From: Escherichia coli | GTDB taxonomy: Bacteria; Pseudomonadota; Gammaproteobacteria; Enterobacterales; Enterobacteriaceae | NCBI RefSeq assembly: GCF_036507355.1 | Contig: NZ_AP027877.1 | Length of the DNA stretch: 64,000 nucleotides | Strand: one strand, 5' to 3' | Shown here: positions 1 to 64,000 of the stretch, piece by piece | Layout of the letters: the number at the start of each line of letters is the position of its first letter | Position numbering within the stretch: the stretch's first letter is position 1 | Notes under the pieces: generated by a model | The model's input: only the letters and a program-made list of their open reading frames with translations | Told to the model about the DNA's origin: nothing | Database searches by the model: none | Program-made: the position numbers and the translations under genes

Positions 1-20
1 AATTTCTACAAAACACTTGA

Positions 21-1161
<1,141 letters not shown>

Positions 1162-1189
1162 TCGTTCGTTATTGATGATAATAGATAAT

Positions 1190-1325
1190 GTGTGCACGGA
1201 CGGTCCCCTCGCCCCTTTGGGGAGAGGGTTAGGGTGAGGGGAACAGGCCAGCACTGGCGTGAAAAATTACTCTCACCTCGATCCTCTAACGAATTGGGCC
1301 TGCGGGAACATTCTGCACACTCATT
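1190..1325. repeat. GC-rich palindromic intergenic element in the recA-recX spacer (family not assigned)
   Basis: tgtgcacggacggtcccctcgcccctttggggagagggttagggtgagggg ... cctgcgggaacattctgcaca; internal inverted complementarity and imperfect terminal inverted repeats (tgtgca...tgcaca). Confidence 0.45.
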
Positions 1326-1355
1326 GACTATTAAATCTGTTTATCAGCAAAACCT

Positions 1356-1386
1356 GGGTCGCATCTGCGGCCCTTTTGCTTTTTTA
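1356..1386 (+). terminator. Rho-independent terminator/attenuator between recA and recX
   Basis: gggtcgcatctgcggccc stem-loop followed by ttttgctttttt, 18 bp before the recX start. Confidence 0.7.
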
Positions 1387-1403
1387 AGTTGTAAGGATAT
1401 GCC

Positions 1404-1904
1404 ATGACAGAATCAACGTCCCGTCGCCCGGCATATGCTCGCCTGTTGGATCGTGCGGTACGCATTCTGGCGGTGCGCGATCACAGTGAGCAAGAACTGC
1501 GACGTAAACTCGCGGCACCGATTATGGGCAAAAATGGCCCAGAAGAGATTGATGCTACGGCAGAAGATTACGAGCGCGTTATTGCCTGGTGCCATGAACA
1601 TGGCTATCTCGATGACAGCCGATTTGTGGCGCGCTTTATCGCCAGCCGTAGCCGCAAAGGTTATGGACCTGCGCGTATTCGCCAGGAACTGAATCAGAAA
1701 GGTATTTCCCGCGAAGCGACAGAAAAAGCGATGCGTGAATGTGACATCGACTGGTGCGCACTGGCGCGCGATCAGGCGACGCGAAAATATGGTGAACCTT
1801 TGCCAACTGTCTTTTCAGAAAAAGTTAAGATCCAGCGTTTTCTGCTCTATCGTGGCTATCTGATGGAAGATATCCAGGATATTTGGCGAAATTTTGCCGA
1901 CTGA
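1404..1904 (+). CDS. recX: RecA regulator RecX
   Basis: 166-aa [39 protein letters not shown]... directly downstream of recA. Confidence 0.95.
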
Positions 1905-2031
1905 ACGCATACGGTATTTTACTTCCCAGTCAAGAAAACTTATCTTATTCCCACTTTTCAGTTACCAGCCCGGCGGTTAAGACACGCTGGAGCTGGTGGC
2001 GATATTTCGTTAGCTTGATTTCAGGATAATT

Positions 2032-4662
2032 ATGAGCAAGAGCACCGCTGAGATCCGTCAGGCGTTTCTCGACTTTTTCCATAGTAAGGGACATCAGGTA
2101 GTTGCCAGCAGCTCCCTGGTACCCCATAACGACCCAACTTTGTTGTTTACCAACGCCGGGATGAACCAGTTCAAGGATGTGTTCCTTGGGCTCGACAAGC
2201 GTAATTATTCCCGCGCTACCACTTCCCAACGCTGCGTGCGTGCGGGTGGTAAACACAACGACCTGGAAAACGTCGGTTACACCGCGCGTCACCATACCTT
2301 CTTCGAAATGCTGGGCAACTTCAGCTTCGGCGACTATTTCAAACACGATGCCATTCAGTTTGCATGGGAACTGCTGACCAGCGAAAAATGGTTTGCCCTG
2401 CCGAAAGAGCGTCTGTGGGTTACCGTCTATGAAAGCGACGACGAAGCCTACGAAATCTGGGAAAAAGAAGTAGGGATCCCGTGCGAACGTATTATTCGCA
2501 TCGGCGATAACAAAGGTGCGCCATACGCATCTGACAACTTCTGGCAGATGGGGGACACTGGTCCGTGCGGCCCGTGCACCGAAATCTTCTACGATCACGG
2601 CGACCACATTTGGGGTGGCCCTCCGGGAAGTCCGGAAGAAGACGGCGACCGCTACATTGAGATCTGGAACATCGTCTTCATGCAGTTCAACCGCCAGGCC
2701 GATGGCACGATGGAACCGCTGCCGAAGCCGTCTGTAGATACCGGTATGGGTCTGGAGCGTATTGCTGCGGTGCTGCAACACGTTAACTCTAACTATGACA
2801 TCGACCTGTTCCGCACGTTGATCCAGGCGGTAGCGAAAGTCACTGGTGCAACCGATCTGAGCAATAAATCGCTGCGCGTAATCGCTGACCACATTCGTTC
2901 TTGTGCGTTCCTGATCGCGGATGGCGTAATGCCGTCCAATGAAAACCGTGGTTATGTACTGCGTCGTATCATTCGTCGCGCAGTGCGTCACGGCAATATG
3001 CTCGGCGCGAAAGAAACCTTCTTCTACAAACTGGTTGGTCCGCTGATCGACGTTATGGGCTCTGCGGGTGAAGACCTGAAACGCCAGCAGGCGCAGGTTG
3101 AGCAGGTGCTGAAGACTGAAGAAGAGCAGTTTGCTCGTACTCTGGAGCGCGGTCTGGCGTTGCTGGATGAAGAGCTGGCAAAACTTTCTGGTGATACGCT
3201 GGATGGTGAAACTGCTTTCCGTCTGTACGATACCTATGGCTTCCCGGTTGACCTGACGGCTGATGTTTGTCGTGAGCGCAACATCAAAGTTGACGAAGCT
3301 GGTTTTGAAGCAGCAATGGAAGAGCAGCGTCGTCGGGCGCGCGAAGCCAGCGGCTTTGGTGCCGATTACAACGCAATGATCCGTGTTGACAGTGCATCTG
3401 AATTTAAAGGCTATGACCATCTGGAACTGAACGGCAAAGTGACCGCGCTGTTTGTTGATGGTAAAGCGGTTGATGCCATCAATGCAGGCCAGGAAGCTGT
3501 GGTCGTGCTGGATCAAACGCCATTCTATGCGGAATCCGGCGGTCAGGTTGGCGATAAAGGCGAGCTGAAAGGCGCTAACTTCTCCTTTGCGGTGGAAGAT
3601 ACGCAGAAATACGGCCAGGCGATTGGTCACATCGGTAAACTTGCTGCGGGTTCTCTGAAAGTGGGCGACGCTGTGCAGGCTGATGTTGATGAGGCTCGTC
3701 GCGCCCGTATTCGTCTGAATCACTCCGCAACGCACCTGATGCACGCTGCGCTGCGCCAGGTTCTGGGTACTCATGTATCGCAGAAAGGTTCACTGGTTAA
3801 CGACAAGGTGCTGCGCTTCGACTTCTCACACAACGAAGCGATGAAACCAGAAGAGATTCGTGCGGTCGAAGACCTGGTGAACGCACAGATTCGTCGCAAT
3901 TTGCCGATCGAAACCAACATCATGGATCTCGAAGCGGCGAAAGCGAAAGGTGCGATGGCGCTGTTCGGCGAGAAGTATGATGAGCGCGTACGCGTGCTGA
4001 GCATGGGCGATTTCTCCACCGAGCTGTGTGGCGGTACTCACGCCAGCCGCACTGGTGATATTGGTCTGTTCCGCATCATCTCTGAATCGGGTACTGCTGC
4101 AGGCGTTCGTCGTATCGAAGCGGTAACCGGAGAAGGTGCTATCGCCACCGTTCATGCAGACAGCGATCGCTTAAGCGAAGTCGCGCATCTGCTGAAAGGC
4201 GATAGCAATAATCTGGCTGATAAAGTGCGCTCAGTACTGGAACGTACGCGTCAGTTAGAAAAAGAACTACAACAGCTTAAAGAACAAGCTGCCGCACAGG
4301 AGAGCGCAAATCTTTCCAGTAAGGCAATTGATGTTAATGGTGTTAAGCTGTTGGTTAGCGAGCTTAGCGGTGTTGAGCCGAAAATGTTGCGTACCATGGT
4401 TGACGATTTAAAAAATCAGCTGGGGTCGACAATTATCGTGCTGGCAACGGTAGCCGAAGGTAAGGTTTCTCTGATTGCAGGCGTATCTAAGGACGTCACA
4501 GATCGTGTGAAAGCAGGGGAACTGATTGGTATGGTCGCTCAGCAGGTGGGCGGCAAGGGTGGTGGACGTCCTGACATGGCGCAAGCCGGTGGTACGGATG
4601 CTGCGGCCTTACCTGCAGCGTTAGCCAGTGTGAAAGGCTGGGTCAGCGCGAAATTGCAATAA
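2032..4662 (+). CDS. alaS: Alanine--tRNA ligase
   Basis: 876-aa ORF with class II aaRS motifs; [24 protein letters not shown]... Confidence 0.97.
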
Positions 4663-4896
4663 TATAAGCGTCAGGCAATGCCGTGGACTCGCTTCACGGC
4701 ATTCGCATTAACGCTATCGACAACGATAAAGTCAGGTTGAAGTTGTGTATATCGGCTAAACTTAGGTTTAACAGAATGTAATGCCATGACTGCTTAGATG
4801 TAATGTGTTTGTCATTGCTTACTTTTTGGCGTTATATGATGGATAATGCCGGGATACAGAGAGACCCGACTCTTTTAATCTTTCAAGGAGCAAAGA

Positions 4897-5082
4897 ATGC
4901 TGATTCTGACTCGTCGAGTTGGTGAGACCCTCATGATTGGGGATGAGGTCACCGTGACAGTTTTAGGGGTAAAGGGCAACCAGGTACGTATTGGCGTAAA
5001 TGCCCCGAAGGAAGTTTCTGTTCACCGTGAAGAGATCTACCAGCGTATCCAGGCTGAAAAATCCCAGCAGTCCAGTTACTAA
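4897..5082 (+). CDS. csrA: Carbon storage regulator CsrA
   Basis: 61-aa [64 protein letters not shown]. Confidence 0.97.
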
Positions 5083-5397
5083 TCTTTCCGCGTCTCATCT
5101 TTATCGGTGAGACGCACCCTCAAAATTTCTCCTTCACTCTATAGTCTTTTCGCTTTACTCCCGTTCATTCAACTTAAGTCTCCATTTTTTTACATTACTG
5201 CTATCTGTCAGACCTCCATTTTTCTGTTGATAAAACACTCTTTTTGACGTTTTTACAGACTAATTGAACGTGAAGTGTGCAAACGATAAAAGTGTGGGAA
5301 AAATTGTTTGACTTATAAGTCTCAGAAAGTAATATGTGCGCCACGCAGCGACGATGAGCGATAAACAAGTTCTTCGAAGCACTCGTAAGAGGCGTGT

Positions 5398-5490
5398 GGT
5401 GAGGTGGCCGAGAGGCTGAAGGCGCTCCCCTGCTAAGGGAGTATGCGGTCAAAAGCTGCATCCGGGGTTCGAATCCCCGCCTCACCGCCA
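5398..5490 (+). tRNA. serV: tRNA-Ser (anticodon GCU)
   Basis: 93-nt sequence ggtgaggtggccgagaggctgaagg...ctcaccgcca with long variable arm and anticodon loop ctGCTaa. Confidence 0.93.
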
Positions 5491-5493
5491 TTT

Positions 5494-5570
5494 GCATCCG
5501 TAGCTCAGCTGGATAGAGTACTCGGCTACGAACCGAGCGGTCGGAGGTTCGAATCCTCCCGGATGCACCA
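5494..5570 (+). tRNA. argV: tRNA-Arg (anticodon ACG)
   Basis: 77-nt gcatccgtagctcagctggatagagtactcggctACGaaccgag...ggatgcacca. Confidence 0.93.
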
Positions 5571-5634
5571 TCTCTTACTTGATACGGCTTTAGTAGCGGT
5601 ATCAAAAAATCTGCAGTAAAGTAAGTTTCCCGAT

Positions 5635-5711
5635 GCATCCGTAGCTCAGCTGGATAGAGTACTCGGCTACGAACCGAGCGGTCGGAGGTTCGAATCCTCC
5701 CGGATGCACCA
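5635..5711 (+). tRNA. argY: tRNA-Arg (anticodon ACG)
   Basis: Identical 77-nt tRNA-Arg copy. Confidence 0.93.
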
Positions 5712-5773
5712 TCTCTTACTTGATATGGCTTTAGTAGCGGTATCAATATCAGCAGTAAAATAAATTTCCCGAT

Positions 5774-5850
5774 GCATCCGTAGCTCAGCTGGATAGAGTA
5801 CTCGGCTACGAACCGAGCGGTCGGAGGTTCGAATCCTCCCGGATGCACCA
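5774..5850 (+). tRNA. argZ: tRNA-Arg (anticodon ACG)
   Basis: Identical 77-nt tRNA-Arg copy. Confidence 0.93.
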
Positions 5851-5952
5851 TATTCTCCGTAATCATCAGTGATGATGGTTAAGAAGGATTTTCTTACTTG
5901 ATATGGCTTTAGTAGCGATATCAATATCAGCAGTAAAATAAATTTTCCCGAT

Positions 5953-6029
5953 GCATCCGTAGCTCAGCTGGATAGAGTACTCGGCTACGAACCGAGCGGT
6001 CGGAGGTTCGAATCCTCCCGGATGCACCA
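5953..6029 (+). tRNA. argQ: tRNA-Arg (anticodon ACG)
   Basis: Identical 77-nt tRNA-Arg copy. Confidence 0.93.
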
Positions 6030-6144
6030 TATTCTCCGAAATCTTCAGCAATGAAGGTATCGAAGAGGTAGCGGAATTAACCGCAGGCACCAGGGATGAT
6101 AACGTTGCGCCAGCAACGGCCCGAAGGGCGAACGCCAGTGAGTC

Positions 6145-6162
6145 ATCCTCCCGGATGCACCA
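6145..6162 (+). repeat. Partial direct repeat of the tRNA-Arg 3' end (tRNA remnant or att-like scar)
   Basis: atcctcccggatgcacca matches the last 18 nt of the upstream tRNA-Arg genes, 115 bp after argQ. Confidence 0.6.
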
Positions 6163-6309
6163 TCTTCTCCAAAAAATTTCCTTCAAAAATATCTCATTTC
6201 TAAATAACTACTTTATCCATTTCCTGAATTTTCTTCTCCTTCGCCATCAGCGACAAAATCAAGCAATTACGCTAAAGTAGCGTCATATTTTTCGACTTGC
6301 GAGAAGACC

Positions 6310-6876
6310 ATGTACGAGCGTTATGCAGGTTTAATTTTTGATATGGATGGCACAATCCTGGATACGGAGCCTACGCACCGTAAAGCGTGGCGCGAAGTAT
6401 TAGGGCACTACGGTCTTCAGTACGATGTTCAGGCGATGATTGCGCTTAATGGATCGCCCACCTGGCGTATTGCTCAGGCAATTATTGAGCTGAATCAGGC
6501 CGATCTCGACCCGCATGCGTTAGCGCGTGAAAAAACAGAAGCAGTAAGAAGTATGCTGCTGGATAGTGTCGAGCCGCTTCCTCTTGTTGAAGTGGTGAAA
6601 AGTTGGCATGGACGTCGGCCAATGGCGGTAGGAACGGGGAGTGAAAGCGCCATCGCTGAGGCATTGCTGGCGCACCTGGGATTACGCCGTTATTTTGACG
6701 CCGTCGTCGCTGCTGATCACGTCAAACACCATAAACCCGCGCCAGACACATTTTTGTTGTGCGCGCAGCGTATGGGCGTGCAACCGACGCAGTGTGTGGT
6801 CTTTGAAGATGCCGATTTCGGTATTCAGGCGGCCCGTGCAGCAGGCATGGACGCCGTGGATGTTCGCTTGCTGTGA
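6310..6876 (+). CDS. yqaB: HAD-family sugar phosphatase (fructose-1-phosphate phosphatase YqaB)
   Basis: 188-aa ORF with HAD motif I FDMDGTILDTE. Confidence 0.9.
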   Translation: MYERYAGLIFDMDGTILDTEPTHRKAWREVLGHYGLQYDVQAMIALNGSPTWRIAQAIIELNQADLDPHALAREKTEAVRSMLLDSVEPLPLVEVVKSWHGRRPMAVGTGSESAIAEALLAHLGLRRYFDAVVAADHVKHHKPAPDTFLLCAQRMGVQPTQCVVFEDADFGIQAARAAGMDAVDVRLL

Positions 6877-7301
6877 GTGAAGCGTTATCGCTTTTCTCGT
6901 TGTTTGCCAGTGGTTTTCTCAGCGCTACACTATTACCCGGCAACTCCGAAGTCGTGCTGGTGGCAATGTTGCTTTCCGGGATCAGTCATCCCTGGGTTTT
7001 AGTTTTAACAGCAACAATGGGTAATAGCCTTGGAGGGTTAACTAACGTTATCCTTGGGCGTTTCTTTCCACTGCGTAAAACATCGCGCTGGCAAGAGAAA
7101 GCTACCGGCTGGCTGAAACGCTATGGTGCAGTCACGCTATTATTAAGCTGGATGCCCGTGGTTGGCGATTTACTGTGTCTGTTAGCGGGATGGATGCGCA
7201 TCTCCTGGGGGCCGGTAATCTTTTTTTTGTGCCTTGGTAAAGCGTTACGCTATGTTGCAGTTGCAGCAGCGACCGTTCAGGGCATGATGTGGTGGCACTA
7301 A
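6873..7301 (+). CDS. yqaA: DedA/SNARE-associated family inner membrane protein YqaA
   Basis: 142-aa hydrophobic ORF overlapping the yqaB stop by 4 bp. Confidence 0.85.
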   Translation: MSEALSLFSLFASGFLSATLLPGNSEVVLVAMLLSGISHPWVLVLTATMGNSLGGLTNVILGRFFPLRKTSRWQEKATGWLKRYGAVTLLLSWMPVVGDLLCLLAGWMRISWGPVIFFLCLGKALRYVAVAAATVQGMMWWH

Positions 7302-7346
7302 TTGTAGGCCTGCACATATGGTCACCATTACAGTTATGCTAATTAA

Positions 7347-8930
<1,584 letters not shown>

Positions 8931-8936
8931 CAGAAA

Positions 8937-9011
8937 AGAAAAAGGCCACTCGTGAGTGGCCAAAATTTCATCTCTGAATTCAGGGATGATGATAACAAAT
9001 GCGCGTCTTTC
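8937..9011 (-). ncRNA. micA: MicA (SraD) small regulatory RNA
   Basis: Minus-strand reading gives gaaagacgcgcatttgttatcatcatccctgaattcagagatgaaattttggccactcacgagtggccttttt, which matches the MicA sequence as I recall it; ends in a stem-loop plus U-tract. Confidence 0.8.
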
Positions 9012-9079
9012 ATATACTCAGACTCGCCTGGGAAGAAAGAGTTCAGAAAATTTTTAAAAAAATTACCGGAGGTGGCTAA

Positions 9080-9595
9080 ATGCCGTTGTTAGATAGCTTC
9101 ACAGTCGATCATACCCGGATGGAAGCGCCTGCAGTTCGGGTGGCGAAAACAATGAACACCCCGCATGGCGACGCAATCACCGTGTTCGATCTGCGCTTCT
9201 GCGTGCCGAACAAAGAAGTGATGCCAGAAAGAGGGATCCATACCCTGGAGCACCTGTTTGCTGGTTTTATGCGTAACCATCTTAACGGTAATGGTGTAGA
9301 GATTATCGATATCTCGCCAATGGGCTGCCGCACCGGTTTTTATATGAGTCTGATTGGTACGCCAGATGAGCAGCGTGTTGCTGATGCCTGGAAAGCGGCA
9401 ATGGAAGACGTGCTGAAAGTGCAGGATCAGAATCAGATCCCGGAACTGAACGTCTACCAGTGTGGCACTTACCAGATGCACTCGTTGCAGGAAGCGCAGG
9501 ATATTGCGCGTAGCATTCTGGAACGTGACGTGCGCATCAACAGCAACGAAGAACTGGCGCTGCCGAAAGAGAAGTTGCAGGAACTGCACATTTAG
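9080..9595 (+). CDS. luxS: S-ribosylhomocysteine lyase LuxS
   Basis: 171-aa [28 protein letters not shown]... with the HTLEH metal-binding motif. Confidence 0.96.
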
Positions 9596-9610
9596 TCAGT
9601 GGAACAAAAG

Positions 9611-9645
9611 AAGCCGGGCAGGTGACACCACCGCCCGGTTTTTTT
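9611..9645. terminator. Stem-loop terminator shared by convergent luxS and the HD-kinase gene
   Basis: aagccgggcaggtgacaccaccgcccggttttttt; hairpin followed by a T-run on the + strand. Confidence 0.65.
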
Positions 9646-10756
9646 ACCTTTCAATCACCCGATACTCCACGCTATGTGCTTCATCAGGTTGAGGAACTTC
9701 CAGCCTTGAGGCCATCCGCATCACGACCGCTTCAGGAACTGCATACTCGCGTCTGGCATTTTGCTGCTTCCATTGCGCCCATGGCACTTCAAGATAAACG
9801 ATTTTTACTCGTGCGCCGTAAGCCGTAAACAGGCTGATGAGCTGGCTACGCAGCTGGCGGGTAATGTTCGTTGCATTCCAGATGAACGGCTTTTTCTGGC
9901 GTAAAAAAACGCGCGCCTCTTCTTTTGCCTGTTGCACAATACGCCCGGTGGCGGTTTTGTCGTCCGGACTGGCATTGATTCGCCGCCGCATATCATCAAG
10001 GCTGATAACGTCCATTCCTTGGCACTGTTCATTGATATAGCGATCTTTGCCCATACCCGGTAAGCCACAGAGCAAAATAACCTCAAAAGGTTCAGCCTCC
10101 CAGGGAACAAAATCAGGAGAACTTTGCTCATGGGTCAGGTAATGCCAGCGTGCGGAATCAGACACGAACGAGCGCACTTTTCCCCAACACTGTTGCTCCT
10201 GGCAAAACAGCTCGAACAGATCGATGCGTTCCAGCATTGATTGCCGATCCGGGCTTTGGCGACCAAGCAGATCGGCACGAGCAAGCAAAGCGAGCAGACG
10301 CGTGTCGATGCGCATTGCAGCCGTGAGCAACAAACGCTCCGGTTCCGGACGTTCCAGTAACCATAGCGGTAACCCATGCAGACGCACCAGCGCAACAATT
10401 TGCTCGCGTAGCACGAACGGCGTAGGGATATCGCGCCATAAAATTTGTCGGGCCGTCAGCTCGCCCCGGCGTGCGTGGCCAGGCGACTGAATACGTCCGT
10501 TTTCCTTCACGGTAGTGCTGCGCTTTTCAACGTCATGCAATAACGCCGCCGCCCATAAAACTTCCTGCTGTTGAGCGGGGAGTTGCTGGAATACTGGCTG
10601 AGTAACAAGGGCGTTAAGCACCATTTCGGTATGCACGCCGACGTCACCTTCACCATGATGCTCCGGGTCTTGTGGCGTGTGATGCATCTCCTCAACCCAA
10701 CTGAAACGCTGGCGTAGTGTCGACCAGCGTTTATCGTCGGTAAGCTGCCAAATCAT
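9644..10756 (-). CDS. HD-domain phosphohydrolase fused to a P-loop polynucleotide-kinase-like domain (putative nucleic-acid end-healing enzyme)
   Basis: 370-aa ORF; N-terminal HD motifs (HH at ~33-34, H42, HD at ~74-75 in [10 protein letters not shown]); C-terminal Walker A GLPGMGKD (~231-238) and FIWNATN kinase-like motif; overlaps the upstream ligase gene by 4 bp. Confidence 0.7.
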
Positions 10757-11460
10757 GACTGTTCTCCATAAGCGAACTCATGGGCCATCCGCGCCCGTTG
10801 CCAGTGTCGTTTCCAGTGCACAGTGGTTTTGACATGATTTTTGCGCACATACTTGAAGACGTTATGCGAAAAGTCAGCGACGGAAAACGCATCACGATTC
10901 CGGCTGACAATGCCTTCCAGAGTACAGGGTTGCCCGGTTTGTGTATCCCAGGGATCGAATGCGCCGCGCGCATTGGTCAGCGCCAGAAAATCACGTTGCC
11001 AGTTTTTTTCATCATTCCCCGGCTGCGGGCCGGAGATTTCGGGAACGCAGGGGAAATCAAACAGGGCGGCGTAAAACTGCACCTCTTCCCAGTTCAGCCA
11101 CATATCCTGGCAGCGAACGGCAAACAGGTAAAAGTCCTGTTCCAGCGCGCGGTATTCAATGGAATGAACGGCGTAGAGATTTTCACCAAACAACTCCAGG
11201 TCGCCGAGATCGTTTTTCAGCAGTTGCCAACGCTGGCGAATTTTATAGGTCCATGCCGACTGCGTAGGCGCAGCATGGGAACGGGCAAACACACCGTAGC
11301 GGTTAAGGCAGTTATTTTCGCCGTCGAGTTTTTCTGTGTGCACCAATTGCGTGATGGCCTGTAAATCCTGCCAGTAATCGGCGTTAATGCGGTCATCGCT
11401 GGTGGTGCCAGGGGAGAAAGGATAATGCCAGGTTCTCCCGTATTTCCGTTGGGTATTCAT
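10753..11460 (-). CDS. Minimal ATP-dependent RNA/DNA-ligase-like nucleotidyltransferase (Rnl2-like NTase module)
   Basis: 235-aa ORF with ligase motifs I TEKLDGEN (candidate adenylylation lysine K44), III LFGENLY, IV LEGIV, V FKYVRK. Confidence 0.7.
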
Positions 11461-11685
11461 AATAATCCATTATTTTGTGTGTAATAAATGTACGCCCGCG
11501 AGGGTGCGAGTTATGGGGTTAAAAGAAAAATGTGAGTATCACCCGCGAAAGCGAGGGCGAAGGAAAAAGAGAATTAACAACCTGAGCGAATGCTCAGAAC
11601 CGGTTAATGGTAAATGGAAGAGTTTGGGGCGGCGAAAAGATACACCGAATGAGAGGATAAAACAACCGTTTACAGAATGAGCAAA

Positions 11686-11712
11686 TAAAAAGGGAGCCGC
11701 AGCTCCCTTTGA
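11686..11712 (-). terminator. Rho-independent terminator downstream of emrB
   Basis: Minus-strand gggagctgcggctccc hairpin followed by tttttatttg, 6 bp after the emrB stop. Confidence 0.7.
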
Positions 11713-11717
11713 CAACC

Positions 11718-13256
11718 TTAGTGCGCACCGCCTCCGCCGCCACCTGCGCCAAAGGGCGGTTTAGCAAACCACACCAGCCCCAGCAAGACGAGGAATATCC
11801 CGGCTGACATCCAGAAGATCTCATTTGCGGAAATAATCAGCCCCTGATTGGTGATCTGCTGGGCAATCCAGCCTGATGCCTGCTGTTGCGTCATCCCAAG
11901 CCCTTCCAGTTGACTGTACATCGCCTGGGCATTCGGGTTGAACGGGTTTACCGACTCGGTTAACTGCGCATGGTGCATCGACTCGCGGTTGGTCCACATG
12001 GTTGTGGTTATCGACGTGCCGATAGACCCCGCCAGCGTACGCGTAAAGTTGGAGAGGCTCGATGCCGCCGCCAGTCGTTCCGGTGGCAAACCAGACAGCG
12101 TAATGGTGGTCAGCGGCATAAAGAAGCAGGCCACCGCAAACCCCTGGATAAACTGCGGCCAGGCCGACGCGCCAAAATCCATACCTGGTTCAAAGGTATA
12201 GGCACGCCAGTAGAAGCAGACGGCATACATAATAAAGCTGAAGGTTACCAGTCGGCGCATATCCAGTTTATGCGCGAAGCGGCCGATAATCGGCGACAGT
12301 ATCACTGGAATAATCCCTACCGGCGCAGAGGCCAAACCTGCCCAGGTCGCCGTGTAACCGTAGACCTCCTGCAACAACTGCGGCAGCAGAACAATCGCGC
12401 CGAAGTAGAGCATATACGCGAGGCTGATACACAAACAGCCGATGGTGAAGTTGCGCGACTTAAACAACGACAGATCGACTATCGGGTTATCGTCGGTCAG
12501 CTCCCAGACAATCAGGAAGCAGATAGCCACCACCGCCACCACGGTAAGGATGATAATTTCCTGTGATGAAAACCAGTCCAGCTCTTTACCGCGGTCGAGC
12601 ATAATCTGCAGGCTGCCTATACCAATAACCAGCAGTGCCAGCCCCACGGCATCAATCCGCCGCCGTTCGGTGCGGGTTTCGCGTCCGCGCAGAGTTTGCA
12701 GTGTCATCAACACCACCGCCACGCCAATCGGCACGTTGATGAAGAATATCCAGCCCCAGTGGTAATTATCGCTGATATACCCGCCGAGGATTGGGCCGCA
12801 AATTGGCGCGACAATCACCGTCATCGACCACAACGCCAGCGCGATTGAGCGTTTGGCTGGCGGGTAATTATTCAGCAATAGACTTTGCGAAAGCGGGATC
12901 AACGGCCCGGCGACAATCCCCTGAATCACGCGGAAGAAGATCAGCATATTCAGGCTGCTGGAGACACCACACGCCCACGACGCAATAGCAAAGGCGATGG
13001 TTGACCAGAGGAACAGTTTCACTTCCCCGACGCGCTTTGCCAGCCAGCCGGTAAGCGGGATCGAGATGGCATTTGCCACCCCGAAAGAAGTGATTACCCA
13101 CGTTCCCTGGCTGAGCGATGAGCCCAGATTCCCGGCGATAGTGGGGATCGCCACGTTAGCAATGGTGGAGTCCAGCACCTGCATGAATGTCGCCAGTGAC
13201 AGCGCAATCGTCATAATGACCAGTTGCGCGCCTTCCAGCGGTTTTTGCTGTTGCAT
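11718..13256 (-). CDS. emrB: Multidrug efflux MFS transporter EmrB
   Basis: ORF translation MQQQKPLEGAQLVIMTIALSLATFMQVLDSTIANVAIPTIAG...; 14-TMS MFS. Confidence 0.95.
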   Translation of the reverse strand: MQQQKPLEGAQLVIMTIALSLATFMQVLDSTIANVAIPTIAGNLGSSLSQGTWVITSFGVANAISIPLTGWLAKRVGEVKLFLWSTIAFAIASWACGVSSSLNMLIFFRVIQGIVAGPLIPLSQSLLLNNYPPAKRSIALALWSMTVIVAPICGPILGGYISDNYHWGWIFFINVPIGVAVVLMTLQTLRGRETRTERRRIDAVGLALLVIGIGSLQIMLDRGKELDWFSSQEIIILTVVAVVAICFLIVWELTDDNPIVDLSLFKSRNFTIGCLCISLAYMLYFGAIVLLPQLLQEVYGYTATWAGLASAPVGIIPVILSPIIGRFAHKLDMRRLVTFSFIMYAVCFYWRAYTFEPGMDFGASAWPQFIQGFAVACFFMPLTTITLSGLPPERLAAASSLSNFTRTLAGSIGTSITTTMWTNRESMHHAQLTESVNPFNPNAQAMYSQLEGLGMTQQQASGWIAQQITNQGLIISANEIFWMSAGIFLVLLGLVWFAKPPFGAGGGGGGAH

Positions 13257-13272
13257 CACACGCACCTCTGGA

Positions 13273-14445
13273 TTAGCCAGCGTTAGCTTTTACGATATCG
13301 TCGATCAGTTTATTGACAGGTGCCAGGCTGATTTCACGCGCGGTGCTTACCGCTACCGGAGTGGAACGTACTTTATTTGCCAGTACCTGACCGTCACGGT
13401 TAGTGGTATTGACGCTCACCAGCGTGGATAAACCGATACGCAGCGGGTATTGCTCCAGCTGTTTTTGGTCCAGTTCGATACGAACAGGCAGACGCTGAAC
13501 GACTTTGATCCAGTTACCAGTCGCATTTTGCGCCGGAAGCAGTGAGAACGCGCTACCTGTGCCCATATCCAGACCAACCACTTTACCGGTGTATTTCACA
13601 TCATCGCCGTAAATATCGGTGGTGATAGTGACCGGCTGACCGATACGCATATTGGCAATCTGCGTCTCTTTAAAGTTGGCATCCACCCACATATTGGTGG
13701 CTGGAACGACCGCCATCAGCGGCGTCGTTGGGCTAATTTGCGCCCCAGGCTGTACCGCGCGGCGGGAGACATAACCGGTCATCGGACTGACAATACGAGT
13801 ACGCTCCAGCGCCAGCCAGGCGTTACGTACTTCGGTGGCAGCCTGTTGCACGGCAGGCTGATCTTCCAGTTTAGTCCCCAGAATCATCGCCTGATTGGCA
13901 TTGTATTGTTGAATCGCGACGTCCAGTTGCGCCTGGGCACTGGTAACGGCGTCGCGGGCGTGTTGCAGCTCTTCGCGACCAATCAGGTTGGCATTGCCCA
14001 GCGGCACACGGCGGTTGTAGTCGCTTTGTGCTTTCGCGAGGGCGATTTTTTGCACCTCAATATTCGCCTGCAACTGTTTGCTGTTAATCATCAGCTGGTG
14101 GGTTTGGCGAACGCTGGAAGCCAGTGCAGTTTTGGCTTTTTCAAACGCCTGGCGAGCATCTGTCGGGTCGAGAGTGACCAGCACGTCGCCTTCTTTTACA
14201 AAATCGGTGTTATCGGCCCAGACTTTCGTCACGCTGCCAGACACCTGAGACATAATTTGAATTTGATTCCCTGCCACGTATGCGTCATCGGTTTCTTCGA
14301 AGTGACGCAGTACCAAAAACCAATAAATCCCTATCGCTACGGCAATAATTATAAAGAGCAAGGTGAGAAGGAGGAGCAGACGCTTACGTTTGCCGCTCTT
14401 CTTTACCGGTTGCTGCGGGGTTTGAGTCTCCGCATTTGCGCTCAT
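13273..14445 (-). CDS. emrA: Multidrug efflux periplasmic adaptor EmrA
   Basis: ORF translation ...MSANAETQTPQQPVKKSGKRKRLLLL...; HlyD-family adaptor. Confidence 0.95.
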   Translation of the reverse strand: MSANAETQTPQQPVKKSGKRKRLLLLLTLLFIIIAVAIGIYWFLVLRHFEETDDAYVAGNQIQIMSQVSGSVTKVWADNTDFVKEGDVLVTLDPTDARQAFEKAKTALASSVRQTHQLMINSKQLQANIEVQKIALAKAQSDYNRRVPLGNANLIGREELQHARDAVTSAQAQLDVAIQQYNANQAMILGTKLEDQPAVQQAATEVRNAWLALERTRIVSPMTGYVSRRAVQPGAQISPTTPLMAVVPATNMWVDANFKETQIANMRIGQPVTITTDIYGDDVKYTGKVVGLDMGTGSAFSLLPAQNATGNWIKVVQRLPVRIELDQKQLEQYPLRIGLSTLVSVNTTNRDGQVLANKVRSTPVAVSTAREISLAPVNKLIDDIVKANAG

Positions 14446-14571
14446 ATTGTTCTCCACGATCTTCTTAACTCATCGGCTGAGCCGACCTGCTTGCCAAAAA
14501 GGCCAGCATGTTGCGATGCTGGCCAGTCATTTTTTCTTTTATAAATCTGGATTTTTGAGCGAGATGACGCG

Positions 14572-15102
14572 TTAGCTCATCGCTTCGAGAACCACACCGT
14601 CTTGTTCCATCTGGTCGAGACGGGAGAGCAATTTGCGGGTGATTTGCTCGAGCTGATCTTTTTCTGTTGTGCTGAGCGCGGACCAGAGTTGATGCAGGCA
14701 GTTATGCTGCGGTGGTAAAACCTCGCGCAAAAACTCGTGACCTTTTTCCGTTAATTGCAGATGCAGGCAGCGGCGATCGTTATCGCTTTCACGACGTTCG
14801 ATCCAACCGCGTTTTTCCAGTTCATCGGCAATACGCGTCGCGTTGGTACGGGATGATCCAAGAGCACAACTTAATTCAGAAGGCTGAATACTGTGGTTTT
14901 CCTGAGACTCCAGCGTAATCAACGCCATAAACAACGTCTCGTTAATCCCCTGAGCCTTCAGCATTTTATTGCGGTTCTCCAGCAGCTTGCTTTGCATGTG
15001 CATGCAAAGACGAGTCAGAAGGATCTCCTGATAAGGAAAATCTTCGTGGCGGCTGGCGCGAAATTTTAGCATTTGTTCAATGGGCGTAAACGAACTATCC
15101 AT
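14572..15102 (-). CDS. mprA: MarR-family repressor MprA (EmrR)
   Basis: 176-aa [49 protein letters not shown]... Confidence 0.95.
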
Positions 15103-15192
15103 TTGGGTATGACCTCATTAATTTCAGCCGATATAGTAACGACAGTTACAAATAAAGTAAATGTATTGTTTTAGAAAAATGATTCTTGTGGG

Positions 15193-15528
15193 TTATATAA
15201 TCGCCATCACTTTCCAGGCGAGCCCATAGGCCAGCGCACTAAGCAGTGTTGGGATGATAATGCTGCGTGTTTTATAGAAACTGGCACCCAGTACCGCGAA
15301 GCCGACCAGTGTGGGCACGAAACGGCGTGTATCGTGCATCACTTCTGGTGCGGTAGAGACAACCAGCAGAGCGCATATCGAGGCGATGCCAATGGTGTCG
15401 AGCAAAATACCTACCGCGCCACGTTTGGTTGGGCGGGCATTACCCACACGCAGGCGCAGCGGCAAATAGCGGAAGCAATAATTCGCCGCGCCAACCAGTA
15501 ACCCAAGCAGCAGAACCTCATAGCTCAT
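15193..15528 (-). CDS. ygaH: Branched-chain amino acid exporter small subunit (AzlD-like) YgaH
   Basis: 111-aa hydrophobic ORF overlapping ygaZ. Confidence 0.85.
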
Positions 15529-16255
15529 CGGGCGCTCCTTGCCAGAATGCCTGGATTAACGCAGTGAGGCAGCCACAGACAATGCCTGCCAGAATGGCGA
15601 CGGGAATAGAAAATAGCGTTACGCCTGCAAGGGCACCAACTAACGCTGCGGTAACGCAAAGAGACTGTTTGCGCTGGAAAGAGGCGAGCAGGAAACTCAT
15701 AAAGAGTGCCGGAAGCATAAAACCTAATGCAGCTTCAACGGCGGGATAACCTTGCAGCAAGCCGCTGCCGGAGAATGCCCCTATTACCGTACCAAATACC
15801 CACGATGACCATGAACTGAAGGCAATGCCGATCATCCAGTTCTCGCTCCAGCGGCGATTATTGCGTACCAGTTTTGCGGTGGCGGCGGCAAAAACCTCAT
15901 CCGTCAGGCCAAACGCCCATAGGGCGGTTTTCGATTTTTGCAGACGCTGAATAATACGGCTACGCAGTGACGGGCCATACAAAACATGGCGAACATCCAT
16001 TGCCATGACGGTCAGTGCAGCAACCCACAAACTACTCCCTGCTGCCAGCATCGCGGTAATGACGAACTGGCTCGCGCCTGCATAAATGATGCAGGAGAAA
16101 AAAACGCTTTCGAGAGGAGAGAATCCCAGACGGGTCGCATTCAGACCGAACGCAAAGGCCACCGGAATATAACTAATAACAATCGGTAAACTGTCTTTGC
16201 ATCCTTCCATGAAGGTCGCCGAACCAGGAGCAGGCTGTGGAGTAGGGCTTTCCAT
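15518..16255 (-). CDS. ygaZ: Branched-chain amino acid exporter large subunit (AzlC-like) YgaZ
   Basis: 245-aa membrane ORF upstream of and overlapping ygaH. Confidence 0.85.
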
Positions 16256-16378
16256 AGAGTGTACGCTTAACGATTGTTAATATTATAAATAGACTGAATG
16301 AATATCTTAACCTTATCAGACTGATGGGCTTCTTAACACCCTTATAAGTGTAAAGCCACGAAAACGGTTGCTGATTGC

Positions 16379-17563
16379 TTAATTTGCGGCTTCCTGACGA
16401 TGAAAACCTCGCCACCAGACCAGTAAGTTAACCAGGGCAATCGTCGCGCCAGCCAGACAAACGCCAGCCCAACCGCCATGTTGCCAGGCTGAGGCTGAAA
16501 TTAGCGATCCGGCGGCACCGCCAATAAAGTAGCTGGTCATGTAACCTGCGGTCAGGCGATTACGCGCATCAGGATGTATTCGATAAATTACCGTCTGGTT
16601 AGTGATATGCACGCCCTGCACGGTGAGGTCCAGCACCAGGATGCCGATAATCAGCGCCAGTACGGAAGTGTGACCAAACCAGATTGCCAGCCATGAAAGT
16701 AACAGCAGAAGCAGACCGAAAGTTGTTGTGTGGTGCGATTTGCCCTTGTCGGCAAAACCGCCCGCTGGACGAGCGCCCAACGCTCCGGCAGCTCCCGCAA
16801 GTCCAAACAGACCAATTACACCATCGCTGTAGTTAAAAGGTGGAGCGGCAAGCAAAAAGGCCATTGAGGTCCAGAGAATGCTGAAGTTGGCAAAGGTCAG
16901 GCAGCCCAGCAACGCGCGGGTGCGCAGGATCTTATCGCTGATAAACATGCTGAAAACGGAACCAAGCAACTGTGGGTAGTTGAGGTGGGTTTCTGATTTC
17001 ATTTGTGGCAGACCACGCCATAATGCCAGCGCCATCAGTGCCATTAACACCGAGGCAACCCAAAAGACTGTGCGCCAGCCGCCGAGGTTTGCCAGCAACC
17101 CGGCAACGGTTCGTGCCAGCAAGATCCCCAACAGCAGACCGCTCATAATGGTGCCGACCACTTTGCCGCGTTTGTCCGGTGAAGCCAGCGTCGCTGCCAG
17201 CGGAACCAGAATTTGTGCCACGACCGAGAATAAACCGGTTAATGCCGTACCGAGGATCATCATCGCCAGCGACTGACTGCTGGCAGTGATTAACATGCCG
17301 CCTGCCGCCAGTAAGGTCATCGAGACAATCAGGCGGCGGCGTTCAAACATATCACCGAGGGGAACAAGAAACAGCAGACCGGCGGCATAGCCCAACTGCG
17401 CGGCGGTAACAATAAAGCCTGCCGAACTGGCGGAAAGGGAAAAGTTACGCGCGATGGTGTCGAGCAATGGCTGGGCGTAATAGTTGCTGGCGACCGCCAG
17501 ACCGGTGGCGATAGACATCAGCACGATTAGCGCCGGGCTAAGCTCATGATTAGGTTTGGTCAT
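16379..17563 (-). CDS. ygaY: MFS transporter YgaY (uninterrupted reading frame)
   Basis: 394-aa continuous ORF with 12 predicted TMS pattern; position between proX and ygaZ. Confidence 0.8.
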   Translation of the reverse strand: MTKPNHELSPALIVLMSIATGLAVASNYYAQPLLDTIARNFSLSASSAGFIVTAAQLGYAAGLLFLVPLGDMFERRRLIVSMTLLAAGGMLITASSQSLAMMILGTALTGLFSVVAQILVPLAATLASPDKRGKVVGTIMSGLLLGILLARTVAGLLANLGGWRTVFWVASVLMALMALALWRGLPQMKSETHLNYPQLLGSVFSMFISDKILRTRALLGCLTFANFSILWTSMAFLLAAPPFNYSDGVIGLFGLAGAAGALGARPAGGFADKGKSHHTTTFGLLLLLLSWLAIWFGHTSVLALIIGILVLDLTVQGVHITNQTVIYRIHPDARNRLTAGYMTSYFIGGAAGSLISASAWQHGGWAGVCLAGATIALVNLLVWWRGFHRQEAAN

Positions 17564-17664
17564 TATTTTTGTTCATCAGGTGATGATTAAGCTGGAAATC
17601 AATAATAGCGGATGTTGATGAATATGGGATGAAAGATAGATTGTTGAAATGTGCGGTGTGGTTT

Positions 17665-17745
17665 GTAGGCATGATAAGACGCGCCAGCGTCGCATCAGGC
17701 ATTGTGTACAGAACGGCGGATGCGGCGTATACGCCTTATCCGCCC
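17665..17745. repeat. REP (repetitive extragenic palindromic) elements
   Basis: gtaggcatgataagacgcgccagcgtcgcatcaggc and cggatgcggcgtatacgccttatccg palindromic units. Confidence 0.8.
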
Positions 17746-17754
17746 GAATAAAAA

Positions 17755-18747
17755 TTACTTCTGCGCTGCCAACGCCTCATTCACCCAGCCATCGAACTGC
17801 TGCTGGTGGGCTTTGATCCAGCCATCAACGTGGCCCTGAATATCGCCTTCTGAGGCTTTGCCGTCATGCATAATGGCGTTCTGGGCGTTAATATCTGCCA
17901 CTGGCAACTGCATAATGGCAAACAGTTTCGCTGCTGCCGGGTTTTTCTCGGCCCAGGCTTTATTGGCAACGATATGCATGGTGCTGACCGGGAAGCCGTA
18001 ATTCGCGCCATTCGGCAGTTTAGTATCGGCATTTTTATCGCCCGGCAGTGCAGAGAACGGCACCTGCAACCAGACCACATCTTTCCCTGGCTTCAGCTCA
18101 TTACTCACCCAGTACGGCGTCCAGGTGTAGTAAAACACCGGTTTGCCCTCTTTGTAACGACTGATGGTGTCAGCCATCATCGCCGCGTAGTTCCCCTGAT
18201 TATGCGTCACGGTATTGGTCAGTTCATACGCGGCAAGCTGGTGGTTGATCGCACCTTCGCAGCCCCAGCCAGGGTTACAGCCAGTCAAATCCGCTTTACC
18301 GTCGCCGTTGGTATCGAACAGTTTGGCGATCTTCGGATCTTTCAGTTGTGCGATGTTGGTGATTTTGTACTGGTCGGCGGTTTTCTTATCGATCAGGTAA
18401 CCCTGTGCCGCGCCGTTAACAAATACCCCTTCACGATAAAATTTCTTATCGCCACCGGCAGCTTCATACATGTTGTCATGCAGTGGCGTCCAGTTCACGG
18501 CGGTGAAGGTTGCATCGCCGGAAGCAAGCGAGGTGTAGCCAACGTTGTAATCTACTTCGCTGGGTTTGTTGACGGTATAGCCTAATTTCTCCAGCGCACG
18601 GCTGACCAGCAGCGTCTGGAAGGTTTCTTCGGTGATGGTGCTCTGAACTGGATTAACAGTAATGCCTTTGCCCGGCAGATCGGCAGCAAAAGTTTGTGTA
18701 GAGATAAGCGTGGCAAACGCTGTCGCAAAAAGTACGCTATGTCGCAT
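17755..18747 (-). CDS. proX: Glycine betaine/proline ABC transporter periplasmic binding protein ProX
   Basis: ORF ...[35 protein letters not shown]...; start placed at MRHSV. Confidence 0.95.
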
Positions 18748-18803
18748 TGTTATTCCTTTTTTTGGCAGGGTGATATGCCCGGCGTCACCGGGCAAGTGCA
18801 GAG

Positions 18804-19868
18804 TTACTTAATGAATGGGCGGGTCAGCAGACCGACAGGGCCAGTGGTGTACCAGCGACGGTTGCCGCGACTGCGTGAGTCGCGCCCAACGGCCTGCGTC
18901 AGACGATCGAGGATAATGGCGAGGATCACAATCCCGACGCCGCCAACGGTGGCAAGCCCCATATCCAGACGACCGATACCGCGAAGTACCATCTGACCCA
19001 GCCCGCCGACGGCAATCATCGAGGCAATGACCACCATAGAAAGGGCCAGCATCAGCGTCTGGTTAACGCCCGCCATAATGGTCGGCATCGCCAGCGGTAA
19101 CTGAACTTTGAACAGCATCTGGCGCGGGCTGGCACCGAATGAGCGCGAGGCTTCAATCAGATCCGCCGGAACCTGGTTAATCCCCAGAATGGTCAGACGG
19201 ATAATCGGCGGCAGAGCAAAGATGATCGTCACCACCACGCCCGGCACGTTACCGATACCAAATAGCATGACGATTGGCACCAGATAAACAAACGCTGGCG
19301 TGGTCTGCATGGCATCAAGCAGTGGACGAATAATTTTCGCCGCTCGCGGACTTCTCGCCAGCCATATCCCCAACGGCAAACCGATGACGATACAGAACAG
19401 CAGGGCGGTTAACACCAGCGCCAGAGTCACCATTGCCTGCGACCAGGCACCGATTGCGCCGATGGCAATCAGCGAAACCAGCGTCGCCACGCCCATTCCG
19501 ACCCCGGAAATCTGCCAGGCGATGAGAGCGAAAACGATAATCGCCACTGGCGCTGGCATACCCAGCAGCAATTGCTGGAAACCGTTGAGGATATAATCAA
19601 CCGGAACGCGCACGCCCTGGAAGACGGGACGGAAATGGGTAACGACCCAGTCGATCCCTTCAGTGACCCAACTGTCGAGCGGGATCAGCGTTTTATGGAA
19701 CGGATCGAGAATATTAAAATGCTCGACGTTTGGCGCAGGCGTACTGGTCAGCCAGTCAGCACCACCGCCGTCAGTCGGTGCAGTCGTCGGTGTACCCCAG
19801 GCGTCTGCGGATTGCGCGGCACTGTCCGCCGCTGGCGTGGTATCCCACGGATTATTTTGATCAGCCAT
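18804..19868 (-). CDS. proW: Glycine betaine/proline ABC transporter permease ProW
   Basis: 354-aa [28 protein letters not shown]... with ABC permease core. Confidence 0.95.
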
Positions 19869-21063
19869 TATTTACCCCCTCACGATCTAAAGCGCGCAGC
19901 AGCATTCCTTTCGAAATGATGCCGACATACTGTTGGTCCTCGTCGACCACGGGCACCGCACAGGGTGCCTGTCCGACATGAGAGAGCAACTCGCTAAGAG
20001 GCGTTTGTGCATCGACTGCTAACGGCGCATCAATCAGCGCCGCATCAAGACCTTGCTGCTGCGTTAACGCGGTTTTAAGCGAATCGATGGAGACTGCGCC
20101 GACAAACTTATTACCGCGTTCGATAACGTAGCCATATTCGCGATCTTCATCCTGCAATAATTTCAGTGCCGAACGTGGGCCGAAGCCAGGGGTTTTACGA
20201 ATTAAGCCATTCGGTGTCCGGCGGGCAATATCTTTCGCACTGAATACCTGACTAATATCAACGCCACGGAAGAAGGTACGGACATAATCATTCGCCGGAT
20301 TATTGAGAATTTCATCCGGTGTGCCGACCTGTACCACTTCACCATTTTGCATAATGGCAATTCGGTCGCCAATACGCATGGCTTCATCGAGATCGTGGGA
20401 AATAAAGACAATGGTGCGCTGATGTTTCGCCTGTAATTTTACCAGCTCATCCTGCATCTCGGTGCGAATTAATGGATCGAGCGCCGAGAAGGCTTCATCC
20501 ATTAATAAAATATCCGGATTAATCGCTAACGCGCGGGCTAATCCCACACGTTGACGCATCCCGCCAGAGAGTTCATCCGGGTAGCTGTGGGCATAATTTT
20601 CCAGCCCGACCTGACGCAGTGCATCAAGGGCTTTTTCCCGGCGTTCTTCGGCATTAATTCCGGCCAATTCCATACCGAACGCAGTATTGTCCAGCACGGT
20701 CATATGCGGCATTAAGGCAAAGGACTGGAAGACCATCGCAATCTTTTTTCTGCGCACCTCACGGAGTTCGGCATCGGATATTTTGGCAATATCCACACCA
20801 TCAATCAGCACTTGCCCGCGGGTGGGTTCAATCAGGCGATTGAGAAGGCGTACCATTGTGGATTTACCCGAGCCGGATAATCCCATGATGACAAATATCT
20901 CGCCTTCTTCAATGGCCAGACTGGCGTCTTTTACGCCAAGCGATAGCCCAGTTTTTTCCAGAATTTGTTCTTTTGAAAGTCCTTGTTCGATATATTTGAA
21001 CGCTCGCTGTGGATGCTCGCCAAATATTTTATAAAGATTTTTAATTTCTAATTTAATTGCCAT
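19861..21063 (-). CDS. proV: Glycine betaine/proline ABC transporter ATPase ProV
   Basis: 400-aa ORF with Walker [10 protein letters not shown] and C-terminal CBS domains. Confidence 0.95.
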
Positions 21064-21417
21064 GCAATAGAAAGATTCCTGTTATTTGTTTATGTCGATA
21101 TATTACCCAGTGGAAATAGTCACTTTTTTCTACCCTAACATACTGAGAATCTGAGGCAACCCCCGAGGGCAAATGTGGCATGAATATTGATGTGAGCAAA
21201 TCGCCGGAATTTCCCATGATATAAGGGCTGAGAGCAAATCGAGAAAAGTTGATATTTTTTGTCAAAGATAGCAAAAAACGCCTGAATATTGTGGTTTCAG
21301 GCGAATAATGCAACAGAGTATCTGTGTAGATCACCACAAAATATTTGCGTGATAAAAAGCTATTTGGCGGGAATTATTTCCCTGTCGCGGGTAGTGATAT
21401 TTTTGAAAATAACACCC

Positions 21418-22386
<969 letters not shown>

Positions 22387-24531
22387 TTAAAGTGCACAGG
22401 AGATGCAGCCTTCAATTTCAGTGCCTTCCAGCGCCATCTGACGCAGGCGGATGTAATAGAGCGTTTTGATACCTTTGCGCCAGGCGTAAATCTGCGCTTT
22501 GTTGATATCGCGAGTGGTGGCGGTATCGGGGAAAAACAGCGTCAGCGACAGCCCCTGATCGACATGGCGAGTCGCTTCCGCGTAGGTGTCGATGATCTTT
22601 TCTGCGCCGATTTCGTAAGCGTCCTGATATAGCGCCAGATTTTCGTTAGTCATAAACGGGGCAGGGTAGTAAACGCGTCCTGTTTTGCCCTCTTTGCGTA
22701 TCTCTACTTTCGCCACAATCGGATGAATACTCGACGTAGCATGGTTGATATAAGAGATAGAACCGGTTGGCGGCACCGCCTGAAGATTCTGGTTGTAAAT
22801 GCCGTAGCGCATCACGTCGTCGCGCAGTTGCGCCCACATCTCACGGGTAGGTAACGTAATACCGCTACGGGCAAACAGTTCGCCAACTTTCGCCGTTTTC
22901 GGCTGCCAGTTCCCTTGCAGATATTGGCTAAAATATTCACCACTGGCATAGCGTGACTGTTTGAACCCGGCGAAGGTTTCACCGCGTTCGCGTGCCAGCA
23001 ACATCGAGGTACGCAGTGCGTGCCAGGTGATGGCATAGAAATAGAGATTGGTGAAATCCAGTGCTTCCGGCGAACCATAAGCGATGCCTTCTCGCGCCAG
23101 ATAGCCGTGTAAATTCATCTGCCCCAGTCCGATGGCGTGTGAGGCGGTATTTCCGGCTTCGATGGACGGCACGCTGCGGATATGACTCATATCTGATACT
23201 GCCGTTAAACCGCGCACGGCAGTCTCTACCGTGCGGGCAAAATCGGGGGAATCCATGGTGTGCGCAATATTCAACGAACCTAAATTGCAGGAAATATCAT
23301 GGCCTGTGCAGGTATAGTCGAGATTCTCGTCATACTCTGAGGCGCTGTTAACCTGCAAAATTTCTGAGCAGAGATTACTCATATTTATGCGCCCGGCGAT
23401 AGGGTTAGCACGGTTTACCGTGTCTTCATACATGATGTACGGATAGCCGGACTCAAACTGGATTTCTGCCAGTCGCTGGAAGAAATCACGGGCGTTGAGG
23501 TATTTTTTGCGAATGCGTTCATCGGCAACCAGTTCGTCATAGTGTTCGCTAATGGCGATATCGGCAAACGGTTTGCCATAAACTCGCTCTACGTCATAAG
23601 GCGAAAACAGCGCCATCTGCGCATTCTCTTTTGCCAGATGGAAAGTGATATCCGGGATCACCACGCCAAGCGACAGTGTTTTAATGCGGATTTTTTCGTC
23701 GGCATTTTCCCGTTTCGTGTCGAGAAAACGCAGAATATCGGGATGATGAGCATGTAAATAGACTGCACCAGCCCCCTGACGAGCGCCGAGTTGGTTGGCA
23801 TAGGAAAATGCGTCTTCCAGCATTTTCATCACCGGAATTACGCCAGAAGATTGATTTTCAATACGTTTAATTGGCGCGCCCGCTTCCCGCAGATTCGACA
23901 GCAAAAATGCTACGCCGCCGCCGCGTTTCGACAGTTGCAGTGCGGAATTTACCGCCCGACCAATCGACTCCATATTGTCTTCAATACGCAGCAAAAAACA
24001 GGAAACCAGTTCGCCGCGCTGCTGCTTACCGCAGTTGAGGAATGTTGGCGTGGCTGGCTGAAAGCGTCCTGACAGCATTTCATCGGTCAGTTGCAACGCC
24101 AGCGTCTCATCGCCTTGTGCCAGCGTCAGCGCCACCATCGTGACTCGATCGGCAAAATCTTCCAGATAACGTTTACCGTCGAATGTCTTCAACGTATAGC
24201 TGGTGTAAAACTTCCATGCCCCGAGGAATGTCTGGAAACGAAAACCGCTGGTGTGTGCGTGGGCAAACAGCGTAATGACAAAGTCGCGAGAGTAGCGATT
24301 AAGAACGCTTTCATCATAGTAACCTTCGTTGACCAGCCAGTTCAGGCGCTGCTGCTGGCTACTGAAGGTCACACTGTTCGGACGCACATGCGTCGCAATA
24401 AAGGCGTCAACGGCCTGGCGGTCTTTATCGAACTGAATGCGACCTGCGCTATCGTAGAGGTTAAGCATCGCATTCAGCGCGTGGTAATCCATCGTTTCCT
24501 GCGTCAGGCATTCTGCGGTTGTCGTTGCCAA
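22387..24531 (-). CDS. nrdE: Class Ib ribonucleotide reductase alpha subunit NrdE
   Basis: 714-aa ORF ending in the EGCISCAL redox tail. Confidence 0.95.
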
Positions 24532-24911
24532 AATTCGGTTACTCCTTTACGAACGTTTTCGATATCGCTTTGCGTACCCATGAGTTCAAAACGGTACAGC
24601 CACGGCACGCCGCATTTCCGGGCAATCACATCTCCGGCGCGGCCATACGCCTCACCAAAGTTGCGATTACCAGAAGCAATAACGCCGCGAAGCAACGCCC
24701 GGTTGTGCTCGTCGTTTAAAAAGCGAATTACCTGTCGTGGCACCGCGCCAGCCGTACCGCCGCCGTAAGAGGGCACGATCAGGATGTAAGGCTCGTCTAC
24801 CTGAATCCGTTCCCGCTCATTGAGCGGGATGCGCACCGCGGGCAGCCCTAAACGTTCGATAAAACGCTGCGTATTTTCGGAGCTGCTGGAAAAGTAGACG
24901 AGCTGGCTCAT
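24504..24911 (-). CDS. nrdI: Flavodoxin-like NrdI
   Basis: 135-aa [33 protein letters not shown]... Confidence 0.93.
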
Positions 24912-25153
24912 GCACTGGCCGCGTGTGGCGCTGGATGCAGACGATTGATCATGTCCGGGCGGAAACCAGACCAGCTAAGATCGCCTGCAATCACTACCGG
25001 CAACTGACGAAAGCCCTGAGCACGCAACGCTTCCGCCGCTTCAGGAACGCGATCGACATTAATCATTTCAAAATCAAAGCCCCGGTTTTCCATCGCCCGT
25101 TTGGTGGCGTGGCACTGAACGCAATCGTTACGAGTGTAAATGGTAATGCGCAT
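24908..25153 (-). CDS. nrdH: Glutaredoxin-like NrdH
   Basis: 81-aa [37 protein letters not shown]... with CVQC redox motif. Confidence 0.95.
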
Positions 25154-25361
25154 GATTCGTATTTCCGTTTAAAATGAAGATACGGCGCGATGATACGCGT
25201 CGGGTTGTCTCTCTGTTGATACAGAGATACTAGATGTAGTTGAAAAAAGATTCAACCACACAAGATATGGGAATTTTAGATTGATTTCGCCACCGGTGAA
25301 TGGCTCAACGGGGAAGGGGATTTTGTGTTTTTTTGCCGGGCGCATACCCGGCAACAGCAAA

Positions 25362-25793
25362 TTACATCCGCATGGAAACGGCCAGACGGTTAAAACAATT
25401 CATCAGCCCGATGGCAAACGTTAAGTCGCTGATTTCTGCTGCGCTGAAATGCTCAAGCAAAGGCTGATAAGCCTCGTCTTCCGCATGGGTTCTGGCAATA
25501 TCGGTCACTGATTCCGCCCATGCCAGCGCCGCTCGCTCGCGTTCATCAAAATGATGGCTTACGCGCCAGCCTGCCAGGGCGTCCAGTTTGTGTTGTGGCA
25601 CACCGGATTTGCGCAATGCTTTGCTGTGCATCTCCAGACAAAATGCGCAGCCGTTGATTTGCGAGACGCGCAAATAAATTAACTCCATCAACGTGGTATC
25701 CAGCGTGCTATTTTCCAGTGCCGTTTTGGCCTGCACCAGTGTGTTATACACTGCCGGGCTAAGTTCGTAGTAAGGCTGACGTAATGTAGTCAT
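25362..25793 (-). CDS. Carboxymuconolactone decarboxylase family (AhpD-like) protein
   Basis: 143-aa ORF with CxxCxxxH signature in SQINGCAFCLEMHS. Confidence 0.75.
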   Translation of the reverse strand: MTTLRQPYYELSPAVYNTLVQAKTALENSTLDTTLMELIYLRVSQINGCAFCLEMHSKALRKSGVPQHKLDALAGWRVSHHFDERERAALAWAESVTDIARTHAEDEAYQPLLEHFSAAEISDLTFAIGLMNCFNRLAVSMRM

Positions 25794-25880
25794 ACAGTTT
25801 CTCCTCTTATTAACGCCCGCAATGTAGCACTATAATGGACTGCTAAAGAGAGCCATAAATTACCTAAAAAAGCAGACCAT

Positions 25881-27215
25881 ATGCCACGTTATCAGGATAT
25901 CGCCCGTCAGTTAAAAACGGCTATTGAGCAAGGAGAACTGAAACCTGGCGCAAGGCTACCCTCGAGCCGTACCTGGTCGCAGGAGCTGGGTGTCTCTCGA
26001 TCCACTGTCGAAAATGCTTATGCTGAGCTGGTGGCGCAGGGATGGCTGGTCAGGCGGGGACAGGCGGGTACCTTTGTCAGTGAGCAGATACATCCGCAAC
26101 AGTCTGCTGTGGATGTCGTGGCTTTTGCTGGTGAAAGTCAGCAGCCGCTGCCTTTTCAGATGGGGCTACCTGCACTTGATCTTTTTCCGCGTGAATTGTG
26201 GGCGCGGGTGATGGGCCGCCGTCTGCGTACCCAGACGCGTTTTGATTTGGCATTAGGCGATGTCTGCGGCGAGGCGGCCTTGCGCGAGGCTATTGTTGAT
26301 TATTTACGCGTTTCACGTGGGATTGATTGTCAGCCAGAGCAGGTCTTTATCACTCACGGTTATGCGGCCTCAATGGCTTTAATTCTGCACGCTCTGGCGC
26401 AACCGGGAGACGGGATGTGGATGGAAGATCCCGGCTTTCCGCTGATTCGCCCGATTGTCACTCGCCACGGTATGGAAATTTTACCTGTGCCGGTTGATGA
26501 CAACGGACTGGATGTCACAAGCGGAATACAAAATTATCCTGATGCGCGTTTTGCCCTGATTACTCCGGCACACCAAAGCCCGCTGGGTGTGGCACTCTCT
26601 TTAGCGCGTAGGTATCAGATACTGGAATGGGCAGAGCGTAGTCAGGCATGGATTATTGAAGATGATTACGACAGTGAGTTTCGCTATCACGGTAAGCCGT
26701 TACCGGCACTAAAAAGTCTCGACGCGCCGCAGCGGGTGATTTATGCCGGAACATTCAGCAAAGCGCTATTTCCTGCATTGCGCTGTGCGTGGCTGGTGGT
26801 GCCGGTGGAGCAGATTTCGCAATTCCGGCAGCAGGCGTCACTGGAACCATGTGCTGTACCCGTACTGTGGCAGAACACACTGGCAGATTTCATCCGTGAG
26901 GGGCATTTCTGGCGGCATCTGAAGAAAATGCGCCAGCATTATGCCCAGCGACGGCAGTGGATTGAGCAGGCACTTACGCAGCAGGGATTTCAGGTTGTGC
27001 CGCAAAAAGGCGGTATCCAGATGGTGATCAAACTAGCAGGTAATGACGTGACATTCGTGCATAAAGCCAATGCTGCTGGTCTTGCCGTACAGGCACTTAG
27101 CGACTGGCGTATCCGCTCAAGCGAGGACGGAGGATTATTGCTCTCGTTTACGAATATCGTTAGCGAAAGTATGGCGCGACAGGTAGCACAGCAATTGCGC
27201 AGTGCTTTAAATTAA
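25881..27215 (+). CDS. MocR/GabR-family transcriptional regulator (GntR wHTH + PLP aminotransferase-like domain)
   Basis: 444-aa ORF; N-terminal RLPSSRTWSQELGVSRSTVENAYAELVAQGWL; C-terminal fold-type I region with GTFSKALFP (candidate PLP lysine). Confidence 0.8.
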   Translation: MPRYQDIARQLKTAIEQGELKPGARLPSSRTWSQELGVSRSTVENAYAELVAQGWLVRRGQAGTFVSEQIHPQQSAVDVVAFAGESQQPLPFQMGLPALDLFPRELWARVMGRRLRTQTRFDLALGDVCGEAALREAIVDYLRVSRGIDCQPEQVFITHGYAASMALILHALAQPGDGMWMEDPGFPLIRPIVTRHGMEILPVPVDDNGLDVTSGIQNYPDARFALITPAHQSPLGVALSLARRYQILEWAERSQAWIIEDDYDSEFRYHGKPLPALKSLDAPQRVIYAGTFSKALFPALRCAWLVVPVEQISQFRQQASLEPCAVPVLWQNTLADFIREGHFWRHLKKMRQHYAQRRQWIEQALTQQGFQVVPQKGGIQMVIKLAGNDVTFVHKANAAGLAVQALSDWRIRSSEDGGLLLSFTNIVSESMARQVAQQLRSALN

Positions 27216-27364
27216 TAACCCCGAAGCCAGGCTTCGGGGTCCTATAAGACTGGTGACCAGGGCAAAATCCCCTGATGCGCTATGTTTTTCAGGCCTGTAG
27301 GCGGACAAGGCGTTGACGCACTGAGTACTTTTCAGAAGTCAGGCTACTGCTTGTCATCGTCTCA

Positions 27365-27706
27365 CTACGATTTACGCATGCTCAACAACGCACCGATAAA
27401 AATACCTACCGCAGCAGCAGTTCCCACGCTACACCAGGGTCTTTCACGAACAAAAGAATCCGCGCAGCCAACGGCATCGCGTGCGGCTTGCTGGACGCGA
27501 GTACGACCATGCATTCGCGCCCTGGTTTCTTTCAGCAATGCCTGAGCTTTACTGCGTGCGGCTTCAGCTTCCCCTTTGGCGTCGCTGCCCCAGGACTTCA
27601 ATACAGATTCGAGGCTGTCAGCTAATTGATTGACATCATTCTGGATATCCTGCACGCCATCATCAACGTCGTTGCGGTTCGGTCGGTTAAACATATGATC
27701 CCCCAT
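27365..27706 (-). CDS. ygaM: ElaB/YqjD/DUF883-family membrane-anchored protein YgaM
   Basis: ORF ...MFNRPNRNDVDDGVQDIQNDVNQLADSLESVLKSW... with C-terminal TM anchor; true start may be the internal MFNRP (27694). Confidence 0.85.
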   Translation of the reverse strand: MGDHMFNRPNRNDVDDGVQDIQNDVNQLADSLESVLKSWGSDAKGEAEAARSKAQALLKETRARMHGRTRVQQAARDAVGCADSFVRERPWCSVGTAAAVGIFIGALLSMRKS

Positions 27707-27845
27707 TAGAATTCGATGTAATTTTCAGTGTAGACCATAATTTTCTTAACTGAGGTTCATCGCGGCTTTATGGACTTTTCTGAAAGCGTTGTGAATGCGC
27801 AATCAGGTAAGGTAGGCCCGCGGTTGATAATAACGAGGATCAAAT

Positions 27846-28190
27846 ATGTATTTACGACCAGACGAGGTGGCGCGCGTACTTGAAAAAGTCGGTTTTACTG
27901 TCGATGTGGTAACCCAGAAAGCGTATGGTTACCGCCGTGGGGAAAATTATGTCTATGTTAATCGCGAAGCGCGAATGGGACGTACCGCACTGGTAATTCA
28001 TCCAACATTAAAAGAACGTAGTTCGACACTGGCTGAACCCGCTTCCGATATTAAAACTTGCGATCATTATCAACAATTTCCGCTCTATTTAGCAGGCGAG
28101 CGACACGAGCATTACGGTATCCCGCATGGCTTTAGTTCGCGTGTTGCGCTTGAACGTTATTTGAATGGTTTATTTGGCGAAGCCAGTTAA
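27846..28190 (+). CDS. ygaC: DUF2002 protein YgaC
   Basis: 114-aa [48 protein letters not shown]... Confidence 0.85.
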
Positions 28191-28226
28191 AGACGCGACT
28201 GGCGATGCCAGTCGCGAAAAGAAGAG

Positions 28227-28676
28227 TCAGGCTTTTACCTGCTGGTAACGGCTGACTTTAAACAGTCGGCGGCAATAATCGAGGAAGTAGCCATAAACCG
28301 CCCCCATCAACATCGAAACAACGATGTTTGAACTGACCGCCGCCATAATCTGATGCCAGTCTGCGCCCACCACTAACAAGATCGCCACATACACCGGTGA
28401 CTGGAACGTCACATAAGCCAGGATATCCGCCAGATTTTTTATCCAGCCCGACGGGCTAACTTTGCGTGCCGCGCGCATAAACAGATCGCGGTACATACCG
28501 TATGGCCATGCAATTAAGATGTTCACCGGAATCGCTACCAATCTGGAATAAAAAGACTGTTCGAAGCTCATTCCGGAGAGGAAAACTTCAATACACATGT
28601 TCACGACAGAACAGTAAACAACCATCGCGAACGTATCTGCAACTGCATGACGCAAGCGTGACTGCGGTGAGAACAT
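28227..28676 (-). CDS. alaE: L-alanine exporter AlaE
   Basis: 149-aa membrane [38 protein letters not shown]... Confidence 0.88.
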
Positions 28677-29343
28677 GCTAATGCTCCTTAATAAAAGCGT
28701 AATGGGATGTTAATGGAGATGAAAGCAGTGGATCTCATTGCCATCTGCATTTTCGCATAGCGTATATCGCTGGCTATGACTAATCAATTAGTGAAAAATT
28801 TTTATTTAGTCAGTTTTTGTAGATAAAATATTCCGTAACGGCTCGTTTTTTGTACATTGTGGATTTTTACATGCCGATATGATTTATTTTCAATTAAATC
28901 AATTAGATACGGCCTTTCCTTTAATTTCACTAATGAAAGTTTGGGGGTGAGGTAACGCTATAAGCGTAGAGAATTCGGTGTATGTCGTGACCGGGTCATT
29001 TACAGCATTTTTTATGCCAGAAAATGTACATTAACAGCAGAAAGCACCAGTGAGGGGTGTTTTATTTTATTCTGTTATATTGCATTTTTATTCACTTCAG
29101 TTTTGTCAGGCTTGCGGAATTAGCGAGCAGAGAGCGCCGCTCTGTTCACCAATAACCTAAATTACTCATCAAAATGGCTAATATATAATCTTGAAATTAT
29201 TCTGAGAGTTTCAGAAAATAACAGCTGAAATAATCTCGCGCAGGACTGTAAATAGATTAAATTTTGTGGAAATATAATAAGTGATCGCTTACACTACGCG
29301 ACGAAATACTTTTTTGTTTTGGCGTTAAAAGGTTTTCTTTATT

Positions 29344-29748
29344 ATGTCCGTAATGTTACAAAGTTTAAATAACATTCGCACCCTCCGTGCGATGGCTCGC
29401 GAATTCTCCATTGACGTTCTTGAAGAAATGCTCGAAAAATTCAGGGTTGTCACTAAAGAAAGACGTGAAGAAGAAGAACAGCAGCAGCGTGAACTGGCTG
29501 AGCGTCAGGAAAAAATTAGCACCTGGCTGGAGCTGATGAAAGCTGACGGAATTAACCCGGAAGAGTTATTGGGTAATAGCTCTGCTGCTGCACCACGCGC
29601 TGGTAAAAAACGCCAGCCGCGTCCGGCGAAATATAAATTCACCGATGTTAACGGTGAAACTAAAACCTGGACCGGTCAGGGCCGTACACCGAAGCCAATC
29701 GCTCAGGCGCTGGCAGAAGGTAAATCTCTCGACGATTTCCTGATCTAA
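29344..29748 (+). CDS. stpA: H-NS paralogue StpA
   Basis: 134-aa [39 protein letters not shown]...; long AT-rich upstream region. Confidence 0.95.
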
Positions 29749-29800
29749 TTACTGAGGCCGGATGTCGCTGCCAGGGCGCGTCCGGCGTCGCTTCTCAAGC

Positions 29801-30319
29801 TCATTGGTTCCACGGCATCTTATCTAACAACCTTGCCATCCCACAAAAACCGCTAATTCCTGCAAACAGTAACCCGGCACCAACAAAGCCGCTTAATAAG
29901 AAGAAACCGCTATTTATGGTATAACCCAGTATAACGCCGATTAATATTAAACCACCCGCAGCGATCTGCACCTGGCGCATTAACGGCAAGGGTTGAGATT
30001 TATTTACCGCTACTGGCAATCCTGCTTTTTTCCAGCCATCAATCCCATCTTCGAGTAAAAAGATTTCTGCGGGGGCGGCAATCGCTGCTAATTTATCGGC
30101 ATTATTACTGGTGCGTTTACCTGCCTGGCAGTGGAATATAATTTGCTCGTGACGTAATTTAGCTGGAAGACCTGACTGTTCCAGCACGGATAATGGAGCC
30201 AGATCTGCTTCAGGAATATGTTCACGAAGATATTCATCAGCATCACGAATATCGATTAACTTTGCGCCGCGTGCGATTAATTCTTGTGCATCATGCGGCG
30301 AAATGGTTGTCAAAGCCAT
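29801..30319 (-). CDS. ygaP: Rhodanese-domain inner membrane protein YgaP
   Basis: 172-aa ORF with rhodanese active-site CQAGKR and C-terminal TM helices. Confidence 0.88.
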
Positions 30320-30328
30320 AGTGACTCC

Positions 30329-30628
30329 TTACGGACAATAGACATTTTTCAGGGTGGCGATAATGGCATTTACCGCCTCATTTTTAATGGAATATAGAAT
30401 GCGTTGGGCATCCCGTTGGCTGTCGATAAGCCCTTCGTCCCGCATACGAGCGAGATGCTGTGATGTCGCAGAGGCACTCAGTCCGGTAATGCGCGTCAGC
30501 TCTCCCGCGCTGGTGCCGGGGGAACCGCTAAGCATGCACAGAATCAGCAACCGTTTAGGGTGGCTCATTGCTTTCAATAAGGCCGCTGCCTGTTCGGCAC
30601 TGGCCTGTAATTGCGCGAGTTCAGTCAT
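30329..30628 (-). CDS. ygaV: ArsR-family transcriptional regulator YgaV
   Basis: 99-aa ORF with wHTH; immediately upstream of ygaP. Confidence 0.88.
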   Translation of the reverse strand: MTELAQLQASAEQAAALLKAMSHPKRLLILCMLSGSPGTSAGELTRITGLSASATSQHLARMRDEGLIDSQRDAQRILYSIKNEAVNAIIATLKNVYCP

Positions 30629-30810
30629 ATTTATTTAAGTATTTTCTAAATTAAGTAAACTCTAAACTAAAAATGCAACATATACCAGCATCAGCAGCGT
30701 AAATGAGAGTAAAAGCGTAAGCTGAAACTGGCAGCCTCCGCTAAAATTACTACGCTTAAGAGATAAAATCTCTTTTTAAACAATGAGTAATTTTCTTATA
30801 GGGAGTACAT

Positions 30811-30969
30811 ATGGGTTTCTGGAGAATCGTCATCACCATCATTCTGCCGCCGCTCGGCGTGCTGCTCGGTAAAGGGTTCGGTTGGGCGTTCATTATTAAT
30901 ATTCTGTTGACACTGCTTGGGTATATCCCCGGTTTGATTCACGCGTTCTGGGTGCAAACCCGCGATTAA
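30811..30969 (+). CDS. yqaE: UPF0057/Pmp3-family small membrane protein YqaE
   Basis: 52-codon ORF MGFWRIVITIILPPLGVLLGKGFGWAFIINILLTLLGYIPGLIHAFWVQTRD preceded by gggagtacat RBS; absent from the >=60-aa ORF track. Confidence 0.85.
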   Translation: MGFWRIVITIILPPLGVLLGKGFGWAFIINILLTLLGYIPGLIHAFWVQTRD

Positions 30970-31052
30970 ACCTGTGCTCATCCCCGCGGCGTTAACGCGC
31001 CGCGTTCCTCTGCTACACTTTCTGAGTGTTTCCGTTAACGAATGAGGTAGCT

Positions 31053-31502
31053 ATGGGTCTGTTCAATTTTGTGAAAGATGCCGGAGAAAAACTCTGGGAC
31101 GCGGTTACAGGTCAGCACGATAAAGACGATCAGGCGAAGAAGGTGCAGGAGCATCTGAACAAAACCGGTATACCTGATGCCGATAAAGTGAATATTCAAA
31201 TTGCCGACGGCAAAGCGACGGTCACTGGTGACGGTCTTAGTCAGGAGGCGAAAGAGAAAATCCTTGTTGCGGTGGGGAATATTTCCGGCATTGCCAGTGT
31301 TGATGATCAGGTGAAAACGGCGACACCAGCCACTGCCAGCCAGTTTTATACCGTTAAGTCTGGCGACACTCTGAGTGCCATTTCCAAACAGGTCTACGGT
31401 AACGCTAATCTGTACAATAAAATCTTCGAAGCGAATAAACCGATGCTAAAAAGCCCGGATAAAATTTATCCGGGGCAAGTGTTGCGTATTCCGGAAGAGT
31501 AG
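31053..31502 (+). CDS. kbp: BON/LysM-domain potassium-binding protein Kbp (YgaU)
   Basis: ORF ...[20 protein letters not shown]... with C-terminal LysM ([31 protein letters not shown]). Confidence 0.9.
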
Positions 31503-32165
31503 TTAATTGCCAGCCATCGCCTGCTGGATAATGGGAATTGGCGTCAGTAAATGCTGGCGCATTAACTCACTGGCGCGCGCGGTATCTCGCGCCAGTACCG
31601 CCGCAGTCAGGGTCTGGTGCTGATCGTGTTTATCCTCCAGCATTTCCACCGAAAGCACCGTTCGCCGCAGCCAGATAAATCGATAACGCGCCGCCAGATC
31701 AAACAACCGTTCACGCATTTGCAGCAAATAGTGAGAACCACAGCCCGCCACAATTGCAGTATGAAACGCCTGATGACGCAGATCCCACTCATCAAGCATT
31801 TTCTCGCTGGCGTCACAGGCCTCAAGCTTACTCAGCAGATGCGCTTTTGCGAGAACGTCTGCCTCCCACTCATTGCCACCGCGGGCAATCGCCAGACTCA
31901 CTAACATCGCTTCCATATTGGCGCGGGCGTCGAAAATATCGAGCAGCTCCTGCTCTGACATAGACGCCACCCGATACCCTTTTTGATTCACCACCGTGAC
32001 CAGCCGTTCCGCCACCAGTTGAGAAAGTGCTTCCCGCAACGGCCCAACGCCAAGTGCATAACGCGATGTCAGCAAACTCATCCGTAATTTTTCATCCGGT
32101 TGAAAATTACCGCGAATAATATCGTTCTTCAGCCAGCGATAGCCATCCAGAGACGTAATGGTCAT
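31503..32165 (-). CDS. csiR: GntR-family regulator CsiR
   Basis: ORF ...MTITSLDGYRWLKNDIIRGNFQPDEKLRMSLLTSRY...; downstream of gabP. Confidence 0.9.
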   Translation of the reverse strand: MTITSLDGYRWLKNDIIRGNFQPDEKLRMSLLTSRYALGVGPLREALSQLVAERLVTVVNQKGYRVASMSEQELLDIFDARANMEAMLVSLAIARGGNEWEADVLAKAHLLSKLEACDASEKMLDEWDLRHQAFHTAIVAGCGSHYLLQMRERLFDLAARYRFIWLRRTVLSVEMLEDKHDQHQTLTAAVLARDTARASELMRQHLLTPIPIIQQAMAGN

Positions 32166-32185
32166 GGTGTGACTCCTGATCATTA

Positions 32186-33586
32186 TCAGCGCGTATTATG
32201 AACGGGTGTTTTTTGCCACAATACCAGCTTTTTCCAGCGAGCCATAATTGGCACGGTACAGATAATCCCTATCGCTAATAAGCCAGTGGAGATCACTTCT
32301 AACTGTTGCGCCGGGCGGAATAGCATCACTACCAACACAAAGGTAATAAAGCCGATGACCAGCCAGGTGAGCCACGGGTAAAGCCACATCCGCAGGCGAA
32401 TTTCGCTTCCTTCTGCTCGCAGAATTTTACGCATCCGCAACTGTGAAACGGCGATGACTAAATAAACCAGCAGGGCGATAGCACCGGAGCTGTCTATCAG
32501 GAATTTAAACACTTTCGCAGGTGCGTAATAGTTCACCACCACCGTTAAAAATGCCGCTCCGGTGGAGAGTAACACCGCCACATACGGGGTTTTACTGCGG
32601 TTGATTTTGCCCATTACCGCGGGCGCATCACCGCGACGGCTTAAGGAGTAGAGCATCCTTGACGCGGTATACAGCGCCGAGTTCAGACAGCTGGTTACGG
32701 AAAGTAATATCACGCAGTCCATGATTAATTTCGCATGGGGAATATTGAGCAATTCCAGAACCGAGCGATAAGAACCAACGGCTTTCAGCCCCGGCATATT
32801 CCACGGTATTAACGCCACTACGACAAAAATAGAGCACAAATAGAAGATAGAAATACGCCAGATAACCGAGTTGGTAGCGCGGACAATATGTTTTTCCGGC
32901 GTGTCGGATTCCGCGGCGGCAATGGTGACAATTTCTGCGCCCATAAACGAGAACATGGTGATCAACATCGCGCTTAATACCGCACCGAAGCCGTTGGGCA
33001 TAAAGCCGCCGCTATCCCACAATCTTGAGATCCCGCTCACGTCGGCATACGGGTAAAAACCGCTAATTGCGACTGCACCAAGGAAAATAAAGGCCAGGAT
33101 AGCGATGACTTTGCACAGCGCCAGCCAGAACTCAAATTCGCCGTAGTTTTTAACGCTTAATAAATTACTGCCAGTTAAGGCAAGGGTAATGACGAGGGAA
33201 AATAACCAGATGGGAATGCCTGGAACCCACGAGTGCAGGATCATGGCGGCGATGTTGGCTTCCAGCGGGATAACCAGTACCCAAAACCACCAGTACAACC
33301 AGCCGATGGTATAGCCCGCCCAGCGACCAATGGCTTTATCGGCATAGGTGGAAAACGAACCGGTATCGGGCGTGGCAACCGCCATTTCCGCCAACATCCG
33401 CATAATCATAACCACCAGTAGCCCGGCGAACAGATAGGCCAGTAATACCGCCGGGCCCGCTTCGGCGATGGCGACGCTGGAACCGACAAACAGACTTGCG
33501 CCGATAACACCGGCAATAGACAACATGGTGACATGGCGTGACTTCAGCCCGCCGCCTAACTCATGTGGTTGCGATGATTGCCCCAT
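32186..33586 (-). CDS. gabP: GABA permease GabP
   Basis: APC-family ORF; start placed at MGQSSQPHELGGGLKSRHVTM. Confidence 0.93.
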   Translation of the reverse strand: MGQSSQPHELGGGLKSRHVTMLSIAGVIGASLFVGSSVAIAEAGPAVLLAYLFAGLLVVMIMRMLAEMAVATPDTGSFSTYADKAIGRWAGYTIGWLYWWFWVLVIPLEANIAAMILHSWVPGIPIWLFSLVITLALTGSNLLSVKNYGEFEFWLALCKVIAILAFIFLGAVAISGFYPYADVSGISRLWDSGGFMPNGFGAVLSAMLITMFSFMGAEIVTIAAAESDTPEKHIVRATNSVIWRISIFYLCSIFVVVALIPWNMPGLKAVGSYRSVLELLNIPHAKLIMDCVILLSVTSCLNSALYTASRMLYSLSRRGDAPAVMGKINRSKTPYVAVLLSTGAAFLTVVVNYYAPAKVFKFLIDSSGAIALLVYLVIAVSQLRMRKILRAEGSEIRLRMWLYPWLTWLVIGFITFVLVVMLFRPAQQLEVISTGLLAIGIICTVPIMARWKKLVLWQKTPVHNTR

Positions 33587-33734
33587 CCTGAATCCTCTCG
33601 AAAGTGTGTCACTTGGGAGAGCGCCCCGACATTTCCCGCGTCGGGTCACGCGTTTAATTGTTATTGATTCTTTTTGCCGGAGAGCGGCTCCGCCTTACCC
33701 GGCCAACATAGATTTATTCCTGTTCACGTACAGA

Positions 33735-34087
33735 TTGTCGGATGCGGCGTAGACGCCTTATCCGACCTGGATCCCCGTAGGCCGGACAAGACGCAAAGCG
33801 TCGCCTCCGGCATGGGTGCGCCGATTGTCGGATGCGGCGCAAACGCCTTATCCGACCTACATTTCCGTAGGCCGGACAAGACGCGTAAGCGTCGCCTCCG
33901 GCATGGTGCGCCGAATGTCGGATGCGGCGTAAACGCCTTATCCGACCTACACTCTCGTAGGCCGGACAAGACGCGTAAGCGTCGCCTCCGGCATGGTGCG
34001 CCGAATGTCGGATGCGGCGTTAACGCCTTATCCGACCTACACTCTCGTAGGCCGGACAAGACGCGCAGCGTCGCCTCCGGCATGGGG
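33735..34087. repeat. BIME/REP array (about 4 tandem units of ~85-90 bp)
   Basis: Repeated tgtcggatgcggcg...acgccttatccgacct...gtaggccggacaagacgcg...gcgtcgcctccggcatgg units between gabT and gabP. Confidence 0.85.
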
Positions 34088-34093
34088 GCGGTG

Positions 34094-35374
34094 CTACTGC
34101 TTCGCCTCAGCAAAACACTGGCCGATGATCTCCAGCCCCTGACGAATCTGAGCGTCTTCAATGGTGAGCGGTACAAGGATGCGCAGCACGTTGTAATACG
34201 GGCCGCAGGAGAGAAGAATCAGGCCTTTATCGCGGGCGCGAGCCACGATCTCGGCGGTGAGTTTGGCGTCCGGCTTGTTGTGATCGCCGTCTTCAAACAG
34301 CTCGATGGCGATCATCGCCCCCAGCCCGCGTACGTCGCCGATCTCGGTGTGTTTTTCGGCGATCGCCAACAATCCATCTTTCAACTTCTGCCCCAGATCG
34401 TTGGCTTTCTGCAGCAGATTTTCCTGCTCGAACACCTTCAACACTTCCAGCGCCGCCACGCAGGCAATCGGATTACCGGCATAGGTGCCGCCCAGCCCGC
34501 CTGGAGCGACGGCATCCATCACTTCGGCGCGCCCGGTGACGCCCGCCAGCGGGAAGCCGCCCGCGATCGATTTCGCAAAGGTGGTAAGATCCGGCGCAAC
34601 GCCCATTTGCTCCATCGCAAACAGCGTGCCGGTACGCCCCGCGCCGCTCTGCACTTCATCGGCAATCAGCATGATCCCGTGCTCATCACACAGCGCGCGT
34701 AAACGCTGCATAAAAGCTGGCGTAGCGGCGTAGAAACCGCCTTCGCCCTGAACCGGCTCAATCACGATGGCGGCAATATCTTCCGGCGCGGCGTCATTTT
34801 TGAAGATCCGGTGGATGCTGGCGATAGCGTCATCTTCACTGATGCCGTGCAGTGGGCAAGGATAAAGCGCGCGATAAACGTGCCCTGGCATCAGGCCCAT
34901 GCCCGCAGAGTACGGATTCACCTTGCCGGTCAGCGCCAGCGTGTAATGCGTGCGCCCGTGATACGCGCCGCTAAAGGCGATGGTGCCGCTACGTTTGGTG
35001 GCAGCGCGGGCGATCTTCACCGCGTTTTCCACCGCTTCTGAACCGGTCGTAACCAGCAGCGTTTTCTTGGCAAAATCGCCCGGCACCTTCTGATTCATAA
35101 TCTCGCACAGCTCCAGATACGGCTCGTAAGCCAGCACCTGGAAGCAGGTGTGCGACAGTTTTTTCAACTGCGCTTCCACAGCCGCAACCACTTTCGGATG
35201 CAGGTGCCCGGTATTGAGCACCGCAATGCCGCCCGCGAAATCAAGATACTCACGGCCTTCAACGTCCCACACCCGGCAGTTTTCCGCGCGATCAGCGAAA
35301 ATGGGGTGAATTTGCCCAACGCCACGAGGAACTGCCTGACTGCGGCGCTGCATTAACTCTTTATTGCTGCTCAT
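34094..35374 (-). CDS. gabT: 4-aminobutyrate aminotransferase GabT
   Basis: 426-aa class III aminotransferase ORF MSSNKELMQRRSQAVPRGVGQIHPIFADRAEN... Confidence 0.95.
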   Translation of the reverse strand: MSSNKELMQRRSQAVPRGVGQIHPIFADRAENCRVWDVEGREYLDFAGGIAVLNTGHLHPKVVAAVEAQLKKLSHTCFQVLAYEPYLELCEIMNQKVPGDFAKKTLLVTTGSEAVENAVKIARAATKRSGTIAFSGAYHGRTHYTLALTGKVNPYSAGMGLMPGHVYRALYPCPLHGISEDDAIASIHRIFKNDAAPEDIAAIVIEPVQGEGGFYAATPAFMQRLRALCDEHGIMLIADEVQSGAGRTGTLFAMEQMGVAPDLTTFAKSIAGGFPLAGVTGRAEVMDAVAPGGLGGTYAGNPIACVAALEVLKVFEQENLLQKANDLGQKLKDGLLAIAEKHTEIGDVRGLGAMIAIELFEDGDHNKPDAKLTAEIVARARDKGLILLSCGPYYNVLRILVPLTIEDAQIRQGLEIIGQCFAEAKQ

Positions 35375-35387
35375 TCGCGTTCTCCAG

Positions 35388-36836
35388 TTAAAGACCGATG
35401 CACATATATTTGATTTCTAAGTAATCTTCGATGCCATACTTCGAACCTTCACGACCCAGACCCGAGGCTTTAATGCCGCCGAACGGGGCCACTTCATTGG
35501 AAATAATCCCGGTATTGATGCCGACGATGCCGTACTCCAGCGCCTCGCCCACGCGGAAGACGCGGCTTAAATCACGGGCATAGAAATAGGCGGCAAGGCC
35601 AAACTCGGTGTCATTGGCTTGCGCGATCACATCGGCTTCATCTTTAAAACGGAACAGCGGGGCGAGGGGGCCGAAGGTCTCTTCTTTCGACACTTTGGCG
35701 TTGGCCGGCACGTCCACCAGAATGGTGGGCTGGAAGAAGTTGCCGCCGCGTTCATGTGCTTTACCGCCGCAAACTACGCGCGCGCCTTTCTCCAGCGCAT
35801 CGGCAATATGCTCTTCCACTTTTGCTACCGCTTTTTCATCGATCAGCGGCCCGATGGTGACGCCTTTATCCAGCCCGTCGCCGATATGCAGTTTGCTCAC
35901 CGCCTGCTGCAATTTTTCGGCAAAGCGGTCATACACGCCGTCCTGCACGTATAAACGGTTGGCGCAGACGCAGGTTTGCCCGGCGTTGCGGAATTTCGAG
36001 GCCAGTGCGCCTTCCACGGCTTTATCGAGATCGGCATCGTCAAAGACGATAAACGGCGCGTTGCCGCCCAGCTCCAGCGACACTTTTTTGATGTCTTTCG
36101 CGCACTGTTCCATTAACTGGCGGCCAATTTCGGTCGAACCGGTAAACGACAGTTTGCGCACCAGCGGATTGCTGGTCAGTTCGTTACCCACCGCGCCCGC
36201 CGAACCGGTGACCACGTTAAATACGCCAGCCGGAATGCCCGCGCGGATTGCCAGTTCTGCCAGCGCCAGCGCAGAGAACGGCGTCTGACTGGCGGGCTTC
36301 AGCACCATGGTGCAGCCTGCCGCCAGCGCCGGACCGGCTTTACGGGTAATCATCGCCGCCGGGAAGTTCCACGGCGTGATGGCCGCGGTAACGCCAATCG
36401 GCTGCTTGATCACAATCAGGCGCTTATCGGCCTGATGACCGGGGATGGTGTCGCCATAAATGCGTTTGCCTTCTTCGGCAAACCACTCAATAAAAGAGGC
36501 GGCGTAGCTGATTTCGCCTTTCGCTTCAGCCAGCGGTTTACCCTGTTCGAGGGTCATCAGGCGCGCTAAATCGTCCTGATGCTCCATCATCAAATTGAAC
36601 CAGTTGCGCAGAATGTTGGCGCGTTCTTTGGCGGTGAGCGCGCGCCATGCGGGCAGGGCGCGGTTGGCGGCGTCGATAGCGGCGCGGGTTTCATCTGCGC
36701 CCATTTTCGGCACGCTACCCAGCTTGTCGCCGTTCGCCGGATTGGTGACGTCGATGACTTCACCATTGTTGGCGTCCAGCCATTCCCCGTTAATCAACGC
36801 CTGCTGGCGGAATAAGTTACTGTCGTTCAGTTTCAT
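35388..36836 (-). CDS. gabD: Succinate-semialdehyde dehydrogenase GabD
   Basis: 482-aa aldehyde dehydrogenase ORF MKLNDSNLFRQQALINGEWLDANNGE... Confidence 0.95.
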   Translation of the reverse strand: MKLNDSNLFRQQALINGEWLDANNGEVIDVTNPANGDKLGSVPKMGADETRAAIDAANRALPAWRALTAKERANILRNWFNLMMEHQDDLARLMTLEQGKPLAEAKGEISYAASFIEWFAEEGKRIYGDTIPGHQADKRLIVIKQPIGVTAAITPWNFPAAMITRKAGPALAAGCTMVLKPASQTPFSALALAELAIRAGIPAGVFNVVTGSAGAVGNELTSNPLVRKLSFTGSTEIGRQLMEQCAKDIKKVSLELGGNAPFIVFDDADLDKAVEGALASKFRNAGQTCVCANRLYVQDGVYDRFAEKLQQAVSKLHIGDGLDKGVTIGPLIDEKAVAKVEEHIADALEKGARVVCGGKAHERGGNFFQPTILVDVPANAKVSKEETFGPLAPLFRFKDEADVIAQANDTEFGLAAYFYARDLSRVFRVGEALEYGIVGINTGIISNEVAPFGGIKASGLGREGSKYGIEDYLEIKYMCIGL

Positions 36837-36858
36837 CGCTACATCCTGTTTTCAAAGG

Positions 36859-38127
36859 TTATTGATTAAATGCGGCGTGTAAGGCATCCACACTACGTGC
36901 CGCTCGCAGCGTGCGTCCGGGGTTACTCTGGCTTGCCAACAGCGTTTGTACCTTGCTGACAATATGCGCACCAATAGGAATTGCTGATGTCGCTGCCGGG
37001 GAGGGCGCATTACAGGTGTGGATCGTGCGCGGGGTGGTGACAAACAGAAAATCGTCAATCAGCTTGCCGTCCGGCGATACCGCCTGCGCCCGCACACCGG
37101 CGGGCCAGGGCTGGAGATCGCTTAACGAAAGCCGGGGACAATACTTTTGCACCAGCCGCAGATAGCCGCTTTTGCACAGCGAGTTTTTCATCTCGCCCAG
37201 TCCTGAGCGTAGATGGTTTTGCAGCACCCGGCGAATCCCCGACGAGCCTAAAATCTCCAGCGTGTCGCTAAATGAGAAGTCGCGCTTGCGATAGCCTTCG
37301 CGTTTGAAAGCCAGCACCGCGTTTGGCCCGACGGTCACGCTGCCGTCGATCATGCGGGTGAGATGCACTCCCAAAAACGGCATTGCCGGGTCGGGGATGG
37401 GGTAAATCAGGTGGTTAACAATCTGGTTATGCTCCGGCGCCAGGCGGAAATACTCACCACGGAACGGGCAGATGATAAAGCCCGGTTCGAGGCCGAGCAT
37501 TTTCACCAGCCGGTCAGCCATCAGCCCGGAACAGCTAATCAGCGTTGATGCTTCATATTCGCCGCCCTGACGGGTATGTATCACCACGCCGTTTTTATGC
37601 TCATTAAGCCCTCTGACTTCGGCGTTATAGATAATTTCACCGCCTCTGGCCTGGAAGATTTTTGCCATTGCCGCCGTCACTTCGCGATAGCTGACGATGC
37701 CGCTGGACGGCACAAAAATACCGCCAAGCCCGGTGATATTCGGTTCGCGCTCGCGCAGTTCATCGGCGTTTAACCACTCGCGCTCGATACCGTTCGCGGC
37801 CGTGCGTTCCCATAAGGCGCGCATCCGTTCCATTTCGAGTTCAGACGTGGCGACCAGCATCTTGCCGCAGTTGTCGTAGCGAATGCCGTTTTGATCGCAA
37901 AAGGCTTTGGTGGCGCGGTTTCCCGCCAGGCAAAACTGCGCCTTCAGACTGCCGGGCGTGTAATAAACCCCGGCATGGATCACGCCGCTGTTGTGGCCCG
38001 TCTGGTGACAGGCCGGGCCGGACTCTTTTTCCAGCAACGCAATGCGGGCGTCCGGGTAGACATCAATCAGTTGCATGGCGGTCGACATGCCGATGATGCC
38101 GCCGCCAATAATCACAAAATCATACAT
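36859..38127 (-). CDS. lhgO: L-2-hydroxyglutarate oxidase/dehydrogenase LhgO
   Basis: FAD-binding GxGxxG (MYDFVIIGGGIIGMSTA); start placed at MYDF. Confidence 0.9.
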   Translation of the reverse strand: MYDFVIIGGGIIGMSTAMQLIDVYPDARIALLEKESGPACHQTGHNSGVIHAGVYYTPGSLKAQFCLAGNRATKAFCDQNGIRYDNCGKMLVATSELEMERMRALWERTAANGIEREWLNADELREREPNITGLGGIFVPSSGIVSYREVTAAMAKIFQARGGEIIYNAEVRGLNEHKNGVVIHTRQGGEYEASTLISCSGLMADRLVKMLGLEPGFIICPFRGEYFRLAPEHNQIVNHLIYPIPDPAMPFLGVHLTRMIDGSVTVGPNAVLAFKREGYRKRDFSFSDTLEILGSSGIRRVLQNHLRSGLGEMKNSLCKSGYLRLVQKYCPRLSLSDLQPWPAGVRAQAVSPDGKLIDDFLFVTTPRTIHTCNAPSPAATSAIPIGAHIVSKVQTLLASQSNPGRTLRAARSVDALHAAFNQ

Positions 38128-38146
38128 CCGCTCAATTCCTTTGCGC

Positions 38147-39238
<1,092 letters not shown>

Positions 39239-39460
39239 TTATTGTGATCAAAAACAACAAATTAGTAACATTTAACGTAGGGTATTAAGGTAAAGTGAGA
39301 CAGGAAATGAATAACTAAAGCAACAGGTTAGGGGGGAATTACCATCAGAGAACAGATTATCTGGTCGATAAAAAACAGTAAATGGCTTCACTGCAAAATG
39401 ACCGTCAGTAAACTAAACATATTATCTGCCCCGTTTTAGCGGGGCAGATATAACATTAAA

Positions 39461-40307
39461 TTACAAATAGAGATAGTTCGGCAGTTCTCCTGTTTTCCCT
39501 AAAAGAAGAGCGCTACGCCCAGGAATGTTGATATTTAGAGTTCCGCCTTTAAGCGTAAATACTTTACCAGGGGGAATACTTTTGCGTGTATTATTAATAA
39601 TAATGTTAACGCTATTACTCCCCATATTTTTATATATTCCTGGTTGCAATTTGTTAGGCCAGGTACCTTCAATTTCTTCGTTTCCTTTATTTATTATAAC
39701 TAGTCCGTCATGAGGAGAGTGATTAATATTCACAGAATCCCCACGACTAAAGACCAGAATGTTTTTAGTTGCAAATACACCCTCAAATGCGCTCCATATT
39801 CCTTCTTTATCTATATATAATGCGTGGAATTCATTGTAGAGCTGCTGATAGGTAGAGCAACCTTTATTAAGCCACGCCCACCGCCGACACGCGTGGACCC
39901 ATCATCATTTTTAATCTCAGTCGTTGATTTTAATACCTGACCATCCCAGTAAACTAAAGGCCTGCTGAACGGGAGAGCGGCCATATATGCCATTGCTAAT
40001 TGTTCATCTTGTTGATGGTTAAATAGAAAGTCATTGAAAAGATTGCCATTGTTAGGAAAATCGTGGTTAATGTTAATCAATATCCGTCTTTCTGATGGGA
40101 TGCTTGAGATTGTGGAACCCGGTTTTGATGCAAGGGTTTGGAGATCGCCACCAAATGAAAAGGCTTTTATCGTCTTCATGAGCAATGAAAAATCAATGGC
40201 GCTTAAATCATCTCTTTCATAAAGTAGCGATGACATTTGTTGTTCATCCAACTGGCAAGTTACCAGATATTCCATGTAATTCATAACGGCTTTTTCATGA
40301 TATTTTG
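39461..40307 (-). pseudogene. Downstream fragments of an alpha-amylase-like (ygaQ-like) gene, separated from the 5' part by IS1
   Basis: Two short minus-strand ORFs (39461..39733 and 39811..40284) in different frames continuing the gene interrupted at 40308. Confidence 0.55.
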
Positions 40308-41075
40308 GGTGATGCTGCCAACTTACTGATTTAGTGTATGATGGTGTTTTTGAGGTGCTCCAGTGGCTTCTGTTTCTATCAGCTGTCCCTCCTGTTCAGC
40401 TACTGACGGGGTGGTGCGTAACGGCAAAAGCACCGCCGGACATCAGCGCTATCTCTGCTCTCACTGCCGTAAAACATGGCAACTGCAGTTCACTTACACC
40501 GCTTCTCAACCCGGTACGCACCAGAAAATCATTGATATGGCCATGAATGGCGTTGGATGCCGGGCAACAGCCCGCATTATGGGCGTTGGCCTCAACACGA
40601 TTTTACGTCACTTAAAAAACTCAGGCCGCAGTCGGTAACCTCGCGCATACAGCCGGGCAGTGACGTCATCGTCTGCGCGGAAATGGACGAACAGTGGGGC
40701 TATGTCGGGGCTAAATCGCGCCAGCGCTGGCTGTTTTACGCGTATGACAGGCTCCGGAAGACGGTTGTTGCGCACGTATTCGGTGAACGCACGATGGCGA
40801 CGCTGGGGCGTCTTATGAGCCTGCTGTCACCCTTTGACGTGGTGATATGGATGACGGATGGCTGGCCGCTGTATGAATCCCGCCTGAAGGGAAAGCTGCA
40901 CGTAATCAGCAAGCGATATACGCAGCGAATTGAGCGGCATAACCTGAATCTGAGGCAGCACCTGGCACGGCTGGGACGGAAGTCGCTGTCGTTCTCAAAA
41001 TCGGTGGAGCTGCATGACAAAGTCATCGGGCATTATCTGAACATAAAACACTATCAATAAGTTGGAGTCATTACC
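40308..41075 (+). mobile_element. IS1 insertion sequence, copy 1 (768 bp, with target-site duplication)
   Basis: Starts ggtgatgctgccaacttactgat, ends ...gttggagtcattacc; insA-like ORF 40363..40638 and insB-like ORF 40557..41060; flanked by atattttg direct repeats (40300..40307 and 41076..41083). Confidence 0.95.
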
Positions 41076-42488
41076 ATATTTTGGGTTAAATAAGTTAGTG
41101 TTGTGTAATCGCTCATTATAATTTTTAAGCGGTGGGGTTATTGATCTTTCTATTTGTTCATGTTTTGAGTGTTTTGCTGCATCATAACGTAAACCTCGTA
41201 CGCCATATTTTCGCATTTCACGAACGTATTGATTTTGCAGCATAATAACCTGGTCACTTTTGGGGGTTGTTTTAGGCATTCCATTTAAACGCTTTTCTTT
41301 TAATGCATGGAGGTTTTCCCATTCATCCTTAGAGATGTTATCTTTACTTGCTTCGAAGTCTTTTGCAGTGAGATGTATATCTTCTGGATGGATTTGTTTA
41401 CGTTCTTTTGTTACTGGATCGATAATAAATGGAACCAAAACCTGACCTTGCCAATAGCCAGGGATACCACCTTCTATATCTTTACTGATCTTCGCTCGTA
41501 TATCAGCAGAGGGATAATCCAGGTCATTTTTACCACTACCCCCGATTCCCATAAAGTTAAAGGTATAATCAGGAATGATATCGATACCAAATTTTTTAGC
41601 ATCTTTAACCAATGCGATAAAATCCTGCAAATCTCCCATTGGATTATGGATGGTACAAAGATCTTCGGGTTGATAAGCGTGAAACCAGTAACCTTTTTCT
41701 TCTTCGGGAGTTTCTGGTCCGTCGGCACGGAAAGTTGTCACTGGAGGGATTTGTATATACCCATAATGGCAACGTGCAAATTCAGACATATTTTCTCTGA
41801 TTTGCTGGTAGGTGGCATTAAAAGCATGAAGAATCGCTTCGCCAGGTTTTTTGGGGGTGATGATTTCACATTGTGATTTCTGAACAGCAGTAAGAGATTT
41901 ACGCTCAAGTGTTTGCCGTAGATGTTCTGGATTGATTAGTATTTTAAATGTTTCTTGCTGTCCGGAAGGTGACGTCACGTTAATATTATATACATCGGCT
42001 GCCAGCTCATAGTCAGGAATGTTAATAGCATATGCAACATATTTATCTTTTGGGGAGGGTTTGTCAGATATAATGTGGGTGAAATGTTCAGCAGGACCAT
42101 ACTGGTGAACCCCCTTGTTATCTTCTCTTTCATTCATTGTATCTCTTTGATAAATCCATGTTTTTCCTTCTCCTATCCTGTCTGGCGCTGTAATACTACG
42201 CTGTGCAGCTTTATTCAGTTCACGGTAAGTTGTATCTGGAAAAAGGGAAATTTTATAATCGTTTTTTAACAGATCATTAATGATTTTTTCTGCGTGAAAA
42301 GTTGATATAATTTCTCTGTCTTTTAAATCCTGAGGATAAACTCCACAAGCATTAATAATATTTGTTACACAGTTTAGATATTCTAATGTATTTAATTTGG
42401 AATTTAGATCCCCGTCAGTAATGTTCCATGATAACAATGTGGGGTTGTCGATAGGTAAATTTCTTGGTCCTGGTTTTATAGAAAACAT
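41076..42488 (-). pseudogene. 5' portion of alpha-amylase-like (GH13, ygaQ-like) gene disrupted by IS1
   Basis: ORF 40995..42488 carries GH13-like motif GVRGLRYDAAKH; its last ~27 codons read into IS1. Confidence 0.7.
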
Positions 42489-43047
42489 AATAACGTTCCT
42501 CTAATGGTAGAGTAATATGATGTATACGGAGACATAAAAATGTTTAATTGTTGTGAAAGTAATTGCAAACAGATGTCCTATTTTTATCCAATATTTATAT
42601 GGAAAAGGATAATGCTTAAATCTGTTTTTTTAATTATCGATGTGGTCTGGAGAGGCAACTGTCAAAAATCGCTCATACGAAACTAATTATTAGCAGAATA
42701 AGTTCTATAAAAGAATATATTGCTATATGAAGTTTATTTTTATGGAGTGAAAAGTAACAGATATCATAATGATGCGAAAACTCTTCAGTTAATGTAATAA
42801 ACTTATATTATTAGATACAAAATCATTACAAAGTATCATTGAATCGATGATAACTATAGACAGTGTTAATTATTAACATTTGCTTGTTGACTGCGAGTAT
42901 CGACTTTGCGAATGGAGGCGATGTCGGGTTTTATGTCGCATGTATTGACGACCCAGGATGGATGAGAACGCATAAAAATCTGTTATTTACATCATAAGAT
43001 CATCATGTTTATTGCGTGGTTTATAAGTATTGTTATTGCATACTTAA

Positions 43048-43123
43048 GGCCCTTTAGCTCAGTGGTTAGAGCAGGCGACTCATAATCGCTTGGTCGCTGG
43101 TTCAAGTCCAGCAGGGGCCACCA
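43048..43123 (+). tRNA. ileY: tRNA-Ile2 (anticodon CAU/lysidine type)
   Basis: 76-nt ggccctttagctcagtggttagagcaggcgactCATaatcgcttggtcgctggttcaagtccagcaggggccacca. Confidence 0.9.
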
Positions 43124-43873
43124 AATCATCATTCATGTATCAGGAAGAGTTAAGGGTACAAGGGGTACTCGATGGCGGTCTATATTTCATGACTAACGCC
43201 ATTTAAAGGAAGAAGTGCGGTGGGTGGTTTCGAATGAGGGCTGGTGTTTTGGTACGTGGCACGCCACTGCAATGTATTTATCCATCAGTACTCATTCAAA
43301 AGTACCTGGAAAAAATGCCCGCTATGCCAAGCGGGCAAATTGCTTACATGTGGAATTAAGTAATTAACGATAAAGCCAGAGTATTATCATTTATTATACC
43401 CATTCATTTAATCAGGTTAATTACTCAAATCACTGAACTATTCTCTGTTCGCTCACTGATGATGAGTGAGTACCACAACCAATGTATTAGAACAATGCCG
43501 TAGAGTAAGGATGAAATGTCTCTACCACACCTTAAACATCTACTACTGACTAGAACACCCGCCGCAGGTAGATGAGTTTTGTGAGCGTTACAGGAGCGTG
43601 GCTATGCTCATTAACCAACGCTATTGAGATATAAATTTCTAACACTTGAAAAACGATTTTCACTAATAAATTATAACGGGTGTTTTTTATCATACAGCGA
43701 AATAACTTTTTGTTTATTAAATTTAACATTCTTGTGCTAATTTAATTAAAAAGTCCATGCGTAGCATGTGAAGCAGTTAATGCCAGCAATTGTCTCAAAT
43801 GAGCGATTTTTTATAGTGACAAACAATAATAACATTAAAAATAGCCATGTAGACATTAACTGAGGAATAGACA

Positions 43874-45223
43874 ATGTTAATTAATAAAAGCAACGGATTT
43901 AACGCTAGCGCAGTTTTGGGTAGTGGAAATTATAATGAAAATAAATCTTCTAAACACATGGAGCTACTAGCTCATAGTATTGTAAAATTAATTTGTAAGG
44001 AAGCTGCATCAGAGACGTATCGCGGTGCTCTTGAAACTTTACAAAAAATGATGTCTGAATGTAAATATAAAGAAGGCAACGCCTTTGTCATTATGGGTGC
44101 TGGAGGGCAATTAAAACGTATTAAATATGATGTTGATGAAAATAAATTAAAAATATTCAACATATACTTTGATAATAATTACGAGGTAGTTACTGATGGT
44201 GAGCCTGACGTAGTATGTTTAAGCAAGCAGGTCTGGGAAAATCTTCTCATTAAATTAAAACCGGAGATTAAAGAAAATGTGTTTTCTGAAAATAACAAAT
44301 TATCGAGAGAAAATAATGTTGATCAGTATGTTCAATCCGCTAAAAGAAATGAACAGGCCCTTTTCGATAATATAATAAAAAGTGATTTTCATGTTGCTTC
44401 ACTTCAGCCAGGTAGAACACGTAGTGTTATTTCAGAAACGCCGCCAAATGACTGTATGGAATCACGTAATTCATATGAAAACCAAATAGATGAGATTTCA
44501 TCTTTGTCAGAGTCAAAGGAACACCCTATAGATATTCAAGAAAAAACAGATGCGTTTGTGAATGAGTTCAAGGGGATATTATTTGATCAAAATGGAAGGT
44601 CTTCAGAGTTTCTACTTAATTTTTATGAATGTTGCTATGTGTTTTTACCAAGAGCGCAGCCTCAGGATAAAATCGAAAGCTATAATTCAGCACTGCAAGC
44701 TTTTTCCATCTTTTGTTCATCTACGTTGACACATAATAATATAGGCTTTGATTTCAAATTATTTCCAGAAGTCAAGCTGTCTGGAGAACATCTTGAAACG
44801 GTATTCAAATACAAAAATGGCGATGATGTCCGGGAGATAGCCAAAATTAACATTTCTCTCCAAAAAGAAGAGGGTGGTTTATATAATTTACGTGGATTGG
44901 ATTTTAAGGGATGCTTCTTTTCTGGACAGAACTTCAGTAACTATGATATTCAATACGTGAACTGGGGAACGTCATTGTTTGATGTTGATACTCCGTGTAT
45001 TTTTAATACGCCTGCTAACAATGAGAGTTATGAAAAATCATTAAAACCTGTAAGCGAAAACGGTTTAAATGGAGTCTTATCTGATCGTATTAAAAAAATA
45101 AAAATGATCACGGGTGTGGCACCATTCGATGATATTTTATTTATGGATGATGACTTTGATGATAACTCCCCTGAGGATGGTCCCGTTGAGAATATTCCTG
45201 TTATGAATAGTCCTCTTGTATAA
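43874..45223 (+). CDS. Hypothetical protein, AT-rich, with C-terminal pentapeptide-like repeats and acidic tail
   Basis: 449-aa ORF; visibly AT-rich; NLRGL/DFKGC/FFSGQ/NFSNY/DIQYV/NWGTS pentad periodicity; ends MDDDFDDNSPEDG; hairpin ggggctacgttttcatgtaacccc ~150 bp after the stop. Confidence 0.6.
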   Translation: MLINKSNGFNASAVLGSGNYNENKSSKHMELLAHSIVKLICKEAASETYRGALETLQKMMSECKYKEGNAFVIMGAGGQLKRIKYDVDENKLKIFNIYFDNNYEVVTDGEPDVVCLSKQVWENLLIKLKPEIKENVFSENNKLSRENNVDQYVQSAKRNEQALFDNIIKSDFHVASLQPGRTRSVISETPPNDCMESRNSYENQIDEISSLSESKEHPIDIQEKTDAFVNEFKGILFDQNGRSSEFLLNFYECCYVFLPRAQPQDKIESYNSALQAFSIFCSSTLTHNNIGFDFKLFPEVKLSGEHLETVFKYKNGDDVREIAKINISLQKEEGGLYNLRGLDFKGCFFSGQNFSNYDIQYVNWGTSLFDVDTPCIFNTPANNESYEKSLKPVSENGLNGVLSDRIKKIKMITGVAPFDDILFMDDDFDDNSPEDGPVENIPVMNSPLV

Positions 45224-45649
45224 AGTTCTAAAAGCAGTTTTCAATGATAAATAAATGGCTATTTTTACGAAGAGATAATAACGTAGATTGAAACAATATG
45301 TATTATTGATTGAGTAAATGGGATTATTCTTCACACTACATCCATTTTAGTGTCACTACCAAAGAAAAAGGGGCTACGTTTTCATGTAACCCCTTGATTT
45401 ATTTGGTGGGCTGGCAGTGACTGAATTGGTGCTGTAATTGGTTGAAATATTTCATCTAATGTCTGGTTCAACTTTCCTTAGCTGCCTGAAAGTTTTTTGA
45501 TCTCACCCAGTAATAACAGCGTTACGGTGCACCACGCCTGACTGAAGAACTGCGTGCTCAGGGTTACCACTTCAACGTAAAACCGTGGCAGGAGGTCCGG
45601 ACTGAAAAAACTGCTCAGGACATCATCGGCAGGGAACGCACTGCTAGTC

Positions 45650-45830
45650 TGTAAACTGAACCGACTGGGGCGCAGTATGTGGCATCTTGTCGTGCTGTTG
45701 GAGGAGCTGTGCGAACGTGGTATTAACTTTCGTGCTCTGGCCCAATCTATATTTGCCCAACAATGGGGGGACGAATGCTGTAAAAGTAAAACAATCTGCG
45801 ATCTCAAAGTTATTGTGTGATTTTTATGTG
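45650..45830 (+). pseudogene. Remnant of a Pin/Hin-type serine invertase (pinH-like)
   Basis: Translated fragment [37 protein letters not shown] resembles the invertase core (...WKLDRLGRS...RGI.F.SL...); frame breaks upstream. Confidence 0.55.
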
Positions 45831-46149
45831 AGCAGAAGATATTCATCAGAAACGATTATGTAAATCATTTTATTTTGCCAACGGCCTCATTGTCGAAAGA
45901 AAAGAATACGCCCGTGTTTCCTGAATAGATTGACTTTTTTATCTAACCACACTTCAGCGCACTGCGTTTAAAAAATGCCTCATTCTTATGCGGAATATCA
46001 TCATTTCATCATGATGTCTTTGATGAGCGGTGAACACAATACACTTGCGCTGTCTCTTCAGGATGAATCCCCTGGTCTGGTGCCTGTGGGCTGATGTTGC
46101 AGCAAAGCTAAGGTCGCTTAAACGCTACTCAGTATTCACTTTTCAGAGG

Positions 46150-47653
46150 ATGAAATTTATGAACAGGACCAGTCCCTATTATTTTCGCCGCTCAGTACTT
46201 TCCTTATTGATATCTACCTTAATATATGCCCAGCCCGGGATGGCGGCCTTCACTACTAATGTTATTGGTGTGGTAAACGATGAGACTGTAGATGGCAACC
46301 AACGAGTAGATGAACGAGGTACAACAAATAACACTCATATTATCAACCATGGCCGGCAGGAGGTCTATGGTGGGATATCTAATAGTAGTATTATTGAAAC
46401 TGGTGGCGAGCAACTAGTATCAATCCATGCCGATATTAACGGGCAAGCTAATAATACAACCATTAATGGAGGCAGACAGTCAATTGAGTACGGAGGAATT
46501 TCTACTAGCACGATAATCGAAAGTGGCAATCAATATGTTCATAAAGGTGGTACCAGCAATGACACGACAATTAAGGGCGGTACTTCACGCATAGAGGGGG
46601 GGACTGCAAATGGAACAATCATTGATGGTGGTAGCCAACAAGTAACAACTCAGGGGCATGTTGACGGTACAACGATAAATAAGTCTGGCTCTCAGGACGT
46701 AGTACAAGGAAGTCTGGCAACGAACACAACCATAAATGGTGGTCGACAGTATGTTGAACAGAGCACAGTAGAAACAACAACCATTAAAAATGGCGGTGAG
46801 CAAAGAGTATATGAGAGCCGTGCGCTGGACACGACGATTGAAGGCGGAACTCAGTCTCTGAATAGTAAGTCAACGGCAAAAAATACACAGATCTATTCTG
46901 GTGGCACGCAAATTGTTGATAACACCAGCTCCTCGGATGTTATTGAAGTTTATTCCGGTGGCGTGCTTGATGTTAGTGGTGGTACGGCAACAAATGTTAC
47001 CCAGCACGATGGTGCAATTTTAAAAACTAACACTAACGGTACGACGGTGAGCGGTACGAATAGTGAAGGTGCATTCTCCATCCACAATCACGTGGCAGAC
47101 AATGTGTTGCTGGAAAACGGTGGTCATTTAGACATAAACGCATATGGTTCGGCAAACAAGACGATTATTAAAGATAAAGGAACAATGTCAGTTTTAACCA
47201 ATGCTAAAGCTGATGCGACCCGAATAGATAATGGCGGGGTTATGGATGTTGCAGGAAACGCGACAAATACCATAATTAATGGTGGCACACAGAATATTAA
47301 TAATTATGGCATAGCCACAGGCACCAATATCAACAGCGGAACGCAAAATATCAAAAGCGGCGGGAAAGCTGACACAACAATTATATCCTCCGGGAGCCGG
47401 CAGGTTGTTGAGAAAGATGGTACGGCAATTGGCAGCAATATTAGCGCCGGAGGCTCGCTGATTGTCTATACCGGCGGTATTGCACATGGGGTTAACCAGG
47501 AGACGGGCAGTGCTTTAGTTGCCAACACGGGTGCAGGGACTGATATCGAAGGATACAACAAGCTCTCTCACTTCACTATTACCGGAGGGGAGGCTAATTA
47601 TGTTGTGCTGGAAAACGCTGGCTCATTAACAGTCGTCACTGGTTCCCGGGCAG
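46150..47653 (+). pseudogene. Autotransporter-adhesin passenger domain (ypjA-like), truncated by IS1
   Basis: Signal peptide MKFMNRTSPYYFRRSVLSLLISTLIYAQPGMA then repeated ...TTINGGRQ...GGT.. motifs; reading frame runs directly into the IS1 left end at 47654; no beta-barrel domain. Confidence 0.75.
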
Positions 47654-48421
47654 GGTGATGCTGCCAACTTACTGATTTAGTGTATGATGGTGTTTTTGAG
47701 GTGCTCCAGTGGCTTCTGTTTCTATCAGCTGTCCCTCCTGTTCAGCTACTGACGGGGTGGTGCGTAACGGCAAAAGCACCGCCGGACATCAGCGCTATCT
47801 CTGCTCTCACTGCCGTAAAACATGGCAACTGCAGTTCACTTACACCGCTTCTCAACCCGGTACGCACCAGAAAATCATTGATATGGCCATGAATGGCGTT
47901 GGATGCCGGGCAACAGCCCGCATTATGGGCGTTGGCCTCAACACGATTTTACGTCACTTAAAAAACTCAGGCCGCAGTCGGTAACCTCGCGCATACAGCC
48001 GGGCAGTGACGTCATCGTCTGCGCGGAAATGGACGAACAGTGGGGCTATGTCGGGGCTAAATCGCGCCAGCGCTGGCTGTTTTACGCGTATGACAGGCTC
48101 CGGAAGACGGTTGTTGCGCACGTATTCGGTGAACGCACGATGGCGACGCTGGGGCGTCTTATGAGCCTGCTGTCACCCTTTGACGTGGTGATATGGATGA
48201 CGGATGGCTGGCCGCTGTATGAATCCCGCCTGAAGGGAAAGCTGCACGTAATCAGCAAGCGATATACGCAGCGAATTGAGCGGCATAACCTGAATCTGAG
48301 GCAGCACCTGGCACGGCTGGGACGGAAGTCGCTGTCGTTCTCAAAATCGGTGGAGCTGCATGACAAAGTCATCGGGCATTATCTGAACATAAAACACTAT
48401 CAATAAGTTGGAGTCATTACC
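47654..48421 (+). mobile_element. IS1 insertion sequence, copy 2 (768 bp, no target-site duplication)
   Basis: Same sequence and orientation as copy 1 (identical InsA/InsB translations); flanks cccgggcag / gaggttttg do not match. Confidence 0.95.
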
Positions 48422-49239
48422 GAGGTTTTGTTATATATGTTGTTTCCAATATATTTTTCATTTGTCAAAATTTGATGTATTTTTGCACGAGTCCATAATG
48501 TTCCATTTTCTGCAGGTATGTTCTGTTCATTTAATCTCTCAGCAATAATGAATTCTGGGACGTTATTATCTATAAAGAGATCATATATTCTATTTACAAT
48601 TTTTATTTCATTTTTTGGTCCCGGAATTAATATTACCCTATCTGTTTGAATACTCTTTCTTTTGCGGAAACTCAATATTTCTTTAGCTATGCCATTTTCG
48701 TCTACTAAAAGACGTCTCAGCCCATAACCAGCCATACCGCCTTGATGATAACCAAGCTTTATTAAATTTACTTGCCCTATAAATACCTTTTCAGATAGAT
48801 TCCTGCTGTGATATGCAGCACTAGATCTTTTTATATTCAGTATAACAGAGGACTCTAAAGGGAAATCTTTAGTGGGTATAGGTTCGGAACAATATATAAG
48901 ATCTACACCATTTCTCTCAAATAGAAAGGAATAATATGCCGCTTCATCACTATTTTGAAAACGACCAAAACGGCTCACATCATAAAATAATACAGCCTGT
49001 ATATCTATTTTCTTTTGTTCTACATCGCTAAGTAACTGCTGCAAAGAATGCCTGCCTACGATACTGACTCCGCTCTTACCTGCATCATCGTAGGTATAAG
49101 CGATTTCCATATTGTTCTTTTCAGCATAATCTTTGATATATTCGGACTGATTATGTAAAGAATATTGCTGATGGTCGGTAGACATCCTCAAGTACTGCGC
49201 GACCCTAACTCTATGATTTTTTTCATTTTCGCTAGCCAT
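48422..49239 (-). pseudogene. Large serine recombinase, C-terminally truncated by IS1
   Basis: N-terminal resolvase catalytic motif VAQYLRMSTDHQ and following recombinase-domain sequence; ORF ends inside IS1 after ~272 codons; AT-rich. Confidence 0.7.
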
Positions 49240-49521
49240 GCACGAAACCTCATGGATGATTCAATACAATGTAGTGGATAAAATTGATCAAATTTTAACC
49301 GAATTCAACTGTTTTATCATTGATTAGAGCGAATTTGGTAGATCTTCGAGGTGTATGATAATCGAGAAGAGATGTGAATTATTTAGCTGATATGACCGAC
49401 AGCTTTCGTTATGTGGACTCAATGTCCCCATTTGTAAATGGCTATGCTTAGTCCACATAGGTTAATGGTGTGATTATTAATTCTTTAACTAAATCAAGAT
49501 AGTTAATCCATCATGGGAGAG

Positions 49522-50751
49522 TTATGCGGCAATAACTTTGCATTTTTGAGACGAAACATAGTCACTCCACCATTGCATGAGAACCACCCGTTCAGTGAGA
49601 TACTCTGCACGATTGTAGGCTGCAATTATTTCATCTTTCTTCGAGTGGGCAAGGGCGGCTTCTAAGACATCAGTCCTAAACTTGCCAGACTCCTCAGCAG
49701 CCGTTCTAGCAATGGATCGCATACCGTGAGCTACAAGCTCACCTCCGAAACCCATACGGATTATGGCCGCATTAGCTGTTTGTTCATGCATGTGATTGAG
49801 TGGAGCTTTGATACTGGGGAACACCCACTCTCTATGCCCGCTGATGACTTTCATTAAATCCAAAACTCGCAAAGCTTCTTTGCTCAGTGGAACTTTGTGA
49901 GGCTTCTTCATTTTCATAAACTCCGCCGGGATGTTCCACATGCCAGTTTCAATATCAATATCTGACCATCTTGTGCGAACAGCTTCACCTGGGCGAACCC
50001 ATGTGAGAAGTTGCCACTCAATCAGTAGCCTTGTTTCCAAACGGATAGAAGCATTGTTTAGAGCAACCAAGAAGCGAGGGAGTTCGGAAGGGGGTAATGC
50101 TGGCATATTCTGTTTTTTTGGCTTGCTGAACCGTTGCCCCAGGTTGTCTGCCGGGTTGAATTCTATGAGTTCTTCTGTTGCTGCATAGCGGAAAATTTCA
50201 TTCAGGCGGGATATGATGCGGCGAAGTGTTTCAAGGACACCTCGTTTTTCTATGGGTTCTAAATGCTGTTTAAGCATTTTAGGGCGAATCTCCTTAATTG
50301 GGGTATCACCCAATGTGGAAAAGATATTTCTCTCTAGGCTTCGCCAGATGTCGTTAGCATGATCTTGGGAGATGCCTGACGTTTTGACTTTCTCATCAAG
50401 CCACTTCTTGGCTACTGCTTGAAATGTATGTTCCGTGGCATCTTTCAGTGCATTGGCTTTTTGGTTGTTATGAACTTGGGGGTCTATACCATTTGTAAGC
50501 AACGACAAGTATTCATCACGTAAAGCTCGTGCCTTCGCAAGTGTAAGGTGAGGATAGGTTCCTAAGCTCACCTTAGTTCGCTTTTTGGTCACAGGCACTG
50601 CATATCTGAAATACCAATTTTTCTTCCCTCCCTTCGCCAGGGGAGCGATTCGCAACAGCAAACCATCGCCGTCAAAAAGGTTAACCTCTTTTTCGGCAGG
50701 TTTGGTGCTTTTGATTTCAGTGTCAGTGAGCTTCTTAGCGATTTTGGCCAT
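49522..50751 (-). CDS. P4-type tyrosine integrase adjacent to tmRNA
   Basis: ORF ...MAKIAKKLTDTEIKSTKPAEKEVNLFDGDGLLLRIAP...WYFRY...; C-terminal catalytic domain (HGMRSIARTAAEE); 166 bp from the ssrA 3' end. Confidence 0.88.
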   Translation of the reverse strand: MAKIAKKLTDTEIKSTKPAEKEVNLFDGDGLLLRIAPLAKGGKKNWYFRYAVPVTKKRTKVSLGTYPHLTLAKARALRDEYLSLLTNGIDPQVHNNQKANALKDATEHTFQAVAKKWLDEKVKTSGISQDHANDIWRSLERNIFSTLGDTPIKEIRPKMLKQHLEPIEKRGVLETLRRIISRLNEIFRYAATEELIEFNPADNLGQRFSKPKKQNMPALPPSELPRFLVALNNASIRLETRLLIEWQLLTWVRPGEAVRTRWSDIDIETGMWNIPAEFMKMKKPHKVPLSKEALRVLDLMKVISGHREWVFPSIKAPLNHMHEQTANAAIIRMGFGGELVAHGMRSIARTAAEESGKFRTDVLEAALAHSKKDEIIAAYNRAEYLTERVVLMQWWSDYVSSQKCKVIAA

Positions 50752-50917
50752 GTTTGGGACCCTCGATTTTAGGACCCATCTTCGTGGGTCCCATTCAGGG
50801 TGCCATAACTCGTAGTTCTCAGCAATTCTCACTAGACTACAATAGACGTAAAAAAGCCCGCAGAGCTTGTGCTGTGCGGGCTTAGTAGACTTTACTGAAC
50901 TTCAGTACATCAATATT

Positions 50918-51280
50918 TGGTGGAGCTGGCGGGAGTTGAACCCGCGTCCGAAATTCCTACATCCTCGGTACTACATGCTTAGTCAGTCTTTACATTCGCT
51001 TGCCAGCTGCGGACGGACACGCCACTAACAAACTAGCCTGATTAAGTTTTAACGCTTCAACCCCAGGCAGGGCTTCCACGCGATCTCTTTTGGGTTTGAC
51101 CTCTCTTGATCCCCGTCCTAAGAGCGGAGGCTAGGGAGAGAGGGCTCTAAGCAGGTTATTAAGCTGCTAAAGCGTAGTTTTCGTCGTTTGCGACTATTTT
51201 TTGCGGCTTTTTACGAGGCCAACCGCCCCTCGGCATGCACCTTGGGTTTCGCAAATCCCGTCGAATCCAGAATCAGCCCC
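50918..51280 (-). ncRNA. ssrA: tmRNA (SsrA)
   Basis: Minus-strand reading starts ggggctgattctggattcgacggg and ends gttcaactcccgccagctccacca; encodes tag peptide ANDENYALAA (gcaaacgacgaaaactacgctttagcagct); 363 nt. Confidence 0.95.
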
Positions 51281-51494
51281 AATGTGTAAAGGTAAGTATA
51301 CCAGATTTATGAGCGCCATGACCAGCCTCAATGGCGTTATCGTTAAAGATTTAGCACCCATGTAGCCTGATTTTTATTCGATTAAGCAATGGAATGGCAA
51401 CATTTGTGTCGGATGTGATAACCAATAAGATGTTCATTCGCGCCGCCGGAGAGGGAGGCGCGGTGAGGAACTGGTCAATAATTGGAGTGCAGGT

Positions 51495-51977
51495 TTAACG
51501 GTGGGCGTTTTTCATGATACGCGCTTTATCCACCTGCCATTCGCGCTCTTTGATATCTGAACGTTTATCGTGCTGTTTCTTACCTTTGGCGACGCCGATT
51601 TTCACTTTGCACCAGGCATTTTTCCAGTACAGGGAGAGCGCCACTACGGTATAGCCTTCTCGATTGACGCGACCGTACAATGAGTCCAGTTCGCGCTGGT
51701 TGAGAAGTAACTTGCGGGTACGGGTAGGATCGCACACCACATGCGTGGAGGCCACGGCCATTGGCGTGATGTTAGCGCCAAACAGAAATGCCTCTCCGTC
51801 ACGCAGAAGGACGTAGCTGTCGCTGATATTGGCTTTTCCTGCGCGCAGGGATTTAACTTCCCAGCCTTGCAGGGCAAGTCCCGCTTCGAACTCTTCTTCG
51901 ATAAAGTATTCGTGACGGGCGCGCTTGTTAAGCGCGATGGTCGCTGAACCAGGTTTATGTGCTTTTTTCTTCGTCAT
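51495..51977 (-). CDS. smpB: SsrA-binding protein SmpB
   Basis: 160-aa [47 protein letters not shown]... Confidence 0.96.
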
Positions 51978-52108
51978 AAGCGTCGTGAATCATCGGTAAT
52001 CTGAAATCGAAAACACCCCATATCAATCCTGCGGGGGACAAGGCTCTATCTTAGCATGAACCCGATGTTACCCAGCGCCGGGATAGCGTTTTTTTTACAG
52101 CAGGATAA

Positions 52109-52585
52109 ATGATATTATTTGTTGGATTTTTGTTGATGGAAATTGTTATGCCTCAGATTAGCCGGACCGCACTGGTACCCTACAGCGCGGAGCAAATGTA
52201 TCAGTTAGTGAATGACGTTCAGTCTTATCCTCAGTTTTTGCCGGGTTGTACCGGAAGTCGGATTCTGGAGTCCACTCCTGGGCAGATGACTGCGGCGGTA
52301 GATGTCTCTAAGGCTGGGATCAGCAAAACGTTTACTACCCGCAACCAGTTGACCAGTAACCAAAGTATTCTTATGAATCTGGTGGATGGGCCGTTCAAGA
52401 AATTGATCGGTGGATGGAAGTTTACGCCGCTGAGCCAGGAGGCGTGTCGTATCGAGTTTCATCTCGACTTTGAGTTTACCAATAAGTTGATTGAACTCGC
52501 CTTTGGCCGCGTGTTTAAAGAGCTGGCGGCTAATATGGTCCAGGCTTTTACGGTTCGTGCGAAAGAGGTTTACAGTGCCAGGTAA
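52109..52585 (+). CDS. ratA: Ribosome association toxin RatA (SRPBCC family)
   Basis: 158-aa ORF; conserved core from [24 protein letters not shown]... Confidence 0.88.
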
Positions 52586-52865
52586 AATTGCCGTTGAGGT
52601 GGCTTATGCGCTACCTGAGAAGCAGTACCTGCAGCGCGTGACGCTGCAGGAGGGCGCGACGGTTGAAGAAGCTATTCGCGCCAGTGGTTTGCTGGAATTG
52701 CGGACCGATATCGATTTAACTAAAAACAAAGTCGGCATTTACAGCCGTCCGGCAAAACTAAGCGATAGTGTGCATGATGGCGATCGGGTGGAGATTTATC
52801 GCCCTCTCATTGCCGATCCGAAAGAGCTTCGCAGGCAACGAGCAGAAAAATCAGCGAATAAATAA
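52575..52865 (+). CDS. ratB: UPF0125 protein RatB (YfjF)
   Basis: GTG-initiated ~96-codon [40 protein letters not shown]... overlapping the ratA 3' end. Confidence 0.75.
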
Positions 52866-52925
52866 CGGACAGAAAAAGGTGCTCATTGAGCACCTTTTTT
52901 AACGTCTTTGAGAGCAACTTTACTA

Positions 52926-53267
52926 TTAGTTACCACTCAGCGCAGGTTTGTTATCAATATTGGTCAACACACCGCTACTGTTAAAGGTTAGCGTCAGCGT
53001 TTGCTGCGTTACACCTTCATGACCTGGTTGCTGGCGGAAGACATAGAACCAGGTATTCGTACCAAATGGATCGGACATCAGCGGTGTACCCAATGCGTAC
53101 GCAACTTGTTGTTGCGTCATGCCAACACGTATTTTGGATACGTCGTTAGCGGTCAGATAGTTCCCCTGGTTGATGTCAGGACGGTAAACCACTCGCTCCA
53201 GAGTGGAACAGCCTGCGGTCAACATCAATAGTACTGCTGCTGCAGCAGTCAGCGTTTTACAGCGCAT
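52926..53267 (-). CDS. bamE: Outer membrane protein assembly factor BamE
   Basis: 113-aa lipoprotein ORF with lipobox LTAGC. Confidence 0.93.
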
Positions 53268-53415
53268 AGTGATTTGATTCCTTTTCGGGCCCGAGCAGTA
53301 CGTGGCTCATCTGTAATATGCCGATGATAATAGACCTTTCATCACTTTAAAACCTTTTGCTTTCCGGTCTTACGGCGTTTTGCTGTTTACTCTGACCGTG
53401 AAGCAGGAAAAAAGT

Positions 53416-55077
53416 TTACGCCGCAAGCAGTTCTTTCGCATTCGCCAGTGTGTTACGTGTGACTTCACTGCCACCAAGCAGGCGCGCCAGCTCTTGTAAC
53501 CGCGCTTTTTTATCCAGAGATTGCATATGCGTTTCTGTCATCGCACCATCGGTTTCTTTGCTGACAAAATAGTGTTGATGACCACATCCCGCGACTTGTG
53601 GCAGGTGGGTAACACACATCACCTGAGTCGATTCGCCGAGTTGACGCAGCAGTTTGCCGACAACTGCCGCTGTTGGACCGCTAATCCCTACATCCACTTC
53701 ATCAAAAATCAGTGCCGGGGTTTCCATTTTACGCGCCGTGATAACCTGGATTGCCAGTGCGATGCGGGACAATTCACCACCGGATGCGACTTTGGCAATA
53801 GGCTGCATTGGCTGACCTGGGTTGGTGGTTACCCGAAACTCAATACGATCGGCACCGTCAGCGCCCAGGTGATGCTCGTCAAATTTAACATCGATCGTAA
53901 ACTGCCCATGCGGCATTGAGAGCGCATGCATACTGTCGGTGATCAGCTGTGCAAGTTCTTCTGCATATTGCTGGCGTTGTTGGTGTAATGCGCGCGCGGT
54001 TTCCAGTGCCTGCTGATGATGTTTCGTTACCGCCAGCGCGAGCGTTTCTTGTGAGTCGGCCTGATCGTCCAGTTGCTGCTGTTCTTCCAGTAGCGACTGG
54101 TAATACTGTGGTAATGCCTCAGGGCTGACGTGATGTTTACGTGCCAGCGAAATCTGTTTTGAGATGCGTTGTTCAAGTTCAAACAGCCGGTTGGGATCGA
54201 GATCCAAACGATCGCAGTAGTGGCGCAGTTCGTCGCTGGCTTCAGCAATCTGGATGGTAGCTTCTTCCAGCATATCAAGTACGCCGGACAGTTTGCTGTC
54301 CATGCCAATCAATTCGCTCACCAGTTGTTTAGCCGTGTAAAGCTGACTTTGCAGGTTTGCGTCTTCACCGTCGGCCATTAATGCCAATGCATTCTGGCTG
54401 GTGGTCAGCAATTGACCGCTGTTCGCCAGACGTTTGTACTCTTCGTCGATTTGCTCAAACTCTCCGGGCTGCGGATTAAATTCGTTAAGTTCTTTTAATT
54501 GGTATTGCAGCAGTTCCGCACGGGCAGCGCGTTCCTGACTTAACTGTTGATGATGCGCGAGGTCACGGCAGCTTTGATGCCACAACTGATAACGTGCGGT
54601 CATTTCCTGAAGTAGAGAGGTTTCATTGGCATAGCCATCAAGCAGGAATTTTTGGTGCTCGGGTTTGGTGAGTAACTGATGAGCGTGCTGACCATGGATC
54701 TGAATCAGCAACTGACCCAGTTCGCGCAGTTGTGACAGAGGAACAGCTGTACCGTTGATGAAACCACGGGAGCGACCATCGCTGCTGATCACGCGACGAA
54801 GCAAACATTCATGCCCGTCTTCAAGCTGGTTTTCTTCCAGCCAGCGCAGAGCCGCTGGCGTATCTTTCAGAGAAAAACGGGCGCACAGGTCAGCGCGAGC
54901 AGCGCCGGTACGCACCATGTCGGCTTCAGCGCGACCACCGAGACAAAGACCGAGGGCATCTATTGCAATAGATTTACCCGCGCCGGTCTCGCCAGTTATT
55001 ACGGTCATGCCGCTATGAAAATCAATCTCAAGCTCACGAACGATAGCAAAGTTGCTGATGGTCAGTTGTGCCAACAT
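53416..55077 (-). CDS. recN: DNA repair protein RecN
   Basis: 553-aa SMC-like ORF with Walker A GETGAGKS. Confidence 0.96.
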
Positions 55078-55103
55078 AGTTGTTTTCCTGTATGAAAAAC
55101 CAT

Positions 55104-55145
55104 TACTGTTATTGTGTACAGTATAAACTGGTTTTATATACAGTA
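55104..55145 (-). promoter_or_regulatory. Tandem LexA operators (SOS boxes) in the recN promoter
   Basis: tactgttattgtgtacagta (CTGT-N8-ACAG) and aactggttttatatacagta (CTGG-N8-ACAG) immediately upstream of recN. Confidence 0.8.
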
Positions 55146-55162
55146 AAGAGGCTGGCGTAAAA

Positions 55163-56041
55163 TTAGAATAATTTTTTTGACCAGCCGAGCTTGGTGCTTA
55201 ATGTATTGAAATAACTGTAATCTTTCGGATGAATCAGATTCAGATGGTAATCACAGCGACGAATCAGGACATCTTCACCTTCCTGAATCGGCAGTGCTAT
55301 CTGGCTGTCGCAACTGATTTCCAGGTCGTTACGGCGATGCGAAAAACGCAGACGGATCGTGCTGCTGCTGTTTATGACCAGTGGTCGTGCTGACAACGTA
55401 TGCGGGAACATGGGCACCAGGGTAATCGCATCCAGAGAGGGGGTCAGAATAGGACCGCCCGCAGAGAGGGAATAGGCGGTGGAGCCTGTTGGCGTCGAAA
55501 TAATTAGCCCATCAGATCGCTGAGAAAACGCAAAGATCTCGTCGATATACACTTCGAACTCTATCATATGCGCCACTTTGCCTGGATGAAGTACCACTTC
55601 ATTTATCGCGGTGCTGATGCGCTTTTGGCAATCTTGCTGACAGACTTGCGCTTCCAGCAAAAAACGTTTCTCGCTGATGTAGTGACCTTCCAGCACATCG
55701 GCTAATTGTTGCTGGGCGTTATCGGGGTCAAGGTCAGTCAGGAAACCCAGGTTGCCACGGTTGATTCCAATAACTTTAATATCGTAACGGGCGAGCGTGC
55801 GCGCCGCGCCCAGCATATTACCGTCGCCGCCAACGACTACCGCGAGATCAGCCAGTTGCCCAATCTCCGCGAGCGTGCCAGTTTTCACATTCTTCAGTTG
55901 CAGTTCGTGAGCGATTTGTTGCTCAACGATGACCTCGTAACCTTTTGTGCACAGCCAGCGGTAGAGCATTTCATGTGTTGTCAGTGCAGTAGGGTGCCGT
56001 GGGTGTCCCACAATGCCAATACACTTGAAATGATTATTCAT
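55163..56041 (-). CDS. nadK: NAD kinase
   Basis: 292-aa ORF with GGDGN motif. Confidence 0.95.
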
Positions 56042-56130
56042 TTTTCCGAGGTCCTTGTTGCGAAGATTGATGACAATGTGAGTGCTTCCCTTGAAACCCT
56101 GAAACTGATCCCCATAATAAGCGAAGTTAG

Positions 56131-56757
<627 letters not shown>

Positions 56758-56780
56758 TTTCTGTTTTCGTAATAATTCAC

Positions 56781-56811
56781 GGCCCTGCATGCGAATGCAG
56801 GGCCGTTTTCG
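56781..56811 (+). terminator. Rho-independent terminator after grpE
   Basis: ggccctgcatgcgaatgcagggcc hairpin followed by gttttcg. Confidence 0.75.
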
Positions 56812-58074
56812 TTACTCCGCCACACTCTCGCGCAGCGGTTTCACAGGAAAAACTTTTACCTGCTTAATCATATTGTCCTGTACGTCGAGAATATCTATAT
56901 CGTACTCGCCAATACGCACGCGGGTGCCTGCGACAGGGATCTCTTCCAGTGCCTCAAGAATGACGCCATTAACCGTGCGGGCATCATCTTCCGGTAGATG
57001 CCAGTTAAAGGCTTTGTTGATTTCCCGCACGTTGGCGGTGCCATCGATAATCACCGAACCGTCGTTTTGCGGCGTGACCTCTTCGGCAAGTGTTGGCGAC
57101 ATCGACGTAGTGAAATCGCCGACAATCTCTTCCAGAATATCTTCAACCGTCACCAGCCCCTGAATGTCTCCATACTCGTTGACGACCAGGCCGACTTTCT
57201 TTTTGTTGCGCTGAAACTTTACCAACTGCGTGCTGAGCGGCGTACCTTCCGGCACAAAATAGATCTCGTCTGCGGCGCGTAGCATGGTTTCTTTGGTGAA
57301 CTCTTTTTTCTCCGACATCAACCGCCAGGCTTCACGTACTCGCAGCATACTGATGGCGTCGTCCAGCGAATCACGGTAGAGCACGATGCGCCCGTGAGGT
57401 GAGTGGGAGAGTTGGCGCAGAATAGATTTCCAGTCATCGTTGATATCAATACCGATAATTTCACTGCGCGGCACCATGATGTCATCAACGGTCATTTTTT
57501 CCAGATCGAGCACCGACAGCAGCATATCCTGATTGCGACGGGAAATTTGTGAGCGTGATTCGTGCACGATAGTGCGCAACTCTTCTTTGCTCAAAGAGCC
57601 GCTAACCACGATATCGGTTTTGATACCCATCATGCGCATCAGCATACGGGTGATAGCATTCAGCAACCAGACCAGCGGCATCATCAAAATTTGCAGCGGA
57701 GCCAGCAGAAAACTACTCGGATAAGCGACTTTTTCCGGGTACAGCGCGGCAATGGTTTTCGGCAATACCTCAGCAAATACCAGTACGACAAAAGTCAGCA
57801 CACCAGTCGCAATTGCCACGCCTGCATCACCGTACAAACGCATCCCAACAATAGTGCCGAGCGCGGAGGCAAGAATATTGACCAGGTTATTGCCGATTAA
57901 CACCAGGCTTATCAGGCGGTCTGGCTTACGCAGCAATTTTTCGACGCGTTTGGCCGAGCGATTACCCTGTTTCGCCATATGTCGCAGACGATAGCGGTTG
58001 AGGGTCATCATTCCGGTTTCGGACCCGGAAAAATAGGCTGAAATGACCACCATGATGATCAGAATAATGATCAA
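56812..58074 (-). CDS. yfjD: CorC/HlyC-family membrane protein with DUF21 and CBS domains (YfjD)
   Basis: 420-aa ORF with N-terminal TM region then CBS pair and CorC_HlyC-like C-terminus. Confidence 0.88.
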   Translation of the reverse strand: MIIILIIMVVISAYFSGSETGMMTLNRYRLRHMAKQGNRSAKRVEKLLRKPDRLISLVLIGNNLVNILASALGTIVGMRLYGDAGVAIATGVLTFVVLVFAEVLPKTIAALYPEKVAYPSSFLLAPLQILMMPLVWLLNAITRMLMRMMGIKTDIVVSGSLSKEELRTIVHESRSQISRRNQDMLLSVLDLEKMTVDDIMVPRSEIIGIDINDDWKSILRQLSHSPHGRIVLYRDSLDDAISMLRVREAWRLMSEKKEFTKETMLRAADEIYFVPEGTPLSTQLVKFQRNKKKVGLVVNEYGDIQGLVTVEDILEEIVGDFTTSMSPTLAEEVTPQNDGSVIIDGTANVREINKAFNWHLPEDDARTVNGVILEALEEIPVAGTRVRIGEYDIDILDVQDNMIKQVKVFPVKPLRESVAE

Positions 58075-58118
58075 CGTAGTAGTAGAAATGTGTTCCAGGG
58101 GAAACTCCTTTTCTGGGT

Positions 58119-58910
58119 TTAGCTGATTAACTGCTGGACAATTCGGCTGCCGAAGTAGGCCAGTGTCAGAATAACTGCACCCGCAACGTTAAACCAGACG
58201 ACGCGGCGTCCACGCCATCCTTCATGATAATGTCCCCACAGCAGCACAATATAGACAAACCACGCCACGATAGAGAGCACAGCCTTGTCGATATTTTCCA
58301 TGCTAAATAAGTTGTGCATGTAGAACAGGCCAGTGCAAAGCGTGAGCGTTAGCAGCACCACGCCAATCTGCGTGATGTGGAACATTTTACGCTCGATACT
58401 CATCAATGGCGGCATTTCCTGGTTAAACGCCAGCTTCTTGTTCTTCAGTTGGTAATCAATCCACGCCAGTTGCAGCGCGTACAGGGCGGCGATAATTAGC
58501 GTGGCATAGGAAAAGAGCGATAAGCCAATGTGCACCAGCATCCCAGGCGTAGCTTCCAGATGGGTGATGTATTCATTGGGCATGAAGGTCGCCAGCGCCA
58601 GGTTGATAAGTGCAAAGGCATAGACAATGGGTAGCAGCAACCAGCCACGATTGCGAGAAGCCACAATGGTCATTACCGTACAGATCATCAAACTGACCAA
58701 TGAACCAACGTTCAGCAGGCTGAGGTTTTGTCCGCTATCACCGTCGGGCAGGATGCGGGCTTCCAGAGCGATTGCGTGGCAGACCAGCGCAATGACCGCA
58801 GAAATAATAGCCATGCGCCGCCAGCCGCCGTTTTTTTGCAGCAGACCGGGAACAATCAGCGCAAGACTGACGGAGTAGGCGACAAGCGCGAGCAGAGCAA
58901 AAACGGGCAT
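58119..58910 (-). CDS. ypjD: Cytochrome c assembly-family inner membrane protein YpjD
   Basis: Polytopic membrane ORF; start placed at MPVFALLALVAYSVSLALIVPGLL. Confidence 0.85.
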   Translation of the reverse strand: MPVFALLALVAYSVSLALIVPGLLQKNGGWRRMAIISAVIALVCHAIALEARILPDGDSGQNLSLLNVGSLVSLMICTVMTIVASRNRGWLLLPIVYAFALINLALATFMPNEYITHLEATPGMLVHIGLSLFSYATLIIAALYALQLAWIDYQLKNKKLAFNQEMPPLMSIERKMFHITQIGVVLLTLTLCTGLFYMHNLFSMENIDKAVLSIVAWFVYIVLLWGHYHEGWRGRRVVWFNVAGAVILTLAYFGSRIVQQLIS

Positions 58911-59076
58911 AGTAATGTCGACAGTTTGAGCAATAAGAAAGAGAAGCAGTATAGCGTCAGGTGAACGCTGCTCCAACCGTTGCATAACAACAAAGACGCC
59001 TTCATGTTATACTGCGGCAAAATACTGATGATGTGTCGCGATTGCGGCCAACCGTTTCCACCCCAGGCGAGAGACA

Positions 59077-64000: not shown

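Follow-up and report, generated by a model that had tools for sequence, protein, structure and literature searches.

BoxC is a repeat that was described in the 1990s (Bachellier et al.) and later studied as the 'PIT element' by Hoyne and Maher (2000-2002); both were equated with the TM_ECO motif by Holder et al. (2015; PMC4666352). According to that work, the motif is 34-37 nt long and consists of a CCCTCnCCC block, a loop, a G block (GGGAGAGGG), a second loop (TTA or CCG) and a second G block (GGGTGAGGG). Escherichia coli MG1655 carries 23 copies, all of them intergenic and without orientation bias, and at five sites a type A motif is paired with an inverted type B motif. The copy number differs between phylogroups, with 25-30 copies in B1 strains, 19-24 in phylogroup A and 1-2 in B2 (PMC4666352). 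The family was biased neither in orientation nor in distance nor towards a gene class, had no connection with gene function, and was not associated with mobile elements or plasmids in a BLAST analysis (PMC4666352). In vitro the motif adopts a stable triplex, as found with an oligonucleotide identical to the core studied here (PMC4666352); footprinting in vivo gave no support for such a structure. Published in vivo tests of PIT/BoxC elements revealed neither promoter nor terminator activity, nor any effect on RNA polymerase.

Other described repeats have a comparable layout. BIME-1 (RIP) consists of two inverted REP units around a linker with an IHF site, and is likewise an arrangement of inverted GC-rich palindromic units around a linker, located beside 3' terminators. 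ERIC/IRU is another intergenic, imperfectly palindromic repeat of about this size and is transcribed with the neighbouring genes. The REP325-type regulators of 3' untranslated regions are structured repeats as well, lying between co-oriented operon genes at strain-variable locations (bioRxiv 10.64898/2026.03.23.713779). As to the locus studied here, recX has been shown to be co-transcribed with recA (Pages, Koffel-Schwartz and Fuchs 2003, DNA Repair 2:273).

The stretch of E. coli DNA that we analyzed, here called the window, is 64,000 nucleotides long and begins in the recA-recX-alaS region, with the start of alaS at position 2032. The features of this region are collected in Table 1.

Table 1. 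Features of the recA-recX region, in window coordinates
Feature	Position	Strand	Size, sequence or detail	Basis
recA CDS	100..1161	+	stop TAA 1159-1161	ORF
recA-recX spacer, long allele	1162..1403	+	242 bp	
Whole BoxC composite element	~1174..1355	+	~182 bp; ends approximate to a few bases	alignment with other copies
Left AT-rich flank, terminal inverted-repeat arm	1174..1205	+	GATGATAATAGATAATGTGTGCACGGACGGTC	inverted-repeat pairs; aligns to family left flank
BoxC / PIT / TM_ECO motif, type 'A mm'	1206..1241	+	CCCTCGCCCCTTTGGGGAGAGGGTTAGGGTGAGGGG	exact identity to published entries
Four-G-tract (G-quadruplex-type) motif	1219..1241	+ (recA sense strand)	GGGGAGAGGGTTAGGGTGAGGGG	regex match
Conserved linker	1242..1268	+	27 nt; small hairpin GCCAG-CA-CTGGC at 1247-1258	kept in five aligned copies; pairs in MFE fold
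Decayed inverted type-B box	1269..1306	+	ACTCTCACCTCGATCCTCTAACGAATTGGGCCTGCGGG	aligns to intact inverted B boxes elsewhere, ACCCTCACCCCGACCCTCTCCCTGAAAGGGCGAGGGGG
Right flank, terminal inverted-repeat arm	1307..1355	+	ends in GTTTATCAGCAAAACCT	inverted-repeat pairs; aligns to family right end, ..GCCAGTTTGTTAGCAATCT
recA intrinsic terminator	1346..1385	+	core stem-loop 1356-1373 (GGGTCGC-ATCT-GCGGCCC), U tract 1374-1385	terminator scan
recX CDS	1404..1904	+	WP_000140506.1	ORF; RefSeq annotation of identical DNA

Identity and anatomy of the additional DNA

The 1062-nt recA ORF aligns over its full length to recA of other Escherichia, and RefSeq annotates identical DNA as recA. The ORF coordinates bear out the distance between the recA stop and the recX start given by the sequence-only reading, which had also taken the spacer of K-12 to be much shorter. 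The annotation of MG1655 agrees with this: with recX at 2822139-2822639 and recA at 2822708-2823769, the K-12 spacer is 68 bp, and a K-12-like strain gave the same picture. An alignment of both alleles gave the window 174 more bases than K-12, between flanking genes that are 99.2-99.8% identical to those of K-12. The two alleles do not differ between GGGTCGC (1356) and the start of recX, a stretch that includes the terminator hairpin, its U tract and the ribosome-binding region, and the distance from the terminator to recX is the same.

As judged by identity and alignment to known copies, these 174 bases are one palindromic BoxC composite, composed of an intact A box, a linker, a decayed inverted B box and AT-rich flanks. 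The core sequence was traced to PMC4666352 by a full-text literature search, and the 36-mer at 1206-1241 is letter for letter that of TM_ECO nos. 7, 11 and 15 of MG1655 (Holder et al. 2015, Table 1, PMC4666352). The copy at this very position has, moreover, already been catalogued. It is no. 91 in Table S8 of Holder et al. 2015, located via its coordinates in strain E24377A (NC_009801 2983331-2983296), where it sits inside the 242-bp spacer between recX (2982633-2983133) and recA (2983376-2984437). The enlarged spacer is thus an already known, ordinary strain polymorphism.

The ends of the element were set by alignment with the copies at gcvP-ygfF and sstT-alx in K-12-type strains and at yggL-yggN and yijF-gldA in other strains. 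The homology with these four copies reaches well past the 36-mer and takes in the left flank, A box, linker, inverted B box and right flank; the left flank of the family reads GATGACAAAGT, an A run and GTGCTCGGACAGT. In the published descriptions BoxC is a 34-37-nt motif with no flank consensus, whereas the copies aligned here have about 30-50 nt of common flank on each side. The window element agrees with BoxC / PIT / TM_ECO in its core identity, its intergenic position, its dispersed and multi-copy nature, and its strain-variable presence. As to the pairing of a type A with an inverted type B box, the linker and a B-box homologue are present at 1242-1306, but this homologue is too degraded to match the TM_ECO motif. 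In the predicted plus-strand RNA fold it nevertheless forms pairs with the A box. Because of this decay, only one TM_ECO motif, the A box, is detectable in the window element. The A box is predicted to form a local RNA hairpin of -23.7 kcal/mol, and its G-tract motif includes the cHPG1 sequence of Doluca et al.

The internal complementarity and imperfect terminal inverted repeats seen in the earlier reading are both present: the arms 1179-1208 and 1304-1333 (30 nt) are 70% complementary, and 1172-1181 and 1341-1350 are 90% complementary. The description of about 135 bp as GC-rich holds for the core (58.8% GC at 1190-1320, against 49.6% in the window) and fails for the flanks, which are AT-rich (25-29% GC) and extend the element to the length given in Table 1. 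The GC-rich 37-mer that had been quoted lies at 1205-1241, and 100 shuffles of the window contained no match to it with at most 3 mismatches. The 36-mer occurs once in the window, and no second BoxC copy was found within the 64,000 nt.

Elsewhere in E. coli the element is common. Almost every E. coli genome has other copies, with a median of 7 places per genome by megablast and 15 by blastn, and these are intergenic among the matches listed. The MG1655 RefSeq annotation has no repeat features at its BoxC sites. On plasmids the number of BoxC places varied with the query from 5 to 32; for example, the core is found with 100% identity over 38 nt on the 154.7-kb plasmid of strain 94_0962 (NZ_CP074792.1:1627-1664), to be compared with the lack of plasmid association in PMC4666352.

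Two other repeat families were considered and rejected, in both cases by scoring reference motifs entered by hand. For REP/BIME (REP units of the type GCCGGATGCGGCG...CCGGCCTAC) the best score in the spacer was 7-9, against 29-34 for true REPs and 27-34 in true BIME-bearing spacers, and for the 44-nt core of ERIC/IRU the spacer scored 8/44, against 34 in Silvania confinis. The palindromic units of BIME-1 are REPs and those of the window element are BoxC, the BIME-1 examples compared here are of comparable size (about 125-170 bp against about 182 bp), and ERIC/IRU has no sequence similarity to the window element. The sequence-only reading had spoken of a miniature inverted-repeat or REP-like insertion. 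The part that stands is an inserted palindromic repeat with many copies; the REP unit and a target duplication are missing. Its structural reading was right wherever we tested it, while the BoxC / PIT / TM_ECO family had not been recognised.

Distribution, junctions and origin of the long allele

The long allele was found in 1634 of the 5426 complete E. coli genomes (about 30%), and in the remaining genomes the match falls into two pieces spanning 427 bp, which corresponds to the short allele. A search with the element alone gave 1632 carriers, with an identity of 99% or more in 1548. Named carriers are E24377A, by annotation, and O104:H4 HUSEC2011 and an O111:H8 strain, by sequence match; K-12, O157:H7 and UTI89-type strains among the matches listed have the short allele. 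The carriers whose phylogroup was checked, which are the named strains within the 1634, belong to B1. Over positions 1-25000 of the window, the best match among the 5426 genomes is 98.9% identical and in five pieces, and 165 genomes alone cover 80% in one place, so this region looks mosaic relative to the sequenced strains.

To place the allele in a wider context, RecX-encoding loci were taken from 79 species-representative genomes, and the spacer could be measured in 74 Enterobacteriaceae species. It is 66-73 bp long in 48 of the 74, which is the mode across the family, and exceeds 100 bp in 19. E. whittamii and one further non-coli Escherichia representative (L008, recX about 95% identical) have the K-12-type short sequence. 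Since the short form is both the mode across the Enterobacteriaceae and the form present in these two representatives, the short spacer is the ancestral state and the long form is due to an insertion. The 242-bp allele is also present in Escherichia sp. E1V33, whose identity to the window is 95.4% in recX and 97.9% in recA, with the same decayed B box and few substitutions. The presence of nearly the same allele there suggests either that it is old or that it has crossed species boundaries by recombination. We propose that the element entered the recA-recX site once in Escherichia and that the long allele then probably spread by homologous recombination.

The junctions do not look like those of a clean insertion. 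In K-12, 20 nt (TCGTCTTGTTTGATACACAA) separate the stop codon from the terminator, while in the window 12 diverged nucleotides (TCGTTCGTTATT) precede the element; there are additional substitutions and a net loss of 8 nt of flanking sequence. No target-site duplication or flanking direct repeat was found when the filled and empty alleles of E. coli, E. whittamii and E. albertii were aligned. These observations bear on whether the element is a MITE, mobilised by a transposase through recognition of the inverted repeats at its ends. The inverted terminal arms, the presence/absence polymorphism among strains, and outer ends (GATGACAAA ... TTTGTyAkC) that are conserved among copies at unrelated loci would all fit such an origin. 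However, besides the missing duplication and the altered junctions, the alternative allele at other loci is a different repeat within the same boundaries and not an empty site, and the published BLAST analysis found no mobile-element association (PMC4666352). On balance, we regard movement as a MITE as highly doubtful. We know of no partner transposase for the BoxC element.

The same spacer is enlarged by other repeats elsewhere. In E. albertii it is 238 bp long (L009:1263-1500) and contains a BIME-1 unit of two inverted REPs around a linker, preceded by a decayed duplicate of the left half of the terminator (ACACAAGGGACGTATCTGCGAC); the right junction CAGCAAAACCT and the terminator are common to this allele and the BoxC allele of E. 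coli. The 1022-bp spacer of Escherichia sp. MOD1-EC7003 (L007:479-1500) is a tandem array of five or more units, about 170 bp long and made up of a BIME-1 (two inverted REPs) and a terminator-like hairpin CAGGGGCGCATTTGCGGCCCTGA, so a read-through transcript would have several hairpins to pass before recX. In Silvania confinis an ERIC/IRU copy fills the spacer of 195 bp (L021:1306-1500) upstream of the conserved terminator. Several representatives of Citrobacter, Kluyvera, Raoultella and Salmonella have other spacers of 100-150 bp. In all the enlarged spacers described here the extra DNA lies upstream of the conserved terminator hairpin, and the presence of BIME-1 and ERIC in the same spacer of other species indicates that the site tolerates insertions.

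This variability could also be read in terms of the hypothesis of Holder et al. that the motif is a DNA fragile site, where a triplex, quadruplex or cruciform would stall replication and destabilise the recA-recX spacer. The stable triplex in vitro and the greater variation of TM_ECO loci among strains than of control intergenic sites (PMC4666352) are in line with this, as are the spacer lengths of 67, 238, 242 and 1022 bp within Escherichia and the sstT-alx copy, which has a collapsed-hairpin allele and an unrelated replacement allele. Nevertheless, the in vivo footprinting lent no support to triplex formation, and the spacer variability in other species is caused by other repeats, not by BoxC. 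Moreover, the long allele itself is stable: 1548 of about 1632 carriers have it at 99% identity or more, and it has hardly changed in a species whose recX is 95% identical. Fragility of the spacer therefore seems improbable, and a single insertion that persisted as a common polymorphism is the reading that we prefer.

RNA structure and termination ahead of recX

As it lies downstream of the recA stop codon and upstream of the terminator, the element is expected to be transcribed in the recA 3' untranslated region and in the minor recA-recX read-through transcript; the co-transcription is taken from the literature. Read-through from recA into recX reportedly occurs at a low level. The RNA of the spacer has a predicted folding energy of -92.6 kcal/mol, compared to -68.2 ± 4.8 kcal/mol for shuffled sequences (z = -5.06), and none of 200 shuffles folded as well. 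The secondary structure and the further genomic copies for which the sequence-only reading had asked were thus both found. The whole element is predicted to form one long imperfect hairpin, of -72.6 kcal/mol on the plus strand and -55.4 kcal/mol on the minus strand. The element folds back on itself in the prediction for the spacer (about 1179-1334, an imperfect hairpin of some 155 nt), which would leave the terminator as a separate hairpin. C-to-T decay of the C-rich arm should by itself favour the plus strand, so that its advantage of 17 kcal/mol is not evidence of selection.

The part of the spacer proximal to recX had been taken for a terminator, and it is indeed an intrinsic-terminator hairpin with a U tract. 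The hairpin at 1356-1373 is followed by TTTTGCTTTTTT, and the hairpin and U tract at 1356-1385 are the same as in the recA terminator system of Pages et al. (2003). The 5' shoulder of the hairpin differs, reading AGCAAAACCT in the window and ATACACAA in K-12, and this lengthens the predicted stem: AGCAAAA (1346-1352) would pair with UUUUGCU (1374-1380). The predicted fold of the terminator is -19.0 kcal/mol in the window against -16.6 kcal/mol in K-12, that is, 2.4 kcal/mol more stable. Between 1000 and 2100, the hairpin at 1356-1373 alone qualifies as an intrinsic terminator; the BoxC hairpin is without a U tract and is followed by AACAGGCC. The promoter scan of the same region gave no promoter-like site, and TTGACT at 1324-1329 was rejected as a promoter by eye, having no acceptable -10 hexamer. 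An Rfam scan of 900-2100 at a permissive threshold returned chance-level matches only (best E = 0.7-9), far below the gathering thresholds. Two ORFs over the element (1192-1407 on the plus strand, 71 aa; 1099-1254 on the minus strand, 51 aa) were rejected as coding, as the copies of the family occur in both orientations and with indels.

The sequence-only reading had suggested that the element could change the read-through into recX. In this case the hairpin, the G-quadruplex motif or the lengthened terminator stem would act as a regulatory RNA on termination or mRNA stability and give a different RecX:RecA ratio. The element does lie in a transcribed region just upstream of a terminator, it has a strong predicted structure (z = -5.06), and its plus strand folds better than its minus strand. 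The extended terminator stem might alter read-through to some degree, and a hairpin of -73 kcal/mol with a G-quadruplex motif could affect RNA decay, RNase III processing or the access of Rho. By analogy, REPs in comparable positions are partial terminators and mRNA stabilisers (bioRxiv 10.64898/2026.03.23.713779). On the other hand, the REP325-type regulators belong to a different family, and the published tests of PIT/BoxC were negative for promoter and terminator activity and for effects on RNA polymerase. The family has no bias in orientation, distance or gene class (PMC4666352), the element is absent from 70% of E. coli and from most Enterobacteriaceae, and C-to-T decay of the C-rich arm yields the plus-strand advantage without selection. 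In addition, the terminator core and the ribosome-binding region of recX are unchanged. We therefore consider a regulatory role very unlikely, and nothing found here suggests that the element changes the RecX:RecA balance. Were it to do so, about 30% of the sequenced E. coli, including O104:H4 and O111 strains, would have a different RecX:RecA balance in the SOS response.

Taken together, the locus is very probably best explained by a BoxC composite that was inserted once in Escherichia, became a common polymorphism and is carried as a near-neutral passenger. The identity of the element is established by sequence comparison. Its near-neutrality we infer from the unchanged terminator and recX signals, the lack of a promoter in the region scanned, the BoxC hairpin without a U tract and the negative published tests. 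Any effect on recX would be small and, if anything, would consist of slightly stronger termination and slightly less read-through, since the right end of the element supplies the A tract that lengthens the terminator stem. The spacer of this core DNA-repair operon looked oddly enlarged, but the enlargement is a routine polymorphism from a known repeat family and as such matters little. The 174-bp difference between the two alleles has some practical value, as recA and recA-recX serve as targets for typing and PCR.

Possible exchange between BoxC composites and BIME-1

The loci used to define the element ends also gave a lead concerning its relation to BIME-1. At yggL-yggN (L085:1180-1370 compared with L086:281-400), 65 of the 5426 genomes have a BoxC composite, and K-12 and most others have a BIME-1 within the same boundaries; both kinds of element start with GATGACAAA and finish with TTTGTTATC. 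At yijF-gldA (L084:1195-1380 compared with L087:200-440) the BoxC composite is present in 641 of the 5426 genomes, and BL21 has a BIME within the same boundaries, although here the shared ends of the two are not clear. BIME-1 has the same outermost 9-mers (GATGACAAA / TTTGTyAkC) as the BoxC composites. It is found in the recA-recX spacer of E. albertii and, in other E. coli, at the sites that BoxC occupies at yggL-yggN and yijF-gldA.

It is conceivable, though on the whole unlikely, that BoxC composites and BIME-1 are interchangeable cassettes on the same outer ends, swapped at terminator-adjacent sites. The lead comes from a handful of loci that were picked for containing BoxC or BIME-1 elements, and it is presented as a lead and not as a result. 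A full-text literature search for the shared flank motif gave no matches, and no consensus in the TM_ECO flanks is reported in PMC4666352. If such swapping did take place, it would point to a common mechanism of insertion or replacement with the 5' shoulder of terminators as its target. In that case the recA-recX spacer would be a natural allele series (67, 238, 242 and 1022 bp), whose members might differ in recX read-through.

A third BoxC locus, sstT-alx, has three alleles: a full composite of A and B boxes (K-12, L004:1480-1620), a 76-bp collapse to a single hairpin (AH50) and an unrelated GC-rich sequence of about 430 bp (BL21). The other small repeats of the window are of the REP type and score as Rfam naRNA4; they occur as a single copy at 17668-17745 and as a run of three on the minus strand at 33780-34037. 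Further RNA features of the window are a tRNA-Ser followed by four tandem tRNA-Arg(ACG) genes at 5398-6029, the small RNA MicA at 8940-9011, a CAT-anticodon tRNA at 43048-43123 that ARAGORN called Met and that, from the gene order of K-12, may be an ileY-type tRNA-Ile2, and a tmRNA at 50918-51280 with the tag peptide ANDENYALAA.

Follow-up and report, generated by a model that had tools for sequence, protein, structure and literature searches.

tRNA-linked repeats (TLRs) are a family of repeated sequences whose name is taken here from PMC8144298 (Front Microbiol 2021). As cited in that paper, TLRs were first described in 1978 by Egan and Landy, in tyrT, and 22 of them, at ten K-12 loci, were catalogued by Rudd in 1999. 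[quoted passage not shown] No function is known for TLRs according to PMC8144298, which records the retraction of an early RtT phenotype. The exception is the 5S-linked rrA, rrB, and rrF, which bind Hfq and CsrA in vitro. The strain table of the same paper includes a strain that lacks every one of the 22 TLRs, and from its entry delta(argY/Z/Q, raQ/Z/V) it follows that the units of the arg operon are raV, raZ, and raQ (PMC8144298).

The tyrT-tyrV locus of K-12 holds 178-bp repeats, each with a tRNA-Tyr 3' end, and the annotated rttR runs from 8 nt downstream of tyrV to precisely the CCA that closes the first of these repeats. The RtT RNA, or rttR, of the tyrT repeats was reportedly described by Bosl and Kersten in 1991. 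Three TLRs are found in serV-argVYZQ of K-12 MG1655, after argV, argZ, and argQ, and each ends in the 3' end of tRNA-Arg.

The terminal repeat of the serV-argVYZQ operon

The DNA analysed here is a stretch of 64,000 nucleotides from Escherichia coli (contig NZ_AP027877.1), referred to as the window. In it, csrA lies upstream of the serV-argVYZQ operon, and yqaB starts at 6310. The features of the operon and its downstream flank are the following:

5398..5490, + strand: tRNA-Ser(GCU), serV, first gene of the operon (ARAGORN, Rfam tRNA model, K-12 synteny)
5494..6029, + strand: four identical tRNA-Arg(ACG) genes, equivalent to argV, argY, argZ, and argQ (ARAGORN, Rfam tRNA model, K-12 synteny), with copies at 5494-5570, 5635-5711, 5774-5850, and 5953-6029
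5851..5888, + strand: stump, 38 nt long, of another TLR, located behind the third tRNA-Arg (alignment, repeat search, comparison with K-12)
6030..6162, + strand: complete TLR of 133 nt, taken as the raQ orthologue (about 95% identity to the K-12 unit after argQ)
6163..6174, + strand: trailer TCTTCTCCAAAA, which resembles the trailer after argQ and adjoins a real tRNA-Arg in strains lacking the TLR
6269..6293, + strand: first terminator-like hairpin and T-run downstream of the operon (consensus scan alone)
6310..6876, + strand: yqaB, conserved downstream neighbour (context)

The original prediction described an orphan copy of the tRNA-Arg 3' end, 115 bp downstream of the last tRNA-Arg and without the rest of a tRNA. 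This description holds in each of its parts. On exact alignment, ATCCTCCCGGATGCACCA at 6145–6162 on the + strand is identical in 18/18 nt to the 3' terminus of all four tRNA-Arg(ACG) genes. The window contains five exact copies of it, namely the four tRNA-Arg 3' ends and the orphan, and the count is still exactly five when up to two mismatches are allowed. The gap between the last tRNA-Arg, which ends at 6029, and the orphan is indeed 115 nt, and neither ARAGORN nor the Rfam tRNA model predicts a tRNA at the orphan. The name argQ given to that last gene is backed by synteny with K-12 (csrA, serV, four tRNA-Arg genes, yqaB). The likeness between the orphan and argQ extends a few bases beyond the CCA, with TCTTCTCC after the orphan and TATTCTCC after argQ; the repeat family to which the two ends belong agrees at 93% over 30 nt.

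The orphan is the end of a unit, 6030–6162, that starts with the base after argQ and so stands directly downstream of a stable-RNA gene. Its approximately 95% identity to the K-12 unit after argQ, together with the same flanks, identifies it as the orthologue of raQ, which is listed with argY/Z/Q in the supplement of PMC8144298. Its core is homologous to the tyrT and rrnB units and is found again, in other species, behind five types of tRNA. With high probability, then, the orphan is the defining 3' terminus of a TLR, the raQ orthologue, for which a mechanism involving RNA processing and DNA recombination is proposed below. The feature is an already described E. coli repeat and in that respect ordinary.

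Against 6037–6162, the Rfam model of RtT RNA (RF00391) yields 25.6–27.4 bits (E = 0.002–0.04), with a good alignment in the 3' half. These scores fall short of the gathering score of 45 bits, and therefore the unit goes unannotated by Rfam; RefSeq likewise annotates nothing at its position. The K-12 arg units score 22.8–31 bits and the tyr units 133–137 bits, and the rrnB unit is not detected. The Rfam RtT model covers the tyr subfamily alone, of which the arg unit is a distant relative and not a member.

The first 79 nt of the complete unit differ from K-12 raZ at one position and from raQ at six, whereas its last 54 nt have a single mismatch to K-12 raQ. This mosaic suggests gene conversion or recombination between TLR copies. 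The stump at 5851–5888 has only its 5' leader left (TATTCTCCGTAATCATCAGTGATGATGGTTAAGAAGG); it has lost the core together with the orphan 3' end and joins the normal inter-tRNA spacer directly. The full unit raZ occupies this site in K-12, and the same stump is found in FDAARGOS_448.

Other features of the window were noted alongside. A repeat search found that the inter-tRNA spacers 5573–5629, 5714–5770, and 5892–5948 share a 57-nt repeat with an inverted repeat, TTGATAYGGCTTTAGTAGCGRTATCAA, which may be a processing hairpin; the papers naming argV/Y/Z/Q do not treat these spacers. The window also has a tRNA with anticodon CAT at 43048–43123 (+) and a tmRNA gene at 50918–51280 (-). Both tmRNA and tRNA genes are classic integration targets, and no orphan copy of the last 23 nt of either gene occurs anywhere in the window. 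The corresponding stretch of strain A16 is not colinear with the window at the window's far end.

Architecture of the unit and its relatives

Within the unit, the following parts were distinguished:

6033..6084, + strand: leader common to the E. coli arg units and different in other genera, with two predicted hairpins at 6033-6066 and 6071-6084 (minimum free energy fold, K-12 arg units)
6093..6100, + strand: GGGATGAT, 5' strand of the predicted closing helix (fold, class-specific pairing)
6103..6129, + strand: TLR core, with hairpin 1, CGTTGC-GCCA-GCAACG (6103-6118), and hairpin 2, GCCC-GAA-GGGC (6119-6129) (tyrT RtT repeats, rrnB T1-T2 spacer, other species)
6130..6144, + strand: degenerate third hairpin, GAACGCCAGTGAGTC, with 2 bp left (comparison with other units)
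6145..6162, + strand: orphan copy of the last 18 nt of tRNA-Arg (TLR hallmark, PMC8144298)

The orphan consists of the end of the T-loop, the 3' strand of the T-stem, the 3' strand of the acceptor stem, and ACCA. GGGATGAT is complementary to the T-stem 3' strand within the orphan and resembles GGAGG, the T-stem 5' strand of tRNA-Arg; in the window copy, it is the only part to resemble such a strand, and the interval contains no tRNA call. The RNA of the unit is predicted to fold at -49.9 kcal/mol (z = -4.0 against shuffles) into two leader hairpins and a three-hairpin junction, in which GGGAUGAU (6093–6100) pairs with the beginning of the orphan to form the closing helix. This helix differs between tRNA classes, pair 4-65 being GC in Arg units and UA in Lys units. 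Unit bodies also pair best with the 3' end of their own tRNA for Arg (18/22), Tyr (27/32), and Lys (18/28), and not for Pro, whose end is too similar to that of Arg for this duplex test to separate the two.

Relatives were sought in one genome per species from 100,044 species with the pattern GTTGC-N4-5-GCAACGRCCCGAAGGG, which was found in at least 120 stretches. The matches listed comprise 178 core matches at 122 loci (120 scan stretches, K-12, and the window). Nearly all come from Enterobacterales, some from Orbales (Gilliamella, Zophobihabitans), and a few from Alteromonadales and Oceanospirillales. Among these 178 core matches, the nearest upstream tRNA on the same strand is Tyr in 53, Lys in 42, Arg(ACG) in 34, Pro(UGG) in 14, Glu in three, Arg(CCG) in two, and Pro(CGG) in one; for the other 29, no upstream tRNA on the same strand lies within the stretch compared. 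An exact copy of 16–20 nt of the nearest upstream tRNA's 3' end terminates 112 of the 178 listed, and the remainder are mostly copies with one or two mismatches or loci cut off early. Nearly all units with an exact copy pass into the tRNA part at one and the same T-loop position (...GAGT[A/C]|ATCC).

A direct alignment of the arg and tyrT units yields a shared architecture of CGTTGC-loop-GCAACG, GCCCGAAGGGC, a third hairpin, GAGT(A/C), and the last 18–19 nt of the local tRNA. The core is found likewise in the rrnB T1-T2 spacer, where a copy of the 5S rRNA 3' end comes next. Hairpins 1 and 2 are invariant in the survey because the search pattern required them, and the covariation count on the short-form alignment is for the same reason uninformative about them. 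Hairpin 3 lies outside the search pattern. Between the conserved YGA...GAGU, it takes the form of about 15 compensatory stems that differ among units, and it is eroded in the window copy and in K-12 raQ.

The synteny csrA-serV-arg-yqaB is kept across Enterobacterales, with varying number and position of TLRs; in distant genera, gene order only was used for the yqaB synteny, as percent identities are not meaningful there. Salmonella arizonae has the same TLR layout as the window. Upstream of the core, the arg unit of Yersinia nurmii retains the anticodon arm, variable loop, and T-stem of tRNA-Arg, and long-form units carry the cognate T-stem 5' strand and TTCGA about 20 nt before hairpin 1. On account of these tRNA pieces, the units look like partial tRNA copies with an insert of about 70 nt in the T-loop, a derivation that we infer from sequence comparison.

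The long-form units have further peculiarities. In Lys, Pro, and Glu units (Pantoea, a provirus contig, Aestuariibacter), the block that is repeated extends over the Rho-independent terminator after the tRNA, giving the layout tRNA-terminator-[TLR-terminator] x2-3; the units are thus behind a terminator, like rrB between T1 and T2. Upstream of the core, long-form units have a hairpin made of tRNA-specific T-stem strands with a conserved loop, AUGAGAA, and beyond this hairpin the T-stem 5' strand occurs once more, which would allow several mutually exclusive pairings (T5-loop-T3, T3-T5', and T5 with the final T3). In Marinobacterium and Amphritea, the core follows tRNA-Arg(CCG) and has a terminal segment unlike the 3' end of that tRNA; these units may be decayed copies or may belong to a different tRNA. 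Some draft assemblies contain tiny contigs (246, 335, 315, 228, and 394 bp) with apparently little besides TLR and tRNA sequence. TLRs evidently break short-read assemblies, and draft genomes are therefore an unreliable guide to the copy number of TLRs and tRNAs.

Strain polymorphism and alternative origins of the orphan end

The junction of core, orphan, and flank was followed in complete E. coli genomes with 6113–6232 as the query, counting matches with at least 80% coverage. It is present in 4,735 of 5,426 genomes (87%), leaving about 13% without it. Five exceptions lacking the junction were inspected, and none has an island or integrase at the site. In MMC-J-0078 and UTAK-12, the unit is precisely absent, and argQ's own 3' end takes the orphan's place, 147 nt before yqaB. 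In A0 34/86, which carries five tRNA-Arg genes, TLRs are missing altogether; the fifth gene ends exactly where the orphan ends, again at a distance of 147 nt from the yqaB ATG. In FDAARGOS_448, 70 nt comprising core and orphan are deleted between two GCACCA repeats, and KTa005 has an IS3 nested in an IS1 (4059–5945 of its stretch) just downstream of raQ. The reverse case is the unit after argV in K-12, which is precisely absent from the window. Clean gains and losses of the unit thus end exactly at the direct repeat. Since hairpin 3 is eroded in the window copy and about 13% of genomes are without the junction, any function must be dispensable.

One alternative is a plain pseudogene, in which a fifth tandem tRNA-Arg decayed randomly and left no conserved identity of its own. 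The idea of a decayed fifth tRNA had been raised for this site, and it is correct insofar as A0 34/86 has a complete tRNA-Arg with its end precisely at that of the orphan. The tRNA pieces retained in Yersinia nurmii and in long-form units, and the preference of unit bodies for the 3' end of their own tRNA, speak for it as well. However, the interval is not a tRNA in random decay. The 115 nt are not tRNA-like by ARAGORN or the Rfam tRNA model and make up a conserved, structured TLR, whose core also occurs downstream of Tyr, Lys, Pro, and Glu tRNA genes and of 5S rRNA, in several gammaproteobacterial orders. The compensatory changes of hairpin 3 are unexpected under neutral decay. The placing of the tRNA-part junction at one T-loop position in almost every unit examined also speaks against it. 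As an exclusive explanation, the plain pseudogene is improbable and has largely been refuted, since the interval is homologous across tRNA classes. That the whole TLR family derives from tRNAs is possible and would be compatible with the identification of the unit as a TLR.

An att-type scar was the other origin suggested for the orphan, which would then be attR-like debris of a tRNA-targeting integrative element that once lay between argQ and the orphan. An 18–19-nt direct repeat from the T-loop to CCA is the att core geometry of P4-type tyrosine integrases. The repeat at this site has that geometry and bounds the filled and empty alleles exactly. A direct repeat bounding the segment is, however, common to att scars and TLRs and is therefore non-discriminating. 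Several observations tell against a scar. Among the genomes inspected, none has an integrase, island, or phage gene at the site, the sole foreign DNA being the IS1/IS3 downstream in KTa005. The junction is intact in most E. coli genomes, and units of this kind stand in tandem arrays and follow 5S rRNA genes as well.

Searches of viral, phage, and plasmid collections lent no support to an attP origin. The core occurs in just three of 2.9 million viral contigs, and in two of the three the neighbouring sequence (tRNA-Lys with tandem TLRs in one case, K-12-like DNA of the tyrT locus in the other) is taken as host sequence. The four matches in the phage collection are all from Salmonella, three in contigs of 0.5–0.7 Mb and one in an unannotated 7-kb record named as phage. 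Plasmid matches are mostly megabase-scale, with a few smaller Klebsiella plasmid records (14–243 kb). Neither the inspected genomes nor these core searches produced an integrase-bearing element at the site or an arm matching attP. The att scar, whose probability is very small indeed, is not supported as a reading of the site, there being no mobile-element footprint at the inspected loci.

A separate observation concerns one 'viral' contig, in which a foreign ORF-like sequence abuts a truncated tyr TLR at about 4600–4837.

A chance match of 18 nt can be dismissed, as none of 100 dinucleotide-preserving shuffles contained any match to ATCCTCCCGGATGCACCA, even at two mismatches, and the unit is kept across genera.

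Proposed mechanism and comparison with known systems

The mechanism proposed for the unit has two levels. The unit is probably co-transcribed with the tRNAs of the operon because no terminator-like site separates argQ from it in the consensus scan, the first lying at 6269. In the unit RNA, the T-stem 3' strand of the orphan is predicted to pair with the upstream GGGAUGAU and thereby to close the three-hairpin junction. The ...GCACCA end and its A/U-rich trailer could be cut and trimmed by tRNA 3'-end nucleases, as a real tRNA end would be. By analogy with RttR from tyrT, this would release a CCA-ending RNA of about 126–133 nt. A second analogy is provided by RrB, whose 3' end maps 3 nt past its repeat (PMC8144298). 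On the DNA side, unequal recombination acting on the 18-nt repeat and on the identical tRNA genes would add or remove TLRs and tRNA copies.

The core invites a further, speculative reading, in which its approximately 70 nt are a present or past site-specific insertion module. In long-form units, a partial copy of the local tRNA is split cleanly by the core between T-loop A58 and A59 (TTCGA|core|ATCC), and in the 5S-linked units, which carry a partial 5S copy, about 12–18 nt separate the core from the 3' end of that copy. Homology of the core extends over the Tyr, Lys, Arg, Pro, Glu, and 5S loci, and the flanking stems are locus-specific. The same pattern equally fits ancient duplication with gene conversion, and an insertion module seems rather unlikely. 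If true, it would mean an unrecognised mechanism targeting the 3' domain of stable-RNA genes and a CCA-ended mimic of the tRNA acceptor/T-arm minihelix coming from many tRNA operons of Gammaproteobacteria. This question concerns the origin of the TLR family and not this locus.

For the window itself, a described but little-cited repeat such as the raQ orthologue has little significance. Since standard annotation leaves raQ blank, the practical value lies in a correct label and in the removal of a false mobile-element lead. The TLR core is widespread, tracks the local tRNA 3' end, and shows compensatory change, so that the family merits experimental attention; that, too, is a question for the family more than for the locus.

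The closest known system is K-12 raQ, which shares with the window unit its position directly after argQ and before yqaB, its sequence, the 18-nt tRNA-Arg end, and the core. Unlike the window, with one full TLR and a stump of 38 nt, the K-12 operon has three full units. The RtT/rttR repeats of tyrT (RF00391) resemble the arg unit in having a leader, a strand complementary to the T-stem 3' strand, the GTTGC..GCAAC and GCCCGAAGGGC hairpins, a third hairpin, and a terminal 18–19 nt of the local tRNA 3' end. However, they are about 178 nt long as opposed to 133 nt for the short-form arg unit, which lacks the pseudo T-arm segment and the tpr ORF and ends as tRNA-Arg rather than tRNA-Tyr.

The repeats rrA, rrB, and rrF, located between T1 and T2 of rrnA, rrnB, and rrnD (PMC8144298), likewise have the core hairpins, after which the 3' end of the upstream gene is repeated. 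They differ from the arg unit in being 5S-linked, in lying between two terminators, and in their reported in vitro binding of Hfq and CsrA; for the 19 tRNA-linked TLRs, the predictor used in that paper gives a CsrA-binding probability below 0.01 (PMC8144298). The attL/attR sites of P4-like elements also have a direct repeat of the 3' part of a tRNA from the T-loop on, whereas here the repeats are only 115 nt apart, the sequence between them being non-coding and structured, with no integrase and with a core that is rare in the collections. Finally, the sRNA sponge 3'ETS-leuZ (Lalaouna 2015, as cited in PMC8144298) is, in that citation, an RNA freed from the trailer of a tRNA operon by tRNA-processing nucleases, as the arg TLR RNA would be. 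The two have no sequence kinship, and the arg TLR has no known pairing target; by analogy, its RNA could nevertheless have a role of the 3'ETS-leuZ kind.

Follow-up and report, generated by a model that had tools for sequence, protein, structure and literature searches.

What do two overlapping genes for nucleic acid end-processing enzymes do between luxS and emrB of Escherichia coli, and is the DNA that carries them a newcomer or an old resident of this interval? The window analysed in this study, a stretch of 64,000 nucleotides of E. coli contig NZ_AP027877.1 (assembly GCF_036507355.1), contains at this position a pair of genes that an initial annotation, made from the sequence alone, described as an inserted cassette for RNA repair consisting of a ligase-type nucleotidyltransferase, a P-loop kinase and an HD phosphoesterase. 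We found that this pair is the Escherichia member of the known LIG/HD-Pnk operon, which was reported for Deinococcus in 2007 (PMC1997131) and, as summarised in PMC6097658, for Runella slithyformis in 2017-2018. Its domain make-up is not new, and the pair is an ordinary member of this family, not a new kind of system. As to function, we consider it probable that the two genes form a conserved end-healing and sealing module, the substrates of which are most likely RNA, at an ancestral emrB-luxS locus that was lost in most E. coli.

Organization of the locus

The gene for LIG (235 aa; 10753..11460, minus strand) lies directly upstream of the gene for HD-Pnk (370 aa; 9644..10756, minus strand), and both start with ATG in the ORF listing, which bears out the two overlapping minus-strand genes described initially. 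The overlap is an ATGA of 4 nt at 10753..10756 (minus strand), in which the stop codon of LIG meets the start codon of HD-Pnk and which we read as translational coupling. An identical overlap is found in 33 of 75 related loci, and the two ORFs overlap or lie at most 4 nt apart in 73 of the 75; the ORFs of the Runella pair are likewise described as overlapping in the summary of PMC6097658. In RefSeq the two products are already named 'RNA ligase family protein' (LIG) and 'ATP-binding protein' (HD-Pnk).

The pair is flanked on its upstream side by emrB (11718..13265, minus strand) and on the other side by luxS (9080..9595, plus strand), which is preceded by gshA (7374..8930, plus strand). Folding confirmed the location between the emrB terminator and a hairpin common to luxS. 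This bidirectional terminator-like hairpin, at about 9607..9645, folds on the plus strand with -26 kcal/mol (followed by U7; z = -4.7) and on the minus strand with -20.4 kcal/mol, so that it can serve both convergent genes, luxS on the plus strand and HD-Pnk on the minus strand. The stop codon of HD-Pnk (9644..9646) falls within its U/A tract.

The operon leader and promoter region (11461..11717, minus strand) includes the emrB terminator hairpin (11710..11689, minus strand), a candidate sigma-70 promoter (-35 TTGTTT at 11665..11660 and -10 TATCTT at 11642..11637, minus strand) and a conserved AACCGGTT box with the hairpin CTGAGC-ATTC-GCTCAG and a U-rich tail (11605..11582, minus strand; the hairpin itself at 11597..11582). 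Alignments of 10 Enterobacteriaceae loci showed that these leader elements are kept in all of them. It is this conservation that suggests the sigma-70 assignment; a consensus promoter scan of the leader did not call the promoter. RNAalifold recovered the leader hairpin from the same 10 loci, with no covariation. Neither a LexA box nor a sigma-54 promoter was found when the leader was scanned for them, and an Rfam search of the leader returned no family, its sole match being MicA next door.

Domains and catalytic residues of the two proteins

LIG matches the Pfam family RNA_ligase (PF09414, E = 1e-27) over residues 38-205. In an alignment of 20 homologues, ligase motifs I, Ia, III, IIIa, IV and V show little or no variation, and all of them are present in the window protein (K44, R60-S61, F91-G-E93-N, F113, E182-G-I-V, and K203..R206-K207). 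Motif I, KLDGEN (11331..11314, minus strand), contains the predicted AMP-accepting Lys44, and a further invariant motif, KYGRTxHxPFSPGT.SDD (11445..11392, minus strand), is located near the N-terminus, outside the Pfam ligase domain. Sequence comparison of LIG with solved structures matched nothing but hemocyanin repeats and designed repeat proteins; these additive hits were rejected as spurious, and a fold search was therefore needed. The AF2 model (pLDDT 86) is a single domain, the nearest folds of which are the Naegleria RNA ligase, T4 Rnl2, archaeal Rnl3 and the LIG domain of Trl1 (TMt 0.30-0.42, the targets being 80-150 residues longer than LIG), with DNA ligases about 1000-fold worse than RNA ligases. 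According to both Pfam and the model, LIG consists of the adenylyltransferase domain only, with neither an OB fold nor any other C-terminal nucleic-acid-binding domain, and the absence of an OB domain that had been noted at first thus agrees with a single-domain protein of 235 aa.

HD-Pnk is composed of an N-terminal HD phosphoesterase (residues about 1-210), with the motifs HHGEGD (10660..10640, minus strand) and LLHDVE (10543..10526, minus strand), and a C-terminal P-loop polynucleotide kinase (residues 225-370), with GLPGMGKD (10066..10043, minus strand), Asp254, Arg257 and Arg336. The kinase part matches Pfam AAA_33 (E = 9e-32, residues 226-355), and the match to Pfam HD is weak (E = 0.025, residues 63-139). 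Among the NCBIfam models, the N-terminal part is matched by HDIG (6e-4) and by the HD domain of a CCA-repair enzyme (7e-5), and the C-terminal half by the kinase part of bacterial Pnkp; no HAD phosphatase was matched in either Pfam or NCBIfam. In the HD domain, H34, H42, H74-D75, H94, H127 and D162 do not vary among 13 diverse homologues, and the window protein has all of them. Likewise, K237, D254, R257 and R336 of the kinase are invariant in HD-Pnk homologues, and in the alignment with the Cth kinase D254 and R257 fall on its ISSDFCR segment. The best sequence matches in PDB are C. thermocellum Pnk and T4 Pnk. The AF2 model (pLDDT 92) matches 4gp6, mammalian PNKP and 1ly1, and also HD-bearing tRNA nucleotidyltransferases (3wfp). 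Next to the Walker A lysine stands an Asp, where Ser/Thr would be usual, which is a peculiarity of the family.

Pfam, NCBIfam, structure-sequence searches and AlphaFold fold searches therefore agree on the three domains named in the initial annotation, and the kinship in fold that it had expected was found, LIG resembling T4 Rnl2 and HD-Pnk resembling the Clostridium and T4 Pnk kinases together with HD enzymes.

Relatives of the LIG/HD-Pnk pair

The assignment to the LIG/HD-Pnk family is based on catalytic residues that are intact and invariant across phyla, on the folds, on the alignments with the Deinococcus proteins, and on the strict adjacency of the two genes. LIG is directly upstream of HD-Pnk in all of the 80 species-level loci taken from 414 matches. 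These 80 loci, one per species, are also the ones covered by the neighbour counts given below, and Runella is outside them. Family members were also found on plasmids, and LIG homologues in 33 jumbo or huge phages, one of which carries LIG followed by HD-Pnk.

In Runella slithyformis (Munir & Shuman 2017, summarised in PMC6097658), the same two proteins occur in the same order. According to that summary, HD-Pnk has an N-terminal HD domain with 2',3'-phosphoesterase activity and a C-terminal 5'-OH kinase, and the putative ATP-dependent LIG forms enzyme-AMP, yet is inactive on all 3'-OH/5'-PO4 substrates tried. The Runella cluster, as described there, differs in having Tpt1 and a methyltransferase-HIT fusion further upstream, whereas the E. 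coli pair has emrB and luxS as neighbours. The identity of the window pair with that of Runella was deduced through relatives from Cytophagales and Chitinophagales; LIG is 58-63% and HD-Pnk 54-58% identical to these homologues.

The Deinococcus radiodurans operon DR_B0100 (LigB/DdrP)-DR_B0099-DR_B0098 (HD-Pnk) also has LIG upstream and overlapping ORF ends. It differs in that a macro/PARG-like gene (TIGR02452) is inserted between LIG and HD-Pnk, and in that the operon is located on a megaplasmid, is induced by radiation and has a DNA damage phenotype (PMC6300522). Both window proteins align almost end to end with their Deinococcus counterparts. LIG is 35% identical to DR_B0100 (E = 6e-26), the lysine of TEKLDGEN being common to both, and HD-Pnk is 29% identical to DR_B0098 (E = 4e-33, residues 5-369 against 14-408), in which the P-loop reads GxxGxGKS as compared to GKD in the window protein. 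DRB0100 self-adenylylates at K40 and, like its Runella counterpart, is inactive on all 3'-OH/5'-PO4 substrates tried; DRB0098 is a 5' kinase, the only activity established for the Deinococcus HD-Pnk (PMC1997131).

The logic of the module is that of T4 Pnkp with Rnl1 and Rnl2, where ends healed by a 5' kinase and a 3' phosphatase are sealed by an ATP-dependent ligase. The folds are also the same, the window kinase resembling T4 Pnk (1ly1) and LIG resembling T4 Rnl2. In contrast, the kinase of T4 Pnkp is N-terminal and its phosphatase, of the HAD (DxDxT) type, C-terminal, whereas the window protein has the opposite order and a phosphatase of HD type; T4 Rnl1 and Rnl2 have C-terminal domains which LIG lacks, and identity is only 14-26%. 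Pnkp/Hen1 of the Clostridium thermocellum type is similar in concept, being likewise an RNA repair cassette of bacteria in which the partners depend on each other, and its kinase is the closest solved relative of the window kinase (4gp6). However, Pnkp is a single polypeptide with a kinase, a calcineurin-type phosphatase and a ligase domain and needs the Hen1 methyltransferase, whereas the window has neither a metallophosphoesterase domain nor a Hen1 gene. The match to bacter_Pnkp TIGR04075 (33 bits, against a cut-off of 750) covers the kinase part only. It was correct that the make-up differs from those of T4 Pnkp and Pnkp/Hen1, with HD in place of the other phosphatases, but the novelty which this implied does not stand, the LIG/HD-Pnk operon being known.

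Genomic partners

RtcB adjoins the pair in 23 of the 80 species, which belong to Gammaproteobacteria and Bacteroidota, and is upstream and co-oriented in 22 of these 23. PrfH is located between RtcB and LIG in 16 of the 80, resulting in either four-gene rtcB-prfH-lig-hdpnk or three-gene rtcB-lig-hdpnk arrangements. Within the clade of Enterobacterales and Bacteroidota to which the window pair belongs, RtcB and PrfH are the only recurrent neighbours in these loci. Six other neighbours (alr, tyrB, dnaB, uvrA, holB and tatD) were rejected as functional partners, as they are lineage-specific housekeeping genes. In the window, neither RtcB nor PrfH is directly upstream of the pair, the upstream gene being emrB. 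It has been reported that RtcB2-PrfH mends 16S rRNA cut by colicin E3, and rtcB2-prfH was described as an operon of two genes with no mention of a lig-hdpnk extension (PMC9304027). Our rtcB-(prfH)-lig-hdpnk operons extend this two-gene description.

LIG-family domains also occur fused to a kinase and a 2H cyclic-phosphodiesterase domain. A LIG-HD-Pnk fusion as Rosetta-stone evidence was discarded, since the long LIG relatives examined carry a kinase and a 2H phosphoesterase but no HD domain.

Proposed function

In the reading that we prefer, the kinase domain of HD-Pnk would phosphorylate 5'-OH ends, as predicted from the activity of the Runella and Deinococcus homologues, and the HD domain would remove 2',3'-cyclic, 2'- or 3'-phosphates, as predicted from that of the Runella homologue, so that HD-Pnk would leave 5'-PO4 and 3'-OH ends. 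LIG is predicted to self-adenylylate on Lys44 with ATP, as both studied homologues do, and may then join the healed ends. Since purified LIG homologues alone never sealed, LIG probably requires a partner or a particular substrate. The ligase domain of Pnkp/Hen1 likewise needs a partner for activity.

The likeliest substrates would be tRNA or rRNA of the translation apparatus cut by transesterifying ribotoxins. RtcB2-PrfH also handles RNA cut by ribotoxins (PMC9304027). However, RtcB joins 3'-P or cyclic-P ends directly to 5'-OH ends with GTP, and the chemistry of LIG/HD-Pnk would be the opposite; the module may offer a second path, alongside RtcB, for ends which RtcB is unable to join. The leaning towards RNA comes from the RtcB and PrfH neighbours, the 2H and kinase fusions, the phage copies, the RNA-ligase folds, the absence of a LexA box in the leader, and, according to the summary in PMC6097658, Tpt1 in the Runella cluster. 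The repair of RNA cut by ribotoxins, which had been suggested for this locus at the outset, is thus plausible and is supported by the RtcB/PrfH linkage in relatives. Several observations speak against the preferred reading: no LIG-family member is known to seal RNA or DNA alone, the E. coli pair is not beside rtcB2-prfH, HD-Pnk has an Asp in Walker A, frameshifted HD-Pnk alleles occur, and the radiation phenotype of Deinococcus points to DNA (PMC6300522).

The last point leads to the main alternative, which is credible although somewhat unlikely, namely DNA repair, a role that the initial annotation left aside. HD-Pnk would clean DNA breaks with 3'-phosphate and 5'-OH ends caused by oxidative or radiation damage or by nucleases, and sealing would fall to LIG, possibly together with a protein that binds DNA ends, or to the host LigA, as proposed for Deinococcus. 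The window proteins are homologous to the Deinococcus pair, the operon of which is induced by radiation; loss of DR_B0098 causes sensitivity to ionising radiation, the only in vivo phenotype known in the family (PMC6300522). Mitomycin C is also named in the title of Schmier & Shuman 2018. DRB0098 phosphorylates a 5'-OH DNA oligonucleotide (PMC1997131), one study, as summarised in PMC6300522, found DNA ligation by DR_B0100 with DR_B0098 and PprA, and the Runella HD-Pnk is called a 'DNA/RNA end-healing enzyme' in the title of its paper, as given in the reference list of PMC6097658. However, identity to the Deinococcus pair is only 29-35%, and the window pair belongs to a separate tight clade with 54-58% identity between Enterobacterales and Bacteroidota, whose only recurrent neighbours in the 80 loci, RtcB and PrfH, are RNA and ribosome repair factors. 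The ligase folds nearest to LIG are those of RNA ligases, the 2H cyclic-phosphodiesterase domain of the fusions has an RNA-end-specific activity, the leader has no LexA box, and E. coli has neither PprA nor Ku.

A narrower version of RNA repair is that LIG/HD-Pnk forms the second branch of ribosome and tRNA repair in bacteria, acting on 16S rRNA or tRNA ends that RtcB2 cannot use, that is, ends with a 2'-phosphate, or 3'-OH/5'-OH ends after phosphatase action. LIG would then be active only in complex with HD-Pnk on a structured or ribosome-bound substrate, which would explain why purified homologues adenylylate themselves but never seal naked oligonucleotides. The lead here is the recurrent rtcB-(prfH)-lig-hdpnk operons, and in this specific form the proposal is speculative and unlikely.

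We regard it as quite improbable that LIG does not join strands at all but uses its lysyl-AMP for 5'-adenylylation or capping of a nucleic acid end, or for AMP transfer elsewhere, with HD-Pnk acting as a stand-alone end processor that might remodel ends for RtcB or for decay. Two independent laboratories observed self-adenylylation but no ligation with many substrates (PMC1997131 and, in summary, PMC6097658), and capping by a LIG homologue was raised as a possibility by Blasius et al. (PMC1997131). The small size of LIG (235 aa), which has no OB fold or other nucleic-acid-binding domain, and its invariant N-terminal motif outside the Pfam ligase domain are also in line with such a role. In contrast, motifs III, IIIa, IV and V are all invariant in LIG, and in classic ligases (covalent nucleotidyltransferases) these motifs take part in the later stages of the reaction. 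Furthermore, its strict pairing, in 80 of 80 loci, with an enzyme that makes 5'-PO4 and 3'-OH ends is most simply explained by sealing, and silence of the isolated protein is matched by the partner-dependent ligase domain of Pnkp/Hen1.

Distribution and origin of the locus

Of 5426 complete E. coli genomes, 999 (18%) have the strain-variable segment of 2.1 kb (9601..11717), which comprises both genes and the leader, always as a single chromosomal copy and never on a plasmid. In the K-12 derivatives C600 and DH5alpha, it is replaced by a luxS-emrB spacer of 63 nt with its own hairpin, which, apart from the 5 nt that directly follow the stop codon of luxS, has no significant similarity to the 2.1 kb. 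The expectation that this DNA is strain-variable and absent from K-12 was therefore confirmed.

That it was inserted, as the initial annotation also held, is not what the comparison with other genera indicates. The identical emrB-luxS position is occupied in Citrobacter, Kosakonia, Klebsiella spallanzanii, Enterobacter sp., Superficieibacter and Escherichia sp., and in Phytobacter the pair adjoins emrB; by our count, synteny extends to at least seven other genera of Enterobacteriaceae. The borders of the segment have no flanking direct or inverted repeats, no integrase and no tRNA, and its GC content (52-56%) is that of the neighbouring genes, with no compositional anomaly. Within E. coli, dN/dS of LIG and HD-Pnk is 0.12-0.15, indicating purifying selection. 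Between genera, dN/dS of LIG is 0.03, dS of the cassette, HD-Pnk included, being saturated there and that of luxS nearly so. The E. coli alleles of the cassette are older than its flanks (dS 0.13 as compared to 0.018 for luxS). Considering the synteny, the native composition, the lack of repeats, and the selection and dS data, the locus is better read as an old resident of the emrB-luxS interval of Enterobacteriaceae that about 80% of E. coli genomes, K-12 among them, no longer have, and loss explains the pattern better than gain. That the segment is an accessory island of recent arrival, such as a mobile cassette for defence or counter-defence, is very improbable: the patchy presence in 18% of complete E. 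coli genomes, the relatives on plasmids and in huge phages, and a cross-phylum identity of 54-70%, which points to horizontal transfer at some point in the history of the family, are outweighed by the shared site in at least seven other genera, the featureless borders and inconspicuous GC content, the absence from E. coli plasmids, the lack of PADLOC matches, and the age of the alleles.

The PADLOC search (PADLOC-DB 2.0) gave no family at E <= 0.01 for either LIG or HD-Pnk, and a role in anti-phage defence or counter-defence in E. coli has no direct support. In public E. coli data, HD-Pnk is commonly found with frameshifts, which suggests that the module is dispensable.

Although E. coli is commonly assumed, for example in PMC1997131, to lack a polynucleotide kinase, such an enzyme is predicted from about 18% of its complete genomes. 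For this family, on record since 2007, the association with RtcB and PrfH seen in Serratia and Bacteroidota offers a concrete hypothesis, open to testing, on the substrate of LIG. The cassette is present in tractable B2 strains such as the ST131 strain EC958, and K-12 is a natural null, which together provide a ready genetic system. In the E. coli literature we found no phenotype or expression data for the cassette, and no paper on UTI89_C3047 and UTI89_C3048; UTI89_C3049 and UTI89_C3050 are luxS and gshA.

Protein families and domain architecture

The window's luxS-emrB interval encodes a predicted ligase (LIG, 235 aa) and a protein with HD and kinase domains (HD-Pnk, 370 aa), and this pair, the cassette, belongs to a known family whose biochemistry has been studied; RefSeq already gives the E. 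coli genes the names 'RNA ligase family protein' and 'ATP-binding protein'. HD-Pnk homologues in 11 phyla, often in one operon with LIG, are reportedly mentioned in a 2017 HD-Pnk abstract. The pair of Runella slithyformis was described by the Shuman laboratory (PMC6097658), and the D. radiodurans megaplasmid operon DR_B0100-DR_B0099-DR_B0098 was studied earlier by Blasius et al., with DR_B0100 undergoing adenylylation on K40 without sealing, and DRB0098, an HD domain and kinase protein, having 5' kinase activity (PMC1997131). LIG shares 35% identity with DR_B0100 (E = 6e-26), including the lysine of TEKLDGEN, and HD-Pnk shares 29% identity with DR_B0098 over the whole length (E = 4e-33). The clade of the window pair is tightly conserved, with 54-58% (HD-Pnk) and 58-70% (LIG) identity between Enterobacterales and Bacteroidota, and the Runella (Cytophagales) member, placed without its sequence, presumably belongs to it. 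What LIG joins is the question that keeps the family of interest.

The earlier assignment of ligase, kinase and HD phosphoesterase proved correct at the level of predicted domains, as judged from Pfam, fold searches and invariant residues. LIG matches RNA_ligase (PF09414, E = 1e-27), and motifs I (K44-LDGEN), Ia, III, IIIa, IV and V, the complete covalent nucleotidyltransferase set, are invariant among 20 homologues from two phyla, as is a second, N-terminal element outside the Pfam domain, KYGRTxHxPFSPGT.SDD. Sequence search found no relative of LIG among solved structures; a phmmer match of residues 77-173 to mollusc hemocyanin in the PDB sequences (E = 8e-8) is not homology, since weak matches to eight repeated units were summed into a misleading value. 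The AlphaFold model of LIG (pLDDT 86) is a single adenylyltransferase domain without an OB fold, closest to Naegleria gruberi RNA ligase, T4 Rnl2, archaeal Rnl3 and the fungal Trl1 ligase domain, whereas DNA ligases scored about a thousand-fold worse. LIG also has relatives with composite architectures (P0162, P0185), one of 650 aa (RNA_ligase - AAA_33 kinase - RNA_ligase) and one of 1166 aa (a 2H-SAK phosphoesterase, two RNA_ligase domains and an AAA_33 kinase).

The C-terminal P-loop kinase domain of HD-Pnk matches AAA_33 (E = 9e-32). Sequence and fold searches, the latter with a confident model (pLDDT 92), place the protein nearest, among solved structures, to the polynucleotide kinases of Clostridium thermocellum and T4, mammalian PNKP and Mucorales RNA 5'-OH kinases. 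The N-terminal helical domain, with invariant H34, H42, H74-D75, H94, H127 and D162, resembles the HD domain of CCA-adding/repair enzymes. Walker A reads GLPGMGKD (10043..10066); an Asp in place of the usual Ser/Thr after its lysine is nearly invariant across the window clade, whereas Deinococcus DR_B0098 has GKS.

Gene organization and leader region

Both minus-strand ORFs are intact and start with ATG, HD-Pnk at 9644..10756 and LIG at 10753..11460, overlapping in ATGA (10753..10756). They lie between luxS (9080..9595, plus strand) and emrB (11718..13265, minus strand), and folding places the emrB terminator hairpin at 11710..11689 (minus strand) and an intergenic hairpin at about 9607..9645. 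The latter is strong on both strands (-26 kcal/mol with U7 next on the plus strand, z = -4.7; -20.4 kcal/mol on the minus strand), so it may terminate both convergent genes. ORF listing and folding thus bear out the initial annotation of this layout in every detail. The window also carries MicA sRNA between gshA and luxS (8940..9011, minus strand), a tRNA-Ser followed by four tRNA-Arg(ACG) genes (5398..6029, plus strand), tmRNA (ssrA; 50918..51280, minus strand) and several naRNA4/REP-type repeats at 17.7 kb and 33.8-34.0 kb.

Relatives turned up in 414 species when one genome per species was scanned. LIG is immediately upstream of HD-Pnk in all 80 loci listed, and among the 75 of these that were measurable the ORFs overlap or lie at most 4 nt apart in 73, the overlap being exactly 4 nt in 33. 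This closeness argues for co-translation of LIG and HD-Pnk and probably for a complex. As judged from dN/dS, both genes are under purifying selection (LIG 0.15 and HD-Pnk 0.12 against ST131 EC958; LIG 0.03 against Citrobacter, where saturated dS made the HD-Pnk value not computable).

Upstream of LIG lie 257 nt (minus strand) with a candidate -35 TTGTTT (11665..11660) and -10 TATCTT (11642..11637), followed at 11605..11582 by an invariant AACCGGTT box and the hairpin CTGAGC-ATTC-GCTCAG with a U-rich tail. Promoter candidate, box and hairpin are kept in ten Enterobacteriaceae loci, across which the hairpin, stable by folding (z = -3.8), showed no covariation. It is equally possible that box and hairpin form an attenuator or a protein operator. 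No LexA box or sigma-54 promoter was found in this leader.

Genomic context and function

End healing and sealing, probably of RNA, is the function that we favour with moderate confidence. The homologues of HD-Pnk have 5' kinase and 2',3'-phosphoesterase activities and those of LIG self-adenylylate (PMC6097658, PMC1997131); in the proposed scheme, the healed ends would be sealed by LIG. That the substrate would be RNA is suggested mainly by context: RtcB/PrfH neighbours, fusions with 2H and kinase domains, Tpt1, phages and a leader without a LexA box.

Clustering of neighbours in the 80 listed loci gave a single cross-phylum association, with RtcB, which adjoins the pair in 23 species, namely five Serratia species and members of Bacteroides, Phocaeicola, Parabacteroides and Dysgonomonas, a Mucilaginibacter and a Flammeovirgaceae genome; in 22 of these it immediately precedes the pair in the same orientation. 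PrfH, identified at 309 bits (cut-off 167), lies between RtcB and LIG in 16 of the 80 listed species. The rtcB-prfH-lig-hdpnk loci, with rtcB-prfH about 2-3 kb upstream of LIG, belong to Serratia and several Bacteroidota (L005-L007, L018-L022, L028, L036, L041, L049, L052, L054, L056, L068, L082, L086), and in seven more (e.g. L029, L044, L079) lig directly follows rtcB without prfH. RtcB2-PrfH rescues and repairs ribosomes with colicin E3-cut 16S rRNA (PMC9304027), and the recurrent joining of the operon to rtcB-prfH bears on what LIG joins. The part of the RtcB2-PrfH literature covered, PMC9304027 included, describes a two-gene operon, with no mention found of the four-gene extension. A 24-aa prfH remnant is kept in L072. 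In three Bacteroidota loci (L071, 5398..6135; L079; L086), rtcB or lig is immediately preceded by a strongly basic ORF of about 245 aa for which NCBIfam gave no match.

Distant LIG-family domains are fused to a polynucleotide-kinase-like domain, to which the 1166-aa protein adds a phosphoesterase of the 2H 'Swiss-army-knife' type, whose activity targets 2',3'-cyclic RNA ends. The Runella cluster also contains the RNA 2'-phosphotransferase Tpt1 (PMC6097658). Among jumbo or huge phages, 33 encode LIG homologues, and an uncultured huge phage of 462 kb (LR756500.1, L091) carries the whole cassette (4584..6787), with a LIG homologue of 364 aa, extended N-terminally by about 140 aa, and a 368-aa HD-Pnk homologue 2 nt later. 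This agrees with the idea that RNA repair genes in large phages serve to counter attacks by the host on translation (PMC7824862).

The main alternative, repair of DNA strand breaks, draws on the radiation induction of the Deinococcus operon, the radiation sensitivity of its HD-Pnk mutant, and one report that DR_B0100 ligated DNA when combined with DR_B0098 and PprA (PMC6300522). The Deinococcus pair branches far from the window pair (about 30% identity) and has a macro/PARG gene inserted, so its biology need not transfer, and we regard DNA repair as rather unlikely for the window pair. That LIG is a non-ligase which joins no strands would agree with negative in vitro sealing of LIG homologues in two studies; considering its complete motif set as well, we find this smaller rival improbable.

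Distribution and origin

The 2.1-kb segment (9601..11717) was rightly called strain-variable: it is present as a single copy in 999 of 5426 complete E. coli genomes, on no plasmid among them, and K-12 derivatives have a 63-nt luxS-emrB spacer with its own hairpin, which has nothing in common with the segment beyond the first five bases. E. coli thus offers a natural presence/absence polymorphism bearing on what LIG joins.

The initial annotation also described the cassette as inserted, and this part did not hold. The emrB-luxS interval also houses the pair in Citrobacter amalonaticus, Kosakonia, Klebsiella spallanzanii, an Enterobacter sp., Superficieibacter and another Escherichia species, and in Phytobacter the pair adjoins emrB; no flanking repeats were found, and the GC content is like that of the neighbours. 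Within E. coli (window against L002, EC958), dS is about 0.13 for the cassette and 0.018 for adjacent luxS, about seven-fold lower, and the best cassette identity among complete E. coli genomes is at most 98.2%, though the flanks match K-12 at 99%, so the alleles are either deep or imported. In public E. coli data, frameshifts in HD-Pnk are frequent, which suggests that the gene is still decaying. Considering the synteny across genera, lack of repeats, native GC, dS above that of luxS and decaying alleles, the parsimonious reading is a locus of long standing that most E. coli lineages have lost, and a recent island is very improbable.

Public E. coli assemblies often carry truncated HD-Pnk: in P0055 (252 aa, 216 member sequences) the reading frame is lost immediately ahead of the P-loop, P0027 (288 aa, 165 members) begins only at residue 83 and lacks the HD motif, and P0036 is a further truncated form; all three are probably pseudogenes in some lineages.

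Follow-up and report, generated by a model that had tools for sequence, protein, structure and literature searches.

A predicted control region for the HD-Pnk/LIG repair cassette between emrB and luxS in Escherichia coli: terminator, weak sigma-70-type promoter and structured leader

The emrB-luxS locus and its repair cassette

The window, a 64,000-nt stretch of E. coli contig NZ_AP027877.1 (assembly GCF_036507355.1), carries yqaB, yqaA, gshA (7374-8930, plus strand), the MicA sRNA gene (8940-9011, minus strand; RF00078, 83.9 bits), which lies between gshA and luxS as in K-12, and luxS (9080-9595, plus strand). On the minus strand, these are followed by genes for a 370-aa kinase-type protein and a 235-aa RNA-ligase-family protein and by emrB, emrA and emrR. 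The RNA ligase (10753-11460, minus strand, ATG at 11460) matches PF09414 with E = 8e-28, and its ORF overlaps that of the 370-aa protein (9644-10756, minus strand) by 4 nt, giving an operon span of 9644..11460. We classed the latter as an HD-Pnk-type end-healing enzyme, with an AAA_33/Pnkp-type P-loop kinase match at its C-terminus (residues 225-355) and weak HD/HDIG domain matches at its N-terminus (residues 13-105). Judged by these predicted domains, the gene pair is the HD-Pnk/LIG arrangement described for Runella slithyformis, in which an N-terminal HD phosphoesterase is fused to a C-terminal P-loop 5'-OH kinase and the cluster also contains Tpt1 and an MTase-HIT gene (Munir & Shuman 2017, described in PMC6097658). 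The two genes and their order are shared by both systems, as is the overlap of the ligase ORF with the HD-Pnk start; the ligase is 60-70% identical between Enterobacterales and Bacteroidota. Where the Runella cluster has extra genes, E. coli has an insert of two genes, placed between emrB and luxS. The upstream control region of the Runella cluster and its regulation are not described in PMC6097658, which is focused on the enzymes.

The downstream end of the cassette unit is closed by a bidirectional terminator (9607..9645) common to luxS on the plus strand and HD-Pnk on the minus strand; folding gave -26 kcal/mol with a U7 tail for the plus strand and -20.4 kcal/mol with a CUUCUUUUGUU tail for the minus strand. 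At the upstream end, 257 bp separate the ligase ATG from emrB (11718-13265, minus strand; stop TAA at 11718-11720), and approximately 225 bp of this gap lie past the emrB terminator, in agreement with an earlier note on this DNA that had described a non-coding stretch of about this length. The same note had called the stretch AT-rich, which was overstated, as the GC content of 11461-11685 is 42.7% (42.7-44% for the gap) against 49.6% for the whole window, only the 15th percentile of 225-nt windows. Strand asymmetry is the stronger compositional feature of the gap, the minus-strand transcript being C-rich and G-poor. A small protein gene in the gap was rejected: amino acids are unconserved, and orthologs differ by many non-3n indels, which speaks against a conserved protein-coding ORF.

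Of 5,426 complete E. coli genomes, 998 have the cassette; the 257-bp gap was likewise counted in exactly 998, with one copy each and none on the plasmids of these complete genomes. Carriers include the B2-type strains ST131, NC101 and CFT073 as well as APEC O2:K1:H7 and O145. In K-12, both cassette and gap are absent, and only 63 bp with one shared hairpin lie between the stop codons of emrB and luxS, at which homology between the window and K-12 ends on either side. The absence of the gap from K-12, together with its exact co-occurrence with the cassette in the 998 genomes, links it to the cassette; by this comparison of sequences, the gap belongs to the cassette and not to emrB. The single bidirectional hairpin of K-12 (L001:356-418) is thus set against 2.1 kb with two different terminators (9596-9650 and 11683-11720) in the cassette haplotype. 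As in K-12, transcription of emrRAB would end directly after the emrB stop codon, but the two separate terminators of the cassette haplotype, one after emrB and one between luxS and hd-pnk, are not homologous to the K-12 hairpin.

A scan of species-representative genomes showed the ligase/HD-Pnk pair kept in all 80 loci, from Enterobacterales to Bacteroidota, with ligase identities of 60-98%. The layout of emrB, gap, lig, hd-pnk (and luxS) was found in six other enterobacterial genera, represented by Klebsiella spallanzanii, Kosakonia, Phytobacter (three species), Superficieibacter (two species), Enterobacter sp. and a MAG, with gaps of 254-414 bp that are approximately 70-76% identical to that of the window. 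Gap copies within Escherichia are 93-99% identical. Searches of plasmid and phage collections found neither cassette nor gap, and PADLOC gave no defence-system match. We rejected the idea that the gap is a repeat or mobile element because it is single-copy in each genome and absent from the plasmid and phage collections.

In ST131, NC101 and O145 RM9872, the cassette is intact. The ligase gene of CFT073 (L084:3960-4657; NC_004431.1 3094959-3095656) is annotated as a frameshifted pseudogene, and that of strain C325 (hit H16) is interrupted by an IS3-family element, which indicates that the cassette is dispensable and decaying in some lineages. In Serratia sp. H1w (L014:2218-5816), rtcB (PF01139), a prfH-like release-factor gene (RF-1 domain, GGQ), the ligase and HD-Pnk follow one another on one strand; the release-factor gene and the ligase are no more than about 56 nt and a hairpin apart, and there is no leader. 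As read from gene content, this arrangement ties the cassette physically to an RtcB/PrfH ribosome-repair module.

Termination of emrB and the promoter footprint

All elements of the gap described below are on the minus strand. T1, the predicted intrinsic terminator of emrB (11683..11710), lies 8 nt past the emrB stop codon and consists of a stem-loop (11689-11710) with a G+C-rich 9-bp stem and a U tract (11683-11688), the stem being followed by TTTTTATTT (to 11683; UUUUUAUUU). A strong hairpin/U-tract terminator after emrB and insulation of the ligase genes from emrAB had both been proposed before, and both proposals stood up to comparison. T1 was detected by the terminator scan (folding energy -15.7 kcal/mol, z = -2.8) and is kept in 12 of 12 orthologs with folding energies from -11.8 to -15.7 kcal/mol; 97.9% of cells in its aligned stem are paired and three pairs have changed on both sides, which none of 500 shuffles matched. 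Predicted insulation of the cassette by this strong, conserved and compensated terminator is well supported. In Superficieibacter electus (L012:3587-3780), REP-like palindromic repeats lengthen the emrB-lig gap upstream of T1, which shows that insertions are tolerated between emrB and T1, whereas the junction between T1 and the promoter stays tight.

Our alignment comprised 12 orthologous gaps that are approximately 70-97% identical, but these represent only about nine distinct haplotypes from genera that are related, and common ancestry therefore makes the conservation look higher than it is. Directly after T1, a putative -35 hexamer TTGTTT (11660..11665) and a putative -10 hexamer TATCTT (11637..11642) are spaced by exactly 17 bp in all 12 orthologs, and the spacer sequence diverges. 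The TTG of the -35 hexamer is invariant in the 12 (TTGCAA in Superficieibacter and Enterobacter sp.), as are the T, A, T and final T of the -10 hexamer (TATTAT or TATTCT elsewhere), and these positions are those that weigh most for sigma-70 (TTG; -12T, -11A, -7T). A G+C-rich discriminator with the predicted transcription start follows at 11626..11636; the start that we infer, 7 nt past the -10 hexamer, is a G at about 11630 inside an invariant CCGCCCC (CCG invariant), corresponding to about 3,094,789 in CFT073 (NC_004431.1).

Promoter prediction, which the earlier note had named as a check, gave a divided answer. With a simple sigma-70 weight matrix, the TTG-17-TAT pair was the top or near-top sense-strand site in every ortholog, at the same alignment columns, and no conserved site appeared in the 12 orthologs on the other strand or between the ATG and the downstream hairpin H2. 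When gap-free alignment columns were shuffled, 0 of 500 trials reached the observed minimum site score across all 12. A stricter sigma-70 scan called no promoter in the window, although it found the homologous site in a Superficieibacter ortholog (L011; TTGCAA, 17 bp, TATTAT). The Escherichia hexamers are weak, with three of six matches for the -35 and four of six for the -10. Among six Escherichia haplotypes, SNPs fall six times in the spacer and not once in either hexamer, the discriminator or the H2 core.

A variant haplotype offers a separate view of the promoter. A metagenome search with the pattern CTTCCATTYACM...CCGGT lacked specificity, with only 4 real loci among 120, and gained one useful variant, L154 (6183-8409), which is shared by five complete E. 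coli genomes (AH02, AH04, CT01, CX08 and CX12; hits H64-H68). Here, emrB and the ligase leader are set apart by a segment of about 2 kb that carries, on the opposite strand, a DKNYY-domain gene. In this rare haplotype, another terminator follows emrB and only a degenerate relic of T1 is left; both hexamers (-35 and -10), H2 and the remaining leader are retained. With the opposite-strand gene in between, lig is not plausibly transcribed by read-through from emrB in this haplotype. Copies of IS1 and IS5 lie near the DKNYY segment in three of the genomes.

Taken together, the comparison supports the existence of a weak sigma-70-type promoter that would serve the ligase operon, and lig and hd-pnk very probably form a transcription unit of their own. 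The earlier note had assigned the whole of 11461-11717 to a promoter region under its own regulation, possibly by SOS or another stress signal. An own promoter is what the comparison favours, with TTG-17-TAT in 12 of 12 orthologs and in the DKNYY variant, but the predicted promoter takes up only about 30 bp at the emrB-proximal end, and the other 170 nt or so are a predicted transcribed, structured leader. Regulation by a named stress regulator was not indicated, all four tests being negative. For LexA, the sole CTG-N10-CAG in the gap is the H2 stem in Escherichia, with a G+C-rich centre and with N11-N12 spacing in other genera; SOS control was rejected since there is no conserved box of this form with an A/T-rich centre. 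The best matches to the sigma-54 element TGGCAC-N5-TTGC (-24/-12) reach 6-8 of 12 positions and none is conserved, and no sigma-32 or sigma-E sites were found in the gap. If regulation exists, the predicted anatomy points to steps after initiation. Transcript or start-site data sought in the literature on cassette-bearing strains yielded nothing usable, and the supplements of a CFT073 sigma-70 ChIP-seq and predicted-TSS paper do not mention the locus.

Elements of the leader and leaders in other taxa

The first element past the predicted start is a conserved single-stranded C/U block, CTCTTCCATTTACC (CUUCCAUUYACC; 11609..11622), which is nearly invariant in 9 of 12 orthologs. It carries UCCAUU, which by reading of the sequence is complementary to AAUGGA of the ribosome-binding block, and this complementarity may have a functional role. 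No enriched complementarity to the C/U block was found when targets were sought within the window.

H2, a terminator-like hairpin, follows at 11564..11608, with a core stem-loop at 11581-11598, a lower stem AUUAAC/GUUAAU and a U-rich tail at 11564-11580. The 7-bp hairpin has a folding energy of -12.7 kcal/mol (z = -4.2), and the scan accepted it as terminator-like in the window as well as in Phytobacter, Superficieibacter and Enterobacter sp., that is, in four genera. Its U tract is interrupted (GUUGUUAAUU). Covariation across the genera is evident here too: 98.8% of cells are paired and three pairs have changed on both sides. For T1 and H2 jointly, 98.3% of cells are paired and six pairs have changed on both sides, with no match in 500 shuffles.

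Downstream of the H2 core, a C-rich, G-poor stretch (11500..11577) has 27 C and 8 G in 78 nt and resembles a Rho-loading site; its C/G ratio of 3.1 lies above the 99th percentile of the 78-nt windows of the whole stretch, and the orthologs range from 2.0 to 3.8. A role for Rho at this stretch may be suggested by its composition. Two further hairpins lie before the start codon. H3 (CGCCC...GGGUG; 11539..11560) has a counterpart at the equivalent place in 12 of 12 orthologs, built from differing sequences (CACCC/GGGUG, GCCC/GGGC, CCCG/CGGG and UUUCCCG/CGGGAAA). H4 (11493..11510), a G+C-rich imperfect palindrome or hairpin, persists in 9 of 12 orthologs, with losses in L011, L012 and L018; in an alternative fold from RNAalifold, its GGGCG pairs with CGCCC at the 5' end of the leader. 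The leader ends in the ribosome-binding block AAATAATGGATTATT (AAUAAUGGAUUAUY; 11461..11475), which is conserved in 11 of 12 orthologs and offers a weak Shine-Dalgarno GGA at 11466-11468. Taken whole, the 200 nt of leader have a fold only modestly more stable than that of shuffled sequence (z = -2.3).

No family came out of Rfam scans that covered the window, the gap and several leaders of orthologs, and Pedo-repair (RF01715) was not matched. Nothing reached E <= 1 in 9000-16000; at E <= 10, the region 11440-11730 gave only sub-threshold chance matches, such as STnc290 on T1 (18.9 bits against a gathering score of 60).

Leaders of lig in other taxa show a different signature. The heptamer ATGTAAT occurs 30-250 nt upstream of the ligase ATG, mostly at about -81 to -127, in 44 of 80 loci against 2.4 expected by chance. 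These loci span 14 of 33 genus-level groups in several phyla and include Xenorhabdus, Providencia, Proteus, a Neisseriaceae MAG, Chitinophaga, Mucilaginibacter, Pedobacter, Raineya, Dysgonomonas, Prevotella and Longitalea (examples within L020-L082 are L043:3890-4003, L034:3890-4003, L035:3800-4003 and L073:3880-4003); Cytophagales have TTGTAAT, ATGTGA or TTTTAAT instead. The heptamer, which is followed by an adjoining helix enclosing a hairpin, either lies at the end of mini-ORFs or is itself a start-stop (AUG UAA). In Cytophagales, the ORFs are 4 codons long and their stop is conserved as UAA or UGA, Providencia has a 9-codon MRP... ORF, and the bare AUG UAA is found in Bacteroidota (Chitinophaga, Pedobacter and Bacteroidales). 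Start-stops inside genes of E. coli are a described curiosity (bioRxiv 10.1101/520783). Rfam has no family for these leaders, and (A/U)UGUAAU may mark an undescribed leader class for HD-Pnk/LIG operons. In Budvicia, Pragia and Limnobaculum (L048, L062, L031, L054 and L058), a conserved leader ORF lies about 200-130 nt upstream of lig and begins ATG CGN CCG/ACG/GCG CCT (MRPPSKYHRV and similar). Its M-R-P start is shared with the Providencia mini-ORF although the Arg codons differ, a hint of a conserved leader peptide.

The E. coli-type leader resembles the (A/U)UGUAAU leaders of Xenorhabdus, Providencia, Chitinophaga, Pedobacter, Prevotella and others in its position 5' of lig and hd-pnk and in a similar logic, in which a C/U-rich arm is combined with a hairpin, often trailed by a U run, and with a purine arm located at the start site. 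Unlike them, the window has no heptamer, start-stop or mini-ORF of this kind, and none of the 12 E. coli-type gaps has the heptamer in the interval 80-250 nt upstream of the lig ATG. Homology between the two types was rejected, as nhmmer profiles gave no match and left the by-eye resemblance unsupported.

A putative mechanism and its alternatives

Overall, we consider it fairly probable that the gap controls an accessory, self-contained unit, lig followed by hd-pnk, and that it comprises T1, a weak sigma-70 promoter and a structured leader with an early terminator. T1 would stop transcription of emrRAB and thereby insulate the cassette, and its T tract may serve as A/T-rich upstream DNA for the weak promoter directly past it. 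Transcription would begin at about 11630 and produce a 5' leader of approximately 170 nt, in which the C/U-rich single strand, H2 (about +25 to +67), the C-rich stretch, two hairpins and the weak ribosome-binding site would follow in this order. Most of the control would then be exerted after initiation: H2 may end a share of transcripts early and release a leader RNA some 65-70 nt long, the C-rich stretch may be a site of Rho action, and translation would initiate poorly from the weak site.

The same elements could instead be read as a stand-alone sRNA gene, in which the promoter and H2 would produce an RNA of about 65-70 nt with a C/U-rich seed at its 5' end, and the ligase would be transcribed by read-through of H2 or from an unrecognised downstream promoter. 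The distance of H2 from the promoter (about 25-67 nt) and its acceptance by the terminator scan in four genera would suit such a gene, as would the seed-like position of the most conserved unpaired block (CUUCCAUUCACC) between promoter and H2 and the lack of a conserved promoter between H2 and the ATG. However, the U tract of H2 is interrupted, neither an Rfam family nor an enriched target in the window came to light, and the element always lies upstream of lig on the same strand, where a leader fits equally well. We therefore regard an sRNA gene as unlikely, although it overlaps the control-region reading rather than excluding it.

Another possibility is that there is no independent promoter and that lig is transcribed by leakage through T1 from emrRAB. 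The conserved blocks would then be intercistronic RNA elements, including an upstream ORF of 13 codons (11603-11645; GTG at 11643-11645 to TAA at 11603-11605) whose terminating ribosome would mask H2 and allow read-through. This frame is open in 8 of 12 orthologs, with a TAA, TAG or TGA stop directly before the invariant CCGGT of H2; it starts with ATG in variant L154, and its 42-nt length is held in Kosakonia and Phytobacter by two compensating 1-nt indels. The peptide would contain Tyr, Asn and His codons, and short ORFs precede lig in other taxa as well. Against this, the frame has no Shine-Dalgarno sequence, its amino acids are unconserved because a conserved nucleotide block is read in different frames, and 4 of 12 orthologs have GCG for GTG and no in-frame stop yet keep TTG-17-TAT. 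Other frames are open too, since the region is pyrimidine-rich and stop-free, and the 13-codon frame is probably a chance product of such a region. Were it real, its GTG would be incompatible with the predicted start at about 11630. Leakage as such is opposed by the strength of T1 and by the persistence of the elements in the DKNYY variant, where an opposite-strand gene blocks transcription from emrB, and it leaves the invariant TTG and the fixed 17-bp spacing unexplained. Expression by leakage from emrRAB, with no independent promoter, is improbable.

That the gap beyond T1 is a neutral spacer conserved through shared ancestry is very improbable, for although independent lineages are few and the Escherichia copies nearly identical, the identity of about 70% between genera is sharply patterned, with invariant hexamer positions beside a diverged spacer and compensatory changes in the stems, and Escherichia SNPs avoid the hexamers and H2.

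Returning to the control-region reading, the order of terminator, promoter and leader is ordinary bacterial gene architecture. In the leaders of pyrBI, mgtA, corA and rho, transcription is attenuated in the 5' UTR by an early intrinsic terminator or by Rho. The lig leader is like these in having a predicted promoter, a terminator-like hairpin within the first 70 nt or so, a long 5' UTR rich in C and poor in G, and a weak ribosome-binding site. Unlike for them, our search of it identified no antiterminator alternative to H2, no ligand-binding fold and no clear leader peptide; lacking an antiterminator, "regulated attenuation" is so far without a mechanism. The rtcBA RNA-repair operon is controlled by RtcR and sigma-54 and responds to RNA or translation damage. 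The HD-Pnk/LIG unit resembles rtcBA as an accessory RNA-repair operon with dedicated control but differs in having no -24/-12 element and no adjacent regulator gene, and it shows a sigma-70-type footprint and a structured leader instead.

A more ambitious proposal is that the leader is a sensor of RNA or translation damage. A ribosome reading the short frame, or the C/U block, would decide whether H2 forms, so that repair would be induced when particular tRNAs or ribosomes are damaged, and the E. coli leader would be the local version of an undescribed cross-phylum rule for mini-ORF or start-stop leaders built on (A/U)UGUAAU. We hold this to be a long shot.

The HD-Pnk/LIG pair is a repair cassette that has been studied biochemically but is physiologically unexplained, and the natural substrate of its ligase is unknown (PMC6097658). 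About one-fifth of E. coli carry it. If the cassette is a separate unit with a promoter of about 30 bp and a conserved early-terminator leader, these elements would provide concrete handles for finding the inducer, and the inducing signal would be the most direct route to the substrate of the cassette.

Follow-up and report, generated by a model that had tools for sequence, protein, structure and literature searches.

In Escherichia coli K-12 MG1655 (NC_000913.3), ygaY (b2681) is annotated as a pseudogene of 1178 bp, and the literature on this strain refers to 'the crypticity of ygaY' and to in-frame stops. In K-12, ygaY has been used as a pseudogene deletion control and as an integration site for metabolic engineering, and has been described as an anchor of an H-NS bridge; no transport, expression or phenotype data for an intact ygaY allele were found in the searchable literature. 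An intact protein is on record as RefSeq entry WP_000165699.1, present in BL21, CRE1540 and many other strains. The only named E. coli paralogue compared with YgaY was YnfM (b1596), a 12-TM transporter of the major facilitator superfamily (MFS), which we take to belong to TCDB family 2.A.1.36. Their motif A regions are similar (PLSDAIGRK in YnfM, PLGDMFERRR in YgaY), and the 26% identity over ~400 aa (E = 2e-20) is too distant for a substrate or a subfamily to be transferred from one to the other. In BL21, YnfM is a proton-dependent, CCCP-sensitive glutarate exporter, and deletion of ynfM alone abolished glutarate export in that strain (PMC12622518). Since the loss of ynfM sufficed in a strain with an intact ygaY, YgaY would not serve as a second, redundant route of glutarate export in these conditions. 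Among proteins of solved structure, SotB (6kkk/6kkl), MdfA (4zp0/6euq) and NorA (8ttf) have the same 12-helix fold as YgaY (TM-score 0.79-0.90, rmsd 2.3-4.4 Å). These DHA1 exporters (TCDB 2.A.1.2) are 15-18% identical to YgaY, which, unlike them, lacks motif C, and YgaY scores far below the cutoffs of the DHA1 and Bcr/CflA NCBIfam models.

The sequence analysed here is a stretch of 64,000 nucleotides of E. coli DNA (contig NZ_AP027877.1), referred to below as the window. In the ORF listing, ygaY is one uninterrupted minus-strand frame of 394 aa that opens with ATG and has a single stop, at its end (Table 1). Its product scored 142.2 bits with the Pfam profile MFS_1 (PF07690; E = 2.6e-41), above the cutoff of 33.4, in agreement with the sequence-only reading of this region, which had described, with no strand given, a continuous MFS transporter gene of 394 codons. 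The protein is residue for residue the same as WP_000165699.1 (annotated in BL21(RP) and CRE1540; 100% identity over 394 aa), the nucleotide differences being synonymous only, and proteins 100% identical to it over their full length were found on at least 1000 contigs. The same reading had placed the gene beside the proU operon and ygaZH, which proved correct: proX and proW lie upstream and ygaZ, ygaH and mprA downstream, and the order proVWX-ygaY-ygaZH-mprA is that of K-12. The window is collinear with K-12 from 11717 to 25268, and its ygaY is the positional orthologue of b2681, both genes lying between proX and ygaZ-ygaH-mprA. For proX, the true start is likely the ATG of MRHSVLF...

Table 1. 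Features of the ygaY locus and of the segments of the window that differ from K-12 (window coordinates).
Feature	Position	Strand	Description	Basis or context
ygaY	16379..17563	-	CDS, 394 codons + stop, intact; MFS transporter	ORF, Pfam, K-12 alignment, identity to WP_000165699.1
7-bp perfect tandem repeat	17296..17309	-	GGCGGCA GGCGGCA; gene nt 255-268, codons 85-90, in TM3	alignments
proX	17755..18747	-	last gene of proVWX, upstream of ygaY	ORF; position and 993-bp length as in K-12 and PapRG-06-5
proW	18804-19868	-	upstream of ygaY	ORF
ygaZ	15518..16255	-	AzlC-type L-valine exporter subunit; 123 bp past the ygaY stop	ORF, K-12 annotation, Citrobacter gene order
ygaH	15193..15528	-	AzlD-type L-valine exporter subunit	ORF, K-12 annotation, Citrobacter gene order
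mprA/emrR	14572..15102	-	MarR-family repressor of emrAB	ORF, K-12 and PapRG-06-5 annotation
RNA_ligase-family protein	10753..11460	-	235 aa	luxS-emrB segment
Protein with C-terminal AAA_33 kinase-like domain	9644..10756	-	370 aa	luxS-emrB segment
CMD/AhpD-like protein	25362..25793	-	143 aa	divergent from the GntR + aminotransferase gene
GntR + aminotransferase (MocR/PdxR-like) regulator	25881..27215	+	444 aa	PdxR in some RefSeq genomes
AIDA-type autotransporter ORF	46030..47658	+	ypjA-like	ends ~250 bp before IS1
IS1 transposase	47903..48406	+		CP4-57 site
Serine recombinase ORF	48400..49239	-		abuts IS1 transposase
P4-type integrase	49522..50832	-		CP4-57 site

The disruption of ygaY in K-12, mentioned in the earlier reading, was located by aligning the two genes from end to end, as that reading had proposed. 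Over the 1185 columns of the alignment, the only gap is one of 7 bp (gene nt 255-261), all other differences being substitutions. The gap falls within the tandem GGCGGCAGGCGGCA (plus-strand letters, read directly from the raw sequence: tgccgcctgccgcc). At this point the window gene reads CTT ACT, two copies of GGCGGCA and TGT, while K-12 retains one GGCGGCA copy. The loss of 7 bp shifts the frame, so that in K-12 it stops at codon 89; an 88-aa N-terminal fragment remains, and a further 305 aa form an ORF of their own downstream. The K-12 copy is not intact, and that of the K-12 derivative JME66 is labelled 'frameshifted' by PGAP. The lesion lies in TM3 (helix 75-94 of the structural model; hydropathy segment 78-96). 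The removal of a single unit from a tandem repeat is a classic signature of replication slippage. The deletion itself is directly visible in the alignment; because the repeat is a perfect 7-bp tandem, replication slippage most likely removed one of the two copies. Apart from the frameshift, the window and K-12 genes specify the same residues, differing by 40 synonymous changes and one CTT/TTG leucine codon; the single 'non-synonymous' difference that path averaging assigns to this codon in the comparisons with BL21, CRE1540 and K-12 is an artefact, the proteins being identical. The window gene has 36 synonymous differences from that of BL21 and 31 from that of CRE1540. Between K-12 and BL21 there are 11 synonymous and 0 non-synonymous differences and, given this absence of amino acid changes, the K-12 lesion is recent, with no drift since inactivation.

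The distribution of the two forms was followed in 5426 complete E. coli genomes. A 34-mer spanning the K-12 junction was present in 353 of them. All 60 matches listed were in chromosomes of 4.50-4.77 Mb that look like K-12 laboratory derivatives, and most bear names of K-12 laboratory strains such as MG1655, BW25113, BW2952, C600, JM109, MC4100, EPI300, TG1 or RV308. An exact 34-mer across both repeat copies was found in 1657 genomes only, a number that undercounts intact alleles because synonymous SNPs (GGCAGCGGGCGGTA and similar) break the 28-base seed. A 106-nt query around the lesion site was therefore used instead; it matched 5417 of the 5426 genomes, the K-12 type forming the 90.6% gapped class. 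Of 39 full-length matches taken at even intervals from the ranking, 37 equalled the window gene in length and 2 were of the K-12 type. Seven non-K-12 genomes of different lineages (O55:H7 USDA5905, CRE1540, IAI39, BL21(RP), SD134209, AF14 and 2013C-3181) all carried an intact 1185-bp CDS named 'MFS transporter'; the same CDS is present in PapRG-06-5, the nearest relative, which was counted apart. This strain, from a Gambian baboon, gave the best match to positions 8000-28000 of the window among the 5426 genomes (99.0% over 20 kb). The intact gene is the species norm and K-12 the exception; the continuous frame seen here is therefore a matter of a known K-12 peculiarity and not something special to the window. 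A different lesion was present in the clinical E. coli strain S115 (NZ_CP158441.1), whose ygaY has an independent 19-bp deletion at gene nt 252-270. It overlaps the K-12 site, takes both GGCGGCA copies and has TT microhomology at its flanks, and PGAP labels the gene 'frameshifted'. Phase variation at the 7-bp repeat was also considered. It was ruled out, since the S115 lesion is a deletion of another kind and since, among the ~2000 genomes with either the perfect repeat or the K-12 form derived from it, a copy has been lost only in the clonal K-12 set.

Pairwise dN/dS values among nine intact ygaY alleles (Nei-Gojobori) ranged from 0.01 to 0.07, with a mean of 0.04, which indicates that the YgaY protein is under strong purifying selection across these diverse alleles. 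Identity with the Citrobacter orthologue was 93%, and the whole arrangement nrdEF-proVWX-ygaY-ygaZH-mprA-emrAB is the same there; the orthologue of E. albertii was ~96% identical and those of E. fergusonii and E. marmotae ~98%. In 1.84 billion cluster representatives, scanned exhaustively with HMMER, 1144 relatives were found at E <= 1e-30. In the 103 relatives at 35-56% identity, the conserved positions, polar or charged, include P68 (100%), D71 (98%), R151 (99%), D272 (92%) and R336 (97%), together with D312 (88%) and Q316, N322 and Q323 (87% each) in TM10. The window allele retains all the family-conserved residues. Given the dN/dS of ~0.04, the retention of every one of these residues and the conservation of the gene with its synteny in Citrobacter, the window ygaY, a real and intact allele, looks functional. 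Taken together with the alignments, the data make it very probable that the window has the ancestral form of ygaY, kept by selection and encoding a 12-helix MFS secondary transporter, and that the K-12 pseudogene arose once, likely by slippage. That event would have taken place in the K-12 lineage, and the window is free of its lesion.

The hydropathy profile of YgaY shows 11 strong TM segments and a weaker one at ~336-360, with even-numbered, cytoplasmic loops rich in K and R. An AlphaFold2 model, built on the 103 relatives mentioned above, contains 12 helices (pLDDT 95.2, pTM 0.93), and the predicted topology is the canonical N-in/C-in arrangement of MFS proteins. The hydrophobic pattern expected in the sequence-only reading, which had suggested a topology prediction as a check, is thus present. 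Membership of the MFS is supported by the MFS_1 score above the gathering threshold, by twelve TM helices in two six-helix bundles and by motif A. The latter (G-x-x-x-D-[RK]-x-G-R-[RK], in the TM2-TM3 loop) occurs as the variant P68-L-G-D71-M-F-E-R-R-R, and a second copy, G-F-A-D272-K-G, is found in the TM8-TM9 loop. The antiporter motif C (G-x-x-x-G-P-x-x-G-G) is absent from TM5, which reads G137-TIMS-G142-LLL-G146-ILLA-R151-TVA-G155, and no GP occurs in YgaY or in the family consensus. When the model was compared with the PDB using Foldseek, the top matches were the exporters SotB (TM 0.84-0.90), MdfA and NorA, at 15-18% identity, with TM-scores of 0.81-0.90 for SotB and MdfA taken together; this resemblance (E = 4e-12 to 1e-9) is weakly discriminating, given the shared MFS fold. 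By sequence, matches to the PDB were weak. Since all 19 NCBIfam matches fell far short of their cutoffs (TIGR00710, Bcr/CflA, for example, gave 50.4 bits against 200.9), no specific functional family name can be given to YgaY.

Alternating access by a rocker-switch movement, coupled to protons, is established behaviour for MFS transporters, and YgaY would most likely work in this way, driven by the proton gradient. The central cavity would be lined by conserved membrane-embedded residues, R151 in TM5 and D312, Q316, N322 and Q323 in TM10; of these, R151 and D312 are candidates for a role in coupling or binding. As to the direction of transport, export of a small cytoplasmic metabolite is, on weak grounds, considered more likely than uptake. 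In its favour, the proteins related over their whole sequence (YnfM, SotB, Cmx and Bcr) and the structural neighbours are exporters, as are the products of the adjacent genes ygaZH and emrAB. The absence of motif C weakens this view, and it is limited by the fact that the MFS fold alone does not distinguish exporters from importers and by the N-terminal half of the protein, which matches symporters best. The opposite reading, namely that YgaY is a symporter taking up an osmoprotectant or an aromatic or organic acid, is possible though doubtful. It draws on the adjoining proVWX genes of the proU uptake system, on the top NCBIfam match, the aromatic acid/H+ symport model TIGR00895 (N-terminal half, 78 bits against a cutoff of 418), and on the best PDB sequence match, the glucose/H+ symporter GlcP (residues 34-181). 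However, the TIGR00895 and GlcP matches cover a generic N-domain only, whereas the alignments that extend over the full length are with the exporters SotB, Cmx/CmrA, Bcr/CflA and YnfM, and exporters also head the structural matches. In addition, ygaY transcript levels in K-12 under osmotic conditions have been reported to be largely insulated from proU.

The lesions of K-12 and S115 overlap, and one reading of them is that the 7-bp repeat is a recurrent hot-spot at which the gene is switched off, YgaY being also an exporter of metabolites or osmolytes that acts alongside proU and ygaZH. This combination is improbable; were it true, K-12 would be a natural null whose osmoadaptation or amino-acid-export phenotypes differ from those of wild E. 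coli. The same two independent lesions (7 bp in K-12, 19 bp at nt 252-270 in S115) might instead mean that the gene, although its frame is open, is silent or dispensable and heading to decay, K-12 and other strains losing it at no cost and the open frame having no functional significance. K-12 grows normally without ygaY, the locus serving as a neutral control or integration site, and H-NS-mediated bridging at ygaY has been reported in that strain. Between proX and ygaY, a simple scan for the sigma-70 consensus gave no promoter-like match. Its totals, 1 promoter-like and 2 terminator-like sites, are not above the shuffled means of 1.6 and 2.3, for which reason the scan is uninformative on ygaY transcription. 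A gene drifting to decay is nevertheless very unlikely in view of the strong purifying selection indicated by the dN/dS of ~0.04 among diverse intact alleles, the 93-98% identity and shared synteny across Escherichia species and Citrobacter, the retention of every family-conserved residue, and the confinement of lesions at this site to the 353 K-12-type genomes and a handful of others among 5426. Finally, the chance that the continuous frame hides a frameshift, through faulty sequencing or assembly or, as the earlier reading had cautioned, through a slip in reading, is negligible: no evidence supporting it was found, the called ORF has 394 aa and no stop before its end, and no frameshift is hidden in a gene whose protein equals WP_000165699.1 and has 100% identical counterparts on at least 1000 contigs.

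The pseudogene status of ygaY in K-12 (reference annotation and literature) and the intact RefSeq protein were both already known, and in this respect nothing is new. What is added to the ancestral-allele reading is the exact lesion and its confinement to the K-12 set, together with an estimate of how strong purifying selection is and a structural model of high confidence. These carry little weight beyond bookkeeping. They do show once more that K-12 is naturally null for ygaY, so that YgaY has to be studied in another strain, BL21 for example, or in K-12 with the 7 bp restored. The exact lesion and the model would ease the design of such experiments; the substrate of YgaY is a minor question, and the window leaves its testability unchanged.

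Several other differences were seen along the window. In the proX-ygaY intergenic region (17650-17750), just downstream of proX, lie two palindromic units, gcctgatgcgacgctggcgcgtcttatcatgcctac on the minus strand and ggcggatgcggcgtatacgccttatccgccc on the plus strand, which we presume from their consensus to be REP/BIME-like. On account of these REP-like units, the first 36 bases of a 1401-nt query brought matches at a median of 8 sites in each genome, and in one case on a plasmid. Between luxS and emrB, a 2.1-kb segment absent from K-12 (9600-11717) carries two overlapping minus-strand ORFs (Table 1) that look like an RNA-repair gene pair. Another stretch of 2.1 kb that K-12 lacks separates ygaM from nrdH (25268-27363) and holds the CMD/AhpD-like and MocR/PdxR-like genes. 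By smpB, the 22-kb CP4-57 prophage of K-12 is absent, and other genes occupy its site (46030-50912), which looks like a small degraded island with an IS1 disruption. At 40310-41076, ~770 bp absent from K-12 fall in a region that matches the pseudogene ygaQ (K-12 2787799-2787809), and this second K-12 pseudogene may be more complete in the window strain. A further ~190 bp absent from K-12 (1165-1356) lie between the recA-side and recX-side alignment blocks.

Follow-up and report, generated by a model that had tools for sequence, protein, structure and literature searches.

In the nrdH-ygaM interval of Escherichia coli, a MocR-type regulator gene stands back to back with a divergently oriented gene for a CMD/AhpD-like protein. 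Sequence comparison indicates that this two-gene module has been passed down vertically within Enterobacteriaceae and that E. coli K-12 represents a derived, deleted state. Three short boxes in the spacer between the two genes, arranged over a conserved TATAAT and the CMD −35 position, have the layout of a MocR operator and are its candidate. Taken as a whole, an explanation that combines vertical inheritance of the MocR and CMD module, control of CMD through the three boxes, and ongoing loss in E. coli is, in our judgment, reasonably probable.

Gene organization of the nrdH-ygaM region

The window analyzed is a 64,000-nucleotide stretch of E. coli DNA. Between the end of nrdH at 25153 and the start of ygaM at 27365 lie the features listed in Table 1. 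Both open reading frames have the coordinates and lengths given in a preliminary description of this DNA, and its figure for the gap between them is also right. The CMD gene is directly upstream of nrdHIEF and points in the same direction, and the terminator scan found no canonical terminator between them. A stem-loop follows the CMD stop codon; its stem is kept while its loop varies in the B2 allele, E. albertii, and E. whittamii, and it was not called as a terminator in the scan. The hairpin between the convergent regulator and ygaM genes is common to carriers and noncarriers of the pair and forms the right edge of the deletion described below. An additional 123 bp at 27242-27364 was considered as a REP/BIME element and rejected, being single copy in the window and in the 364 genomes carrying it.

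The window ORF list contains no integrase or transposase ORFs, and no flanking repeats were found. No tRNA gene was detected within ∼10 kb on either side of the pair, and an Rfam search returned nothing at E values up to 1. Among the window ORFs, no ahpC, pca, gabT, or gabD gene adjoins the pair.

Table 1. Features of the CMD/regulator locus (positions in the 64-kb window)
Feature	Position	Strand	Description
Stem-loop GCCGGGCGCATACCCGGC	25335..25352	-	Directly 3' of CMD stop codon; no U-tract on CMD strand
CMD/AhpD-like gene	25362..25793	-	143 aa; E37, C49-x-x-C52, H56
Divergent control region	25794..25880		87 bp, between CMD and regulator start codons
Shine-Dalgarno GAGGAGA of CMD gene	25800..25806	-	Read from sequence; CTCCTC conserved across loci
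Overlapping −10 elements	25829..25836		TATAAT, + strand, 25831-25836; TATAGT, - strand, 25834-25829; putative promoter roles
Box 1 ATGGACTGC	25835..25843	+	Candidate wHTH site; overlaps 3' end of regulator −10, with putative start site just 3'
Box 2 ATGGCTCTC	25848..25856	-	Candidate wHTH site over putative CMD −35 position
Box 3 ATGGTCTGC	25872..25880	-	Abuts ATG of regulator gene
MocR-family regulator gene	25881..27215	+	444 aa; GntR wHTH, aminotransferase-like domain, PLP Lys294
Hairpin	27217..27241		Between convergent regulator and ygaM genes; terminator-like site in scan; also found in K-12

Ancestry of the pair and its loss in E. coli

The gene order nrdHIE-CMD-MocR-ygaM-ygaC-alaE also occurs in E. 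albertii, Citrobacter, Salmonella, Klebsiella, Raoultella, Buttiauxella, Cedecea, and others, and the pair has the same position and orientation in E. whittamii, Yokenella, Pluralibacter, and Shimwellia. In a sample of 80 species loci from Enterobacteriaceae, nearly all have it in the same nrdH-ygaM slot, and CMD is the divergent partner of the regulator in 79 of the 80. Protein identities track the species tree, falling with phylogenetic distance. The GC content of the pair (0.50 to 0.54) is like that of its flanks, and dN/dS values indicate purifying selection on both the regulator (0.05 to 0.11) and CMD (0.03 to 0.19) genes. The shared slot across genera, normal GC content, lack of mobility genes and tRNAs, and purifying selection together argue for ancestral backbone rather than an acquired island.

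The preliminary description had regarded the locus as varying among strains, and this is borne out by a survey of 5,426 complete E. coli genomes: the pair is intact in 1,276, the regulator is truncated in 111, and ∼4,039 are without the pair. The latter include K-12 MG1655, from which the pair had been said to be absent and in which the ygaM-nrdH gap is indeed only 247 bp, with no gene inside. Compared with carriers, the K-12 spacer runs colinearly through the left flank and directly on into the right flank, and it appears to keep a remnant of the distal half of the post-CMD stem-loop. Since the slot is shared across genera and the K-12 spacer looks like joined carrier flanks, the state of most E. 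coli genomes is best read as a backbone deletion. A single ∼1.85-kb deletion would have taken both genes from about 74% of complete E. coli genomes, K-12 included, and a separate deletion of 582 bp removes the DNA-binding half of the regulator in 2%; in the 111 genomes concerned, CMD is intact and a functional regulator is gone. Two allele lineages retain the pair, the O157-type at about 99% identity and the B2-type at about 92%.

The pair was initially described as a small strain-variable islet. Its variability stands, but its insertion does not, given the same slot across genera, normal GC content, and absence of tRNA; among the hallmarks of a genomic island, only strain variability was found, whereas the pair is neither absent from sister species nor marked by atypical composition or mobility features. 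Horizontal acquisition, with a strain-specific islet having entered the nrdH-ygaM interval in some lineages of E. coli, would fit the presence of the pair in only 1,387 of the 5,426 genomes, and not in K-12, the unusual divergence of the two E. coli regulator alleles (dS of 0.42, versus 0.07 to 0.14 for neighboring genes), and the private 123-bp flank that accompanies the E-type allele. The dS excess, patchy presence, and 123-bp flank do show the locus to have undergone some recombination. An acquired islet is nevertheless difficult to reconcile with the same site and orientation in E. albertii, E. whittamii, Citrobacter, Salmonella, Klebsiella, Raoultella, and others, with identities that drop as phylogenetic distance grows, with a GC content like that of the flanks, with the absence of tRNA, integrase, and flanking repeat, or with a K-12 spacer that resembles joined carrier flanks and holds a hairpin remnant. 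We consider this interpretation largely refuted and its truth very improbable. A gene pair that is absent from K-12 need not be an island, an easy misreading that is corrected here.

MocR-type regulator

Homology shows the regulator to be a MocR-type factor, with a predicted dimeric GntR winged helix fused to a PLP-binding aminotransferase-like sensor domain. The N terminus matches GntR (PF00392; E = 1.3e-17; residues 4 to 66), and the C-terminal part matches Aminotran_1_2 (PF00155; E = 2.6e-27; residues 126 to 395), with a fold-type I aminotransferase-like domain behind a long linker; both matches agree with the family assigned in the preliminary description. Full-length alignments were obtained with Bacillus clausii PdxR (7pq9; E = 3e-65) and with GabR (4n0b; E = 5e-59). 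The wHTH aligns with those of PdxR and GabR, R30 corresponding to PdxR Arg43. The lysine of the GTFSK motif, previously put forward as the PLP-binding residue, is confirmed by alignment: K294 matches GabR K312 and, in B. clausii PdxR, the lysine of the active site, which is Lys309 in the published numbering (PMC10450172). By alignment, D261, S293, R301, and Y263 likewise equal GabR D279, S311, R319, and Y281, and all five PLP residues are kept in 79 to 81 of 81 loci. The regulator thus has the wHTH, aminotransferase-like domain, and PLP-binding quartet of MocR factors and also, judged by conservation, the upstream repeats.

CMD/AhpD-like protein

The partner is shown by homology to belong to the CMD/AhpD-like thiol oxidoreductases and is predicted to be a small, hexamer-type member of the PA0269 kind. 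It matches Pfam CMD (PF02627; E = 4e-21) and the TIGR00778 AhpD core domain (56 bits; cutoff, 27.8) and aligns over its full length with PA0269 (2ijc, 2o4d, and 7xw1; E = 6e-30). These matches support the CMD/AhpD assignment made earlier from the CxxCxxxH signature, and the signature itself, C49-A-F-C52-L-E-M-H56, lines up together with E37 with the proton-relay residues of PA0269. E37, C49, C52, and H56 are invariant in 80/80 orthologous loci. PA0269, the closest solved homologue, is hexameric and shows weak, cysteine-dependent H2O2 reduction in vitro (PMC3141380). Reading across from PA0269 at roughly 45% full-length similarity, we infer that the E. coli protein may be a peroxide-reducing hexamer.

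The locus is without ahpC, and the TIGR00777 "ahpD" score of 31 bits is below the 192-bit cutoff, unlike a canonical AhpC/AhpD system. The protein has a CxxC motif and no pca genes nearby, which separates it from PcaC (gamma-carboxymuconolactone decarboxylase); according to the PA0269 paper, gamma-CMD members are without this motif (PMC3141380).

Divergent control region

A core of ∼55 bp in the spacer is nearly invariant across 73 unique orthologous spacers. The conserved block CACTATAATGG spans the overlapping −10 elements across loci. Inspection of the spacer for MocR-type repeats, suggested by the preliminary description, revealed three conserved ATGG-type boxes at near-invariant spacing. 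The ATGG of box 1 is invariant (81/81 loci). Boxes 1 and 3 form an inverted pair with ≤1 mismatch in 60 of the 81, and in nine loci (eight from Kluyvera and one further Enterobacteriaceae record) box 1 is changed to ATGGTCTTA with a matching change in box 3; a wHTH substitution peculiar to these nine loci was sought, and none was found. The gap between boxes 1 and 2 is 4 nt in all 81 loci, and that between boxes 2 and 3 is 15 nt in 80 of 81, although the sequence between the boxes varies. In the one species that has lost CMD and kept the regulator (L050), boxes 1 and 3 persist at unchanged spacing and box 2 is lost. The composite of box 1, N29, and box 3 has a single occurrence in the 64-kb window, matched in 0/100 shuffles, and the window holds no further operator-like sites.

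Within the single E. coli spacer, the inverted 9-mer pair is no better than chance (reached by 297 of 2,000 shuffles), and support for the boxes therefore comes from their conservation across species. A generic repeat finder (seed 6) reported nothing in the spacer because the boxes differ at their central base. A consensus promoter scan of the spacer called neither promoter because both −35 hexamers are poor. Part of the spacer conservation could instead come from promoter elements.

Proposed mechanism and alternative explanations

We propose the following. (i) The regulator would bind all three boxes of the 87-bp spacer, which are of the ATGG(A/T)CT type. (ii) The inverted boxes 1 and 3, 38 bp apart center to center, would mediate autorepression, since box 1 overlaps the regulator's own −10 element and box 3 abuts its start codon. 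(iii) Box 2, a direct repeat of box 3, sits where the CMD promoter is without a usable −35 hexamer, and its occupancy would therefore switch CMD transcription. (iv) Box usage would shift when the PLP carried by the regulator changes, either in its load or by forming an adduct with a small molecule; such PLP-state-dependent choice is the published logic of PdxR and GabR. (v) The CMD protein may then reduce peroxide or another oxidized or electrophilic substrate via C49 and C52. In this scheme, we infer the transcription start sites, the assignment of activation or repression, and the effector; the predicted starts are near 25843-25845 on the plus strand and near 25822 on the minus strand.

The regulator might instead regulate only itself or act elsewhere, e.g., on nrdHIEF or ygaM, with CMD an unrelated neighbor under its own control. 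Retention of the regulator without CMD in one species and of intact CMD without a functional regulator in 111 E. coli genomes would be expected of genes that are independent, and CMD is upstream of and codirectional with nrdHIEF without a canonical terminator in between. However, pairing and spacer geometry are conserved across genera, box 2 is at the CMD −35 position and decays where CMD is lost, and a second site was not found in the 64-kb window. Moreover, MocR-COG2128 pairs recur in 53 predicted regulons of Proteobacteria and Actinobacteria (PMC5320631). We consider this alternative unlikely, although not outlandish.

A different question is whether the name given to the regulator by RefSeq and UniRef, PdxR, is functionally correct, i.e., whether the biosynthesis or salvage of vitamin B6 is under its control in response to PLP. 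The NCBIfam PdxR model NF052282 scores 417.7 bits (cutoff, 320), B. clausii PdxR is the best solved homologue, PGAP calls many copies pdxR, and PLP alone as an effector stays compatible with our observations. Enterobacteriaceae synthesize PLP by way of PdxA/PdxJ and are not known to carry pdxST as a target for such a regulator. The NF052282 score is just 48 bits over that of the rhizopine MocR model on the same protein (369.5), and the neighbors in nearly all 80 species loci are the CMD gene, nrdH, and ygaM, with CMD as divergent partner in 79 and no pdxS, pdxT, or pdxK between nrdH and ygaM. In a published survey, the corresponding "Spro_3719" group has COG2128 targets and no PLP metabolism genes, unlike the PdxR, PdxW, and PdxQ groups (PMC5320631). 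A true PdxR is therefore improbable, and "PdxR, pyridoxine biosynthesis regulator" is probably an overannotation for this orthologous group.

Within the proposed module, a more specific and rather doubtful possibility is that the module uses PLP to sense an oxidant or an electrophile reactive toward PLP (peroxide, hypohalous acid, or a cyanide- or hydroxylamine-like compound) and turns on a CxxC reductase. CMD transcription may in that case continue into nrdHIEF, an operon induced by oxidative stress, retention in O157-type and B2-type lineages with loss elsewhere would point to a host-associated fitness role, and the deletion would also have remodeled the distal NrdR-like box of nrdHIEF.

Comparison with known systems

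The pair is already annotated, a regulog of its enterobacterial orthologues is already published, and the locus is otherwise ordinary. The computed regulog "Spro_3719 - Enterobacteriales" has COG2128 as sole target and includes Salmonella LT2 STM2803, Citrobacter koseri CKO_04020, a Klebsiella member, and Serratia Spro_3719 (Suvorova and Rodionov 2016, PMC5320631). STM2803 is the Salmonella orthologue of our regulator at the same position, and in Salmonella, Citrobacter, and Klebsiella the pair occupies the nrdH-ygaM slot; the regulog differs in that E. coli is not listed, no function is assigned, and the evidence is computational only. Beyond that study, the present analysis adds the three-box layout and the deletion states seen in E. 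coli. A literature search (MocR with CMD/AhpD; tags STM2803/4, Z3973/4, ECs3534/5, and PA0268) found no functional study of any orthologue. The protein z3974, which by tag order alone (ECs3533 being ygaM) would be the CMD protein, appears only in a study in which a salicylidene acylhydrazide resin retained it together with 15 other proteins and which did not confirm it as a binder. STM2804 has served only as a neutral site for insertions. MocR regulators with a COG2128 AhpD-like target form the most frequent uncharacterized MocR regulon type, with 53 predicted regulons (PMC5320631), and an E. coli/Salmonella member with natural null alleles would be a convenient system for an effector search.

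Pseudomonas aeruginosa PA0269 resembles the CMD protein in its full-length alignment and the same Glu/Cys-x-x-Cys/His relay, and it has Tyr50 where position 51 here is Phe (Tyr in 13/80 orthologues). The MocR regulator PA0268 is predicted to control COG2128 in P. aeruginosa (PMC5320631) but belongs to another orthologous group and another genomic neighborhood than the E. coli pair. Mycobacterium tuberculosis AhpD shares the CMD fold family and the CxxC, His, and Glu proton relay; it is, however, a trimeric partner of AhpC, whereas the CMD protein here is without an adjacent ahpC, has N-terminal active-site helices, and is predicted to be of the hexamer type, as is PA0269.

Among regulators, Bacillus subtilis GabR has the same domain architecture and PLP-binding quartet, represses itself, and also activates its divergent operon (gabTD). 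The E. coli regulator has Leu188 where GabR has its GABA-carboxylate ligand Arg207, scores 267 bits against the 600-bit NCBIfam GabR cutoff, and has no gabT or gabD beside it. The PdxR operator consists of two direct repeats and one inverted repeat, between which the choice is PLP dependent (PMC10450172). Like the present locus, B. clausii pdxR-pdxST is a divergent pair in which a set of two direct repeats plus an inverted one overlaps both promoters, but it differs in its target, a PLP synthase rather than an AhpD-like gene, in its motif sequence, and in the aligned wing residues, PRKGFY in B. clausii PdxR and GQAGTF in the regulator described here.

Gene pair and strain distribution

The preliminary description of a divergent gene pair between nrdH and ygaM was accurate in position and in both family assignments, each ORF being found with its domain matches. 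The first protein (CMD) matches Pfam CMD (E = 4e-21) and scores above the cut-off of the AhpD core-domain model TIGR00778; the second (regulator), across an 87-bp spacer, is of the MocR family, in which a GntR wHTH domain (E = 1e-17) precedes one of aminotransferase class I/II (E = 3e-27).

Features of the nrdH-ygaM region (window coordinates unless a locus is named) and orthologous loci with unusual arrangements
Feature	Position	Strand	Basis, sequence or remark
nrdH (end)	25153
Interval between nrdH and CMD	25154-25361
NrdR-box-like 16-mers	25227-25242; 25258-25273		31 bp apart
Stem-loop 3' of CMD	25335-25352
CMD gene, 143 aa	25362-25793	minus	ORF call; Pfam CMD, TIGR00778
Candidate box 1	25835-25843	plus	ATGGACTGC
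Candidate box 2	25848-25856	minus	ATGGCTCTC
Candidate box 3	25872-25880	minus	ATGGTCTGC; adjoins regulator ATG
MocR regulator gene, 444 aa	25881-27215	plus	ORF call; Pfam GntR wHTH, aminotransferase class I/II
582-bp deletion	~25878-26460; L084 1710-2465 (E. coli EC12)		locus and window coordinates
Private 123-bp segment	27242-27364		window-type allele
ygaM (start)	27365
Locus lacking CMD	L050 4655-5010		'Enterobacter pulveris' DSM 19144
Citrobacter loci without ygaM beside regulator	L011, L013, L015-L022, L078
Kluyvera-type loci without nrdHIE beside CMD	L033, L039, L044, L051, L053, L055, L058, L068, L076

Strain variability had been suspected, and the full pair is present in 1276/5426 complete E. 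coli genomes and a shortened version in 111/5426; in the remainder the match is limited to the first 115 bp upstream of nrdH. K-12 MG1655 lacks the pair, as anticipated, and has a gene-free ygaM-nrdH spacer of 247 bp. Such variability had been read as a small islet, i.e., acquired DNA. However, scanning a single genome of each species gave 80 loci, and mapping by tblastn found the order and orientation nrdE-nrdI-nrdH-CMD/MocR-ygaM-ygaC-alaE to be common to nearly all of the mapped loci (E. albertii, E. whittamii, Citrobacter, Salmonella, Klebsiella, Raoultella, Yokenella, Pseudocitrobacter, Buttiauxella, Cedecea, Pluralibacter, Shimwellia, and others). Protein identity drops with phylogenetic distance, from 90-94% in other Escherichia to 75-79% in Citrobacter/Salmonella and 63-71% beyond, the GC content of the segment equals that of its flanks, and ORF and tRNA scans found no tRNA or mobility genes at the locus. 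Over its whole length, the K-12 spacer aligns with the joined left and right flanks of carriers, and it appears to keep a remnant of the distal half of the hairpin 3' of the CMD stop codon. The shared slot across genera, flank-like GC, and joined flanks largely refute an acquired islet, and the comparisons as a whole identify the pair as ancestral backbone DNA in this family. Most E. coli lack it through a deletion of about 1.85 kb comprising essentially both coding regions; the segment is thus variable, as described, but as a deletion polymorphism of ancestral DNA. Where retained, the genes are under purifying selection (dN/dS: regulator, 0.05-0.11; CMD, 0.03-0.19).

Alleles and unusual loci

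The 111 E. coli genomes with the shortened version, all of the B2-type allele, have the 582-bp deletion. About 195 codons are lost from the beginning of the regulator gene, start codon and wHTH domain included; the operator region is untouched and CMD is intact, which makes these strains natural regulator nulls. Between the two E. coli regulator alleles (25881-27364), dS is 0.42, equal to that between E. coli and E. whittamii and far above values for CMD (0.09), nrdE (0.14), and ygaC (0.065). In all 364 genomes with the window-type allele, O157:H7 and O145 among them, it is accompanied by the single-copy 123-bp segment, which stands in for about 30 bp that B2 strains, K-12, and E. albertii have instead. 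The pattern suggests an old import by recombination.

In Citrobacter loci akin to C. freundii (C. youngae, C. portucalensis, C. werkmanii, C. braakii, and other Citrobacter) ygaM is not beside the regulator, and in Kluyvera-type loci nrdHIE is not beside CMD; in both cases the surroundings of a conserved pair have been rearranged locally as well. A record titled 'Chryseobacterium sp. 18061' (L080) has an nrdHIE-CMD-MocR-ygaM locus typical of enterobacteria, with identities near those of Citrobacter sp. 18056 (L026), and 'Leminorella grimontii' (L008) a Citrobacter-like regulator (78% identical) beside which nrd genes and ygaM were not detected. In each case the assembly may be mislabelled or contaminated.

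Control region and flanks

The spacer had been proposed as a site of MocR-type repeats, and cross-species alignment (73 unique spacers from 81 loci) revealed three candidate boxes at fixed spacing. A repeat finder and promoter scan of the spacer called nothing, and box repeats within a single E. coli spacer had no significance. The boxes, each with an invariant ATGG core, lie in a nearly invariant stretch, TAGCACTATAATGG(A/T)CTG...AGA(G/T)AGCCAT...AAAAA(G/C)CAGACCAT; the gaps are 4 nt in 81/81 loci and 15 nt in 80/81, and the sequence between boxes is free to vary. Box 3 is an inverted counterpart of box 1, with ≤1 mismatch in 60/81 loci, and the two have changed jointly to ATGGTCTTA in nine (eight Kluyvera records and one Enterobacteriaceae bacterium). 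The 64-kb window has a single copy of the composite site.

On the regulator strand, a conserved TATAAT shares its 3' end with box 1, and an overlapping TATAGT on the opposite strand would serve CMD, whose poor -35 position is occupied by box 2. In 'Enterobacter pulveris' (L050), the one sampled species with the regulator but without CMD, box 2 has decayed and boxes 1 and 3 keep the same 28-nt separation. We infer both the start sites and the sign of regulation at this spacer.

Upstream of nrdH, two 16-mers resemble NrdR boxes. Carriers and K-12 share an identical proximal 16-mer; the distal one, at their divergence point, is ACACAAGATATGGGAA in carriers versus ACACAATATATAGCAA in K-12, the K-12 form being closer to the NrdR consensus, so control of nrdHIEF may differ between haplotypes. 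The stem-loop directly 3' of the CMD stop has a conserved stem and a variable loop but lacks a U-tract on the CMD strand. CMD and nrdH are co-directional, and the scan called no canonical terminator in the interval between them, making read-through into nrdHIEF conceivable.

Comparison with known systems

The nearest solved relatives of CMD are P. aeruginosa PA0269 and Agrobacterium Atu0492 (full length, E about 1e-29 to 6e-30). PA0269 is AhpD-like and forms a hexamer; it has a Glu36/Cys48/Tyr50/Cys51/His55 relay and shows weak, N-ethylmaleimide-sensitive H2O2 reduction (PMC3141380). The corresponding CMD residues are E37, C49, F51, C52, and H56, with Phe in place of Tyr50; the four essential ones, which include the predicted CxxCxxxH signature, are invariant (80/80 loci). 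CMD is not a canonical AhpC partner, since ahpC is absent nearby and the TIGR00777 score is far below cut-off, and a PcaC-type decarboxylase is excluded because such proteins lack the CxxC motif that CMD has.

The regulator aligns full-length with the two structurally characterised MocR regulators used, B. clausii PdxR (7pq9, E = 3e-65) and B. subtilis GabR (4n0b, E = 5e-59). The lysine of GTFSK, proposed earlier to bind PLP, is K294 and corresponds to GabR K312 and to the PdxR active-site lysine (Lys309); D261, Y263, S293, and R301 correspond to the PLP-binding set given in the PdxR paper (PMC10450172). These positions are kept in 79-81/81 loci. GabR R207, which holds the GABA carboxylate, is replaced by Leu188, and a GABA-like effector is therefore not expected.

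Near-identical regulator copies are named inconsistently by PGAP/RefSeq ('PLP-dependent aminotransferase family protein' versus 'pdxR: MocR-like pyridoxine biosynthesis transcription factor PdxR'). The protein passes the NCBIfam PdxR model (418 bits; cut-off, 320) and scores 370 bits with the rhizopine MocR model. Enterobacteriaceae synthesize PLP by the PdxA/PdxJ route and are not known to have pdxST; the label "pyridoxine biosynthesis regulator PdxR" is therefore unsupported by context.

Among the groups of a comparative-genomics MocR survey (PMC5320631) is the "Spro_3719 - Enterobacteriales" regulog (Salmonella STM2803, C. koseri CKO_04020, Klebsiella, Enterobacter 638, Pectobacterium, and Serratia) with COG2128 as the predicted target for each member; the Pectobacterium entry has a second regulator with a GNAT-family target. 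Its "PA0268" group has the same kind of target, and COG2128 is targeted in 53 predicted regulons. Unlike the PdxR, PdxW, and PdxQ groups, neither the Spro_3719 nor the PA0268 group has PLP-metabolism genes in its listed regulons. No experimental work on any orthologue of the pair was found in the literature. The module is a member of this known, computationally described class, and the main value of our analysis lies in correcting the islet and PdxR readings and in pointing out natural null alleles. The arrangement read here from sequence, with two direct repeats and an inverted one across a pair of divergent promoters, has been shown for PdxR, where PLP alters the choice of bound motifs (PMC10450172).

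Follow-up and report, generated by a model that had tools for sequence, protein, structure and literature searches.

In the stretch of Escherichia coli DNA analysed here (64,000 nucleotides of contig NZ_AP027877.1, hereafter the window), the spacer between gabT and gabP contains a tandem BIME-2 array of four units. Most E. coli have one unit at this locus, and the four-unit copy-number allele is rare. By analogy with the REP325 element of E. coli K-12, this array probably stabilises the gabDT mRNA and attenuates read-through into gabP. We observed the identity, the anatomy and the copy-number polymorphism of the array directly in genome sequences. The array itself is of an ordinary and known kind, as the structure, the polymorphism and the likely regulatory role of BIME-2 elements have already been described.

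Genomic context of the array

The array sits within the csiD-lhgO-gabDTP operon, between two co-oriented genes. The neighbouring genes all lie on the minus strand and were assigned with NCBIfam models:

35388-36836, minus: gabD, equivalog model
34094-35374, minus: gabT (4-aminobutyrate transaminase), NF005985 with 911.7 bits against a cut-off of 713; upstream of the array
32186-33586, minus: gabP (GABA permease), NF007566 with 1062 bits against a cut-off of 871; downstream of the array
31503-32183, minus: csiR, equivalog model

The gene lhgO, likewise on the minus strand and assigned by an equivalog model, adjoins the gab genes, and glaH/csiD follows further on. In the list of open reading frames gabP begins earlier, at the GTG at 33649. 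We placed its start at the ATG at 33586, from which NF007566 covers residues 1-466 of 466; RefSeq gabP in K-12 and in isolate GPT24-02 is the same 1401-nt gene. The untranslated gabT-gabP spacer spans 33587-34093 (507 bp), and a promoter scan of this interval found no promoter-like site. The operon has been described as csiD-ygaF-gabDTP, without a promoter for gabP.

One long open reading frame crosses the array on the opposite strand:

33674-34702, plus: spurious open reading frame of 342 codons (1029 nt) with a TTG start, from the list of open reading frames

The first-pass annotation had dismissed this frame as spurious, and our analysis agrees. It has no NCBIfam family match. An antisense overlap with gabT accounts for 609 of the 1029 nt, and the remainder, which encodes the N-terminal 140 amino acids, is translated repeat. 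The frame stays open because the units are spaced exactly 90 nt start to start. An uninterrupted frame of this length, kept in phase by the unit spacing, is what could be cited for a real gene, but the REP-derived N-terminal part changes length with copy number and is missing from the approximately 25% of E. coli alleles that are REP-free. Together with the missing family match and the antisense overlap this makes a real gene extremely improbable, and the frame should not be reported by gene callers.

Identity and anatomy of the array

The repeat elements of the spacer are the following:

33737-34082, minus: BIME-2 array of eight REPs, z2-type and y-type in turn (four of each) and inverted relative to each other; from Tandem Repeats Finder, repeat search, comparison with REP325 and Rfam
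34047-34082, minus: z2-type REP 1, nearest gabT, read from the sequence; predicted RNA hairpin of -20.7 kcal/mol
33957-33993, 33867-33903 and 33777-33812, minus: other z2-type REPs, read from the sequence
34007-34041, minus: y-type REP 1, from sequence comparison; predicted RNA hairpin of -17.4 kcal/mol
33917-33951, 33827-33861 and 33737-33771, minus: other y-type REPs, from sequence comparison
33676-33707, plus: degenerate single REP (GCCGGAGAGCGGCTCCGCCTTACCCGGCCAAC) on the gabP side of the array, from comparison of spacers at 23 Enterobacterales loci; predicted hairpin of -14.0 kcal/mol

Tandem Repeats Finder reported a single array at 33736-34085 with a period of 90, 3.9 copies, 93% matches and a score of 579, and a repeat search recovered four in-register copies with 90-nt spacing. 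A four-unit REP/BIME array between gabT and gabP had been annotated at 33735-34087 from the sequence, and both its identity and its coordinates, which agree within 2 nt, are confirmed. The array consists of 3.9 units of ~90 bp, each with one z2-type and one inverted y-type REP, and contains eight hairpins in total. In the gab sense, a unit starts with the z2 REP (GCCGGAGGCGACGC-loop-GCGTCTTGTCCGGCCTAC), which ends in CCTAC and is followed by a head-to-head linker of 6-9 nt. The inverted y REP (GTAGGTCGGATAAGGCG-loop-CGCCGCATCCGAC) comes next, beginning with GTAGG, and a tail-to-tail linker of ~14 nt leads to the next z2 REP; both linkers are short.

The stem of z2 REP 1 (GCCGGA) begins 12 nt past the TAG stop codon of gabT (34096-34094). 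All four z2 REPs and the three y REPs closer to gabT carry GTAG at the foot; the fourth y REP, on the gabP side, has CCAG. Predicted RNA folds show an internal AA/GC loop in the y REPs and mismatches in the z2 REPs, and the REP stems are nearly invariant among 38 distinct units. One y-z2 pair can alternatively fold into a single long hairpin (-46.5 kcal/mol), and the minimum free energy structure of the full-length spacer is a mix of local REP hairpins and long y:z2 pairings. The fold of the spacer sense strand has a z-score of -9.4 relative to shuffled sequences. Furthermore, the Rfam family RF02564 (naRNA4) matched the minus (sense) strand at 33780-33857, 33870-33947 and 33960-34037 with 66.0, 77.1 and 75.0 bits (E values from 1e-9 to 6e-12; gathering score 59.5 bits), while its plus-strand matches reached 54-56 bits and stayed below the gathering threshold. 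Judged by the naRNA4 E values and the fold z-score, the array is far beyond chance.

According to the definition of Gilson and Bachellier, as restated in PMC3333891 and PMC1187871, BIME-2 elements combine y and z2 REPs in inverted orientation and in tandem copies (two to twelve REPs). The same sources describe GTAG at the foot of an imperfect palindrome of 30-40 nt with an internal stem mismatch, an extragenic location, length polymorphism between isolates and named linker motifs (S between the two REPs; s, l or r flanking them). The gab array shows the y/z2 make-up, the inverted order, the tandem copies, the GTAG and the mismatched palindrome, and it is extragenic and polymorphic; its y/z2 typing is based on comparison with the REPs of K-12 REP325. 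It is a textbook BIME-2, a repeat family of E. coli and Shigella. The K-12 RefSeq feature table lists no REP features.

Copy number within E. coli

To determine the allele distribution, we compared a 1101-bp query across the spacer with 5,426 complete E. coli genomes, of which 5,425 gave matches, and used the subject span as the allele; representative spacer alleles were read directly. The following states were found:

~831 bp span: one unit, as in K-12; large majority of genomes
~857 bp span (~1.5 units): second z2 REP present, and fusion of the last y REP with the degenerate REP; 12 of the 60 best-ranked records
~920 bp span: two units; 5 of the 60 best-ranked records
~1010 bp span: three units; 26 of the 60 best-ranked records
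~1101 bp span: four units; 7 records
~904 bp span, 61% query coverage: BIME replaced by unrelated sequence, REP-free; ~25% (1,367 below 80% coverage)

The expectation that unit number would vary between strains is borne out, with 0, 1, ~1.5, 2, 3 or 4 units in E. coli and 1 to 15.7 in other Escherichia. Alleles with two to four units make up under 1% of the 5,426 complete genomes, among which four units is the largest state, and a 60-nt query for the unit-to-unit junction (at least 80% coverage) matched only 74 of them. The linker variants GAGAGT, GGAAAT and GGGGATCCA are ordered differently in different four-unit strains, which points to recombination among units rather than to one simple duplication. 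We infer that the copy-number alleles arise via unequal recombination, replication slippage between units or a REP-associated transposase.

The REP-free E. coli spacer is 310 bp long (loci L003 1288-1597, L008 3880-4189 and L011 4282-4590) and holds a G-rich palindrome (GGGGAGAGGGTTAGGGTGAGGGG), possibly the 'box C' repeat; strain AS19 is one carrier of this allele. In its 5' part this spacer is similar to spacers of some Citrobacter and Pluralibacter that likewise have no REP. None of the complete E. coli genomes in the set was identical to the window at this locus. The best match reached 97.6% at the locus and 98.9% over proVWX-nrdEF, and belongs to the O55:H7/O157:H7 lineage.

Comparison across species

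A search of species-representative genomes with GabT yielded 28 Enterobacterales loci, and the spacer was taken from 23 of them. Within Escherichia the same BIME-2 subtype is present in E. whittamii (one unit), E. albertii (two units) and Escherichia sp. E1V33 (three units). The largest array was found in Escherichia sp. MOD1-EC7003, with 15.7 tandem units of 95-bp period in a gabT-gabP spacer of 1.6 kb (locus L006 4291-5780). One or two REPs occupy the site in most Citrobacter, in two Salmonella subspecies and in a Klebsiella MAG, and among the 23 spacers those of two Citrobacter, Pluralibacter and Hafnia had no REP there.

The REP common to Citrobacter, Salmonella and the Klebsiella MAG is a well-formed counterpart of the degenerate REP at 33676-33707 of the window. 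This suggests that a REP between gabT and gabP is older than the Escherichia BIME-2, and the degenerate REP is probably ancestral. Judged from the compared spacers, the y/z2 BIME-2 and its expansion at this locus are specific to Escherichia. The REP-free alleles of ~25% of E. coli and of some relatives indicate that the BIME is dispensable for the operon.

Two loci of the species comparison stood out in their coding sequences. The gab proteins on a contig of Pseudocitrobacter faecalis DSM 27453 (L011) are 98-99% identical to those of E. coli and are accompanied by the E. coli REP-free spacer, which suggests contamination or a recent transfer. In Hafnia (L021, L023), GabT is 89% identical to E. 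coli GabT and the gabP leader described below is present, which is unexpectedly close for another family.

A conserved structured leader upstream of gabP

Between the array and gabP, the spacer contains a further conserved element:

33594-33652, minus: conserved, structured, single-copy gabP leader, from alignment and RNAalifold

This leader comprises the 60-70 nt directly upstream of gabP and occurs in both the BIME and the REP-free alleles of E. coli. It was found as a single copy in 5,396 of the 5,426 E. coli genomes and is also present in many Citrobacter, Hafnia and Pluralibacter; Salmonella, C. amalonaticus, C. portucalensis and a Klebsiella MAG lack it altogether. RNAalifold predicted two hairpins. 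The first contains three pairs with compensatory double changes across genera, a number that was reached in 6 of 500 shuffles. The second is invariant and is predicted to pair CUCUC with the GAGAG of the gabP Shine-Dalgarno sequence. The minimum free energy of the leader is not unusual (z = -0.1), and the leader has no Rfam family match. If the leader limits translation of gabP, it could explain part of the difference between gabT and gabP transcript levels in K-12 (see below), and RNA of the spacer would then also be accessible to Rho and RNases.

Proposed effect on gab expression

In the model that we favour, the array would be transcribed within the csiD-lhgO-gabDTP mRNA, and each REP would fold as a stable, G+C-rich hairpin. 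These hairpins may block 3'-to-5' exonucleases and so stabilise the upstream gabD-gabT message. Transcripts may furthermore end at the array or be trimmed back to it, which would leave less gabP than gabT message; as for REP325, the ending of transcripts might be partly Rho-dependent and grow with hairpin number. Finally, the first hairpin, 12 nt past the gabT stop codon, may stall terminating ribosomes, by which GabT synthesis would be trimmed. We infer all three steps for this strain by analogy: since the gab array shares class, context and orientation with REP325, a dual action as exonuclease barrier and attenuator appears likely.

Deletion of REP325 raised expression of the downstream gene yjdN ~10-fold and lowered that of the upstream gene yjdM ~3-fold, and REP325 RNA was detected as a ladder of truncated species (bioRxiv 10.64898/2026.03.23.713779). 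In the same study, bicyclomycin approximately doubled read-through of the full REP325 with 12 hairpins and had no effect on fragments with two or four hairpins (10.64898/2026.03.23.713779). With its eight hairpins, the gab array lies between the Rho-insensitive 4-hairpin and the Rho-dependent 12-hairpin construct. Genome-wide, tandem gene pairs with a REP between them were on average biased towards the upstream gene, and the study emphasises a wide variance that depends on context, with no general effect on half-life (10.64898/2026.03.23.713779).

For K-12 itself, the supplement of this preprint (10.64898/2026.03.23.713779) gives DESeq2 baseMeans of 86 for glaH, 277 for lhgD, 648 for gabD, 795 for gabT and 90 for gabP. 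The step from gabT to gabP is ~9-fold and falls exactly across the spacer, which in K-12 holds one unit and, as a confounder, the gabP leader. The first-pass annotation had suggested, in hedged form, that the array may act as an mRNA stabiliser or partial terminator and may set the gabT:gabP expression ratio, and such a putative role agrees with the REP325 experiments and the K-12 gene counts. The K-12 step could instead reflect the leader that sequesters the Shine-Dalgarno sequence, poor gabP translation or differential decay. Literature searches for gabT or gabP with REP, or for gabT with bicyclomycin, returned nothing specific to this locus.

We also considered two conventional modes of termination. 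An intrinsic terminator was rejected: no terminator-like site was found on the sense strand of 33587-34093, and downstream of the REP hairpins the sequence reads CCUAC... or AUUCGG... and has no U runs. A classical rut site is not supported either, as the sense strand has no C-over-G bias (C/G = 0.95). From the lack of both a U-tract hairpin and a C-over-G bias it follows that any termination within the spacer would have to occur without an intrinsic terminator or a classical rut site. Looked up by coordinates and by REP number, the gab REP of K-12 does not appear among the REPs that bind Rho in vitro in the accessible part of the supplement of 10.64898/2026.03.23.713779, where only the neighbouring REP193 (proX-ygaY) is listed.

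Alternative explanations

The extra units may be selfish or neutral DNA, generated by unequal crossing-over, slippage or a REP transposase, with no meaningful effect on gab expression in addition to that of one unit or of the bare spacer. The population data can be read in this way, since the single-unit allele dominates and multi-unit alleles are rare among the 5,426 genomes, roughly a quarter of E. coli lack the REPs altogether, and unit order is shuffled between strains. The rarity of the multi-unit alleles agrees better with a neutral or mildly deleterious expansion than with a selected setting. Length polymorphism among isolates is moreover general for BIME-2 (PMC3333891; Bachellier et al. 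1997, as cited in PMC1187871). Such an expansion explains the origin of the array, and an effect on expression is still compatible with it. Against functional silence stand the strong effect of REP325 on its neighbour genes and the rise of Rho dependence with hairpin number, and 270 nt of extra structured, untranslated RNA within an operon are unlikely to be fully silent. Overall we consider it unlikely that the extra units have no meaningful effect.

A somewhat more plausible, although still doubtful, alternative places the main effect in translation. Here the ribosome that terminates on gabT would stall at the first REP hairpin, 12 nt beyond the stop codon, which would lead to mRNA cleavage, tmRNA tagging and less GabT, and unit number would be irrelevant. 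According to Liang, Rudd and Deutscher (2015), as summarised in PMC12306157, translation is reduced and terminating ribosomes stall when a REP lies less than 16 nt from a stop codon. REP 1 of the gab array lies within this limit, with 12 nt from TAG to GCCGGA, and the same distance was found in every BIME allele examined. On the other hand, gabT has the highest mRNA level of the operon in K-12. Ribosome stalling is compatible with stabilisation and attenuation by the array and does not exclude them.

The array could also act at the level of DNA or the nucleoid, either as a strong, transcription-independent gyrase site at the y REPs or through naRNA4-like RNAs that condense the chromosome together with HU. 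Gyrase cleavage is over-represented in BIME-2 elements and prefers y REPs, but gyrase sites occur in only a subset of these elements (PMC6379681). The naRNA4 matches of the array exceed the gathering threshold, and condensation of DNA by naRNA4 together with HU has been reported (PMC4550694); a preprint from 2026, which shares an author with that paper from 2015, found neither nucleoid compaction nor REP-REP contacts nor a stable ternary complex for REP325/naRNA4 (10.64898/2026.03.23.713779). The nucleoid role of naRNA4 and HU is disputed, and a role of the gab array at this level seems improbable to us.

Stabilisation of gabDT mRNA combined with attenuation of gabP read-through remains the explanation that we prefer. 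Beyond it, one may speculate that the gab BIME is a heritable and reversible 'rheostat', in which gain or loss of 90-bp units (0 to ~16 in Escherichia) would tune the amount of permease per GABA-catabolic enzyme jointly with the fixed, Shine-Dalgarno-sequestering gabP leader. This would allow adaptive differences in GABA uptake with no change in promoter or coding sequence. We regard this idea as distinctly unlikely. The locus offers a natural allelic series (REP-free, 1, 2, 3, 4 and ~16 units) in which the flanking genes and the gabP leader are identical. With this series one could ask whether REP arrays behave as graded 'dials' on expression ratios within operons, as has recently been proposed.

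Other features of the window

The gene order of the window is that of the 2.75-2.82 Mb region of K-12 in reverse. The distance from ssrA to the gab genes is ~17 kb in the window and ~38 kb in K-12. Besides the gab array, the following features were observed:

5398-6029: cluster of tRNA-Ser and four tRNA-Arg(ACG) genes
8940-9011: MicA sRNA
17665-17749, minus: second BIME-2, a single unit adjoining proX; Rfam naRNA4 with 74.3 bits
40307-41075 and 47653-48421: two identical direct repeats of 769 bp, IS1 transposase (NCBIfam NF033558)
43048-43123: tRNA-Met(CAT), within the ~6.6 kb between the IS1 copies
49522-50832: integrase gene, adjoining the tmRNA gene
50918-51280: tmRNA gene

The segment between the IS1 copies also contains a gene of the YpjCB family and a fragment of an Ag43/AIDA-like autotransporter. 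The K-12 counterpart of the BIME-2 at 17665-17749 is REP193 (proX-ygaY), which overlaps an in-vitro Rho-binding site according to the supplement of 10.64898/2026.03.23.713779.

Comparison with known systems

The system closest in class and context is REP325 of K-12, which lies between yjdM and yjdN and is the source of naRNA1-6 (RF02564). Both arrays consist of tandem pairs of y and z2 REPs between co-oriented genes of one operon, with equal orientation of the units relative to transcription, and three units of the gab array score above the naRNA4 threshold. The two arrays differ in size, as REP325 contains six units of 100 bp and the gab array four of ~90 bp, and in the head-to-head linker, which is 17 nt long in REP325 and 6-9 nt in the gab array. 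From REP325 to the gab array, the y REP changes from GCCGGA/TCCGGC to GTCGGA/TCCGAC, so that one compensatory pair is the whole difference. The z2 REP changes from GCCTGA/TCAGGC to GCCGGA/TCCGGC, with five positions that differ, including one compensatory pair. The function of REP325 has been measured, whereas that of the gab array is proposed by analogy. With the BIME-2 elements that carry gyrase sites, for example those at sucC-sucB and tldD-yhdP, the gab array shares the repeat class.

At the locus itself, the K-12 gabT-gabP spacer (237 bp, K-12 positions 2,794,016-2,794,252, single unit) has the same REP subtypes, the same 12-nt distance to the stop codon, the degenerate REP and the gabP leader. 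The window has 270 bp more, in the form of three additional units whose y REPs are all accompanied by an intact GTAG; the single unit of K-12 has CCAG at that position. The array of Escherichia sp. MOD1-EC7003 occupies the same locus with the same REP subtypes; it differs from that of the window by its 15.7 units of 95 bp and by a longer head-to-head linker (AAAATGGACCT).
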